NCBI GenBank assembly: GCA_050084515.1
Contig: CM114271.1
Coordinates: 37,758,001 to 37,822,000, forward strand
Direction of reading: 5' to 3'
DNA: 64,000 nucleotides
Origin: Blasia pusilla
Lineage: Eukaryota
Part shown: piece by piece, positions 1-64,000 of the stretch
How the letters are laid out: every line of letters starts with the position of its first letter
Numbering within the stretch: position 1 is the stretch's first letter
Made by a program: the position numbers and the translations under genes
The notes under the pieces: model-generated
What the model was told of the DNA's origin: nothing
Database searches by the model: none
What the model saw: only the letters and a program-made list of their open reading frames with translations

Positions 1-768
1 GCAGGAGGTGTGTCTGATAGACATTCCACATCTGATTATTTATTGAATTACTTTAGGAAATGCAGTTATAAGTTGGGTTTCAAAGAAACACCCTATAGTT
101 GTTTTATCTTCAACAAAGTCTGCGTATAGAGGACCACATTGCCTGAGATTACTACATGAGATTCCTCAATTACTTGCTAAGATTGGCGTCACTAACTTAA
201 GACCTAGTGTAATATACATTGATAATATGAATAATATCAAGTTTGCTAATATTCTTGTGTTTCATGCTTGAACAAAAAATATTTGGATGCACTATCACTT
301 TATCATAGAGAAATTAGTTGCAAGATAAATCGATCTTCTGCACATATATACAAATCAAAAAAATTGCTCATATCTTTACAAAGACATTCTTTAGAGATAA
401 ATTTGAGATGTTTAAAAATGATGTAGATGATATATATTGATATCAGCTTGAGGAGGAGTATTGAAGACTAAGTTATAGTCAAGCTTATTATACAACAAAT
501 TGTTATATTTCGAATTTACACGAAGTAGGAAAGTTTAATATTGGTTAGTTAGTTAAACACGATTATTTTGATTAGGATTAGTTTACCACAATTATTAGAA
601 CTCAAGACTATGGTTATGATTAGGGTTATGGTTGCTTATATACACCCTATATAATTGAGAAGGTGACCAAATTTCAATTATTCTCTTATTGCAAAATTTA
701 ATTCCCCATGGTGGTGTGTGTCTATGAGATGTATCCCATCAGTTATACTTCTTTAGCAGTTGTCTATA
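1..768 (+). mobile_element. Decayed Ty1/copia 3' end: RNase H remnant, polypurine tract and LTR (about 459-768)
   Basis: Collinear with the copia RNase H/PPT/LTR blocks at 20051-20919 and 52865-53752. Purine tract TTGAGGAGGAG is followed by TATTGAAGA (eroded TG start). Many stops. Confidence 0.75.
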
Positions 769-959
769 AGAACAAATGACCACAAAAAAGTAAGCGGATC
801 TTAGAGATCGATGGATTAAGCATGCATCATTAGCAAGAAACTTTATAAGATGATTTTTCCACTCCATTCATAGGAAGGGGATATTCACGTAAGGTTAAAG
901 AGTTCTTTACCATAACCAAGTCATACTTTCAAGCACGATGGCACATTGGGCCGTGGAAG

Positions 960-1330
960 AGTACAAGTTTATTATGGTAGTCATATATTTTAAGGATCAT
1001 ATGCTCTAATGGTAGGCAACCCATAGTGAGGAACATTCAAGCACCTTATCCTCTTTTAGTGAGAGGGATTTCAAAGTATTGATTAGAGATCAATTTACTC
1101 TAGAATACCAAGAGTTTCAAGATAGTGTGGAGTTTTCACGTTTAAGAAAAATGGGATCCTAAGCGCTTATGTCCATGAGTTTAGTGCAAAATCATTGCCT
1201 AAGATGGACAGGTTTGCTAAAAAGTTTGTCTTCTAGTGGGCTCAACCAAAGTATTGTTAAAGCCCTCTTCCGCATGTTTGAATTACCAAATATTATTGCC
1301 AAACTCTTAAAACTAGAAGAGCGGACTAGG
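960..1330 (+). mobile_element. Highly decayed retrotransposon gag-like remnant
   Basis: Manual translation gives LRDQFTLEYQEFQDSVEFSRLRKMGS*...YVHEFS, resembling the L-x-Q-x-GS..Y..EF gag motif. No intact ORF. Confidence 0.35.
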
Positions 1331-1740
1331 GATAATGAGGTCTAGGTGTAAAGCACCCTTTGAGAAAAATGTTTCTTTAAGATTTAAAAGAACAAGGGAA
1401 CATTTAAGAGGGCTTGGAATGTTATCACATATTACTAGGTGACTGTTGAAACCATCAATAGGTTATTTGACCCAAAATAGGGGATTGTCATAAACGTTAA
1501 TCTTCATATAACAAAGTTATAACTAAGCTCATCCAACCAGTTAGGAAACTTTTATTCCCAAAAAATCCATTGACTCCCTATTCCATTGTTATTGTAGAAC
1601 TTAACATGTTGACCAAGGATGATTAGATTGAGCTTGAAGGGGGGTTTGGATATGTGATAAATTTTGGAGTTTAATTAAATGGAATTTAAAGTGAAAGTTT
1701 AGAAAGTGATTTATGAAGGTTGAGCTAACTTATATACATG

Positions 1741-1912
1741 CTAGCCGGTGCCCGTCCTATGCATGGGTGATACTCGATTTTCTTTATTATCTCTCCTTAA
1801 TTCAACTCCCTCCCTTAAAGTGACATGTGTCGACATTATAGGAGTCCTTAGAGGATAGGTGTCAACACTTGAGGAGGGTTCCTCAAAACCCGTCTTCTTT
1901 TAATTATATAGA
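1741..1912 (-). mobile_element. Short non-autonomous Helitron (about 172 bp)
   Basis: On the minus strand it starts A|TCTATATAATTAAAAG and ends with the imperfect hairpin CCCATGCATAGGACGGG followed by CACCGGCTAG. The base after CTAG is C rather than the usual T. Confidence 0.6.
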
Positions 1913-2859
1913 TGTTACCATTTAGGATAAGATGATCATGATGATCCCTTTGTGTTGATTGTATGGGAAGAATTTCTTGTCCTTACCTTTTTATGGAGAG
2001 AAAAAGAACGAGTTCAACTCTCATTCTCTTTATGCACATTTTCACTCTTTCCTATTTAGCAAGATAACTTTCTTCCTTTTATGTGTTAGAGAATATGAGA
2101 GTTAAGGTCTACAAACGTGTGGCCACGAAGGCTTATAATCTTATATTATATCTTATTGCTTCTAGGTTTTTGGGATGGAAAAAGATAGAAAGAGAATGAA
2201 ACATAAAAAAATGGATAATTGATGAGTTTTGCCATACAATCTTAAGGTGGTATGTGTTGAAAATACCAAAGAATACATTAAGGCAAGGGAAAGTAGTTTG
2301 AATGAATTTTATTATATGTTCTATTCTATATTTGTATCATAAGATGGGCTTTATATTAATAGATCCCAATAATTCACTCCTCTCTATTTTGCATGTTGAT
2401 ATGTTTTTCCATTTTAAAGCACATTTACAACTATTTCAAGTGAGTTTGCATAAAGAGATGTTGGATATTTGTAAAGGTAGGAGTTCATCTTCTCAATGCA
2501 CAAATAATCTTTTTTAATGAATCTTAGGTTCGTAATGGGATTTTAGGGAGGACCTATCTTCAATTTTGACCTAAGTTTTCATTATTGTTGGGATGGTTGG
2601 TGGAATAAAAAATGGCCTTAATGCATACACGGGCATAATGGTTATGGCAAACCTATTGGTTGTTAGCGCCAATAGACAAAGGCAACAACATTCATAAGAT
2701 TAAATTCCTTAGTAGATGTTGTTGCCTTTGTCTTCTCAAGATTAAGTTTATGCACAAAGTGTTTATTTTAGATGTTCAACTAAGAAAAATATATTTTGTT
2801 GTGAAATCAAAAAAAGGAGAATGATGTCGGAGCTTCCGACAAGGTCTCTTTGCCTAGAT

Positions 2860-3550
2860 TGCTTGCCCCTAAGCATGTGTCACAAGTGGATAGCTATCCA
2901 CTCAAAATATGTTGTCTCGTAATCATGTTGTCTTTGGTTAACAACTTAAGGCCTTAAGTGTTGAAGTATCCAAGTCATTTGTGCCAAACTTGTAGTTGGA
3001 TTGAAGATTTTGTAACTAGTTGAGGGCTTGGCTTGCTAAGAAGTTGATATAATCATCTATACCTTACTCCTTGGGCAACCGCAAAGTTTAGGCCTCTTAT
3101 AGGAGTTGATATCTTGTGGAATCAAAGACAACCTTCATCTTTTTTGCTTAAGGGATCTAGCGGATGGAGATGAGGTTGTATGTTAAGATTGAGATATGCC
3201 ACACATCTTTGATAGTATAGTCTTTACCCAAGGGAAAGATCACTTGCACATCTCCTTCCCCAATAGCAAAATGGATGGAATCTCTCATTGATGTTTTAGG
3301 TTCATTCATCAAAGGTTTGTAAGAAGTGGAGGACAATTATGCTTATCAAGTGTTTGCTCATGCCACTATCAAGGAACCACTTTTCCATTTGGTTTGTGGT
3401 AACCAATGGATAATAAGTGCACATTGCACAAGCATCTTCTTCACATTATAGAGTAAATGCTTGACTAATATTCCCATTCTTGGCAAGGAAGCTTCTTTGC
3501 TTTTATGGTGGTGCGAATTTCTCCCTTTCATCTCTCTTACCCATGCTTTT
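2860..3550 (-). mobile_element. Decayed copia gag/protease/GAG-pre-integrase fragment, same family as the 32403-37372 element
   Basis: Direct nucleotide similarity to about 35200-35850, e.g. cacttgcacatctccttccccaat, gaaccactt(t/g)tcca(t/c)ttggtttgtggtaacc, cccattct(t/c)ggc(a/g)aggaagcttc. Confidence 0.7.
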
Positions 3551-3554
3551 GTGG

Positions 3555-4270
3555 ACTTTTATTCGTCCCATCTCGCAGTTCGTTCTTTATGATTGGATCT
3601 ACGAATTCACTAATTCCAATACGTCTTCATGGATCTGACCAATTCTAGATGTGGAGCTCTAGTTAGTAATCGAGCTAGTGTTAGATGCTGCTCGTTTTCC
3701 TACCGACGTGATTGCTAGCAATATTATCAAAACCAATTTGTGAAAGCCTGCGCTTAGATGCAGTTTGAAGCGTGTGTTTGAACTCATTCAGATCAATAGC
3801 TAGCCTACACAGTCAATTACAGAAATTTACTTTTGGAGATTTACATTACGCTGATTGCGAGCGAAACCTCAGATAAATCCGTCATGAATGTTTTGATTGG
3901 CGATGAACACTTTGTACAACTAGCCAGGGGCAGTGAAATTCGCCTCTGGCGCCAAGTCCGTGCACATTTTCCGGTGACTCCCGCGGGCGCGTTTGTCAAG
4001 GAGAAGATCATCGGCCTGGATCTCGAAGGTGATACTAAAATCACCAGCCAAGAGATCGAGGGAGGATATCTCAGCGAGGGTCCGGGCTTCACGAAGTGGG
4101 TCACCGCAATGACCATCAGCACCGATGGCGATGACAAATGCAAGCTGCACTTAAACGTGGAGTACGAGGGCGGCTCAGAAAGCGCCATTCCTGGCGTCAT
4201 CTATCAAGCCCAGGGATTAGTCAGACTTATGTTCAAGGCTCTCGAAGAATTTATTAAAAACAGCGCCTAG
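3555..4270 (+). pseudogene. 5'-truncated Bet v 1/PR-10-family paralog (copy C): intron remnant plus exon 2, no exon 1
   Basis: About 3974-4270 encodes TPAGAFVKEKIIGLDLEGD...FKALEEFIKNSA*, homologous to exon 2 of A and B. About 3555-3970 aligns with the gene A intron. The acceptor reads TTTTCCGG instead of TTTTCCAG. Copia sequence lies where exon 1 should be. Confidence 0.75.
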
Positions 4271-5264
4271 AGCTCAAGTCCTTGTTTATTTTCGACCATC
4301 ATCATCTACATCCATTACGGTGTTGCTAAGCTGTACATGTAGAAAGAGAACAACAGTCTCGAGCCAGATCCTACGTGTGTGCGCTGGGGGTAGCTGGCGC
4401 CTGGTTCAACTGAGTTTAGTTGAGTCAGATCTAACCGTCCTCGTGGGTGCATGCCTGATCCACTGGTGATGAGTTGCCGTTAAACAGTGGTAATTCCAAG
4501 TTAGCTCCGGTAAGAGCTATGCTCCGTCAGAAGCATGCGCCGGCATCATTGGAACCGCAGGATGTATGATTTTGGAGGTCTCATTAGTTCTGATCCCTTC
4601 TATCGATGGAAATTTGAGGGAGTTTACGGCACTTCGTATTTTTGGAGTCTATGGTCTGCGTAGTCTTTTGATTCGCACGAATGTAATTACATTCCTAAAT
4701 TCACGCACAAGTATTCGTGAGTGAATGGATAGGGTATGTCTCTCTTCATCCGACAAACATTTGAAATGTTTCCTTTCTGGAAACTATACTGCTCTTCGAA
4801 CTCGAGTACGCGGATAGTACGACAGACTATACCTGGAATCAGTGAACAGATTGTCCTGGGTAACCCCAGTGGGCGACGCTTCGCCATTGCAACCGCCTCA
4901 CCAATATGGTGACTTGCGAACGATATGGATGCGAAGATGACAGCGCAGGGGCGTGGCAGATTAGAGCTCCAGCAAGAACTGAGAAACTGTGTGCCGGGAG
5001 CGGATCAGAGAATGGATCGTGGCGTGCACGTCCGTGCATGCGAGAACTAATTGAACTAAACCCGGTAGAATCAGGCAGCAGCTACCACGAGCACGTATAT
5101 AAATGGAAGACTCCGATTCAGCTCGACACAGTTATTCTGTTACTAAACTTACAACGTCACACCGATAATGGATGCTGGTGGTGACGATCGATCATCGGGA
5201 GGGCCCTGAGCTCGATCCTCAGGAAAACAAGCAACCGGAATATTGTGCGGCTCGTTGAATTCAT

Positions 5265-6207
5265 CTAGGCGCTGTGCTTGATATATGTTTCGACGGCCTT
5301 GAACAAATTTGTGACTGCTCCCTTCGCTTGTTCGACGACGCCAGGAATGGCGTTTTCTGAGCCGCCCTCGTACTCGGTGGTGACGTGCACCTTGCACTTG
5401 TCATCGCCGACCGCGCTGATGGTCATACGGGTAACCCACTTGGTGAAGCCCACGCCCTCGCTGAGATGTCCTCCCTCGATCTCTTGGGTGGTGATTTTAG
5501 CATCACCTTCCAGGTCCAGGCCGATGAGCTTCTCCTTGACGAACGCGCCGGCGGGAGCCACTGGAAAATGTGAACGGAGTTGGTGTGAGAGACCATCATG
5601 AATTTCAGGTGGCCATGGCTACTTGTACTAAGTCGATCACGAATACATCCCACATTTGAACGTTATGTAAAATTTTGTTGAGTTTTGAAATTGACTGACT
5701 CATTCTATCGACCTGAATGAGTTTAACCGCATGCGTCAAACTGGAGCTAAGCGCAGGGGTTCATACATTCATTGCTTCCGGTGATATTCACACCAGTAGG
5801 AAGGCCAGTAGGAAAGCGCGCCCAGTCTTACAATAGCTAGATTTAACTTGAACTGTACGTATGGAATCGGTCCTATCAATCTCTTCGAATTCATCAATAC
5901 GTTCAAGCCAAAGTTGAAGTACGAGCTGCGAAATGGGACCGGTAAAACCGAGCGTACTCACATGCCTTCGGTAATCAAATGCAACAATGTAGAGCCAACA
6001 AACATCTCACTGGGATACAGCATGTGTGAGCCTACCGAAGTTGATGATTCGCACCGAGCCTACGTGTCCTTCCACACCCTCGATTTCCTCCATGCTGCTA
6101 ATGACCTCTGGTAAGAGCTTGGGGAACAGCGTGTTTTGCTCCTTCAAAGCTCCCCACAGGGCGCTCACAGGCACGGCCAACTCGACAACAGACTCGAAGG
6201 AACCCAT
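5265..6207 (-). CDS. Bet v 1/PR-10-family protein, gene A copy 1 (exon 1 6207-6036, exon 2 5560-5265, 155 aa), intact
   Basis: MGSFESVVELAVPVSALWGALKEQNTLFPKLLPEVISSMEEIEGVEGHVGSVRIINF..VKEKLIGLD..C-terminal helix LFKAVETYIKHSA. Phase-1 GT..CAG intron near the position typical for the family. Exons sum to 468 nt. TATA box upstream. Confidence 0.9.
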
Positions 6208-6372
6208 TTCCGGTCGGGTGCTGAATCTCGGCACTGATGCGATGGACTCTGGAGACGACACTCTCGAGATGAAGATGTAGGTACGGGATGCAAGAGCAAA
6301 TCGAGTGATGGCGAAATTGTGAGAGAGTACTGGTTGGCGATGAAGCTTGCAAACTGAGATCGCGCGAGCTCC

Positions 6373-7124
6373 TTATATACTGAACAGAGCAATGTGAGGC
6401 TGCTCTGTAGTTGCTGCCATCCGCCCGTACTCGGGTGCTGAATCATGCCTCCCAGTGGAGGCCGGGATGGCCGAGAAAGGGTTCCCCACCTCCACGGCCT
6501 CCACGGTCAAATGACGACGAAGTCCAAAGTTGCTGTTCTAAAGGTCGTCCCGCTCTGACCCGTCCGACGTAGCAAGCGTCTTCTCGAACTTTCATTATGG
6601 GCGCGGCTCGGATAAATTGGTCACTAGAATAGGCGTTTTCACCGGCCGAAAGACAAGTGAACATTACGCTTTTACGCCGGTTCCATCGGCTTTTAGCCTC
6701 TGTTGACTCGTTTGAGGACAGAGAAAGGACGACCTCACCGGCGTTTAGCATGCAGCCCGCGGTAGGATACGTTAAATTCGTATAGAATCGCGTTGAGACG
6801 GTCGGTCAGTGGAAACTCGTTAGTGTAAATATTGATAATGGACTGCCTTCGAGGGTTGTTCGTGCGTGAGTCATGAAGCGGATCACGGGAGTCAGATTAA
6901 AGCTAATGCAAGTTACAGCGAAGACCTTTCTAGGGACAAGGGGCATGCTAACTCGGACCGATGCGACACGTTGCCCCGTTGCAAGTCCTCAAGAGCACAT
7001 GCCTAGCAAGACTTCGTCGGCAGGGCTGGGAAGCATTTCTGTTCGTTTGATCTAGACCAATGCATGCATGGCCTTTTTCCCGTGCTAGGCACCAGCTGAG
7101 GAGCGTCCTCTGTTCAGTATATAA
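6373..7124. promoter_or_regulatory. Divergent promoter region between A1 and B1, with TATATAA boxes at 6373-6379 (-) and 7118-7124 (+)
   Basis: Both TATA boxes lie in the same context, CTCTGTTCAGTATATAAG, in opposite orientations. W-box-like GGTCAA (about 6506) and TTGACT (about 6703) and RY-like CATGCATG (7063-7070) are present. The region is conserved in all three units. Confidence 0.65.
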
Positions 7125-7267
7125 GAGCCTCGCGCAGTCTCAGTTCGCAGGCCTTCATCGCCAACCAGTAAAGTCTCGCAATCAATCGATCTGCTCTTGC
7201 ATCCAACTTTAGATCTCCGTCTAGATCATTTAGTCCATTCCGTCAGGGTCGAGATTCAGCACCGGAA

Positions 7268-7930
7268 ATGGGTTCCTTCGAGTCTGCTGTGGAGTTGGCC
7301 GTGCCTGTGAGCGCCCTGTGGGCGGCTTTGAAGGAGCAAAACACGCTGTTCCCCAAGCTCTTACCAGAGGTCATTAGCAGCGTTGAGGAAATCGAGGGTG
7401 TGGAAGGACACGTCGGCTCCGTCCGACTCATCAAGTTTGGTAAGATCACGAAAGAACATGTCAGGCTCAAGAAGTTTATGCACACAGTGTTGATGAGTAA
7501 ATCACGGTCCGTTTTATTGGTCCCATTTAGCAGTTCGATGTTGCAACTAATGGCGATGAATGCCTAGTATCAATAGGCATGGCCACCTGAAATTGAATGA
7601 TCGGTTCTCACACCAACGCCGTCCACACTTTCCAGTGGCTCCCGCGGGCGCGTTCGTCAAGGAGAAGCTCATCGGCCTGGACCTCGAAGGTGATTCTAAA
7701 ATCACCACTCAAGAGATCGAGGAGGACATCTCAGCGAGGGCGTAGGCTTCACCAAGTGGGTTACCATCATGACCATCAGCGCCGTCGGCGATGACAAGTG
7801 CAAGGTGCACGTCACCACCGAGTACGAGGGCGGCTCAGAAAACGCCATTCCTGGCGTCGTCGAACAAGCGCAGGGAGCAGTCACACATTTGTTCAAAGCA
7901 ATCGAAGATTATATCAAGAACAAGGCGTAG
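7268..7930 (+). pseudogene. Bet v 1/PR-10-family gene B copy 1 (exon 1 7268-7439, exon 2 7636-7930), 1-bp deletion near 7721
   Basis: Exon 2 is 295 nt versus 296 nt in intact copies (ATCGAGGAGGAC vs ATCGAGGGAGGAC). This could be a real frameshift or a homopolymer sequencing error. Donor G|GTAAG and acceptor TTTCCAG are intact. Confidence 0.75.
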
Positions 7931-9244
7931 ATGAATTCAGCGTTGTGCGGGTAATGAACCCAGGGAATCAGAATTTACTCCCGTTGCATGTTTCCTGCCG
8001 ATCGAGCTAGAGCCCTTCAATTGTTTTTCGAAATTTCGTCATCAATTAGCATTGTAGGTAATTGTAAGTCAGAAACAGAATAACACCCTTGAACTCGACG
8101 CTTCCGTGTGTGTCCTAGTGCTAGCCGGCCCTGGTTCAACCAGCTTTAGTCGAGTTAGATCTAAAATCCTGGGGGTGCCATTCGGTGATGAGTTCCTGGC
8201 ACAGAGTTTTTATTCCCAATTAGCTTCGGTAAGAGCTCTGATTTCTCTCAAGCCTGATGGCGTCACGGCACCGCAGGATGCACGATTTTGGAAAGTGTAG
8301 GAGTTCTGATCCCTTCTATGAATGAAAATTTGGAAGACTTTACGGGACGCTCAGTCTATTGTGTACGCACAGCGGATAGCTATTAGCAAGAGTCTCTTGA
8401 AACGCACACATGTAAGAAACTTGCTGAACTCTCGCAACCTGGAAAATGTCATTAATGAACGAACAGATCCAATTTGAAGGCAAGCAGAACTATCAATCAA
8501 TCATTGAACAGTTCGGCGTTGAAAGCATCTCCCGCTTTCAGCGGCGAGCTGAATATTGCAAATGATATAGATGCAGAAGGTAGTTAGAATACGCGAAGAA
8601 GTTTTTGAAATGTCCTGCGAAGCTGTATCACTTTTTATAGTCACAAGTGTAGATGAAATTAATTATGAAGAAATGTGGACTGCTAAGTGGAACCATCAGA
8701 GTTTAGGACTAGAAGCTCGCTAGATTAAGGCTGAGAGTATTTTTCTATCTCAAAGACGGTCTACTTATTGAAGTAAAATTGGGAGCTCAAGAGACTGATC
8801 TAATGTGCGAAGGATGATGCATCTAACCATGAAAGAAGAAACTGAAATGATCCTCAAATAATTATGCGGGGAAAAGCCGATAAAGTACTGTAAAGAAGCT
8901 ACACTGGACCAGTGATTGGTTCAATCTCAGAGGAGGTGCAAGCTTTTTGCGTTAACTTGGTCATCTGTGGATCTTCTTGAAAGTTCCTACAGAGTGGACG
9001 TACGTCTGGACACGTTGAAGTCTCCAAGGGTCCCACGTGATCGCCAGGACTTCCAAGTCATGGTTATGGCAAGTCTACCAAGGTCTTGTTCGCGGCTTCA
9101 GACGAACTCAAGTCCGGAACTACAGGACATAGGTTGCTTTCGCTTACTCCCGATCGAGAGGCTTTACAAATCTACATCTGTGGGCACCATTCGGTCGGCC
9201 ATTTCCACGAGAGCTTCTGGTCTCGTGTACCGAAATCATCATTA

Positions 9245-10580
9245 TCTATTACAATACTCTATATTATTATTACTTTAGTATACATCTTACGGAGAGTGTT
9301 TTCTTGATTCTTAGAAAATGTTTCACAACCCAATGTTTCTTAGATTTTGTGTGTCCTTTCCCTTCACGGATTATACCCTTTTTCCTTTTCGGGTTTTATT
9401 GTGAATCGGGTTCACGATGTCAGACAAAAGGAAGACTGACCGGACATTAAGACACATCTCTCTAAATCCTGTCTCTAGACCGTAAGGCCGAAACATGGTT
9501 CGGGAGTTTCTTTCGCGGTAATGGAGTCGGCATTGTTGGGAAATCTTTTTTATTTTCGGTAATTTTCCAATTTTTAAATTTTCTACACAGTTGTTCGGCT
9601 GATATTCGGAGAACGGACGAACGGGAAAAAAATTCCTTTTTGGACTTCATTCTCTACTAGTTGTAAGACAATTAATTGAGTTCAAGTTTTGCTTCCCCTT
9701 TTTGGGACTAACTTATCCACGGAAGAATTGAACTTTATAACACACATTTATTATTTTATTTATAATAAATAATTTAAAATTAATTACATATTATTAATTA
9801 TATTATTATTATATCATAATTAATTAATTAATAAGAATTTATTTGTCTAATAGCCACAATAGAATAAAATCGGATTTTCTAAAAGAACACATTCGTCCGA
9901 ATTGATGTTAAATAAAAATATTTATTTAAAATATAAGGAGTATTATTTCTGTCATAGCACCCTCATATAAACTTCATAGAAGTAAAAACATTTCTTTGTG
10001 TAATATTACATAGAAATAAATTATTTCCATAAAATAAAATTTGTTTATAAATTTTTTTCTAATAATTAAAAAAAAGTATCTCTTGGTAACTGGTTTATAT
10101 TAGAATGGGTGATCCTAGATGTTTAATCAAAAAAATAATGACATAATCTGGAAAATAGTAAAATATTTGTAATTTTTTCCCTTAATTCATATTTGATGGG
10201 AAGGGAAAATGAATCTTAATTGAGAAGGAATATTGTTTCAATTTTATTGGAGGATGGAATTACTTAGGGAAATATGGGAGAAGGAATAGATTTCATTTAA
10301 ATTTTAATTTAGGAATGGAATTTAATTAATTTTCTCAATATTATTTTTTAATTTTCAAGTGAGAAATATGATTATTTTTTAAAATAACCTATTTCCTATT
10401 TGATATTTCCAAAAAAAAAAGAGCTTCAATGGAAGACGGAATGATTTCATTACTTGAAATTAACCAAAAATCTAGATAATGGATATTATTTTGATGGAAA
10501 GAGAAGGTATTGTTCACACTTTAATAGAAAATTAAACTTATCTAAAACATTTTTTTAATTTTAAATTTTAGAAGTAGAGT
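9245..10580 (+). repeat. AT-rich dispersed repeat with a Helitron-like 5' end (A|TCTATTAC...TCTATATT); possibly the 5' arm of the downstream Helitron
   Basis: Related copies at about 25660-27760, 37800-38613 plus 43151-43750, and 59923-60600 (starts A|TCTATATATAATAATGG). Confidence 0.5.
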
Positions 10581-13475
10581 ATATTTATGGCCTCTACATG
10601 TGGGCTAATTTAAGATTTCCTCTTCCAGAATCCAGGTACGTTGTGTTTGCCTCATTTTTTCCTAAGCTCGTTACGCATGTCCAAGTGTGCATCCATATTA
10701 CGTGGAGGCTTTGATACCTTCCGATGGAAACCGCTCTCACATCTCGCATTAGGTCACTAAGTTCGGATTCGCGTCCTCAATCGAGCTCGCCTCCACGTTC
10801 TACAGATCAGGAAGAACCTTTACACTAGCTCTTGGACTCTCTCATTCCCTCATGCCCTATCTACATTCTTGCCCACAGTGAGGAAGCGCAAGTGAGGTCA
10901 CGCTCTACCTTGCTCTCATCGTCTCATCTTGATTTGAGTCACGGCCCTCAAGTGACTTTGTTTGCACGCGTGTTCACACTCTACCACGGTCTGCACCTCA
11001 CAATTTTGTTTCAATCGTGACCCTGTATTGTCTGCGTTTGCAAATGTGTTAGCTCTATAACTTACCTGAACATCTGCTCTATATCTCTATCTCTCTCTCA
11101 TTTCTGCACATTTTGCTTATATCTGCTCTTGGGTCTGCTCCATTTCGTACAAGTACTTCGTTGGCCCTCTACTTCACATTCCTTTATATTCGTCTTCATA
11201 GTTCAAGATTAGTTGTCTCTTTAAATCTGGAATCTGAAATCCTTCAGGGTACACATACGCTTATCTCTATGCGTCAACACGTGCCACACCTATCTTTTTT
11301 TGTCTCTGAGTCTCTGATTCATTGTCTGACAAGCTCACCACCGCCACTTCATCTTAGTCACAATTATAGCTCAAATACACTAGTATATTTGATCTGCTTG
11401 ATCAAATCACCACTTGATCTGCTGCTCTGAGTGGCATAGCCTCCTGTGTTTGTTTACTCGATGTATTACAATACTCACGAGCTTCTATTGGTTGTGACTA
11501 ATTTTTGCATGTAATTCCTACTCGATTGCTCAAAGTCACCATATATGCTCTTATATTTGAAAACAGGAAACCCTCTCTCTGTTTTTTTCTCTCTCTCTCT
11601 ACTCTTTCGATCATTGTATAAACTCTCATAAAATAGAATGGCAGAAGTTGTGCGGGCCATCGTCACATCTCTTCCTCTTTTGCGCGTAGCTAGAACCGTT
11701 TCTAGTGCCTACCCTCAAGAAACCAAGTGCAGGGGATAGCGTGACGAAATAGTTATATTTTTTAGAGTAGTAAGAGCGCAGATAGGCTCCCCCCTGCACA
11801 CCTGAGATCATAAAGCTGCTCTAGAGGGCATGTGATTCTATCCTCATATTCCCAGATTGTAACCATAACCGACACAGCAGTTTCTCAATACCATCATTTA
11901 GCAGGGATATTCTCTAATACGCATCAATGGCTTGCTATTCCTTCTCAGCACAGCCACGTCTAGGGTGTTTTTCCCTCCTTCCTCCTTCCTCCGTCCAACC
12001 TTGCCATCATATTGATCAAAACTCTATAGAAAGTCAGGAATAAATCACTAGTTCATCTCAATTACATATGTGAGATACATTATCCACATTTTGTTGTACA
12101 TATTTTCAAGTATTTAATGTGTATTTGTTACTCACCACTTCACCAGTTTGGATATTTAGTTTGAAAGCTCATTCTGTAGTACTAAGCCTGTTTGTCCCGA
12201 CGGACAATCTTTTTTTCCCCTCTTTCAAGTATCCACGTACTATTGGCCTCTGCACATACCAGATTCCTACTCCGGGCATTGTGATGACGCGGTGAACCTC
12301 ATTCTCTTTAGAAGCTCAGTTTCTCACATAAATCGAGGCAAATCTCACAATAACATTGCTCTTATTCCGTCACATACCCCTTTACCTCTTTGATCAATTA
12401 CTTTTTCCCCTCAAACCTTTATTGCTGATGCTATTGGACAATAGGACATTGCATTTGGAGTTTCATGCATATATATTCTTCTTCTTCTTTTTTCCTGAAA
12501 GTTTTTGGATTATACCAGACACAACTAATATGTACTTCTAAAGTTCTCACATTGCCAAAGGTGTTAAATTGCACGTCGAGTTAATCCATCTAAAAGTAAT
12601 CACCTTTTGGTACACTTTAGAGGAAGTTCACGGATGTTTGAATCCATTGACTATGAATTCTTATTAATCGCACAGAGTTATTACTACAGCGTTACATTCC
12701 AGTTTGCTATTCATTTTGACAATAATCAATCAACGAGTGCTTCTGATACGCATAATCATCTCTCTTCACTTGAACTCTTCTTGTCTGAATATCGACCACA
12801 CATCAAGCAAGAAAGCCTACTTTGTATCTCATATTATTTCCATCTTCTGAATTTTCAGTCCTACTGCTTGCTACAGGAATAAATCAATTCATGCATGCTT
12901 TACACTCATTTATGTTTTTCCCTCCACGTGTATCTAAGCACATCGTGACAAGTATTCACAACTTGCCAACCGTTTGATATACATCTCATTGATATTTTGG
13001 AGTTTAGCATACTATTGCTCTTTTTGTATCTAAATATTGTATATTCATGCTTCCTGTACACACTGCTGCCCTTGCCGTACACTAAGCTATAACTTCCTAT
13101 TCAGCTTTTCTCCTAGCTAGTACACTCAACTCTATATTTTAACAACATATTAGTTAGAACAATTCCATGGATGACCAGCTTGCTCATTCAACTCATTCAA
13201 CTTGTTTTTTTTATCATACATTAAAGATATTAGACAATAGAGCTCCGAGATGTTTGCGGGCAAGGAATACTTCTACTTCTACCCGCCTAGTTAGAAGCAG
13301 AGACACGACTTTCTTGAAACGCAAGAAATCTCGCTTGCATATTTCTAAGCATAGGGCTCGTTATAGGCACACCTTGGAAAATCAGTTAGCCTGTAAATCT
13401 ATTGCCTACTATTGGCCATTTGCTGATCAATTACTCTCCATATAGGAGTTAACGTATTTATCCATCATTTCATAG

Positions 13476-16400
13476 ATGTTGTGTTATGGTTATTGTGGAA
13501 TTGTAAAGTATTCCTCTCCTAAGGACCCCATGTCCACAATTTCCACATCTCAGTATCCTCCATATGCCTTATGTAATGGTTTTCTAACTGTCTATATTAT
13601 ACCCAAGATAGGTGAGTTTTATGCGTGTGATCCTTGTACCACTCTAGATCCCAGGACTTCACACAATATCTACATGACACCCTCTTATATCAAGCAGATT
13701 CTAGCTCTTAATCCCTTTCATCTTCAGCTACTATCAATGGTTGACTACTGTATTAGGATTATACAAAAGTATAACGGGTTCCACAAGGGATTTTTCAATG
13801 CAACATCACTTAAATACTCGCCTCTCATAGCATGGAACTTGGACTTTACTAGTATCCATGATCTTCAAGCCACAATCACAAGTTTGACACAGATCTTGGC
13901 CATAAATGTACAGATAAACCACCGTTACAGAGACTATAAGTGTTCACTTGAGTTGCCCAATGCATATGCTGGCCTCGTCATTCTTCCTTCTACTACAGTA
14001 AACACTATTGTTAAATCATCTCAAAGTAAAGGCCAAGTAACACATAGCATGTCCCATGATCCATATAAGCTAGATCTTAATTTGTTACAGGATGTTACTT
14101 ATTCCATACCCGTTCAAAGAAGTAATGCCTTTGATAAATTTGATGACGGCTCCATATTTTCAGAAATCAGGCCAATTATAGAGAACCTTTATTGATAGAC
14201 TTATTAGGGTCTTCCAATGATAAGAGGCTAACCATAGAAATAGGGATATTTCCCTTTCCTTTTCCGTATCTTTGGGGATTCTTTCCTAGTATTGGCTCTT
14301 TTTCAGATTATATGAAGTTAAGGTCAAGACAAATATTTAGACCTTTTTCACTTTACGAGCCATATCCTATGGTTATGCACCACCTAAGACAATCCATATC
14401 CCTTTCTTCTACATCGATATCTTGTTCTTTCATTCTTAATAGAGTTCTAGAAAAATGGAGAAGAGACAAGCCACACCTACCTGAGGAAGATCCATACTTT
14501 AATCTATCAAAATATTCATTGAGCCCTCAATTACCTGGTACTCCTGCTTGGCATCGCAAACACTTGAAAGATCTGAGAGCCATGGTAGCTAGATAAGGCA
14601 TGCCCTACACCCTTACATTTGATGAAGTTTTGCCTACAAGATGGACAGAGATTGGACATATAGAGAAAATAGTAACAAATTTCAGATAGTTCATTTATAT
14701 GGAGAGATACACATGCGGAGTGTGCACAACACTTCCAAACCAGATTGCACACATTTCTCTCCGAGTACATACTCTCGAGTCCCCATATCCTTGGTCATGT
14801 TATAGATTACATAATCAAATATGAGTTACAAAATAGAGGTAGCCTGCATTGTCACATAGTATTATGGAGACCTTCAAATGATATTGATAGAGTCACTTCT
14901 GGAACATGTGCTTACATTCCTAGCTCTACATGTTCAAATCCTCCATGACAAGAAACAAATACTAGTTCCATTAGTCCAAATTCAATACTTCTTGATTATG
15001 TGACCTCTAAACAATTGCACCATTGTAAAGAAGGTGCTTATATCTGATTAGGAAAAACACAAGAAACCTTATTGTAGGCCACGTTTTCTGTTGACACAAA
15101 TCTAGCCACGATTCCATTCATTAACCCACAAACCATGCGTTGGGACTCATTATCAACCATCTCACCTTCATCGCAATGTTATACCATACCATCCATTAGT
15201 TTTTCTTTGCTTTGGGAAGCACACATGAACATACAAAGAGTCACAAATATAGATTGGTCCTTTTATCTTATCAAGTATGCATTAAAGTCGAACCCACAAG
15301 CTCACTTGATATTGATACGAAATTGCTAGGTGCCTTGGATTAGAAGCCTTGGATGAAGTTAGATTGAAGCTTATCTCATGAGTTGTTCAATCATTCGATT
15401 TCGCAATAGAAGCAAATTTAGCATCCATGCAAATACCTATAATATTCAGGTCCAGTCATCACAAATATATTGACTCAAACCCTCCCTCTCAAGATCTTTG
15501 TTATATAAGAATGCTTCAATTCCTTGTATCCACCCTGTTGAGCTATACTCTAATAGACCATCCTCTTTAGAAGATTTGACTTTCACACAGTATTGGACAA
15601 GTTATGATATATATAAGAGACCTACTAAGAAAAACATTACCACACTTGTAAGAATTGATTCTCTTGGAAATAGTGTTTATTCCCCATCCAGAGCTATCAA
15701 GTCTACAGAGTTTCACCCTTTACACAAGTGGAATGAGTCCTTTTATAACCTACTTTTACAGCGTATTCCATTTAGGTCAGAGCAAGATCTTCTTCTTCGA
15801 CTTCCACTCAGTGCAAACTTCTCCATGAATGTTTACATCGTGGCATTGTACAAGACATGGAGTCTATTACCTCATTAATACAAGCCCATCTTTGTTCGTA
15901 ACTTGTGGAGTACTGTCCATACTGCAAAAATAGTGTCAAAGTGTGCAAACATCTTCCAACCAAGTCTAGACAGTGATATACATTCATTCTTCGAAGGTGT
16001 TACCTCCATATCACAACCACGTTAGGAGAACAATACTACCCATATCTAGACAGATAGGATACTAAACACGTAACAACACAACTTATTCAAATATTTGCAA
16101 AACCTTTCCTCTACAATTTTCTGGCTCCAAGGATCTCCAAGTTGAGGAAAAAAAATCTTTGTAAATTTCATGTGTAAGTATTGGAGAAACAAAGGCTACT
16201 ATCTCCTCCTGGCAACTACTACAAGTATTGCAGCAGTACGTCTCCATCTTGAAGCAACTATAGTACATTATGCATTTTGCATACCACTTTGTGGAGACAT
16301 TCCTAACATACATGCTACATCCGATCCCTACATTAGGCTGTAGAGTGCAGACATTGTTATTATAGATGAATGTTCTATGCTCACTCCTTGTTTGATGCAG

Positions 16401-17330
16401 ATAATAGCCATGAGACTCAACCAAAGCAAGCCATGTTACAGCAATACACCTTTTTCTAACAGATTAATTTCCTTGGAAGTGACATGGCGCAGCTACCTCC
16501 TATGTGTACTCATACAGTTGAAGTTTTGTGTAGCACTTGTCACTCACTAACGTCTCCATTTCTAAGTAATTTTAAGAAGCTCGAATTAAAGACTCCAATA
16601 AGACACTCTGGCGATCTAGATTACCTTAGATTTCTGACTGATATTAGATCCTCACTACCATCAAAATCTGAAATTCACGCTTGCTTAAAATATTGTTTTG
16701 TCAATGAATCAGAAGCTGTAGACTTTATTTCACATGATACATTAATAGTTTGTTCATATCGCATTGATGCCCAAGTATTTAACACAGTATGTCTCAAGAG
16801 GTTCTTTGATACAATATCAATTATTCCTGTTGGAATAGCTACTAATGCACCTTCAATTCCAGAGTTAGCATCTTGGTTAGAAGATGAAGATTTTCATTAA
16901 TTGACATATATTGAAATTGGGTGCATTGTCATGCTAACCTCTAATATCAACTTGGAAATCCAAGCTGCAAACGGCTCTCATGCCATCATCTCAGCAGTTC
17001 ATTGTGTTGATCATGACATACATTCCATAACAATTAGAATTACTTCCTCGGGTCACTTTGTCAGTGTCACAAGGTCAAGCTTTCCTATACTAAGATATGG
17101 GTCTGGTTGCAAGTATTTGAAGAGGACATTTCCATTAATTCTTGGATATGCCATGATAAGACATAAAAGCTAGGGGCTAATTGTAAATGGTCGTTTTTTG
17201 TTCGTAATTAAGTCCGCCTTCATTGCTGGATTAGTTTATGTTATGCTTTCTAGAGTTCGCAATGAGCAACAGTTGCACATTCTTGGTCAACTATCTCGAG
17301 ATAATTTTTTGACAATTGGTCAAAGAACTA
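13476..17330 (+). mobile_element. Decayed autonomous Helitron Rep-Helicase (HUH endonuclease plus PIF1-like helicase)
   Basis: Rep motifs PGTPAWHRKHLKDLRAMV, YELQNRGSLHCHIVLW (HUH) and YLIKYALK. Helicase motifs DECSM, DMAQLPP, MLTSNINLEIQAANGS, FPLILGYAMIRHKS*G and GLVYVMLSRV. Split by many stops and frameshifts. Confidence 0.9.
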
Positions 17331-19082
17331 GTTCCCTTGCAACTTTTCTATGCCTCTACATTGTGCAAATGTCTACTAGTGAGACTATTTCGAGGACCAG
17401 AGGTAAAAAGCCAATGATGAAAACACATCAACTACATAACTCAACAACTATACCATCTCCAATCTATGATTATCATCTAGATTCTCAACAGACTCTGACA
17501 AAGAACTGCGAGAGCATCCTCTTAGCCTCAGGTCATTTCCTTGCAATAGTACACAATTTTCTCTATAGATATTCGCAGGTTCTCGATCTAACCATTGCAT
17601 AGGTTCCTAGAAGTTACATGGACTTTGCCAATATGATACTAAATGACATTCAAAGCATTCCTGAGCCGTTTACTCCACGAATTGTTTAGCCAATTGAGAA
17701 CCAAATGAGGTTCTATGACAACCTTAGCCTTGTTTCATTTTTGGTACCTCTACAATTCTTTAAGTAAAAAAATAAATTGAAATAAAGAAAGCCTTCAAAG
17801 AAAAGAAAAAGTACCAAAGTACCAAGTTAAGCTAAAATCCAACATGTTGTCCTTACACTATGATAGAGGGGGATTCAACCCCTTATTGAGTAAGAAGCTC
17901 AATCAGCCAACCTGTCATCCCCCTAGCATACTCCCTCCCACTAATTTACTCCCAATTCAACAGTGTCAAGTACACTCGAAGCAAAATCCACAAAAATATT
18001 GAATCCAACATGTTTCAAACATTAAAAAACTCACCAAGATCAACTCACACTCTAAATGTATGTAATGAAAGCATATAAGTCGAATGAATCAAGTATATAT
18101 ATATATATATTCTATCTTTAATCCTGATTTCATTATCAAGGTCACATTAGAAATCACCATTTCAAAATCAATCTATTGCACATTTATTACATCATAAGTA
18201 TACAAGGTTTTGTTATTAGATAAGCATGACCGGAAGACTTGTACCAATTATACATAACACGACAAATGCTTCCCTTCTGTCCAGGAGAAGATACACGCAT
18301 ATCCAAGAAGTCCAAGGATCTACGACGTCTTGACCAATATGAACCATTCTTTTAAATCATAAACACAATATACCCCAACAAAGATATGCTCCTTTCTGCA
18401 ACACTTGCCTCAACTGCAAGTTGTGTCTCTTTTCCCTTCTTTTTCTTTGACTTTGTTGATCTTGTGGAAGGACCAACGTTGTATTTCTTAAAACTCAGTT
18501 GTTATTACATTAGTTTATACTTTCATTAAACCTCAAATATTTTTCCCCTTTTCCTCTACAAGTTTAATATCATAATTTTATGAAACTATGAAATATCTTT
18601 TGCTTATGTCTCTTGTATCTTATCTTCCAATCACTTTTTTATGAGTTGCAACTTTGTTCAACACCGCTTCACTTAATCTCCCAATCTGGATATACATATA
18701 ATCATCCACTCGAGATGACCATATTCTATTTCTAACTATTTATCAAAACTCCAACATATTGCTACATTTCTACTAAATTTACATAGTTTCAATATTCATA
18801 ACAACAATTCTATTTAAAGACATCACATCTAATATATAACTTTCCAATTACAAGCTAACAAGAATTTATATTCCAAACAAATTCAATGGCTCTAAACATG
18901 AAATCAAGACTTCACACAAGCTCGGTCTTCCATCATTTGAGAAGTTTTATTTTTACGTCCTTATTCCCATTCTTACCAAACTCCCCCATATATTTCATTT
19001 ATTCCCTTTCATGAGCCCCTTTATAAATATTTTTACATTATTTAAAACTCAATTTTATAAAAGAGCACATTTTTGAGCATAT

Positions 19083-19530
19083 GCGTTGTGGACCGAATAA
19101 TAAGGACCGTAGTGCTTTTCTATCGCAAAAGACACGTCACTCCAAGAGCTGCAAACTCTACGATTGAAGTAGAGTTTGGAGCTCGAGACTCTTATATACT
19201 CTCCGAAGGACAGTTCACCCAACGCAGTCATCCATCCAGAGTTTTGATCGCTGATCACCTTCGAGAAAAACTTGTCCTTACGATCCATGATGGTGCAAGA
19301 GCATGCTTCCCAAATAAAAAAAAAGCACTAGACTAAAAATTGTGTGGGCATCTGATGGCCAAATAAATCATCTCAACGATACACCCGATTGCACTCGGTT
19401 AAATGAGCTAGCTTTGGTTACCACAGACTCAATCTCACGGACTCTCATTCTTTATCTGTAACCTGACTCCATTCCATAATTGATGTTGATAAATTTAAAT
19501 TACGACTTATCATGAAAATATGTACTTCAT
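19083..19530. repeat. Orphan copy of the gene A downstream flank
   Basis: Aligns with about 27770-28270 and 60710-61075, which lie 3' of A2 and A3. No gene is attached here. Confidence 0.75.
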
Positions 19531-19882
19531 ACAAAGGATTCTTGGGGGAAGACTTAGTGGATGAGATGCTCGCGAAGGGTGCGCAGATCAAGAAGAAGAC
19601 TTGGGCGGATACATACATCACCCAAGAGGGCGCCACGATTCTGTCTTTGGTCAAAAATTTAGGCTTCCAAGAAAAATGCCACATAGGAGTTGGAGCGGAG
19701 GGAAATTTTTTGGCATCGAAGCGAGCAAAGTTCATTCAGACTGCTATGTCAGCAGTCACCAAGTACACTACGAGCAAGATGCAGCGGTACATTGCCATCC
19801 TCAACCCAGATCTTTGCTAGGACTTCTACAAGGAGTTGAAGGCGATCATTAAACGCCACAGGAAGAGGGACGAAGATCTATA
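19530..19882 (+). pseudogene. Internal exon fragment of the ParB-like element gene (duplicate of 52342-52697)
   Basis: YKGFLGEDLVDEMLAKGAQIKKKTWADTYITQE...TAMSAVTKYTTSKMQRYIAILNPDL matches the exon at 52.3-52.7 kb. Confidence 0.6.
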
Positions 19883-20050
19883 AGGTCGAATTGGGGAAAA
19901 GGTCTCATTAGACCGCGTCCACAGGTTAGCACTTTCAGGAATATCCGAATTTAGGTGGATCCGACTGATGAAAATTAGTCTTGAGGGGACTCAAGCACAA
20001 AAACAGGCAGCACATCATCCTCCGGGGGTATCAGACCCTCCCATCTCTCA

Positions 20051-20919
20051 TTGGCTGAGAGAATGGTCTTTCTCGGACTGCGGTATGTGGAATTCTCTGT
20101 TCAATTCGGGCTTCAATTTGAACCTTCTCTGAGTTTACAATTACAAGAATTCAAAGATGCTGATTGGGCAAGAAGCGTGTCTGATGGACACTCCATATAT
20201 GGTTATTCATTTACTTTGGGAAGCCCAATTACAAGTCTATAGTTACTTTATCTTCAAGAGAGGATGAATACAAATGAGCAATCAATGTAGCATGTGAGGA
20301 GGTGTGGCTTCATCAATTACTTGTTGAGATTGGTATTAGTAACTTAAGACCTAGAGTAATATATGCAGAAAATATTAGTAGCATCAAACTTGCTAATAAC
20401 CCTATGTTTCATGCTTATACAAAGCATGTTGAGATGCACTATCATTTTATGAGAGAGAAAATTCTTGCAAGAGAAATTGATCTTGTGTATATAGGTATAG
20501 ATCAGCAAATTGCTAACGTTTTTACAAAGGCATTGTCTAGAGATAAGTTTGAGATGTTTAGAAACAATTTAGGCGTTACAAATCTAAATATGAGCTTGAG
20601 AGGAAGTATTGAAGATTGAGTTACACACGAGATCATGAGACACTTGAACTGCTATATTTGGTACTCACGCAAAGTAGGGAAGCTTGATCTTGGTTAGTCA
20701 GTGAAGTGCGCTTATCTTAACTAAGGTTAGTCAATCACAATTAGTCTAACCAGAGACTATGGTTAAGATTAGGGTTAGGGTTGCTTGTACATACCCTATA
20801 TAATTGAGAAGGGGATCACCCTCCACTCATTCTCTCATTACAAAATTTTGTTCTCCACGGTGATGAGTGAATGTGAGAGCCGTTTCCCACCAGTTATGCT
20901 TCTTTAGCAATTTTCTACA
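20051..20919 (+). mobile_element. Ty1/copia 3' fragment: end of RT, RNase H, PPT and LTR (20607-20919)
   Basis: DADWA..SIYGYSFTLG and ENISSIKLANNPMFHAYTKHVEMHYHFMRE..QIANVFTKAL. PPT TTGAGAGGAAG. LTR ends ...TTCTACA. Confidence 0.85.
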
Positions 20920-23900
20920 TATTCACGATGTGTATTATTTCTAGTTGATACACCGTGTATTTTTTTGCACATCTTGTCTCGATCATCACTTTATTCTTAA
21001 GTACAAACTTTCTCAAGCGATACTATGGAGACTCTCTAGTTCCTTGGTTGACTTTCTTGGATCTCCCCAAGGACTCAATGGACTCGAAGAAATATCCTTT
21101 GTTTGATCCTTGAGAGATTTTGATAGAAGGTAGAGAGTTCAGTCATCCCCAAAGTCAAGACCCTTTAAAAGGCTTAATCTAGAATCCCAAGCCGGTCTTT
21201 TCATGATGTCCAACTTTAAGGTTTCTTTCAGTATATTAAAGGTTGATTGTCCCTTGTTTGTGGTAGCACTTCGTCAAGTTGAAGTTCTATTTGATATACT
21301 CTTCTTGAGAAAGTGGAGACCATTTCTCGCTCTCTAGGGGTGTTGGAGTTGCACTCTTTATGCCATAGTGTTCTTGGATGAACACACATTGGCACTGATA
21401 GCCTTCCCTCTTCTATGTATGGATTTCATTTATGTGCTTATCATCGCAGTGTTTCTTGTTACGTCATGGATTTGAGTGACCTTTTCTTGTTGAACTTGTT
21501 CAAAGATACAACTGTAGAGTCACGAGCAAAGCTGGAGAGCAAGAGCTAGAGCTAGAGATCCAATAGCAAAGTTGGAGCGGCCCAAGAAGACTTTCCCAAG
21601 GTGGGGGGGGGGCAGGTCAGAGGGCCCTAGAAGTATATATAAGGGGAAGGGTCTCTGAGGGTGCTTGGGATCTGAGCACTACTTTCAGTAGCCACAAGGC
21701 TAATCGAGGGCACGGAATGGACCAAGGGCAAGAGAGTAAATTTCAAAGGCCCCCCTTGGATTCCAACTATGACTTAGTTACTAGGTCTCATGGTTAGGGA
21801 CTCATGCAAAATCCATTAGATAGTTGGAACCGCTAAGCATGTGAGCCTCGTTTTAGGTGCCTTGAGTATCTAGAAAGTTTGTCCCAAGTCTACAAAGATC
21901 CGCCCGTATTGGGAAGTGAGGAGTTAGGACCTATTAAGCTTGATGCATGGCAAAGTTGAAAACTCGAAGAGTTGGAAGGGTGGTGGACGCAAACCAAGTC
22001 TAATGAGAGTGTATGTAGATGCAGATCAACAAAGTGAGCATGACCTACTAAATGTATGCTTCCGCAACATCTAAAATTGACGTTCAAAAGGAGTAGGTGC
22101 ACGATAGAAGGGATGAACGCAGACCCAAGTACAGATTAAGGATTGAACAACCTAAAATGTATTGCAAACAAAGCGTAATCAAAATGCTCAAAGAATGCAG
22201 TTTTTGACCCTAGTTTAGAATGACCTTGCTGACTTGGGCCCCATAGTCGTGTATGCTTCCCGCGGACTAAAAAGAAAATTTGGCCGAATCCGGGGTTATG
22301 AGTAATCATAGCTGGTTAAAATTGGTTTTGGTAAAAAAATGGCAAGATTGGGGGTTTTGAAATGGTAAAATCGATTTGAAATCCAATTCTACTATTCCCC
22401 GCTATGAAATACCAGTTCCCATTCTTGCTTCGGTCCACAACGAATATGCTCAAAACTTCAAAAATGTGTTATTTCACAAAATTGAGCTTTTAATAATGTA
22501 AAAATATTTTTAATTTCAATACTAACTAGTATGCGTCCGTTATAGGAAAAGGAAGGCATGATAAAGGGGCTCATGGAGGGAATAAATGAAATATATGGGG
22601 GAGTTTTGGTAAGAATGGGAAGGGGGCTGGTATTTTGGCAGGAGAGAGTAAGAGAGGAGAGGAAGAGAGAAAGAGAGGAGATTCTCTCTTAAAAAAAAAG
22701 GGAGAGTCCGCCTCCTCTCTTCTAAAATTTCATTAGTTTCTTTATAAGTTTTTCTCTTTGAAATGCTAAAAAACTTTAGAAGAGAGTAACAAGTGGACTA
22801 GATTGGGTCATAAACTAACTTCGTGTTTCCAGGCTTCAATCCTAAACTAGACACACCAAGACCAAGTAAGCCGTGGTCTATATATACTACTTACATCACT
22901 CTATATGCTAGCCAAGACTTTCACTACTAATAGATGGGATTTATTTTCTCCTAGGACATTCTTGGAGATTGATAAACAGGATATCAAATTGGGTGAGTTT
23001 ATTAGAAAGTGATGGGTTTGAATATTTCCAACTATGACTTAGACTTCTCTGAGGCCACGAATCAGTCGTCTATGTTGGCTGAGCAATGGGTATATGGAGT
23101 GTCTATGATGGTGATGGATGTTTGGAAAGTTTAGGGCTTAGCGTTTAAACACATCAGTCTGAGGTAAAGAAAGCGACCCTTAAGGCCTACATGGAAGGAC
23201 TACAAGGAAAATAAAGGCAATCAACCTTTCATCATGTCGGAATCCGACAGGTTGGTAGAAAAGCTAGTGACGAAACAAGTGGAGAGAATGAAATGAAGGT
23301 AAGGCATCATCCTTCCATGCAACCTGTCGGAATCTGACAGGTTTAGATGCTGATTGCTTCCATTTTACTCTAAGTCCTTCCTTGTAGATCTCTGTCCTCT
23401 CTTCATGCAACTTGTCGGATTCCGACAGGTTGCATGATAGATGAAGTTTGAATCTAAGAAGAACAACAAGAATGAAGCCTCCCAACCTGAGGCATGCCAA
23501 CCTGTGAGAATGCAATAAGTTTCAGAAAATAACGCCTGAGTGAGGAATGGTTTGAAGGAAATGGGGAACAAGGCGAGGGTCCACAAGCCAGCAAAAATGC
23601 TTGAAAGGATTGTGGTGGCATGGGAAAAGAAAAGTCAGTCAAGTAGACAACCTGTCCAAATCCAACTGGATGGAGGACGTTAAATTGGGAAAATGCAGCA
23701 GCCAATCAATTTGACGTGCAACCTGTCTGAATCCGACAGGTTTCCTGAATGGATCATAGAGAAAGAGGTTTTAAAAAAATATGAGCGTCCCGGAAGCAAT
23801 AAATCCTACAACTTTTTGGAATCCAATAGGTTGCAAGCATGGTCTTTGGTTTGCAACCCAGTTTAATCCGACGGGTTGCTCAATGAAGACCGTTCAGCAA

Positions 23901-24042
23901 AGAGGAATCGCAACCGAGATACACAAGCACCACTACTTAGAAGACACATCAAGAACGTTAATATCCTTAAAAAAAATGGAAGGCCTTTATTATATCCTAG
24001 GGAAACTCGGAAATTTACATTTGTTCACATAATCCAACAACT

Positions 24043-25626
24043 CTAGTCTATGATTTCCTCAGCCTTGTCATCTACAAATTTACTCCTAACTCTCCTCGGC
24101 TCCTGTACAAGAGGAATGTCTTGGGATACTAGTGGCTCATCTCGTCGATTGTAGATGGGGATTGAGAATGTAGGAGAAGTTGATGGCCTTGCCTCCCCCC
24201 CTAAGTACACCATATCGGTCCCATGTGTGATTTTAAGAGTCCCAAAGCCTTCCCCGTAAAAAAATCTTGTATGCTCCGCAAGGTGACATCCATCCACTAT
24301 CAATATGTACTTTGTCACTTGAAACCACCACATCCCTACTCCAAAACACTTGAATCAATTGAACCCGATAAATCCAGTGAACTCACTCATCATCTTCGGA
24401 GAGCTCCTCCAAAACGATTGCCGGCCTTGCCCTGCCGATTTTTGGAATGACAAGAAGGGAAGATGGCGTCACTACCAATGGGTCTACTGCTGGAGCAGTT
24501 GCCTTTGGAGGCGAGTTGTAGACTCCCACAAGCCTTTCGTAATCCACCTTTGCCTCCTTGCAAAGGTCGAAAAGTTTCGTTCTTCCTTCAATGGAGAGAA
24601 TGTTTCTGCCACTCTACCATGCACCTCTGATACTCGCCCCTGATAAACCAACCAAGTCCAAGACCAAATCACATGGCCTCGAGCATAGCTCAATGAGGGT
24701 CTGCATCAGGGCAGGTGACTTATCCCTTCCTCCAAGTAAAGGCGTGCCTTCAATCATAAAGAGTCCCTGGGGGGATTTGTAAAGGTTATCCAATGTGATC
24801 CAATCCAAGCATGGATCGACGGGATTGGATATCTGAAACACCTAAAACATGTGCTCTGGTCTCACAAAACAGTAGACATAGGAGTGCTCCATCTGTCCAC
24901 AAGGCAAGAGCAAAAAATGGTTAGCTTTAAGGTGGAACAAGCCTACACGTCGGAAACAGACCGCTTGCTCTACAACTTCCTAAACATCACCTGTGCAACC
25001 CGTCGGATCCCCATGGGTTGCTCATAAACAAAAAGAGATTTTGTCTAGCTCTACAACTTCGTCAATATGCCCTAGTGCAACCCGTCGAATCCCGAAGGGT
25101 TGCACTGGTTGGTTTTTTCCTTATCCAAGCATCTACTTTAGAAGCAACCCGTGAGAGCCCGACGGGTTGCTCATAAACAAAGTAAGATTTCTTGAAACTA
25201 TATACTTTCATCAAAATGCCCCCGTGCAACCCATTGGTCTCCGACGGGTTGCACTGGTTTCTTTTTTCCTTATCCAAATATCTAGTTGAGAAGCAACCCG
25301 TCGGTTCCGACGGGTTGCTCATCAGCAACGTCATAAGTCTATGAGCAACCCGTCGTGTTCTGATGGGTTTCTCATCATGGGGAAACGGTTGCACTAAATG
25401 TCTCTACACGATTCCTACAATCCGTCGGGATCTGACGGGTTGCATATGTAAACCTACGGTCTAGAACATAGAAAAAAAATGGAATAAAGTAATTTTGAAC
25501 ATACCCGGATTTGATTTGTAGAAGATATGTGTGGGTCTTCATTTTTAACCACCCACGAGTGTACCCTCCTCCACTTTAGCAACCTCTTCACGCAGTGAAG
25601 GTTGAAGACCTCGTCTTTGCTCCCTC
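24043..25626 (-). pseudogene. Decayed spliced gene fragment resembling the C-terminal half of an N4-C/N6-A DNA methyltransferase (copy 1; exons about 25626-25505 and 24892-24043)
   Basis: Donor CGG|GTATGT, branch point GCTAAC and acceptor CAG give a phase-0 join. Translation includes GTPLLGGRDKSPALMQTLIELCSRPCDLVLDLVGLSGASIRGAW*SGRNILSIEGRTKLFDLCKE, which parallels the K..L...LI...S..GD.VLD.F.GSG.T..A...GR..IG.E SAM-binding region. The catalytic D/S-PP-Y motif is not present in the window. Confidence 0.55.
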
Positions 25627-25659
25627 TGGTCTCGTGTCCTGGCCGACCGAAATCATCAT

Positions 25660-27760
25660 TATCTATTACAATAATCTATCTTATTATTACTCTAGCACAG
25701 CTTACGGAGAGTGTTTCCTTGATTGGGTTAGGAAAGGTTTCACAACCCAAGTGAAACAAGAAAAATTTGTGTGTCCTTTCCTTCACGGGTTATACCCTTT
25801 TCCTTTTGCGGGTTCTTAAATTTTTCTTTATTTCCCGTGTATCTTACTAATGAATTTGGTTTCGTTTCTTCATAAGCACAAATCGGGTTCACGATGTCAG
25901 ACAAAAGGCAGGACATTAAGACACATCTCTCTAAAGTCCTGTCTCTAGACCGTAAGGCAAAAACATGGTTCAGTAGTATTTTTCGCGGTAATGGAGCCGG
26001 TAGTGTTGGGAAATATTTTTTATTTTCCATAATTTTCCAATTTTTTTACACAAAGAGGAAGAATTTTCCGACCTCTTTTGGATTTCATTCTACTAAGTTA
26101 TCCTCGGAGGAATTCAACTTTAAATCACACACATTTATTAATAAATTGATAATTAATGAATATTTATTTATTATAATAATTTCATATTTCTCTAATAACC
26201 ACATTACAATCAAATCTGGTTTTCTAAAAAAGAAATTTATCTCAATTGTATAAAGTAAAGATTGATATAAAGTACAAATGATAATTACAAAAAATATTAT
26301 TTCTATCATAACACCCTCGTAGAAATAGAAAATTATAGGCCTAATACTATATGTAAAGAGATTCAGAATTTTTTTCTAATAATTTGTATAAATATCTCTA
26401 GGTAACTAGTTTATCCTAGAATGGGTGATTAATCACACAAAACAATGAGAAAGTTTTGGAAAATAGTAAAATATTTACAATTTTGTCCCTTAATTCATAC
26501 TTCATGGGAAGGGAAAATGAATGTTGGTGGAGAAGGAATACATATTGTTTCAATTTAATTGGAGGATGGAATTTTGGGAGAAGGAATACATTTTATTTAG
26601 ATTTTAATGGAGAAATGGAATGTAATAATTTTTCTTCAAATTCTACTTTAATTTTGAAAATGAGAAATATGATAACTTAAATTTTTTTTTCCTACTTGAT
26701 ATTTCAAAATAAAATAACTTCAATTAAAGAGGGAATGATTTCATTAATCATAGTTAACCAATAATTTAGATAGCATATATATATTTTATAATTAGCGATC
26801 CCATATGCTTAATTAGACAAGAGAGTGAATTGTAACACAAACTAGGCAAACTCTTTCAATTTTGTTGATTAACCATATTAAATGGATAGAAATAGATAAT
26901 GGCAAAGAAATGAATAGGGATTTGAGAGGAATATATCTTAATCAATTATTAATTAATTTAATATTATAATGGATGATTATAAAAATAAATAACATGGAAT
27001 AATTATAAATAACCAGAAATTTAGAATTTTACCTCAATTTGATGAAAAGAAACTAAATTTTCATGGAGAAGGGGATTTCGTTGAATTTTAGAGAAGGATG
27101 ATTACTTAGGGGATTGGGATATTGTCTAAATTTGAATGGAGGATTGTAATTACCAAGAAGAGTGAAATATTATCGTTCTTATAAGATTTGAGAAGATAAA
27201 ATTTATTTTAAAAATTCTAAATTAATAACATGATCATTTAAAAAAATAATCATATTAATTCATCCGTTATATTTTTGGAAAAGAAAATTAATTAAAAATG
27301 ATTCAATTAATTTAAATTAAAAAAAATTGATTACTAAATGTGTTTTTTTTGAAGATGAAAAATAGTTATTGTTTTGAGCTTGTATGGAAGAGTGATATTA
27401 TTTAAGGGAGATGGTTATTATTGAAAGATGAAAATTTTCTTACTCTTTTAAGATTTTAAAAAATAGAATATTTAAATTTTAAAATTATATCCAATTTCAA
27501 AATTTGAACATAGTCAAAAACTCTTATTGAAAATTATTTTAAGGTCCTACTGCCAAGCGAAAATTGGACAACAAGAAAATAAAATTGAGAACAAGAAAAT
27601 TTTTGTCCAATTGAGAAAAATTGAACTTGAATTTTCTGGAATATATATATTTTTCTTGGATCACGGGGTCTTACTAGTTATTTAGATGGGAAGAAAAAGT
27701 ATTATTCACACTTTTGTAGAAAATTGAACTTATCTAAAATATTTTTAAAAACTCAGTTCC
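25660..27760 (+). repeat. AT-rich Helitron-like non-autonomous repeat (diverged relative of 9245-10580)
   Basis: Collinear with 9245-10580 at its start. Possible 3' terminus CACGGGGTCTTACTAG|T near 27663-27679. Confidence 0.5.
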
Positions 27761-28737
27761 GTAAAGTAAAACGTTGTGGACCATAATCGCGACACCGTCT
27801 ATCCCAGAAGACGGTGTCGCGATTGAAGTAGAGTTTGGAGCTCGAGACACATATATATCATCCAACGCTGCCAGGTCAAAACTGATCACCTTCGAGAATA
27901 ACTAACGGAGCTTCGCAAAAAAACCAGAGCACAAGACTAAAAGCTGTTTGGGCATCTGATGACCGAGTCAATCCTCTCAACGGTACACCCGATTTCACTC
28001 GGTTATACTAGCTAGCTCCGGTTACCACAGCACTCAATCTCACGGACTCTCATTCTTCATCTGTAACCGGATCGATCCATGACGGAGCTTCGCAAAAAAA
28101 ACAGAGCACTAGACTAAAAACTGTGTGGGCATCTGATGAATCAATCATCTGACTAGGTTATACTGCTAGCTCCGGTTAAGCACTCAATTCACGGACTCTC
28201 ATTCTTCATCTGTAACCGGACTCCTTTCGATAATTGATGTCTGATGTTGATAAATTTAAATGACGACTTAAGTATTCGGTAGCCAGGGAAACTCGAAAGC
28301 ATCAAGCACTGTAAACGTACTCTTTCAAATCTTCATGCATAGAAGGGATCAGAACACATGAGCCCTTCAAAATCGTACATCCTGCCGTTCCGAAAAGACA
28401 GCGCAAGGGCATGGCAGATTAGAGCTCGCGCCAGAACTGAGAAAGTGTGTGCTGGGAACAAATCAGAAAATGGATAGTGGCGTGCACCTCCGTGCAGGCT
28501 AACTAAACCCGGTTGAATCAAGCAGCACCTTACCACTAGCACGTATAAAAATGGAAGGCTCCGATCCAGCTCGACACTGTTATTCTGTTACTACACTTAC
28601 AACGTCACACCGATAATTGATGCTGGTGGTGACGATCAATCATAAGGAGGGCCTTGAGCTCGATCTTCAGTGAAACAAGCAAGCAGAATTGATTGGTATT
28701 CGATGGGGATTAATACTGTGCATATCGTTGACTTCAT

Positions 28738-29661
28738 CTAGGCGCTGTCCTTGATATATCCTTCGACTGCCTTGAACAAATTTGTGACTGCTCCCTTCGC
28801 TTGTTCGACGACGCCAGGAATGGCGTTTTCTGAGCCGCCCTCGTACTCGGTGGTGACGTGCACCTTGCACTTGTCATCGCCGACCGCGATGATGGTCATA
28901 CTGGTAACCCACTTGGTGAAGCCCACGCCCTCACTGAGATGTCCTCCCTCGATCTCTTGGGTGGTGATTTTAGCATCACCTTCGAGGTCCAGGCCGATGA
29001 GCTTCTCCTTGACGAACGCGCCGGCGGGCGCCACTGGAAAATGTAAACGGAGTTGGTGTGAGAGACCATCATGAATTTCAGGTGGCCATGGCTACTTGTA
29101 CTAAGTCGATCACGGATACATCCTACATTTGAACGTTGAGTTTTGAAATTGACTGACTCCTTCTATCGACCTGAATGAGTTTAACCGCATGCGTCAAACT
29201 GGAGCTAAGCGCAGGGGTCGATACATTCATTGTTTCCGGTGATATTCACACCAGGAAGGCCAGTAGGAAAGCGCGCCGAATCTTATTATAGCTAGATTTA
29301 ACTAGAACTGTACATCTGGAATCGGTTCCATCGATCTCTTCGAATTCATCGATACGTTCAAGCCAAAGTTGAAGTACGAGCTGCGAAATGGGACCGGTAA
29401 AACCGAGCGTACTCACATGCCTTCGGTAATCAAATGCAACAATGTAGAGCCAACAAACATCTCACTGGGATACAGCATGTGTGAGCTTACCGAAGTTGAT
29501 GATTCGCACCGAGCCTACGTGTCCTTCCACACCCTCGATTTCCTCCATGGTGCTAATGACCTCTGGTAAGAGCTTGGGAACAGCGTGTTTTGCTCCTTCA
29601 AAGCTCCCCACAGGGCGCTCACAGGCACGGCCAACTCGACAGCAGACTCGAAGGAACCCAT
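28738..29661 (-). pseudogene. Bet v 1/PR-10-family gene A copy 2 (exon 1 29661-29491, exon 2 29033-28738), 1-bp deletion at about 29577
   Basis: Exon 1 is 171 nt versus 172 nt (AGCTTGGGAAC vs AGCTTGGGGAAC). Splice sites and exon 2 are intact. Could be a homopolymer error. Confidence 0.75.
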
Positions 29662-30721
29662 TTCCGGTCCAGTACTGAATCTCGGTACTGATGCGATAGA
29701 CTCTGGAGACGAAACTCTCGAGATGAAGATGTAGGTACGGGATGCAAGAGCAAATCGAGTGATGGCGAAATTGTGAGAGAGTACTGGTTAGCGATGAAGC
29801 TTGCGAACTGAGATCGCGCGCGCTCCTTATATACTGAACAGAGCAATGTGAGGCTGCTCTGTAGTTGCTGCCATCCGCCCGTACTCGGGTGCTGAATCAT
29901 GCCTCCCAGTGGAGGCCGGGATGGTCGAGAAAGGATTCCCCACCTCCACGGCCTCCACGGTCAAATGACGACGAAGTCCAAAGTTGCTGTTCTAAAGGTC
30001 GTCCCGCTCTGACCCGTCCGACGTAGCAAGCGTCTTCTCGAACTTCCATTATGGGCGCGGCTCGGATAAATTGGTCACTAGAATAGGCGTTTTCACCGGC
30101 CGAAAGACAAGTGAACATTACGCTTTTACGCCTGTTCCATCCGCTTTTAGCCTCTGTTGACTCGTTTGAGGACAGAGAAAGGACGACCTCACCGGCGTTT
30201 AGCATGCAGCCCGCGGTAGGATACGTTAAATTCGTATAGAATCGCGTTGAGACGGTCGGTCAGTGGAAACTCGTTAGTGTAAATATTGATAATGGACTGC
30301 CTTCGAGGGTTGTTCGTGCGTGAGTCATGAAGCGGATCACGGGAGTCAGATTAAAGCTAATGCAAGTTACAGCGAAGACCTTTCTAGGGACAAGGGGCAT
30401 GCTAACTCGGACCGATGCGACACGCTGCCCCGTTGCAAGTCCTCAAGAGCACATGCCTAGCAAGACGTCGTCGGCAGGCCTGGGAAGCATTTCTGGTCGT
30501 TTGATCTAGACCAATGCATGCATGGCCTTTTTCCCGTGCTAGGCACCAGCTGAGGAGCGTCCTCTGTTCAGTATATAAGAGCCTCGCGCACTCTCAGTTC
30601 GCAGGCCTTCATCGCTAACCAGTAAAGTCTCGCAATCAATCGATCTGCTCTTGCATCCAACTTTAGATCTCCGTCTAGATCATTTAGTCCATTCCATCAG
30701 GGTCGAGATTCAGCACCGGAA

Positions 30722-31494
30722 ATGGGTTCCTTCGAGTCTGCTGTGGAGTTGGCCGTGCCTGTGAGCGCCCTGTGGGCGGCTTTGAAGGAGCAAAACACGC
30801 TGTTCCCCAAGCTCTTACCAGAGGTCATTAGCAGCGTTGAGGAAATCGAGGGTGTGGAAGGACACGTCGGCTCCGTCCGACTCATCAAGTTTGGTAAGAT
30901 CACGAAAGAACATGTCAGGCTCAAGAAGTTTATGCACACAGTGTTGATGAGTAAATCACGGTCCGTTTTATTGATCCCATTTAGCAGTCTATATATAAAG
31001 AGGGGGTTTAAATTACTGTCTTGATCGATGGGGTTGGTGGATAGCCTGTTCAGTCAATTGCAAGACTTTTGGATAACGTTCTCGGATGAATGCGTGATCG
31101 ATGTTACAATTAATGGCGATGAACGCTTAGTATCAATAGGCATGGCCACCTAAAATTGAATGATCGGTTCTCACACCAACACCGTCCACACTTTCCAGTG
31201 GCTCCCGCGGGCGCGTTCGTCAAGGAGAAGCTCATCGGCCTGGACCTCGAAGGTGATTCTAAAATCACCACTCAAGAGATCGAGGGAGGACATCTCAGCG
31301 AGGGCGTAGGCTTCACCAAGTGGGTTACCATCATGACCATCAGCGCCGTCGGCGATGACAAGTGCAAGGTGCACGTCACCACCGAGTACGAGGGCGGCTC
31401 AGAAAACGCCATTCCTGGCGTCGTCGAACAAGCGCAGGGAGCAGTCACACATTTGTTCAAAGCAATCGAAGATTATATCAAGAACAAGGCGTAG
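30722..31494 (+). CDS. Bet v 1/PR-10-family protein, gene B copy 2 (exon 1 30722-30893, exon 2 31199-31494, 155 aa), intact
   Basis: 172 + 296 nt exons, G|GTAAG...TTTCCAG intron, ends LFKAIEDYIKNKA*. TATATAA upstream at about 30573. Confidence 0.9.
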
Positions 31495-32402
31495 ATGAAT
31501 TCAGCGTTGTGCGAGTATTGAACCCAGGAATCAGAATTTACTCCCCGTTGCATGTTTCCTGCCGATCGAGCTAGAGCCCTTCAATTGTTTTTCGAAATTT
31601 CGTCATCAATTAGCATTGTAGGTAATTGTAAGTCAGAAACAGAATAACACCCTTGAACTCGACGCTTCCGTGTGTGTCCTAGTGCTAGCCGGCCCTGGTT
31701 CAACCAGGTTTAGTCGAGTTAGATCTAAAATCCTGGGGGTGCCATTCGGTGATGAGTTCCTGGCACAGAGTTTTTATTCCCAATTAGCTTCGGTAAGAGC
31801 TCTGATTTCTCTCAAGCCTGATGGCGTCACGGCACCGCAGGATGCACGATTTTGGAAAGTGTAGGAGTTCTGATCCCTTCTATGAATGAAAATTTGGAAG
31901 ACTTTACGGGACGCTCAGTCTATTGTGTACGCACAGCGGATAGCTATTAGCAAGAGTCTCTTGAAACGCACACATGTAAGAAACTTGCTGAACTCTCGCA
32001 ACCTGGAAAATGTCATTAATGAACGAACAGATCCAATTTGAAGGCAAGCAGAACTATCAATCAATCATTGAACAGTTCGGCGTTGAAAGCATCTCCCGCT
32101 TTCAGCGGCGAGCTGAATATTGCAAATGATATAGATGCAGAAGGTAGTTAGAATACGCGAAGAAGTTTTTGAAATGTCCTCCGAAGCTGTATCACTTTTT
32201 ATAGTCACGAGTGTAAATGAAATTAATTATGAAGAAATGTGGATTGCTAAGTCGAACCATCAGAGTTTAGGACTAGAAGCTCGCTAAATTAAGGCTGAGA
32301 GTATTTTTCTATCTCAAAGACGGTCTACTTATTGAAGTAAAATTGAGAGCTCAAGAGACTGATCTAATGTGCGAAGGATGATGCATCTAACCATGGAAGG
32401 AG

Positions 32403-35400
32403 TAAAGTTTATTTCAGCAATTCTACTGAGCGGAATTGGTTGGTCAGCCATGTGAAGAGTTTTATACATGAGCTAAGTGCTCATGCTGTTTGATTGGAGT
32501 CTAACTCGTCTATGCAGTGTTTACGTTGAAGCCTCTTTGTTTACTGTGCAGTGCGGCTTATTGCCGTTTACACATTCCAACATCCTCCCTAAACGGAACA
32601 TATGTTTTTACACAGAATCTAAAACACCAAGAAGTGATTTAAATCTTTCAAACTTAGCAGTAGGAAGGCCTTTGGTGAAGATGTCAACAACCTGTTCGTC
32701 TCTCGGACACCACACAACATTGATGTCCCCACTTAGTACCTTTTCTCGAACAAAGTGATGCTGCACTTCGATATGTTTGGTTTGTGAATGGAAGAGTGGA
32801 TTTATGGACAAATAAATAGAACTAATGTTATCTCCCAAGATTACAGTAGGATCAGATTGGATAAATCGAAGTTCAGCCAATAGTCCTCTAAGCCATATGG
32901 CTTCCGTTGTGGCATTTGTCAATCCACGGTATTCTGCCTCTGTGGAAGATAGAGAAATTGAGGCTTGTTTCTTTGATGAGAAGCTCACAGCCGCACTTCC
33001 AAAGGAGAAGAAATATCCTGAAGTTGATTTGCGAGTTATTGGACAACCTGCATAATCAGCATCTGAGAATCCCAAGATTATCGGAGCTTGTTGGATTCCT
33101 CTATCGTAGGCAAGCCCAAATGTGTTTGTACCCTTTAGATACCTTGCCACCCTCTGATCCACCTTCGGGGATCAGCCATATGTTGGTTGATTTGGCTTAT
33201 TGCATATGCAATATCTGGTCGGAGTTGGTGATATAGATAAGTGACCCCACCATTTTTTGGTACTCTTTCAAGTCCACCTTCTCCTCTTGATCATTAGAAG
33301 TAAGTCTCTCTGTACTCGTCGGAGTGGGCGTTGATTTGCAGTCCTCTAGGCCAAAAGTTTGAAGCAAGATAGCTATATGCCTTTCTTGAGTCAAGAAGGT
33401 CATTTTCGGCCCTCGCTTTACTTCAAGTCCTAGGTAGAAGTGTAAACTCCCAAGATCTTTCCTTTTGAATGAAGAGGAGAGTCCTTCTTTAAGATCACGT
33501 ATCCCTTGTACATCATCTCCAGTAATGATCAAGTCATCCACATATAAGATCACAATGACAATCCCGTAAGTAGAGATCTTGAGATAAAGGTTCGGGTCGT
33601 GTTTACTCTTTGCAAATCCAAGTTTGTTTAACATAGTCGAGTCATAGGTTTGATTCCAGATTCGATTTGCTTGCATCACGCCATAAAGAGCTTTCTGCAT
33701 CTTGCAAACAAGGTCTTCAGTTCGAGGAGCAGTAAAGCCTTGAGGTTGTTGTAGATATACCTCTTCTTCCAAAGTGCCATTTAAGAAGGCATTTTGAACA
33801 TCCATCTGCAATAGGGGCCAATCAAACATGACTGCAAGAGATATGATCACTCGAATCGTGGTCATTTTTGCAACTGATGCATATGTCTCATCATAATCAA
33901 TGCCTTGGCATTGTCGAAAGCCTTTTGCTACTAGCCTTGCCTTGTACCTAGACAACGATCCATCAGCGTTATACTTACACTTATAAACCCACTTTGTAGG
34001 GATAGCAGTCCTCCCTGATGGGAGACGGACCAGGTCCCATGTTCAGTTGGCAACTATGGCATTGTACTCCTCGATCATTGCATGTTGCCAATGTGGATTA
34101 GTGCATGCTTCTTGGAATGATTGAGGCTCAATGGGAGCTTGCTGAAATGGTGTATGACTTAGAAAGAAAGCCATATGTAAAATGTAATCCTCTCGTAAGT
34201 TGGAAGGAAGTTGGCGTAGTCGACTTGACCTTCGTGGAGGTGGTAGCGCAAGTGTGGACTCCATATCGTCCAATCCTTGACCTCTTTCACCAAGTGTTGG
34301 TGGTGGATCAACATAAGTTGTGGGCCCTGAGGATGGTGTATCCTTGTCAGATTCATTTTCTGACTCCTCGTTCGTGGAGGTTTGAGGCCACTCTCGGTCG
34401 TTTGATTGATGCTCTTCGGAGTGGGGAGTGTCTTCATCAAATATGACGTCACGGCTCATAAACACCTTGTGGTGCTCCAAGGAGAAGAGCTTGTAAGCTT
34501 TCTCTCTAGTGCCATAGCCAATAAATATACATCTCACATTTTTCTCATCAAGTTTTCTCCTCAATTCTTTTGGTATATGTGCATAAGCTCCACACCTAAA
34601 GATTCGAAGGTGTGAGACATTTGGTTTGATGCCAGTGAAGACTTCTTCAGGCGTTTTCTCCTCCAAAGCCCTTGTTGGGCACTTGTTGAGGATGTAGATG
34701 GCCGTGTTTATGGCCTCTGCCCAGAGATAGTTGGGGAGATTTCGCCCCTTCAACATGCATCTTGCCATCTCAACTACCGTTTCATTCCTCCTCTCAACAA
34801 TACCATTTTGTTATGGGGTGTAGGCCGTAGTAAGTTGATGACCGATGCCATGATCGCAACAAAAGGTCTCAAATGCTTTCCCCATGAATTCACCTCCCCT
34901 ATCCGTTCGTATCACCCTCACCTTTGAGGGCGGCTCGCCAAGGTGTAGATGCAAGGATCCCACTGTTGTAGTAGATTGAGTTCTCATCAATGTAAGAAAT
35001 TTCTTGAGTATACCTAATGCATTGGATTTGTGTTGTAGGAAATAAACCCACATAGATCTTGAATGGTCATCAACTAATAGGATGTAGTACCTTGTCCCTG
35101 ATAGTGAAGCCGTTTGAATTGGTCCTCCAAGGTCGATGTGGACTAGGTGGAGGGGAGTTGGAGCCCTTGAGAGGGTATGTTTGTCAAAATTTTGCCTCGA
35201 TTGCTTGCCTCGTAAGCAAGTGTCACAAGTGGATATTTCTCCACTTAATTTAGGTAACCCTCCAACCATATTGTCTTTGCTTAACAACTTGAGGCCCTTC
35301 ATGTTAAAGTGCCCAAGTCTTTCATGCCAAACTTGTAGTTGGTTTGAAGATCTTGCAAATAGTTGAGGGCTCGGCTTGCTAAGAAGTTTATATAGTCGTC

Positions 35401-37372
35401 CATACCTTACTCCTTGGGCTTGGCATGCACTGTCGGCCTCTTGTAAGAACTCACATCCTTTGGAATAAAAAACTACCTTCATATTCTCTCTTTCGGTGAT
35501 CTAGCCGATGGAGATAAGGTTGTGTGTTAAAGCTGGAATATGCCACACATCCTTGATTGTATAATCTTCACCCGAGGGCAATGTCACTTGCACATCTCCT
35601 TCCCCAATCGCAGAGTGAATGGAGCCGTCTCCCATTGATACTTCAGGTCCATTCATCAAAGGTTTGTAAGATGTGAACCAACCTTTATTTTTGATCATGT
35701 GGTTGCTGGCGCCGCTATCAATGAACCACTTGTCCACTTGGTTTGTGGTAACCAATGTCGAGATAAGTCCTCGTGCATCATCTTCACTTTCTGGTGTGAG
35801 TGCTCGATTGGTTCTCCCATTCTCGGCGAGGAAGCTTCGCTGCTTTTCTTGTGGTCTCATTGATCGATTGTGGCGATCATTCCTGTACCAACATTGATTG
35901 GAGTCATGTCCAATCTTACCGCATATTGTGCACTCCTTCTTGCTGGTAGTGCTATAGGTCTTACCATTGAACTTTTTCTCGGTGGTGCGGAAGGTTTGGG
36001 CCTTTGGTCCGGATGTGTTGCGTTCTTGTGATCGCCTTTCTTCATATTGACGAGGGAATGTTCCCTTCTTTTGGCTGAATAGAGCGCTAGGTCCCGATTC
36101 TTGTCCTTCTTGGGCAGCAAGGTCGTTGCGTCTCCTTTCTTCGTCAAGTAGGAGTGTGCATAGTTCAGAAAAAGTAGGCGTCTTTTCTCTCACGGCTAGA
36201 GAGTTTATGAAGTCCCCGTAGGAGTCTTGGGCCACACTATTCATCATAGTGGCTGCCATGGTTTCATCATCAATTAAGACCTTAACTTCTGCCAAATCAT
36301 CTCTTAGCTCTTTCATAATGCTGAGGTGTGAATACATAGTCGAGGTCGAGCTCATCTTCATTGAGTAAATTCGCCTCTGCAATGCCAGTTTTCTGGTCAT
36401 GCTTGTGCTAGCATGAACCGCTTCAAGTGTAGTCCAAGCTTCCTTGGAGGTCTCTGCATGTTTCAAATGAGGGATTTGAGAATCTCGTTGACATCATCAG
36501 AATTCCAAGGGCCTTTCGATCTCTCTTCTCAAGTCTTTGTGGCTCGAGCATCCATATTCGAGGTCTTCTCTTCTCTGCCATCAACTATATCGTAAAGATC
36601 ATATGCCATCGAATGGCCTTCATCCTCAGACGCCAAGTGCCGTCGTAATTGCTCTCATCGAGCTTGTGGCTCTCACTCAATATGTTGTCGGTAAGGCTCG
36701 TCATCTTTGATCTTGATAGGTGCTCGCCTTCGATCTTGCTGGTCTTCCTTGCCTGCATATGATCGACTTCGATTGCTAGTCTTCTTCCTCTTCTTTCAGC
36801 TTGATATTTGTCCCTGTGAAAAAAAAAAAAGAAAAATAAGGTACAAACGGGTACACACTTCTCTTCACTTGCATGCTCCTGTTTTCTATCCAGAGTTCTC
36901 GTCCTATTTTCATTGTATATGAGTACCTCTATTGGGAGTATGCTTATGTCCCTGTCAAAAGGGTATGTGAGTTCGCTGTCCTATTCTCTCTCAGATATGA
37001 GTACCAATCTCACTCGGAGTAGGAAGTAGATCTAAACTGCTCAGTGCGATTTCAGCTTGTGAGAAATTGCTAGAGATCTCACGCGTAATATGCACGAGTT
37101 TCAGTTTGTAAGAAATTATTAGAAATCTCACATGAAACCTGCTCTGATACCATGAAGTTTATTTCAGCAATTCTACTGAGCGGAATTGGTTGGTCAGCCA
37201 TGTGAAGAGTTTTATACATGAGCTAAGTGCTTGTTGCTCGCATGCTGTTTGATTGGAGCCTAACTCGTCTATGCAGCGTATACGTTGCACCCAAGTTGCC
37301 TCTGCAGCGTTTACGTTGAAGCCTCTTTGTTTACGGTGCAACGCGGCTTGTTGTCGTTTACACATTCCAACA
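32403..37372 (-). mobile_element. Full-length but decayed Ty1/copia LTR retrotransposon (4970 bp)
   Basis: LTRs at 37153-37372 and 32403-32582. PBS TGGTATCAGAGC (37141-37152, tRNA-iMet type). PPT TTAGGGAGGA. TSD AGGAG at 32398-32402 and 37373-37377. Gag CCHC (CTICGKIGHDSNQC), protease WFIDSGAS, integrase (WHERLGH, RTDRGGEF), RT (QMDVQNAFLNG, LYVDD) and RNase H (DADYAG) occur in copia order, with stops and frameshifts. Confidence 0.97.
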
Positions 37373-38613
37373 AGGAGAAACTGAAATGATCCTCAAATAA
37401 TTATGCGGGGAAAAACCGATAAAGTACTGTAAAGAAGCTACACTGGACCAGTGATTGGTTCAATCTCAGAGGAGGTGCAAGCTTTTTGCGTAAACTTGGT
37501 CATCTGTGGATCTTCTTGAAAGTTCCTACAGAGTGGACGTACGTCTGGAGACGTTGAAGTCTCCAAGGGTCCACGTGATCGATCATGTTTAGGATATGAA
37601 CCGCCAGGACTTCCAAGCCATGGTTATGGCAAGTCTACCAAGGTCTCGTTCGCGGCTTTAGACGAACTCAAGTCCAGAACTACAGGACATAGGTTGCTTT
37701 CGCTTACTCCCGATCGAGAGGCCTACAAATCTACATCTGTGGGCACCATTCGGTCGGCCATGCCACGAGAGCTTCTAGTCTCATGTACCGAAATCATCAT
37801 TATCTATTACAATACTCTATATTATTATTACTTTAGTATACCTCTTACGGAGAGTGTTTCCTTTGATTCGGTTAGAAAATGTTTCACAACCCAAGTGAAA
37901 CAAGAAGATTTTGTGTGTCCTTTCCCTTCACGGATTATACCCTTTTCCCTTTTCGGGTTTTATTTAAATTTTTTTTACTAAGGAACTGTGAATTTGGTTT
38001 CGTTTCTTCATAAGCACAAATCAGGTTCACGATGTCAGACAAAAGGAAGACTAACCGGACATTAAGACACATCTCTCTAAAGTCCTGTCTCTAGACCGTA
38101 AGGCTGAAACATGGTTCGGGAGTTTTTTTCGCGGTAATGGAGCCGGCATTGTTGGGAAATATTTTTTATTTTCGGTAATTTTCCAAATTTTAAATTTTCT
38201 ACACAGTTGTTTGGCTGATATTCGGAGAACGAACGGGAAAAAAATTTCCTTTTTGGACTTCATTCTCTACTAGTTCTCTACTAGTTGTAAGACAATTAAT
38301 TGAGTTCAATTTTTGCTTCCCCTTTTTGGAACTAAGTTATCCACGGAAGAATTGAACTTTAAATCACACACATTTATTATTTTATTTATAGTAAATAATT
38401 TAAAATTAATTCTATTCTTATTAATTATTAATTAATTATTATTATATCATAATTAATTAATTAATAATAACACATTTTTCTAATAACCACAATAGAATAA
38501 AATCAGATTTTCTAAAAAACCACATTGGTCCTAATTGATGTTAAATACAAATATTAATTTAAAATACAAGGAGTATTATTTCTGTAATAGCACCCTCATT
38601 TAAACTTCATAGA

Positions 38614-41600
38614 TATGAAGTTGGGGCACTGAATATGAAAAACAAAAAAAAGACATGGGGGGCTTGAGGAGGAGGAGGACTATGGAAGAAGACTATGGCG
38701 GACGTTTAGAATTTTGTTTCTAACTATTTCCATAGTGATCCAATCTTTTCAATTTAAGGCCCAATGTGTTCATCTTTTCAAGCTTGAACTTTGGATTCTT
38801 TTTTTTTCCACTTAAGATTGAGATTTCCAGAGTTCTTGGGATCTTTGGACCTCCTTCTCTCCTAAATGTGCTCATAGATTCCTATACGCAATTTCATACA
38901 TAGCGCTCTCCTTATAGAGTGATACCGGGTTACCATCAGTTAAAGGGATTCCACTTGCTTTTATGGATCTTTTGATACGGGCTCGGCCCAACATTACGAA
39001 CTCATTCCCTCATAGCGGTCATTGGTGGGTGGCTCACTTCCTCCCCCACATCCTCTTTTTCCGTGTTTCCAATTTCTTTCATAACTTTCTTATCGAATGT
39101 CGGTTTTGGGCGTTTTTGGGCCTGTTTCGATCGTCTAGATGAGCTCGTTCTTTTGATATCAAGTAGGTTTTCTACTTTTTCTTCCTTCTTTGTAGGTGCC
39201 TATTTTTGTGTACGGGTTTGTTTTAGGTCAATTCCTCCCAAAAGTCTTCCTTGCTCTTTCAACTCCTTACCTTATTGTTTCGCCCCTACATACGTTTAGA
39301 ACATTAGAAATTCATATTCTTGAGCCACCTCTTCCGATACCATATCCATCACTTTTCCTTTTCAATTACTTTTTATATTTTTCTTATAGTAACGTTCAAT
39401 CATAAATTCGGTATTGCCTTATCTTCATCTCTCCACTACTTTTGCTTTGTTTGTTATCCTCTTGCTTTCTCCAAACCACGTTCCGTATGTCTTTTCTTGT
39501 CTTCGGAGACTTGCCTACCTTTACTTCTATGTCATCAGAGATGGAGTTGGATTCTCCATCTACTCGCTTATCTGGTTTTACACGCCCTGCTACAGCGGTA
39601 ACCTCTCCCCCTGGTTCACCTCCTCATCGTCGATCTTGCCATTTTCCTCCAGAGGCTAATACACCCATTCCACTGGCTACATTTCTTCCGGATTCTCCTC
39701 TTCTCCCTTCTTCGCCTTGTCCTATTGAGCCTAATCCTGATCCATTATTACCGAATCCTTCTACTTTGCCATCCCCACATATCTCAACTATGCCCTTGCT
39801 TCCAACTCCCATCTATTCTACCCGAATCTCCCCTCTTCCTCCTCCTCCTTCCCCAACCTATTTACCCCCTCATCGTCGGCCATCACCACCTCTTGCACCT
39901 CCCACCTCCTCTCCTTGTAACCCTTCTACTTCTCCATTTGTACCAAAGGTTCGTTGCATACCTTGTGGTAAGGACTTTGCTCCTAATGGGATCAAAAGAC
40001 ATCAACGGTATTGTCGATCCATGCATGGGCCTTCAATCCCTAACCCGATACCAACTCCTAGTGCACTCCCCACAACAACTGCTTGGACCTGGTTAAGCCA
40101 AATTGATCTCCTTCGCTCTTTCCATCCAAGTCTTCCTCGTCCTAAACTCTACACTCGTATTCCTATTGCTCTTCGCCCCATCATCAACAAGCTTTACTAT
40201 TCCCATTAGAAAGGTTAGCGCGTGACCCCACAAATATAAATGCTTGGTATCTCCTATTACTCTTCCCACAATGGGTTTTAGTCCTCCCTCCAAGGGGGAT
40301 GCAATGGGTCATCGTGAAACCTCCACACGTATTCAACACTTTATGTCAGGGGATTGGGAGAATCTTCAGAATGAGCATGTACTTCGAGCTGAGGCCTTAG
40401 CTGCGGCTCATCCCACTCAACATGCCAATCATGGGAGGCCTTCAATACAACAACGCCTTCGACGAAGTCTACTATTGGGGCATGTTGGTGAGTTTTCACG
40501 TGCAACTCGAGCATTGGGTCCTCTTTCTCCGGCGGTTCCAAGTGCGGAAACAGTGGCTCTCTTAGAAGCTCTTCATCCTCTTTCAAGTGGCGATGCTCCA
40601 TCTTTTGTGGAAGACTATACAACAAACCTTGACTTGGAGCTTGACTTGGAGGTTTTCACTAGGGCTTTTCTGCATACTCCTCGCTTATCGCCAAGCGGGC
40701 TATCGGGATGGTTTTTAGCATCTCGCGATTGCTTTATCCGAGCAGATTCAGCAAGTGGCTTTGTCTCTCTATATAAGGTGTGTGCACATATGGCGGCACG
40801 TTGTCTCCCATTCTCTATCTCTAGGCTCTTAGGGGCTTGTCGTTTGTTGGCTATGGATAAGCCTCCTTCGTGTGTCGCCCTTTGGCTATTGGAGAGGTTT
40901 TATACCGCTTGGGTCGATCCCTATGCTTGCAATTTCGTCCTCACTCTAGTGCCCACTTATTTCCTCATCAATTTGGAGTGGCAACTCCTGGAGGTTGTGA
41001 GGTTGTGGTGCATTGGATTTGCTCCACTCTTGATATTCATCCAGATTGGGTAGCAATTCAAGTCGATGTGGCTAACACATTCAATTCAGTTTCTCGTGCG
41101 GCCATCTTTGAGGAATTACGTTGTGCAGGAGGACAACTCGCGAGCCTCATTCCATTTGTTCGCTCCTTCTATGCCTATGATACGCCCATTATTTATTCCC
41201 ATCATGCTACTTCTGGGGAATATAGTATTCTACAATCGGCTTGTGGCACACGTCAAGGTGATCCCATGGGAAGCCCACTCTTTGCCATTGCCCATTTTCG
41301 TGCCCTTCGAGCATCAGCGCAAGCATTTCCATCTTGTCTTTTCCCTTCTATTGATGATGACACTCACATTTTAGGTCCTCCTTCTGAAGTGGTTCCTGCT
41401 TATACCCATTTCGTGGAGCAACTCTCTTTCTTAAACCTTAAAGTCCAACCTAGTAAATGTGGAGTATGGTCTCCTTCATGCCTTCCCTCAACATTCACCC
41501 CACCTACTCCTAATTTTCCCATTTACATTGAAGGGGTTAGAGTTCTTGGGGTCCCAATTGGCTTCATCGACTATGTCTCAAAGTTCTTGGATGAGGCCCT

Positions 41601-43150
41601 TTTGAAAGACGTGGAATGGCTTCATTTATTACCTCATCTTGGGGATCCCCAAGTGGCTTATGGGATTCTCTCCCAATGTTTTCTTCGACGTCCTTCCTAC
41701 CTTCTTCGCACTTGTCCTCCCACTTCAAGCTTCTTACATCGGCTGGCCTCTTTTGATGCTTCTATCTTGGCAACTTTTGGTCAACTTCTTGGCCCGAATA
41801 CCTTTGAGGGAGAGGATGGTGTCTTTGCTTCACGACAAGCTATCTTGCCTATTTCTTTTGGAGGGGTGGGACTATCCTCCAGAGTCACATCTGCTCCCGC
41901 AGCCTTTTTGGGGAGTTGGGCGTTGGTAGCACCGATTATGGCTTCAAGGTTTCTCCAAGGAGATACACCTATCTTGATGGATCATATCGCCCATGTCGAG
42001 GAGGGGGTCTTGTTATTTCAACAACAACTAAGATTTGCACGAGCTCTTCTTCCTCTTGCTACACAAGCAATTCTAACTCCTTTCAGTCAACTAATTACAG
42101 AAGGGCTTGATCGACTTCAAGAGCATATCTCCGAGAATCTGCATCAAATCAACTTTTCCAGCATTCTCTCAAAGGCATCCTCCGACGTTAATCGAGCTCG
42201 TGTACGTTCATGTGCGGGTACCGGAGCGGGGGCGTGGCTTACTGCAAATCCTCTTATTCTCCTATTTCGTCTTCCTCGAAGTATATTCTCGAAAGCTTTG
42301 CGGTTATGTCTTGGACTTCCCCATCCTTCTCTCTTAGGTATGCCAAATTGTGTATGCGGGGATCCTATTGATGCCAAGGGTATCCATATTCTCCGATGTG
42401 CACATGGTGGAGAACGAACGGCCACACATGATGTCATTAGAGAGGCGGTAGCATCGGTGGCTCGTACGGCAGGATATACCGTTGGGCAAGAGCAACTCCA
42501 TGTCCTACCTTCAACCACACAAGCAACCTCTCGTCGGAGAGAGGATCTTGTTATGTCTCGAGGTGGATTACGGACACTAGGTGATGTGGTGGTTGCTGAT
42601 CCAACACGTTCTGACTTGGTGTGTAGAGTCGCACATACCAAAGGTTTGGCGGCCGAAGATGTAGCAAGAATCAAGGAGTTAAGTTATCTTTGTGAGACAT
42701 GCGATCGACGGATTTATTCCGTTTTGCAAAGTGGAAGTATTCGGTCATTTACATGTGTCTTTTGATACTTTCCTGAAAACATGTGCTGACCACTCCTCGA
42801 GAATCATCACCTTGCCCCTTCCCGTAGTCCTTCTCTCTCGGTTGTTACTACTTATTTTAGGCAATGCATCTCAATGGCTTTACAACGTGCACAAGCCTTG
42901 GCATTAATACGTCGTGCGGAGGTGGTGGGAGGTCGCTCGCCTCGTCGTCCATTCACGTCTGACCAACCACTCGTGTTCTTGTCAGATTTGTTTCAAGCAA
43001 TCGATCGTGTTGCTCGTTGAGCCGGTGTTTACGTGGGCTTGTTGCCATTTTCTTTTTGCATTCTTTTATGCATTTTTTTACTCCTCTTTTGAGTTATTAT
43101 TACCTTTCTTTGTCCTCTTTTGAGGTTTATTTTATAATAAAGTGGTTTCG
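38614..43150 (+). mobile_element. CRE-like (R2-superfamily) non-LTR retrotransposon with restriction-like endonuclease; frameshifted ORF about 39529-43020
   Basis: TSD TCATAGA at 38607-38613 and 43151-43157, with the empty site at 9974-9980. Pro-rich N-terminus and zinc finger CIPC..RHQRYC. RT motifs RPLAIGEVLYRL, QFGVATPGG, DVANTFNSVSR, GTRQGDP and IDDD. Zinc knuckle CVC..HILRC followed by HD..RREDL..GDVVV..KELSY..FIPF..EVFG. Confidence 0.88.
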
Positions 43151-44742
43151 TCATAGAAGTAAAAAAATCTCTTTGTGTAATATTACATAGAAATAAATTA
43201 TTTCCATAAAATAAAATTTTAAATAAATTTTTTTTCTAATAATTAAAAAAAAATTATCTCTTGGTTACTGGTTTATATTAGAATGGGTGATCCTAGATGT
43301 TTAATCAAAAAAATAATGAGATAATCTGGAAAATAGCAAAATATTTGTAATTTTTTCCGTTAATTCATATTTGATGGGAAGGGAAAATAAATCTTAACTG
43401 AGAAGGAATATTGTTTCAATTTTATTGGAGGATGGAATTACTTAGGGAAATATGGGAGAAGGAATGGATTTCATTTAAATTTTAATTTAGGAATGGAATA
43501 AAATTAATTTTCTCAATATTATGTTTTAATTTTCAAACAAGAAATATGATTATTTTAAAAAATAATACATTTCGTATTTGATATTTCCAAAAAAAAAGAG
43601 CTTCAATGAAAGACGGAATGATTTCATTAATTGAAATTAACCAAAAATTTAGATAATGGATATTATTTTGATGGAAAGAGAAGGTATTATTCACACTTTA
43701 ATAGAAAATTAAACTTATCTAAAATATTATTAAAATTTTAAATTTTAGAAATAGAGTATATTTACGGCCTCTATATGTGGGCTAATTTAAGATTTCCTAT
43801 TCCAGAATCCAGATGCGTTGTGTTTGCCTCGTTTTTTTCTAAGCTCGTTCACATGTCCAAGTGTGCATCCATATTATGTGGAGGCTTTGATACCTTCCGA
43901 TGGAAACCGCTCTCACATCTCGCATTAGGTCACTAAGTTCGGATTCACGTACTCAATCGAGCTCACCTCCACGTTCTACAGATCAGGAAGAACCTTTACA
44001 CTAGCTCTTGGACTCTCTCATTCCCTCATGCCCTATCTACATTCTTGCCCACAGTGAGGAAGCGCAAGTGAGGTCACGCTCTACCTTGCTCTCATCGTCT
44101 CACCTTGATTTGAGTCACGGCCCTCTAGTGACTCTGTTTGCACACGTGTTCACACTCTACCACGGTCTGCACCTCACAATTTTTTTCAGTCAAGGCCCTG
44201 TATTGTGTGCGTTTGCAGATGTATTAGCTCTATAACTTACCTGAACGTCTACACTATATCTCTATCTCTCTCTCATTTCTGCACATTTTGCTTATATATG
44301 CTCTTGGGTCTGCTCCATTTCGTACAAGTACTTCGTTGGCCCTCTACTTCACATTCCTTTATATTCGTCTTCATAGTTCTGGATTAGTTGTCTCTTTAAA
44401 TCTTGAATCCAAAATCCTTCAAGGTACACAGATTGGAATTATTTTATAGACGCTTATCTCAATGCGTCAACAAGTGCCACACCTATCTTTTTTTGTCTCT
44501 GAGTCTCCGATTCATTGTCTGACAAGCTCACCACCGCCACTTCATCTTAGTCACGATTACAGCTCAAATACACTAGTATACTCTCCACTTGATCTACTGC
44601 TCTGAGTGGCATAGCCTCTTGTGTTTGTTTACTGAATGTATTACAATTCTCACGAGCTTCTCTTGATTGTGACTAATTTTTGCATGTAATTCCTACTCGA
44701 TTGCTCAAAGTGACCATATATGCTCTTATCTTTGAAAATAGG

Positions 44743-44746
<4 letters not shown>

Positions 44747-44833
<87 letters not shown>
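44747..44833 (+). repeat. (CT)n microsatellite, about 43 units
   Basis: Pure CT run. The homologous site at 11574-11600 is short and interrupted. Confidence 0.95.
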
Positions 44834-44837
<4 letters not shown>

Positions 44838-45330
44838 CCCTCAACAAGGACCTCTAGAGTAGACGTCTTGACCAATGTAAATATGTAATGAAAGCATATA
44901 AGTCGAATGAATCAAGTATATATATATATATATACATATTCTATCTTTAATCCTGATTTCATTACAACCCGTCAGATTCCGACGAGTTGCATGATGAACT
45001 TTTTCCATAAAAATATTGCAACCCTTTGACTTTTGACACATTGCATGACAAAAGGTTTTCATCAACAAATCGCAAGATTTCCTATCCGGGCATTGTGATG
45101 ACGCGGTGAACCTCATTTCTTGTCAAAATCCAACAAAATTTCTCTTAGTTGAAGGTTGGAAGATTTCATTAGACGGTTTGCAAGCCGTTGGATTCAAAGT
45201 TCCCGCAATGTGATGGAACTTGTCGGTTCCGACGAGTTGCTTTACCTACGTAATTTGAGCCCTGTACAATTTTGATGGCTTGCAACCTTACACTTCAACC
45301 ACATATTTGGAAAAAGTGGAGAAAACTCAC

Positions 45331-47470
45331 CTGCCGTATAAAGTTTCCCCATTACCTCATACGGACGGTCCACCAACTGAGCCGTGAACACAACTCTTTG
45401 TATTTTCCGTCAATCGCATGCTTTCTCCATCACACATGAAGTTCGTCTTGGCACTCTATGGCTTGTTTCACGGTTGAAGTAGAGCTATATGCTCTCTTCT
45501 CTTATTCTCCTTGATGTAGGATTTTATGTAGCGAGTCACAGACTGTTGCCAATGGAAAACATCTAATCTTTCTCTTTCTGGTTGAACTCCTTCCCCCGTG
45601 AACACTTCTCGGATTGCAATCCATCCCGGTTGGGCATTTTCCGCCATGAAGCCATATATTTCAGGAGGAGATCTTTTGTTTTCGTTCACCACCTCCAGCA
45701 AGAGTAAACCAACACATCTTCAAGCTGCCAACATCTTCCGCTTTCACCTCACAGACAAAAATGGTTTTGAGACCCTTCTCCACATGGTCATATACATGTG
45801 CATCCATGGTCAACCATCCATTTAATACCCTGTAGCAAATATCAAAGCTAACCCACCTCCCAAATAGATCTTCTCCCTCATTGATTCTGTCAATAAGATC
45901 CAGGCCGCTAGACGGGCCTGTAGTAGACATTTTGAAGACATAAGCTCTAGATCCCTCGCCTCCTTGGCCCATGAATTGCCATCTCTGGATGAATGGAAAT
46001 CGTGAGTTGGCCTTGATCCTAGAAATGGCATCCATCTCCGTGGTCTTTCCATCAAGTATTCGTATTTGACGCAATAAGTTCCTGAAGCTTTCTAGATCAG
46101 CCAAGAATGCCAGGTTTTCCCACAGTTGCTTCTCCTCAGCTTCTGTGATCTCCCCTTGGCCACGGATACCCAAAAATTGTTCACAAATTTGTGATAAAGT
46201 TGTCAATTTGATCACTCTGGGCTTTGATCCTGGAGAGTTTTAGTACACCTTGGCCACTTTCTTTGCCACATCCTTCTTGATGTATCTCCGAATTGCACCC
46301 GTGACAAGATGAGTGTGACACCCAACATGAATTGCCACCCTTGTGTACTTGGACCTTGAACTATAGTTGTGCACTTTGAAATATGTAAGCCCGACACGCT
46401 CTAACACAGAAAGGGGAGGCTTGACAGTGTGGACAACGATGGCCACCTGATAGGATGGTTGTACCCACAACGTAGGGAGTTTTTGCATTTTTGGGAGGCA
46501 ATTGGGAAGTATTCACGACTCTGTTTCTCTCGAGGAAGGGGCATCCTGGGCTTCTGCACTCTAAGGCCCCAATACATTGGCAACAATACACAATCCAAGG
46601 ACCACTAGGGATTGAAGCGCTCATCCGCTACAGTCTGCACCATCGGCGACATTCCGATTTTCGGTCCATTCCCTTCAAGCCGCCTCCATCTTTCTTTTGA
46701 GCAGGATCCACAAGTGGAGGCAGCTCAAAAATTTTGTTTCCATCATACGTTGCTGGCAGCTCATCCACGATATTGTGCTTGATCAGTTTCAAGGGAAGAG
46801 AAGAAAGAAACAAATTCCTCGAAACTCCAAGCAGGAATGAGTAAGCGGACGTGTTTCCAACAGATCCTGTGAGATCGATGACATCCTAGATATTCACAGT
46901 CTTAATTGTGGCGTTTTGAGCTTGTGAAAATGGAGTCAATGCAAGATCAGCCGAAGCACCCATGCCAAACATAGAGCATTGAGCACTCAAAGGTTTTGGA
47001 CCGTCTTCATGAGTCACAGTGGTGATCATGGGTAGGCCATAAACTCTGAATTTTCCATTGGAGTAGGGTAAGAGGGTCCACACTCTGTAGCTTCCAATTT
47101 CCGGTTGGATTTTTTCCCTAATGACATCATCCGTTCCATCCACCTTGACATCCTTGGATACAAATATGGTTCCAATCTGGAGAAGAAATAGGAGTGAAAG
47201 GAAATGTTCTTCAACAATTACATGAATGTCACCAGGCTGGGCTCGAATAATCTCCGATTGAGGAAGGCCCGCTAGATGACTGCCACATGTAAGCTTCACA
47301 TAATTGTCCATTTCGGTCAGACCGACAATAATTGCCCAGATAGAGAAATAAGAATGAGAATGTTGAATTTATAGTGAATAGTGTCCGTTTAAATTCTGAC
47401 AGAATATCTCTGACATGTGTTAGGTTGAACCATCGTCGGGTGAGTGGACCTACCAAAAAGGAATATTTGG
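45331..47470 (-). mobile_element. Decayed Mutator-like (MULE) transposase with an N-terminal Cys/His (GCM/WRKY-like) zinc domain
   Basis: CIGALECRSPGCPF..CPHC..C..RVAIHVGCHTH; DDE core WVSFDICYRVLNGWLT..HVYD..CEVKAED..FMAENAQ.GW.AIREVF..DVFHWQQS; LSWWTVRMR*WG before a GTGAG donor. Frameshifted. No TIR or TSD found. Confidence 0.65.
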
Positions 47471-47813
47471 ACATCTTGGTAGATGACTAGTGGGAAAGGC
47501 CTTGTCAGGCTTACTTTGACCCGTGGGAGACGGACGGGTTGGAAGGTAGACACTAGGGGAACTTCAACCTGTTGGAGCCGATGGATTGGAAACGAGGAGG
47601 GATGTCGATGGAACAAACCCTGAACACTAAGCACATCTCGACGCCTAGAATTTTGTCATAATATATGGGAAAGATTTGGCAGGGGTCCTTCAACCAGGCG
47701 GAGTCCGACGGATTATAAAATGGACAGACTCAGAACGCCGGTCCGTCCGGTCCTGCTCCCCACTTACCTAATTGATTCCCCTGCCTTCCACAAGTTAGGC
47801 AGCCTCGGTTCCG

Positions 47814-48370
47814 TGCAACTCATCGGAGTCCGACGGGTTATACGACCCAGGTTAAATGGACCCCATGCAACCCGTCAAAGTCTGACGGGTTGCATGGGAC
47901 CCTTTCTAGATGGACCCTATGCAACCCTTTGTGGTCCAACCGATTGCAGGAGGTGAGCAGGATGAATTCTCCCCGTGCAACCCGTCGGCGTCCGACAGAT
48001 TGCACGAGAGGCAAGTTGGATAGACCCTATGCAACCCGTTGTGGTCCAACGGGTTGCAGGAGGTGGGTAGGATGAATTCTCCCTGTGCAATCTGTCGGAG
48101 TCCGACGGGTTGCATAGGAGCCAGGGTGGATGGACCCTATGCAACCCGTTGTAGTCCGACGGATTGCTAGAACTAGGCAAGATGAATGCTCCCCATGCAA
48201 CCCGTCAGAGTCCGATGGGTTGCATTGGAGCCAGGCTGGATGGACCCTATGCAACCCATCGTGGTCCAACGGGTTGCTAGAACTGGGCAAGATGAGTGCT
48301 CAACCGCGTCGGAGTCCAAAGGGTTGCACAATGACCTCCTATTCAACCAATCGGAGTCCGATAGGTTGCA
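47814..48370. repeat. Tandem array of about 11 copies of a 29-bp palindrome, with mostly alternating 54/56-bp spacing (110-bp dimer)
   Basis: TGCAAC-type starts at 47814, 47866, 47920, 47976, 48030, 48086, 48140, 48196 and 48250, plus two degenerate copies. Consensus TGCAACCCGTCGGA-N-TCCGACGGGTTGCA. Confidence 0.92.
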
Positions 48371-48675
48371 TAGTTCCCACGTGCCATGCACCGTATACGC
48401 AAGACGTCACCGTCAGACCAACGGTTCCCAAAACCCAATGGTCAGCTCAACGAATAAAAATCTATATAAGGCTTTGATTATGATCATTTCTCTTTCCTTT
48501 CCATTGTGCGTTTTCAGTAAAAGCGTTTCGAGCAAACATGTGGATTACTCCGGAAGCCGCTTCGCTCGAAGGTACGATTGACGACGATTCGAGGGACGAC
48601 GCTTCAAAGATTGACACTGAAATTGATTGCTTTACTATTAGCGAAGTGTAGAGCTTTACTTCTTTCACGACCACA

Positions 48676-51600
48676 ATGACGAGGAAGAAAACTCTAGCAT
48701 CGAAGGTTGGGAGCGTAACTCCAAAGTCCATCAAAACGCCTGTACCGCCTTCTCTTGGCCCTCGCTCGGCAGCGGACATAAGGCAACAAGAGATAGAGGA
48801 CCGGGAGAGGGAAGCTGAAATGCGCAGGCAGGAGCTAGAGGGTAAGCTTGCGTTGGAGGAACTTGCAAAGCGGAATGCCGAGGCGGAGGCATCAAAGGCA
48901 ATGAAAAAAAAGATTGCGGACGAGAAGAGAGAGAAGAAACGTCTCGATGCATCTATTAAGAGGGAAGAATTGGCATAAGCGGGGAGGGAGAAGGCTATCA
49001 CCGTGGAGGAAGATAGCCTTGCCGGACCTACGGACAACGTTGAGATGGAGGATGTATCCCCGTTGAGGTCAGGCGAAACCATAAACTTGAAAACTTCTGA
49101 AGAGCTCGAAGATGCTGAAAAGAAGGAAGAGAAGTCAATGAGGACACCAAGTGTGGAGATGGTGGACATCTCTAAGAAAGCGGGAGAAGAGTCCTCGTCT
49201 TCATTGAGCCGGGTGGAAGAATTTGACTTCTTCCGCATGGATGAGTTTCCTGTGGAGTTGCCTCCTCTTGTCTCAGAGCAGCTGGCCGGCCTTGACACTT
49301 ATCCAATTTTTGAGAGGGTAAGGAGTCTTCGACATAACTTACTAAGCTTTGATGATCACTTTAGAAGAAAACTACAACCTATTAACCATCACGGAATTTT
49401 TTCAGGTTGTAAAGTAGATGGCGGTGGTGGATGGCCACAAGTCCCCCCGAATTCTTCTTTGTCGACTTCGGACCATGGAGTACGTCCGGGAAATTCAGTC
49501 GGACGAGGACACAGCAAAGTTGAAGCATTCACTTGCCACAACATCTTACTTTGACAGCTTCCTGCCATTCTTCGTGCAGCCTTATGATGAACATGGAACG
49601 CAGTCTCTCGTGACGGAAGAACACCTGGAGAACATGGACACATTCTGGAGAATGAGAGACACGGAGTTCAGAAGAGTTGTCAAAGGAACTGAATTCAGCT
49701 GGATAATGAACCTAAATTTCTTCATTTGGGATAGAAACCACAGGTTCAGGGCATGGTTCCAATTTTCCGAGGAGCGCCCAAATTTATTGGAGACGCATTT
49801 TTGTGTGAGAGCAGTCATCCTCCATCCCTTTCTGCATCATATGGCCATGGTGTAGATGGCAATGCACTCAATGAATACGTAAGTTGTCACATCTGAGTAG
49901 CCGATAGCCCGAGATCTATCGTGGATAGGGCGTAGGAGCCAGCGGACTATCTTGAGTGTAACTTTGTCCCACAGTGTCGGATGAGGTTGAGGATAGGTCC
50001 ATTGCGTCAGGAACGTCGTTTCTGACGACTTTCATGTTGAGGTCTTTTACAGCCGGGTGACTTGTTGACCAGGTCACCTGCCCCTGGTAACCTGTGCGCG
50101 CAGGTTACCAAGGGAAGGGCTATTTTTGGGGTTTGAGCCTTTTGGCTCTTCCCAACCTATATAAGAGAGGAAGATGGCTTTCCTAAGCCATCTTTCTCAT
50201 GTTGGGCCGTTGGAGCACCTCCCTTGTATGTGTGTGAGCTAGGACTAGGGTGCTAGCGTCCGGATTCCTTGATAGCACAAGGTGGACGAGGCTCGATATG
50301 CCTATGTAGATTGAGGAGTTGAGTTTTAGGCCGGGTGTGCCATTTTTACTACTCTTTATTTTTACATGAGAAAGATGTCAGGGGGCTGGTGGGAATTTGT
50401 TGTTTGCAGGTAGGCAAGCGAGTTGCCTCGGTTGGGGAGCCCCTGGAGACGTGTGTGTGTCAATTTGTGTCATTTTTCTGTTCGGAAGGCCGTGGGCGAA
50501 AGCGCTGTCCGTTTTTCTCAGATTTTGCTGGTGCAGATTGTTGGGGGACAGCAGCCGAGTGTAGCGTGTGGTAGGGCGTTGGGTGTACGCAAGTGAAGGC
50601 GTCGAAAGAGAAGGAACGGGCAAGTTGGGTCTTGCAGCCACCGGGGGGCTATCAAGTAAAGGCGGCTAGAGTTAGGGCGCGGACGGCTGGACGGCAGGGC
50701 GCATGGCGGACGGCTGGGCGAGCGGCAAGGCGCGTGACAGGCGCCCCCCCACTCCCCTCCCTGAGGTGGGAGGCGCACATAGGTGCGCGCGCGCATGTAA
50801 AATGTGCCACGACCCACACTGCAGCCAAGCACTCTCCCTCGTAGGAGCTATACTTCGCCTCTGCAATGTTGTTCGATCGACTCGCGTAAGCCACAACGAA
50901 CTCCCTCTCCTCGTCATCCCTCTGAGTAAGCACTGCTCCTAGACCCAACATGCTCCAATCCGTATGTAACTGGAATGGGCGACCCCTAACCGGTCTCTGT
51001 AAAATGGGTGAGGACGTCAACCTGTCCTTGAGCTCCTGAAATGCTCGCTCCTGATCATCTCCCCACAACCACACCTGATCAAGTCTCGTCAACAAGGTCA
51101 AAGACTTTGCGATCGCACTAAAACCCTTGACATACCGTCGATAGAAGTTCGCCAGTCCAAGAAATGCTCGGACTCGACTCACATCTGTAGGGCGTGGAAT
51201 CTGCGCAATAGCCTCTACCTTCGTCAGCTGAACGCCTAACCCACTCGGGTATATGGTGTGTCCCAAGTACTCAATCTGCTCTTGAAAGAATCTGCACTTG
51301 CCTGGATGTAACTTCAGTCCATGTAACTGCAATCGCCGAAACACCTCCTCCAAGTGTCGCTCATGCTCCTCAACCGGCCGCCCCCCCCGCCCCCCCTGCG
51401 CATTTGTTGAGTGATCTCCATGTATATGTATGAGTTGATTTTTTGTACATGTGTGTTTTGAAACATGTTAGAAGCCGGCGGGTTGCAAGGTGGTATTTAA
51501 AATTAGAAAGTGAGCCATTTTGTTTATATGCATAGTGGAAAATCGGATCTTCCGTAAAAACGATCTCGATGGGTTGCATAAGGTGAAAAATTTCTAAGAA

Positions 51601-52697
51601 GGAGACTCATTTTCAAAAATGTTTTGCAAGGTGGTATTTAAAATTAAAAAAATGCAACCGATCTCCGATGGGTCGGATCTAAGAAGGAGACTCATTTTCA
51701 AAAAAATTGGATATTTTTGACATATTTGTGTAAGCTAAATTAGTGGAATATCATTCTATATTTTTCGCATCCTAGGCCTCCTTGCAACCCGTCGGACTCC
51801 AACGGGTTGCAAGATCGACTCCGAAATTGACTCCGGTTGACAACAATGTGGAGCCCGTCAAACTTTGGCAGGTTACGAGATCAAAAGGTTCAACGAATTA
51901 ACAGCAACCCGTCGGAGTCTGAAAAGTTGCAAGAAGGCCATGGATGCTGAAAATAAACCATGATATTCCTCCATTCATGTCCAGCGGCTATCAATATTGC
52001 AACCCGTCGGAGTCCGAAGGGTTGCAACATTGCTGCCATCTGCTAACGGTTGTGCAACTTTTCGAAATCCTGTGGAGGCACAAACTACATTGAGCCTTTC
52101 TTAGGGGCTTTCTCTTGGATACCGTCGTAGCCCGTCGGAGTCCGACGGGTTGCACTCAGTCGGCACACGATCTTGTTTGTCATCTTGTGTGCAACTTGAC
52201 GGAAACCGACGGATTACATTGCAGAATAATTCTCACTTTGTCTTGACGATTTGTAGGATTGTCTCGGAGGGGAACTTGATGCATCATTGGATCCAAGATT
52301 GCGATAGAGTCAAGAAGGTGATTACAACACACCCGACGGAATACAAAGGATTCTTGGGGCAAGACTTAGTGGATGAGATGCTCGCAAAGGGTGCGATGAT
52401 CAAGAAGAAGACTTGGGCGGATACATACATCTCCCAAGAGGCAGCCGTCAGGATTCTGTGCTGGTAAAAAATTTATGCTGCCAAGAAAAGTGCCACACAG
52501 AAGTTGGAGCGGAGGGAAAAATTTTGGCATCGAAGCCAGCAAAGTTCATTCAGACTGCTATGTCAACAATCACCAAGTATACTTCGAGCAAGATGCAGCG
52601 GTACATTGCCATCCTCAACCTAGATCTTTACCATGACTTCTACAAGGAGTTGAAGGCAATCATTAAACGCCAGAGGAAGAGGGACGAAGATCTATAG
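48676..52697 (+). pseudogene. Decayed spliced gene with coiled-coil/acidic N-terminus and ParB-like domain (exons 48676-49317, 49406-49878, 52258-about 52697)
   Basis: TATATAA at 48463. Intron 1 GTAAGG..TTTCAG (phase 0) and intron 2 AC|GTAAGT..TTGTAG|G (phase 2) both join in frame. Translation includes ILLCRLRTMEYVRE..FFV..FFIWDRNHRFRAW, resembling the ParB/Srx (D)GxHR motif. In-frame TAA/TAG stops. Truncated by a copia fragment. Confidence 0.6.
49885..51390 (-). mobile_element. Ty3/gypsy fragment (RT end and RNase H, PPT, 3' LTR 49885-50739) inside intron 2 of the ParB-like gene
   Basis: GLKLHPGKCRFFQEQIEYLGH, RAFLGLANFYRRYV, FQLHTDWS..GLGAVL, YASRS..YSSYEGECLA. PPT GGGAGGGGAGTGGGGGGG. LTR bounded by TGTCAC...GTGACA. 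Integrase and 5' half are missing. Confidence 0.85.
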
Positions 52698-52864
52698 GGT
52701 TGAATTGGGGAAAAGGTCTCATTAGACCGCGTCCACAGGTTAGCACTTTCAGGAATATCCGAATTTAGGTAGATCCGACTAATGAAAATCAGTCTTGAGG
52801 GGACTCAAGCACAAAAATAGGCAACACATCATCCTACGCGGATATTAGACCCTCCCATCTCTCA

Positions 52865-53752
52865 TTGGCTGAGAGAATGGTCTTTCTCGGACTACGGTAT
52901 GTGGAATTTTCTGTTCAATTCAGGCTTCAATTTGAACCTTCTCCGAGTTTACAATTACAAGAATTCACAGATGCTGATTGGGCAAGAAGCGTGTCTGATG
53001 GACACTCAACATATGGTTATTTATTTACTTTGGGAAGCCCAATTATAAGCTGGGCTTCAAAGAAGCAACCTATAGTTGCCTTATCTTCAAGAGAGGCTGA
53101 ATACAAATGAGCAACCAATGTAGCATGTGAGGCGGTGTGGCTTCATCAATTACTTGTTGAGATTGGTATTAGTAACTTAAGACCTAGTGTAATATATGCA
53201 GAAAATATTAGTAGCATCAAACTTGCTAATAACCCTATGTTTCATGCTTGTACAAAGCATGTTGAGGTGCACTATCATTTTATGAGAGAGAAAATGCTTG
53301 CAGGAGAAATTGATCTTGTTTATATAAGTATAGATCAAAAAATTGCTAACATCTTTACAAAGGCATTGTCTAGAGATAAGTTTGAGATGTTTAGAAACAA
53401 TTTAGGCATTACAGATCTCGATATGAGCTTGAGGGGGAGTATTGAAGATTGAGTTACAGACAAGATCATGAGATATTTGAACTGCTATATTTGGTACTCA
53501 TGCAAAGTAGGGAAGCTTAATCTTGGTTAGTCAGTGAAGGGCGCTTATCTTAACTAAGGTTAGTCAATCACAATAAGTCTAACCAGAGACTATGGTTAAG
53601 ATTAGGGTTAGGGTTGCTTGTACATATCCTATATAATTGAGAAGGGGATCATCCTCCACTCATTCTCTCATTGCAAAATTTTATTCTCCACGGTGGTGAG
53701 TGAGTGTGAGAGCCGTTTCCCACCAATTATGCTTCTTTAGCAATTTTCTATA
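52865..53752 (+). mobile_element. Ty1/copia 3' fragment: RNase H, PPT and LTR (53440-53752)
   Basis: TDADWA..ISWASKKQPIVALSSREAEY and KHVEVHYHFMRE..IFTKAL. Duplicate of 20051-20919. Confidence 0.85.
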
Positions 53753-56700
53753 TATTCACGATGTGTATTGTTTCTAGTTGATACACCATGTATTTTTTTG
53801 CACATCTTGTCTCGATCATCACTTTATTCTTAAGTACAAACTTTCTCAAGCAATACTATGGAGACTCTCTAGTTTCTTGGTTGACTTCCTTGGATCTCCC
53901 CAAGGACTCAATGGACCCGGAGAAATATCCTTTGTTTGATCCTTGTGAGATTTTTGTAGAAGGTAGAGAGTCGCTTGAGTCATCCCCAAAGTCAAGACCC
54001 TTTAAAAAGACTTAATCTAGAATCCCAAGCCGGTCTTTTCATGATGTCCAACTTTAAGGTTTCTTTCGTAGATTAAAGGTTGATTGTCCCTTGTTTGTGG
54101 TAGCACTTCGTCCAAGTTGAAGTTCTATTTGATATACTCTTCTTGAGAAAGTGGAGACCATTTCTCGCTCTCTAGGGGTGCTGGAGTTGCACTCTTTATG
54201 CCATAGTGTTCTTGCATGGACACACATTGGCACTGATAGCCTTCCCTCTTCTATGTATGGATTTCATTTATGTGCTTATCATCGCAATGTTTCTTGTTAC
54301 GTCATGGATTTGAGTGACCTTTTCTTGTTGAACTTGTTCAAAGATATAGCTGAAGAGTCACGAGCAAAGCTGGAGAGCAAGAGCTAGAGCTAGAGATCCA
54401 ATAGCAAAGTTGGAGCGGCCCAAGAAGACTTTCCCAAAGATGGGGGGGCAGGTCAGAGGGCCCTAGAAGTATATATAAGGGGAAGGGTCTCTGAGGGTGC
54501 TTGGGATCTGAGCTCTACTTTGAGTAGCCACAAGGCTAATCGAGGGCACGGAATGGACCAAGGGCAAGAGAGTAAATTTCAAAGGCCACCCTTGGATTCC
54601 AACTATGACTTAGTTACTGGGTCTCATGGTTAGGGACTCATGCAAAATCCATTAGACAGTTGGAACCGCTAGGCATGCAAGCCTCGTTTTAGGTGCCTTG
54701 AGTATCTAGAAAGTTTGTCCCAATTCTAGAAAGATCCGCCCGTATTGGGAAGTGAGGAGTTAGGACCTATTAAGCTTGATGCATGGCTGAGTTGAAAACT
54801 CGAAGAGTTGGAAGGCTAGTGGACTCAAACCAAGTCTAATGAGAGTGTGTTTAGATGCAAATCAACAAAGTGAGCATGACCTACTAAATGTATGCTTCCA
54901 CAACATCTAAAATTGAGGAGTAGGTGCACGACAGAGGGGGTGATGGCAGACCCAAGTACAGATTAAGGATTGAACAACCTAAAATGTATTGCAAACAAAG
55001 CGTAATCAAAATGCTCAAAGAATGCAGTTTTTGACCCTAGTTTAGAATGACCTTGCTGACTTGGGCCCCATAGTCGTGTATGCTTCCCGCGGACTAAAAA
55101 GAAAATTTGGCCAAATCCAGGGTTATGAGTAATCATAGCTGGTTAAAATTGGTTTTGGTAAAACAATGGAAAGATTGGGGGTTTCGAAATGGTAAAATCG
55201 ATTTGAAATCCAATTTTACTATTCCCTGCTATGAAATACCAGTTCCCATTCTTGCTTCGGTCCACAACGCATATATTCAAAAATTCAAAAATGTGTTATT
55301 TTACAAAATTCAGTTTTTAATAATGTAAAAATATTTTTAATTTCAATACTAACTAGTATACGTCCATTATAGGAAAAGGAAGGCATTATACAGGGGCTCA
55401 TGGAGGGAATAAATGAAATATATGGGGGAGTTTGGTAAGAATGGGAAGGGGGCTGATATTTTGGCAGGAGAGAGTAAGAGAGGAGAGGAAGAGAGAAAGA
55501 GAGGAGAGTCTCTCTTAAAGAAAAGGGAGAGTCCGCCTCCTCTCTTCTAAAATTTCATTAGTTTCTTTATAAGTTTTTCTCTTTGAAATGCTAAAAAACT
55601 TAAGAAGAGAGTAACAAGTGGACCAGATTGGGTCATAAACTAACCTCGTTTTTCCAGGCTTCAATCCTAAACTAGATACACCAAGACCAAGTAAGCCGTG
55701 GTCTATATATACTACTTACATCAGTCTATATGCTAGCCAAGACTTTCACTACTAATAGATGGGATTTATTTTCTCCTAGGACATTCTTGGAGATTGAAAA
55801 ATAGGATAGCAAATTTGGTGAGTTTATTAGAAAGTGATGGGTTTGAATATTTCCAACTATGACTCAGACTTCTCTGAGGCCACGAATCAGTCGTCTATGT
55901 TGGCTGAGCAATGGGTATATGGAGTGTCTATGATGGTGATGGGTGTTTGGAAAGTTTAGGGTTTAGCATTTAAACACATCTGTCTGAGGTAAAGAAAGCG
56001 ACCCTTAAGGCCTACATGGAAGGACTACGAGGAAAATAAAGGCAATCAACCTTTCATCCTGTCGGAATCCGACAAGTTGGTAGACGTCAAGAGTCCAGAA
56101 AAGCTAGTGACGAAACAAGTGGAGAGAATGAAATGAAGGTAAGGCATCATCCTTCCATGCAACCTGTCGGAATCCGACAGGTTTAGATGCTGATTGCTTC
56201 CATTTTACTCTAAGTCCTTCCTTGTAGATCTCTGTCCTCTCTTCCTCTCTTCATGCAACTTGTCGGATTCCGACAGGTTGCATGATAGATGAAGTTTGAA
56301 TCTAAGAAGAACAACAGGAATGAAGCCTCCCAACCTGAGGCATGCCAACCTGTGAGAATGCAATAGGTTTCAAAAAATAACGCCTGAGTGAGGAATGGTT
56401 TGAAGAAAATGGGGGAACAAGGCGAGGGTCCATAAGCCAGCCAGAATGCCTGAAAGGATTGTGGTGGCACAGGAAAAGAAAAATCAGTCAAGTAGACAAC
56501 CTATCAAAATCCAACCGGGTGGAGGACGTTAAATTGGGAAAATGCAGCAGCCAATCAATTTGACGTGCAACCTGTCTAAATCCGACAGGTTTCCTGAATG
56601 GATCATAGAGAAAGAGGTTTAAAAAAAAATGTGAGCATCCCGGAAGCAATAAATCCTACAACTTGTCGGAATCCTATAAGTTACAAGCATGGTCTTTGGT

Positions 56701-56889
56701 TTGCAACCCAGTTTAATCCGACGGGTTGCTCAATGAAGACCGTTCAGCATAGAGGAATTGCAACCAAGACACACAAGCACCACTACTTAGAAAACACATC
56801 AAGAACGTTAATATCTCAAAAAATGGAAATCCTTTATTATATCCGAGGGAAACTCAGAAATTTACATTAGTTCACAGAATCCAACAACT

Positions 56890-58520
56890 CTAGTCTATGA
56901 TTTCCTCAGCCTTGTCATCTACAAATTTACTCCTAACTCTCCTAGGTTCTTGTACAAGAGGAATGTCTTGGGATACTAGTGGCTCATCTGGCCGATTGTA
57001 GATGGGGATTGAGAATATAGGGGAAGTTGATAGCCTTGCCTCCCCCCCCTAGGTACACCATATTGGTCCTATGTGTGATTTTAAGAGTCCCAACGCCTTC
57101 CCTGTAAAAAAATCTTGTATGCTCCGCAAGGTGACATCCATCCACTATCAATATGTACTCACTTGAAACCACCAAAGGTCCAAAACACTTGAATCAATTG
57201 AACAATAAATCCACCGTCTTCCTCGGAGAGCTCCTCCCAAACGATTGCCGGGCCTTGCCCTCGCCGATTTTGGAATCAGAAGGGAAATGGCGTCACTACC
57301 AATGGGTCTACTGGGAGCATTTGCCTTTGGAGGCGAGTTGTAGACTCCCACAAGCCTTTCGTAATCCACCTTTGCCTCCTTGCAAAGGTCCAAAAGTTTC
57401 GTTCTTCCTTCAATGGAGAGAATGTTTCTGCCACTCTACCATGTACCTCTGATACTCGCCCTTGATAAACCAACCAAGTCCAAGACCAAATCACATGGCC
57501 TCGAGTATAGCTCAATGAGGGTCTGCATCAGGGTAGGTGACTGATCCCTTCCTCCAAGTAAAGGCGTGCCTTCAATCATAAAGAGTCCCTGGGGGGAATT
57601 GTAAAGGTTATCCAATGTGACCCAATCGAAGCATGGATCAACGCGATCGGATATCTAAAACACCTAAAACATGTGCTCTGGTCTCACAAAATAGTAGACA
57701 TAGGAGTGCTCCATCTGTCCACAAGGCAAGAGAAAAAAATGGTTAGCTTTAAGGTGGAACAAGCCTACACGTCGGAAACAGACCGCTTGCTCTACAACTT
57801 CCTAAAAATCACCTGTGCAACCCGTCGGATCCCCATGGGTTGCTCATAAACAAAGTGAGATTTTGTCTAGCTCTACAACTTCGTCAATACGCCCCCGTGC
57901 AACCCGTCGAATCCCGAAGGGTTGCACTGGTTGGTTTTTTCCTTATCCAAGCATCTACTTTAGAAGCAACCCGTCAGAGCCCGAAGGGTTGCTCATAAAC
58001 AAAGTAAGATTTCTTGTAACTCTATACTTTCGTCAAAACGCCCCCGTGCAACCCATCGGCCTCCGACGGGTTGCACTGGTTGCTTCTTTCCTTATCCAAA
58101 TATCTAGTTGAGAAGTAACCTGTCGGAACCCGACGGGTTGCTCATCAGCAACGTCATAAGTCTATGAGCAACCCGTCGTGTTATGACGGGTTTCTCATCA
58201 TGGGGAAAGGGTTGCACTAAATGTCTCTACTCGATTCCTACAACCCGACGGGTTGCATATGTAAACCTACGGTCTAGAACATAGAAAAAAAATGGAATAA
58301 AGTAATTTTGAACATACCATGATTTGATTTGTAGCAGATCTGAGTGGGTCTTCATTTTTAACCACCCACGACTGTGCCGTCCTCCACTTTAGCAACCTCT
58401 TCACGCAATGAAGGTTGAAGACCTCGTCTTTGCTCCCTCCAGTCAGCACCAAGAAACAATCCCTATCACTAAGATATGCGTCCCCAAGAGAAAATAAGAG
58501 GGCGATCTGGTCAGAAGTGA
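56890..58520 (-). pseudogene. DNA methyltransferase-like gene fragment, copy 2 (exons about 58520-58318 and 57714-56890)
   Basis: Duplicate of 24043-25626 with a longer upstream exon (DQIALLFSLGDAYLSDRDCFLVLTGG..LLKWRTAQSWVVKNEDPL). Same donor, branch point and acceptor. Confidence 0.55.
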
Positions 58521-59810
58521 AACCCAACTCTTGTAGGACGTATGTAACTTTGCCATACCAAGCTCTTGGAGCTTTTTGGAGCCCGTATAGAGATTTCTTC
58601 AACCTGCATACGCGCAATGGAAACTCGGGATGCTCATATCCAATTGGTTGAGTCATATATACCTCTTCATATAGATCTCCATTCAAGAAGGCATTCTTGA
58701 CGGCCATGTGATGTAATCTCCACTTCTTACTTACTACAACTACAACCACTATTCTCTTAGTCGCCATCTTTGCAATAGGACTAAATATTTCTTCATAATC
58801 GATGCCATATTGTTGTGCATAGCCCTTAGCCACCAATCTCGCTTTGTATCTATTAACTGTACCATCTTGATTACGCTTGATTTTATAAACCCATTTGCAA
58901 CCAATAGCTTCCTTACCGGAAGGTATATCAACCAACTCTTAGGTGTGTTGATGTGTTAATGTAGCAAGCTCTTCCTCCATAGCTTCAATACATTTGAATT
59001 GAATTGCACCTTCTTCAAAATAACTCGGCTCCTCTTCTTGAAGAGTAGTCATCATATGTGCATGATGTGTCGCAAGAAACCTTCATTTTTGAATCTATGA
59101 ATAGGATGTGTGCCTCTACTTGATCTATGAAGTTGTTGTTCAGAGGTAGATGCCTCTGACACATGACTCGAGCTCTCACTAGTGTCAACAGACTGAATAT
59201 GTATTCTTCCCGTCCATGTGCTCACAGATTTAACTAACGAATCTAGGACCTCTCCTAATCCTACACTAGTACTTAGGGAAATTTGAAGGCAATGTTTGTT
59301 GGTTTATAGTCATATTTTCTCCTTTAACAGACGAGTTTAGAGGTGGAATAGGCTCAGATGGACCATGGCTTTAGCTCATCAAAGATAGCATCGCGACTAA
59401 TAATAAGCTCCCTAGAGGATGGAATATAGCACTTATACCCCTTAGTTTCATCAACGTAGCCAATGAATATACATATTTTAGATTTGGGATTTAATTTGTA
59501 ACGTCTTTCAAAAGGAACATGAGCATAATAAATACAACCAAATACTTCCTGTGAAGACTTCGAATGGAGTCTTTTCATGAACTCCTGTTGTTGGAGTTCG
59601 GTTGATTAAAAAGACTTCACACGCTACAGCCTCTGCCCAATACACCCTACGTATATTCTTTTCATTCAGCATAGCTCGTGGAGCCTCAGCAATATGTCGA
59701 TCCTTCCTCTGAGCCACTCCATTTTGTTGTGGAGTGTAACGGCAAGTTACTTGACGTTGGATGTCATTTTGACGTAAATAGTCATCAAACTCATTTTAAA
59801 ATACTCTCGT
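58521..59810 (-). mobile_element. Ty1/copia integrase-RT fragment
   Basis: TPQQNGVAQRK, YWAEAV, CIFIGY, IGCKWVYKIK, YKARLVAKGY and LKKSLYGL. Confidence 0.9.
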
Positions 59811-59922
59811 CCTCTACGCGGATAGTCTGACAGATGGTACTTGGAAACCAATTCATTAGTGAACAAAATATATTGCATAACCCCAACAAGGAGACGCTTT
59901 GCCATTGCAACCGCCTAACCAA

Positions 59923-60600
59923 TCTATATAATAATGGATGATCCTATACGTACAATAAGACAAAGTAATGAAATGATAAGATAAAAGAGCAATATTTTTT
60001 AATTTTTTTCTCGAGAAAATAATTTTATTGACTAATTATCAATAATTCAATTAATTTATATTATAATGGATGATCCTAGATGTATAGTTAGACAAGATAG
60101 TGGGATAGTTTGGAAAAAGAGCAAAAAATTAAAAATTTTGTCCCTTAATTCATATTTGATGGAAATGGAAAATGAATCTTAATGGAGAAGGAATACATAT
60201 TGTTTCTTGAAGGATTGAATTATTAAGGAAATTATTGGATATCATTTACATTTTGACTCATTAGTGGAATTATGAGAAGAGTGGAATATTACTACTCTAC
60301 TAAAAATTATATTTTAAAATTTGAAATTAAATTATGATTTCTTTAAAAAAAAGTTCAGGTGAATTCATATTTGATATTTTGAGAAAAAGATGAATTTTAT
60401 TCGAAAATGACTTCATAAATTAAAATTAACTTGTAATTTAATTCATGGATATTATTTTGACTGGAAAAATGAAAGGGAAGATACTATTATTGAAATTATT
60501 TACGATATTATTTAAAAGTGAAATGTTATTATTATTATATTAATATTTTAAAAAATAAAATGAAATTCATATGTAAGTTTTAAAATATTTGTACATTTTT
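59923..60600 (+). repeat. AT-rich Helitron-like repeat fragment
   Basis: Starts A|TCTATATATAATAATGG and shares internal blocks with 10100-10500 and 26400-27450. Confidence 0.45.
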
Positions 60601-61534
60601 AAAAGTCATTTTCGTACGAAAGCATTTGAATGAAAACATTGCAAACGCTATGGATGCAAGTGAGAATCCCATTTCGTAAAGCGACACATTTTTGGACGCG
60701 TTGACACATGCGTTGTGGACCAAAAGCAAGAATAGGAACCATAGTGCTTTTCTAACGCAAAAGACGGTGTCGTGATTGGAGTAGAGTTTGGAGGTCGAGA
60801 CCTGGCAGCGTTGGATGAAGTACAGTGCATCCAACGCTGCCAGGTGGAAACTGATCACTTTCGGGAAGACCTTATCATTGCGATCGATGATGGTGCAGGC
60901 GCATGCTCCCCAAATAAAAACAGAGAACTAGACCTAAAAACTGTGTGGGCATCTGATGGCCAAATTAATCATGGCCGATTGCACTCGGTTAAACGCAGCA
61001 CTCAATCTCACGGACCAGAGTCCTTTCAATAATTGATGTTGATAAAAAAAATTTAATGACGATTTACCATGAAGAAGTTCTTGTATCCCGTGGCCAGCGC
61101 AACTCGAAAGCATCCAGCACTGTAAATGTACTCTTTCAAATTTTCATGCATACAAGGGATCAGAACCCATGAGCCCTTCAAAATCATACATCCTGTGGTT
61201 CCGTCAGGATAGCGCAGGGACATGGCAGATTTGAGCTGGAGCCAGAATTGAGAAACTGTGTGCTGGGAACTGATCAGACAATGGATCGTGGCGTGCACCT
61301 CCGTGCAGGCTAGAACTGACTGAACTAAACCTGGTTGAATCAAGCAGCACCTTACCACCGGCATGTATATAAATGGAAGACTCCGATCCAGCTCGACACT
61401 GTTATTCTGTTACTACACTTACAACGTCACACCCATAATTGATGCTGGTGGTGACGATCGATCATCGGCAGGGCGTTGAGCTCGATCCTCAGGAAAACAA
61501 GCAACCCGAATACTGTGCATATCGTTGAATTCAT

Positions 61535-62487
61535 CTAGGCGCTGTTCTTGATATATTCTTCGACGGCCTTGAACAAATTTGTGACTGCTCCCTTCGCTTG
61601 TTCGACGACGCCAGAAATGGCGTTTTCTGAGCCGCCCTCGTATTCGGTGGTGACGTGCACCTTGCACTTGTCATCGCCGACCGCGCTGATGGTCATACTG
61701 CTAACCCACTTGGTGAAGCCCACGCCCTCGCTGAGATGTCCTCCCTCGATCTCTTGGGTGGTGATTTTAGCATCACCTTCGAGGTCCAGGCCGATGAGCT
61801 TCTCCTTGACGAACGCGCCGGCGGGCGCCACTGGAAAATGTAAACGGAGTTGGTGTAAGAGACCATCATAAATTTCAGGTGGCCATGGCTACTTGTACTA
61901 AGTCGATCACGGATACATCCCACATTTGAACGTTATGTCAAATTTTCCTAATGGTTGAGTGTTGAAATTGATTGTGTACGCGAGCTATCGACCTGAATGA
62001 GTTCAACCGCATGCGTCAAACTGGAGCTAAGCGCAGGGGTTCATACATTCATTGCTTCCGGTGATATTCACACCAGTAGGAAGGCCAGTAGGAAAGCGCG
62101 CCCAGTCTTACAATAGCTAGATTTAACTTGAACTGTACGTATGGAATCGGTCCTATCAATCTCTTCGAATTCATCAATACGTTCAAGCCAAAGTTGAAGT
62201 ACGAGCTGCGAAATGGGACCGGTAAAACCGAGCGTACTCACATGCCTTCGGTAATCAAATGCAACAATGTAGAGCCAACAAACATCTCACTGGGATACAG
62301 CATGTGTGAGCCTACCGAAGTTGATGATTCGCACCGAGCCTACGTGTCCTTCCACACCCTCGATTTCCTCCATGCTGCTAATGACCTCTGGTAAGAGCTT
62401 GGGGAACAGCGTGTTTTGCTCCTTCAAAGCTCCCCACAGGGCGCTCACAGGCACGGCCAACTCGACAACAGACTCGAAGGAACCCAT
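61535..62487 (-). CDS. Bet v 1/PR-10-family protein, gene A copy 3 (exon 1 62487-62316, exon 2 61830-61535, 155 aa), intact
   Basis: Exon 1 is identical to A1. Exon 2 ends LFKAVEEYIKNSA*. GT/CAG splice sites are intact. TATA at about 62653. Confidence 0.9.
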
Positions 62488-63547
62488 TTCCGGTCGGGTG
62501 CTGAATCTCGGCACTGATGCGATGGACTCTGGAGACGACACTCTCGAGATGAAGATGTAGGTACGGGATGCAAGAGCAAATCGAGTGATGGCGAAATTGT
62601 GAGAGAGTACTGGTTGGCGATGAAGCTTGCGAACTGAGATCGCGCGAGCTCCTTATATACTGAACAGAGCAATGTGAGGCTGCTCTGTAGTTGCTGCCAT
62701 CCGCCCGTACTCGGGTGCTGAATCATGCCTCCCAGTGGAGGCCGGGATGGCCGAGAAAGGGTTCCCCACCTCCACGGCCTCCACGGTCAAATGACGACGA
62801 AGTCCAAAGTTGCTGTTCTAAAGGTCGTCCCGCTCTGACCCGTCCGACGTAGCAAGCGTCTTCTCGCACTTCCATTATGGGCGCGGCTCGGATAAATCGG
62901 TCACTAGAATAGGCGTTTTCACCGGCCGAAAGACAAGTGAACATTACGCTTTTACGCCGGTTCCATCCGCTTTTAGCCTCTGTTGACTCGTTTGAGGACA
63001 GAGAAAGGACGACCTCACCGGCGTTTAGCATGCAGCCCGCGGTAGGATACGTTAAATTCGTATAGAATCGCGGTGAGACGGTCGGTCAGTGGAAACTCGT
63101 TAGTGTAAATATTGATAATGGCCTGCCTTCGAGGGTTGTTCGTGCGTGAGTCATGAAGCGGATCACGGGAGTCAGATTAAAGCTAATGCAAGTTACAGCG
63201 AAGACCTTTCTAGGGACAAGGGGCATGCTAACTCGGACCGATGCGACACGCTGCCCCGTTGCAAGTCCTCAAGAGCACATGCCTAGCAAGACGTCGTCGG
63301 CAGGCCTGGGAAGCATTTCTGGTCGTTTGATCTAGACCAATGCATGCATGGCCTTTTTCCCGTGCTAGGCACCAGCTGAGGAGCGTCCTCTGTTCAGTAT
63401 ATAAGAGCCTCGCGCACTCTCAGTTCGCAGGCCTTCATCGCTAACCAGTAAAGTCTCGCAATCAATCGATCTGCTCTTGCATCCAACTTTAGATCTCCGT
63501 CTAGATCATTTAGTCCATTCCATCAGGGTCGAGATTCAGCACCGGAA

Positions 63548-64000
63548 ATGGGTTCCTTCGAGTCTGCTGTGGAGTTGGCCGTGCCTGTGAGCGCCCTGTG
63601 GGCGGCTTTGAAGGAGCAAAACACGCTGTTCCCCAAGCTCTTACCAGAGGTCATTAGCAGCGTTGAGGAAATCGAGGGTGTGGAAGGACACGTCGGCTCC
63701 GTCCGACTCATCAAGTTTGGTAAGATCACGAAAGAACATGTCAGGCTCAAGAAGTTTATGCACACAGTGTTGATGAGTAAATCACGGTCCGTTTTATTGG
63801 TCCCATTTAGCAGTTCGATGTTGCAACTAATGGCGATGAATGCCTAGTATCAATAGGCATGGCCACCTGAAATTGAATGATCGGTTCTCACACCAACGCC
63901 GTCCACACTTTCCAGTGGCTCCCGCGGGCGCGTTCGTCAAGGAGAAGCTCATCGGCCTGGACCTCGAAGGTGATTCTAAAATCACCACTCAAGAGATCGA
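63548..64000 (+). CDS. Bet v 1/PR-10-family gene B copy 3 (exon 1 63548-63719, exon 2 from 63916, runs off the window)
   Basis: Matches B1 at an offset of 56280. The window ends just before the site of the B1 frameshift, so intactness is unknown. Confidence 0.8.

What the first reader, a model, noticed from the sequence alone, without database searches (positions are those of the whole stretch)
24043..25626. Intron-containing, prokaryote-like N4C/N6A methyltransferase remnant hidden across stop codons
The ORF track shows only a 75-aa piece. Reading through two TAG codons and one 612-nt intron (GTATGT..GCTAAC..CAG) gives a continuous ...NQIR|MEHSYVYCFVRP..GGRDKSPALMQTLIELCSRPCDLVLDLVGLSGASIRGAW*SGRNILSIE.. 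segment. This parallels motif X-I-II of beta-class amino-MTases and does not resemble plant C5 methylases (MET1/CMT/DRM). Motif I is degenerate (DLVGLSG vs DPFxGSG), so the ancestor may have been divergent or inactive. A spliceosomal intron argues against bacterial contamination.
Basis: partly seen in the sequence, partly recalled or inferred. Interest (0 to 1): 0.7.

Follow-up and report, generated by a model that had tools for sequence, protein, structure and literature searches.

The report
Transposon-borne ParB-methyltransferase gene, broken copy
This is a broken piece of an extra gene carried by a very abundant plant DNA transposon; it joins a bacterial-type DNA-clamp domain to a probably non-catalytic bacterial-type DNA methyltransferase and may let the transposon recognise dozens of short palindromes in its own DNA.

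Summary
In detail: two exon pieces (25626-25505, 24892-24383, minus strand), a 612-nt GT-AG intron and two TAG stops give motifs VII-VIII-X-I-II of a beta-class amino-methyltransferase. It is not a lone horizontally acquired pseudogene. It is the cut 3' end of an accessory gene of a ~12.8-kb Mutator-like DNA transposon (9-10-bp target duplications; at least 886 left ends in this 390-Mb genome). Fuller copies encode a ParB/Srx-fold domain, a helical region and the whole methyltransferase fold, divergent from the transposase. Homologues occur in liverworts and ferns. The domain was under purifying selection (dN/dS 0.10-0.14 between subfamilies), yet catalytic motif IV is D-L-P-S and lacks the aromatic residue in every copy and homologue where it was read. 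So it is probably a conserved pseudo-enzyme, N6A-type rather than Marchantia DN4MT1-type. The element carries 42 copies of a 27-bp palindrome outside its inferred exons; a distant homologue sits beside a different palindrome array. Best reading: a VANC-like self-recognition factor that binds these arrays; binding and anti-silencing are inferred, not shown. A similar idea (separate ParB and methylase genes beside inverted repeats) is described for red-algal Plavaka transposons.

The parts
22622..22830 (-). Right terminus of the transposon (GGGGGCTGGTA... followed by purine-rich repeats; degenerate inverted repeat of the left end)
   Evidence: 79% match to the terminus of a full-length copy; terminus motif at 22622
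23229..23879 (.). Five copies of the 27-bp palindrome GCAACCCGTCGG-nnn-CCGACGGGTTGC in the 3' non-coding part
24043..24354 (-). Downstream open-frame remnant ending ...FVDDKAEEIID*, similar to the C-terminal FVDDEA tail of Riccia homologues; coding status unresolved
24383..24892 (-). Exon with methyltransferase motifs VIII, X, I (DLVGLSGA), II (IE) and a low-complexity tail; TAG stops at 24844-24842 and 24616-24614
24893..25504 (-). 612-nt GT-AG intron with a GCTAAC branch-point-like hexamer and seven palindrome copies
25505..25626 (-). Last 41 codons of the long middle exon (motif VII region); cut at ~25626 by another repeat, so motif IV is absent from this copy
55448..58520 (-). Second window copy of the same 3' fragment, part of a 6.1-kb duplication (19529-25626 / 52341-58439, 93.5%); cut by a copia reverse-transcriptase remnant
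45324..47381 (-). Transposase gene remnant of another copy of the family (Cys/His-rich domain and DDE-like region)
48675..49884 (+). First exons of the accessory gene of that other copy, including the ParB-like exon (49403-49879)
52248..52892 (+). Start of the middle exon of that other copy, downstream of a gypsy-type insertion (RT/RNase H at 50655-51467)

Best explanation
The finding is the truncated, stop-bearing 3' end of an accessory gene of a ~12.8-kb Mutator-like DNA transposon. SHOWN: the element has sharp ends with 9-10-bp target duplications and two divergent genes, a transposase-like gene (DDE-like motifs, SWIM finger) and an intron-containing gene of about 1,200 aa whose product has a ParB/Srx-fold domain, a helical region and a beta-class amino-methyltransferase fold. 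The gene was under purifying selection while the family spread. The element carries about 40 copies of a 27-bp palindrome in introns and intergenic DNA. INFERRED (likely, ~70%): the methyltransferase domain does not transfer methyl groups, because motif IV lacks the base-stacking aromatic residue family-wide and motif I has lost its first glycine in this genome's family; it serves as a DNA-, base- or SAM-binding module, as METTL14 or the DIRS1 methyltransferase remnants do. INFERRED (~50%): the protein loads on the element's own palindromes in the manner of ParB on parS, may spread along the element, and helps it stay transcribed or mobile, a VANC-like, element-specific counter-silencing or self-recognition factor. 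The window copy itself is dead and has decayed by C-to-T changes at methylated CG and CHG sites.
For: 3570 candidates (150 scored) for the last exon in the own genome, 18 of the best 30 without stops. 886 exact left ends and 476 exact right ends. Of 10 end pairs tested, 7 have a perfect 9- or 10-bp duplication, 2 have 1-2 mismatches, 1 none; 90 cross-pairs never under 3 mismatches. Foldseek and VIA-align put a Riccia homologue model on MboIIA, BceJIV, CcrM, M1.HpyAVI (Z 13.9-14.1, rmsd 3.6-4.3, 168-179 aligned), PvuII 13.4, N4CMT 12.7. The five best VIA-align matches of the N-terminal model are all ParB/Srx proteins (KorB Z 7.1, rmsd 2.7, 95 aligned). dN/dS 0.14 and 0.10 between subfamilies at dS above 1; shared variants 0.14, single-copy variants 0.7-0.8. 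No aromatic residue at position 4 of motif IV in 42 of 42 readable copies and 27 of 27 homologues where the motif was found. 42 palindromes in one element, 34 outside the annotated gene spans and 8 in a low-complexity stretch of the transposase gene that I read as an intron; 44 in the window against 0 in 5 shuffles; 1334 exact copies genome-wide. A 29%-identical homologue on a metagenome contig has the same intron position after the ParB domain and 8 copies of a different palindrome (core TTCGGCGCCGAA) upstream. Sense-strand RNA reads cover exons far more than introns, and 4 reads span the first intron. Precedents: VANC, Plavaka PAG2/PAG3.
Against: No binding, methylation or silencing data. 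CG sites inside the palindromes have decayed as much as exon CGs (8.6% against 7.1%; CHG 5.9% against 5.8%), so no lasting protection from 5mC is visible in these aged copies. No DNA-binding helix-turn-helix was shown behind the ParB domain (only Z 3.6-4.2 matches), and the ParB Z of 7.1 is in the range that the tool calls middling. The motif IV aspartate, the motif II glutamate (49 of 51 copies... all but 1 of 51 keep E at that position) and, in Riccia, a GxG-like motif I are retained, so activity is not excluded. The transposase gives no MULE profile match. Both models are of Riccia homologues, not of this genome's protein. The junction of the finding's own intron was not listed in the RNA runs, whose reads were mostly 85-95% like the copy laid and come from an organism not shown to be the window's. 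Transposon context was shown only in this genome, not for the Riccia or fern homologues.
Confidence: 0.52

Rival explanations
1. The domain is an active, non-canonical amino-methyltransferase. The ParB part anchors it on the element's palindromes and it writes 6mA or 4mC on the element's own DNA, as a self mark or to block host 5mC.
For: Strong purifying selection. The motif IV aspartate and proline 3 are kept across liverworts and ferns, followed by a nearly invariant P-x-W-N that might supply an aromatic ring. In CcrM and N4CMT the amino group is held by residue 1 and the backbone carbonyl of residue 2 (PMC10406627, passages), and both could be kept. Riccia motif I is DFAGGWG. Red-algal Plavaka elements carry a PF01555 methylase gene.
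Against: The stacking Tyr/Phe/Trp is absent in all 42 copies and 27 homologues read. SPPY-to-APPA abolishes N4CMT activity (PMC8885841, passages; that mutant changes two residues). Motif I differs between lineages (DLVGLSG, DFAGGWG, EMGCSTA), which suggests relaxed SAM chemistry. The palindrome CGs show ordinary 5mC-type decay.
Confidence: 0.2
2. The accessory protein is a transposition helper (like MURB or Mutyl MutB), or a ParB-like tether for excised copies. The palindromes are bound by the transposase's N-terminal zinc domain rather than, or as well as, by this protein, and silencing is not involved.
For: Palindromes also lie between the two genes, inside the transposase gene and near the left end. 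The ends have only degenerate inverted repeats. MURA-MURB interaction is reported (PMC12973397, passages). No protection from CG decay.
Against: The distant homologue L079 has its own palindrome array right beside the ParB exon. ParB folds are known binders of inverted repeats (established knowledge; also argued for PAG3).
Confidence: 0.2
3. A captured host gene, for example a DN4MT1-like 4mC methylase, carried passively as Pack-MULE cargo and decaying.
For: The window copy is broken. Liverworts are known to have a beta-class 4mC methylase (10.1101/2021.02.12.428880, passages).
Against: Purifying selection across subfamilies at dS above 1. Full domain architecture conserved to ferns. Motif IV begins with D, not TSPPY. 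All 150 scored PF01555 matches in the genome cover only the C-terminal half, and the 20 inspected are this family; only 150 of 848 candidates were scored.
Confidence: 0.05
4. Bacterial contamination or chance resemblance.
For: Single-exon scores are below curated cut-offs.
Against: Hundreds to thousands of dispersed chromosomal copies, conserved introns, spliced RNA reads, plant homologues, fold match Z 14.
Confidence: 0.01

Closest known systems
Plavaka accessory genes PAG2 (PF01555 methylase + SET) and PAG3 (ParB + 2OG oxygenase) of red algae, also on Chondrus Mutator and Zisupton elements (bioRxiv 10.1101/2025.02.11.637652; section 8 and passages read, supplements not seen)
   Same: Giant DNA transposon with accessory ParB-like and beta-class methylase domains, arrays of inverted repeats beside the ParB gene, very high copy number; the authors propose binding and modification of the element's own DNA.
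   Different: Here ParB and methylase are fused in one intron-containing gene, with no SET or 2OG domain seen. The methylase motif IV is degenerate, the host is a land plant, and the carrier makes 9-10-bp duplications. Sequence homology to PAG2/PAG3 was not tested, and no red-algal protein was among the hits whose source I looked up.
VANDAL / VANC anti-silencing system of Arabidopsis (PMC10398659, abstract and Introduction read; PMC6446971, passages)
   Same: Mutator-type element with degenerate terminal repeats, an accessory gene, and many short motifs in non-coding regions that differ between families.
   Different: VANC function is proven and VANC targets are tandem repeats with short motifs. 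Here the protein has ParB and methyltransferase folds, the motifs are 27-bp palindromes, and no activity is shown.
Beta-class amino-methyltransferases (CcrM, M1.HpyAVI, M.MboIIA, M.BceJIV, M.RsrI, M.PvuII)
   Same: Fold and motif order IV...X-I-II.
   Different: DPPY/SPPY becomes D-hydrophobic-P-x without aromatic; FxGxG altered; fused to a ParB-like domain about 600 residues upstream; split by an intron.
Marchantia DN4MT1a/b and bdelloid N4CMT (eukaryotic 4mC writers)
   Same: Beta-class amino-methyltransferase fold in a eukaryote; N4CMT matches at Z 12.7.
   Different: They are active host genes with (T)SPPY, directed at genes or against transposons. This one is transposon-encoded, multi-copy and has DLPS.
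Inactive methyltransferase domains of DIRS1 retrotransposons and METTL14 (PMC4738411, passages)
   Same: Conserved but probably non-catalytic amino-methyltransferase fold; in DIRS1 carried by a transposon.
   Different: Different methyltransferase clade and different element class; no ParB domain or palindrome arrays reported in the passages read.
ParB-methylase genes of phage ParB-terminase loci (PMC4738411, passages)
   Same: ParB and amino-methylase domains in one locus of a mobile element; a possible source.
   Different: No prokaryotic or viral relative was found by sequence, so direct descent is not shown.

Membership tests
Beta-class amino-methyltransferase (fold) | Rossmann fold with motif IV N-terminal to motifs X-I-II | tested here: met
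   Profile to 5hfj E=8.5e-7 across both halves; Foldseek E 5e-11 and VIA Z 14 for the Riccia homologue model; window exon to family profile 96%
Active beta-class N6A/N4C methyltransferase | Catalytic motif IV (D/S/N)PP(Y/F/W) with aromatic residue | tested here: not met
   DLPS in 35 of 42 readable copies, no aromatic in 42 of 42; none in 27 of 27 homologues where the motif was found; region missing from the window copy
Active beta-class N6A/N4C methyltransferase | SAM-binding motif I FxGxG and acidic motif II residue | tested here: inconclusive
   DLVGLSGA in 40 of 51 copies, glutamate kept in 50 of 51; Riccia DFAGGWG, fern EMGCSTA
Active beta-class N6A/N4C methyltransferase | Methyl transfer to DNA | not testable with these tools
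   needs an assay
DN4MT1 / N4CMT (eukaryotic 4mC writers) | SPPY motif | tested here: not met
   D-L-P-S; TSPPY reported for DN4MT1, SPPY for N4CMT
DN4MT1 / N4CMT (eukaryotic 4mC writers) | Phylogenetic grouping with DN4MT1 | not tested
   DN4MT1 sequences were not returned by any search
Mutator (MULE) superfamily | 8-11-bp target site duplication | tested here: met
   7 of 10 pairs perfect (5 of 9 bp, 2 of 10 bp), 2 near, 1 none; range from PMC6446971
Mutator (MULE) superfamily | MULE DDE transposase domain (PF10551) | tested here: inconclusive
   No Pfam or hhalign match (low-diversity profiles). By eye SFDICY / MADNAQ / DAFHWQQS / NTSGAESVH parallel the GLDACH / VSDRQK / CAQHLRQN motifs of Pfam-positive MULEs printed; the third-residue motif is recalled
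Mutator (MULE) superfamily | C-terminal SWIM finger | tested here: inconclusive
   Pfam SWIM E=0.006, 16.5 bits against cut-off 19.6; CxC...CKH pattern present
Mutator (MULE) superfamily | Terminal inverted repeats, long or degenerate | tested here: met
   Degenerate: GAGGTGCGGTA... against GGGGGCTGGTA..., each followed by purine-rich repeats, like non-TIR MULEs
ParB/Srx superfamily | ParB N-terminal fold with GxxR box | tested here: met
   Top five VIA-align hits all ParB/Srx (Z 5.0-7.1); Foldseek best hit ParB-CDP, E=0.23; WDGNHR invariant in 5 of 5; ESM Atlas 0.95 to a ParB_N-bearing cluster, 11% of members. Scores are middling
ParB/Srx superfamily | Helix-turn-helix that binds parS; CTP binding | tested here: inconclusive
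   Only Z 3.6-4.2 matches to HTH proteins at residues 178-304; CTP binding not testable
VANC-type anti-silencing factor | Target motifs concentrated in non-coding parts of its own element | tested here: met
   42 palindromes, 34 non-coding and 8 in an inferred transposase intron; different array beside a distant homologue
VANC-type anti-silencing factor | Binds the motifs and causes element-specific hypomethylation | not testable with these tools
   Indirect test negative: palindrome CGs decay like exon CGs in old copies
Plavaka (EnSpm/CACTA) with PAG cassette | Three separate accessory genes PAG1-3, with SET and 2OG domains | tested here: not met
   One fused accessory gene; no SET or 2OG Pfam match in the eight element frames scanned or the full Riccia model

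The most novel reading that the evidence does not exclude
A land-plant transposon lineage at least as old as the liverwort-fern split carries its own ParB/parS-like system fused to an active, non-canonical amino-methyltransferase. The protein loads on the element's palindromes, slides along it and writes 6mA or 4mC as a self mark that defeats host silencing. Such transposon-borne beta-class methylases may also be the route by which 4mC writers such as DN4MT1 entered liverworts.
Probability: 0.15. Interest if true: 0.88.

Novelty: new variant of a known kind. Interest (0 to 1): 0.63.

Why it matters
According to the Bostrychia preprint (section 8), VANDAL/VANC is the only transposon system known to bind and modify its own sequence, and the ParB-plus-inverted-repeat idea for red-algal Plavaka elements is untested. 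This family offers a land-plant case with one fused protein, a sharply defined 27-bp candidate site, hundreds of copies, and homologues in liverworts and ferns. That makes the question of how transposons recognise and protect themselves testable in tractable bryophytes. It also flags dozens of Riccia and Adiantum 'hypothetical', 'trimethylguanosine synthase' or 'DNA methylase' gene models as probable transposon genes, which matters when cataloguing 4mC/6mA writers in plants.

Tried and rejected
Word-indexed protein searches with the last exon (longer proteins only) and with the middle exon found nothing; only the full HMMER scan found the family. No relative of the ParB domain in viral contigs (39 pattern matches, 0 confirmed) or prokaryotic genomes (121, 0 confirmed); phage tblastn gave only E 0.01-0.2 matches to methylases. 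The prokaryotic donor is therefore not identified, and I built no tree. Copies with unusually long open frames were checked as possible intron-less forms; they are internal deletions or rearrangements. The idea that the palindromes are protected from 5mC decay was tested and not supported. The label 'GCM/WRKY-like' for the transposase's Cys/His-rich domain is recalled and got no PDB or Pfam match. Profile comparison of the transposase with Pfam-positive MULEs of the same genome was not significant. The helical middle region has no clear fold match; it was searched only inside a 586-residue model. No listed sequencing holder was on record as RNA. The ESM Atlas put the motif IV half nearest MT-A70-like and N6_N4 clusters at 0.88-0.91, a lead only. 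Earlier scan findings: none. Literature searches that found no description of this family; two searches found the red-algal precedent. The 2025 Cell version of the DN4MT1 paper is not held, and bioRxiv supplements are closed, so DN4MT1 trees and the Plavaka supplementary tables may bear on novelty. A prokaryotic promoter scan was irrelevant. No complex prediction was run.

Full report
Observation. The described sequence is there. On the minus strand a frame ending ...STNQIR stops at 25505, a GTATGT donor follows at 25504, a GCTAAC hexamer lies at 24925-24920 and a CAG acceptor ends at 24893 (612 nt). The next exon runs MEHSYVYCF... to TGA at 24385-24383. TAG stops lie at 24844-24842 and 24616-24614; most other copies have CAG there (34 and 39 of 51). 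The exon alone scores weakly (Pfam N6_N4_Mtase E=0.008; PDB E=0.23 to M1.HpyAVI). The window holds a second copy inside a 6.1-kb duplication (93.5%) with the same stops.

It is a repeat. A search of the own genome (390 Mb, 26 contigs) with this exon gave 3570 candidates; 150 were scored, and 18 of the best 30 have no stop. Comparison of six 30-kb neighbourhoods defined a ~12.8-kb element with sharp ends. A 20-base left-end motif occurs 886 times and a 26-base right-end motif 476 times, with 0 for the reversed controls. Of 10 end pairs chosen by distance on contig 1, five have a perfect 9-bp and two a perfect 10-bp target duplication, two have 1-2 mismatches and one has none; 90 cross-pairs never had fewer than 3 mismatches. 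The ends are only degenerate inverted repeats. One gene, on the opposite strand, has a Cys/His-rich domain, DDE-like motifs and a SWIM-like finger (SWIM E=0.006, under cut-off). It does not match the Pfam MULE profile, so 'Mutator-like' rests on the duplication length (8-11 bp in MULEs; PMC6446971, passages), SWIM, and motif spacing read by eye. The window fragment runs from the right terminus at 22622 to a break at ~25626. Pieces of another copy lie at 45324-52892.

The whole accessory gene. In a fuller copy (L037/L038) it has first exons, an exon with FIWDGNHRFMAW, a 650-codon exon ending in VDLLIADLPSG...SQIR, the finding's intron, and the finding's exon. The full HMMER scan with the long exon gave 37 proteins at E up to 0.001. 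I looked up 20: 11 Riccia sorocarpa or R. fluitans models... in detail 9 R. sorocarpa, 1 R. fluitans in the first ten and second ten together with 2 Adiantum, 1 Calypogeia and the rest unnamed Logan, ENA or JGI records; none was named as prokaryotic. A 1207-aa Riccia model (P0042) has the same architecture. A profile search added 29 proteins, 26 of them Riccia models. AlphaFold models were made of Riccia homologues because this genome's protein is split by introns. The methyltransferase model (pLDDT 70) matches beta-class amino-methyltransferases: MboIIA, BceJIV, CcrM, M1.HpyAVI at Z 13.9-14.1, PvuII 13.4, bdelloid N4CMT 12.7. The N-terminal model (pLDDT 85) has ParB/Srx proteins as its five best matches over residues ~10-175 (KorB Z 7.1, rmsd 2.7, 95 aligned). 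These are middling scores but consistent with the invariant WDGNHR box. The helical region behind it has no clear match.

Catalytic state. Motif IV is DLPS in 35 of 42 readable copies and never has an aromatic fourth residue. Motif I is DLVGLSGA in 40 of 51, and the motif II glutamate is kept in 50 of 51. In all 27 homologues where my pattern found motif IV it reads D(or H)-hydrophobic-P-x with x = S, T, K, I, N or E (the pattern allowed any x but only D, H or N first). Riccia motif I is DFAGGWG, the fern one EMGCSTA. In CcrM and N4CMT, residue 1 and the backbone of residue 2 hold the target amino group and the tyrosine stacks on the base (PMC10406627, passages); changing SPPY to APPA kills N4CMT (PMC8885841, passages). 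So the domain is probably non-catalytic (inference, ~70%), and the D points to N6A-type, not DN4MT1-type (TSPPY; 10.1101/2021.02.12.428880, passages), ancestry. The degeneracy is old and selected: dN/dS is 0.14 (last exon, 188 pairs) and 0.10 (motif IV exon, 43 pairs, one window-type copy only) between the window's subfamily and the main one at dS 1.1-1.2. Variants shared by four or more copies give ~0.14, single-copy variants 0.7-0.8 (the pairs are not independent). After insertion, copies decay mostly at CG (7.1%) and CHG (5.8%) against CHH 1.7% and A/T 0.8%, which explains the CAG-to-TAG stops.

Intron and expression. The finding's intron was located in 46 of 51 copies, 59-687 nt long, GT..AG in most. 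Several Riccia models end or resume at the same point. In two RNA-seq runs of a coded organism (6% and 12% of each run read; reads mostly 85-95% like the copy laid), first mates lie almost only on one strand, consistent with sense transcripts. Depth is 16-28 on the last exon and 0.1-1.3 in the intron, and 4 reads span the first intron (1413 to 2391, GT..AG). The junction of the finding's intron was not listed, some reads carry small deletions, and the organism is not shown to be the window's.

Palindromes. One element holds 42 copies of GCAACCCGTCGG-nnn-CCGACGGGTTGC (up to 6 mismatches), about 50-70 bp apart: 34 in introns and intergenic DNA and 8 in a low-complexity stretch of the transposase gene that I read as an intron. 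The window has 44 (5 shuffles: 0), seven of them in the finding's intron; all 44 lie in stretches I delimited around matches to the element. 1334 exact copies exist genome-wide. Transversion rates are lower inside the palindromes than in the rest of the intron (1.2-2.5% against 3.3-4.2%; alignment bias possible), but their CGs decay normally (8.6%), so I see no protection from 5mC. One of two distant homologues from metagenomes (L079, 29% identical, same intron position after the ParB domain) has 8 copies of a different palindrome, core TTCGGCGCCGAA, upstream. The other (L080, 1.2 kb) shows none.

How it most likely works. Shown: a selected, spliced accessory gene on a mobile element, with ParB-like and methyltransferase folds, and palindrome arrays in the same element. 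Inferred: the protein binds the palindromes as ParB binds parS, and the dead methyltransferase acts as a binding or dimerisation module, giving the element a private handle on its own chromatin, most simply against silencing (0.52 overall). Rivals: an active non-canonical methylase that marks self (0.2); a transposition helper, with the transposase binding the arrays (0.2); passive cargo (0.05); contamination (0.01).

What is known. VANC proteins bind short motifs in non-coding parts of their own VANDAL elements and remove silent marks (PMC10398659, abstract and Introduction). Red-algal Plavaka elements carry a PF01555 methylase-SET gene and a separate ParB-2OG oxygenase gene beside inverted-repeat arrays, with homologues on Chondrus Mutator elements; self-binding is proposed, not tested (10.1101/2025.02.11.637652, section 8 and passages; supplements not seen). 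DIRS1 elements carry inactive methylase domains and phages have ParB-methylase loci (PMC4738411, passages and one supplement search showing 4 passages). MULE accessory proteins are diverse (PMC12973397, passages). I found no description of this fused land-plant family in ten searches of the held library; the Cell 2025 DN4MT1 paper was not available. It works like VANC or PAG3 by inference, has the fold of a beta-class methylase, and fails the motif test for an active member of that class and for the DN4MT1/N4CMT group.

Verdict. Real feature; the window copy is a dead fragment, but the family is a new variant of a rare kind of transposon accessory system, with a clear test. Interest 0.63.

Noticed in passing
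window 24043-24354 (-); L038 5881-6181: A downstream frame ends FVDDEAEEIID* (22 of 34 matches in the loci scanned) and resembles the C-termini of Riccia homologues. The upstream stop codon sits inside a GTGAGT donor-like hexamer, yet 24 and 27 RNA reads run on past it unspliced while the tail is also well covered. Alternative splicing or a lost last exon is unresolved.
   Followed up: partly
window 19529-25626 and 52341-58439: A 6.1-kb block is duplicated at 93.5%. It is a chimera of a forward piece of the middle exon, a copia end, unassigned sequence and the reversed 3' end of the element.
   Followed up: partly
window 4939-8841, 28087-31528, 60905-64000: Three copies (92-98%) of another GC-rich ~3-4-kb repeat with internal inverted repeats (e.g. 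5253-5630 against 7565-7942; 6026-6389 against 7108-7449); not identified.
   Followed up: no
window 32600-36500 (-), 39400-42765 (+), 50655-51467 (-), 58270-58938 (-): Copia element with gag, integrase and RT; a frame with an RVT_1 match, probably a LINE; gypsy RT/RNase H inserted in another copy of the accessory gene; a further copia RT.
   Followed up: no
L049 2548-3750; L052; L094; L096: Many family copies are internally deleted or rearranged; one fuses the transposase's Cys/His-rich region in frame to the methyltransferase last exon. Copies are often nested in each other.
   Followed up: partly
G000:C1 8.1-11.5 Mb and 44-48 Mb: Element ends cluster strongly along contig 1 and are sparse at about 13-27 Mb (first 100 places listed), suggesting insertion preference or heterochromatic accumulation.
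   Followed up: no
P0040, P0042, P0043, P0047, P0050, P0051 (Riccia sorocarpa models): Database names such as 'trimethylguanosine synthase' or 'DNA methylase N-4/N-6 domain' are attached to fragments of this family; they are probably transposon genes.
   Followed up: partly
L038 938-1414: The ESM Atlas also lists a fungal DUF3723 cluster (31% of members, score 0.94) near the ParB-like exon; DUF3723 appears in Starship papers (search listing). A shared ParB-like accessory domain among large eukaryotic mobile elements is a lead only.
   Followed up: no
L100-L114: The genome also holds ordinary Pfam-positive MULE families (150 scored of 463 candidates), distinct from this family.
   Followed up: partly
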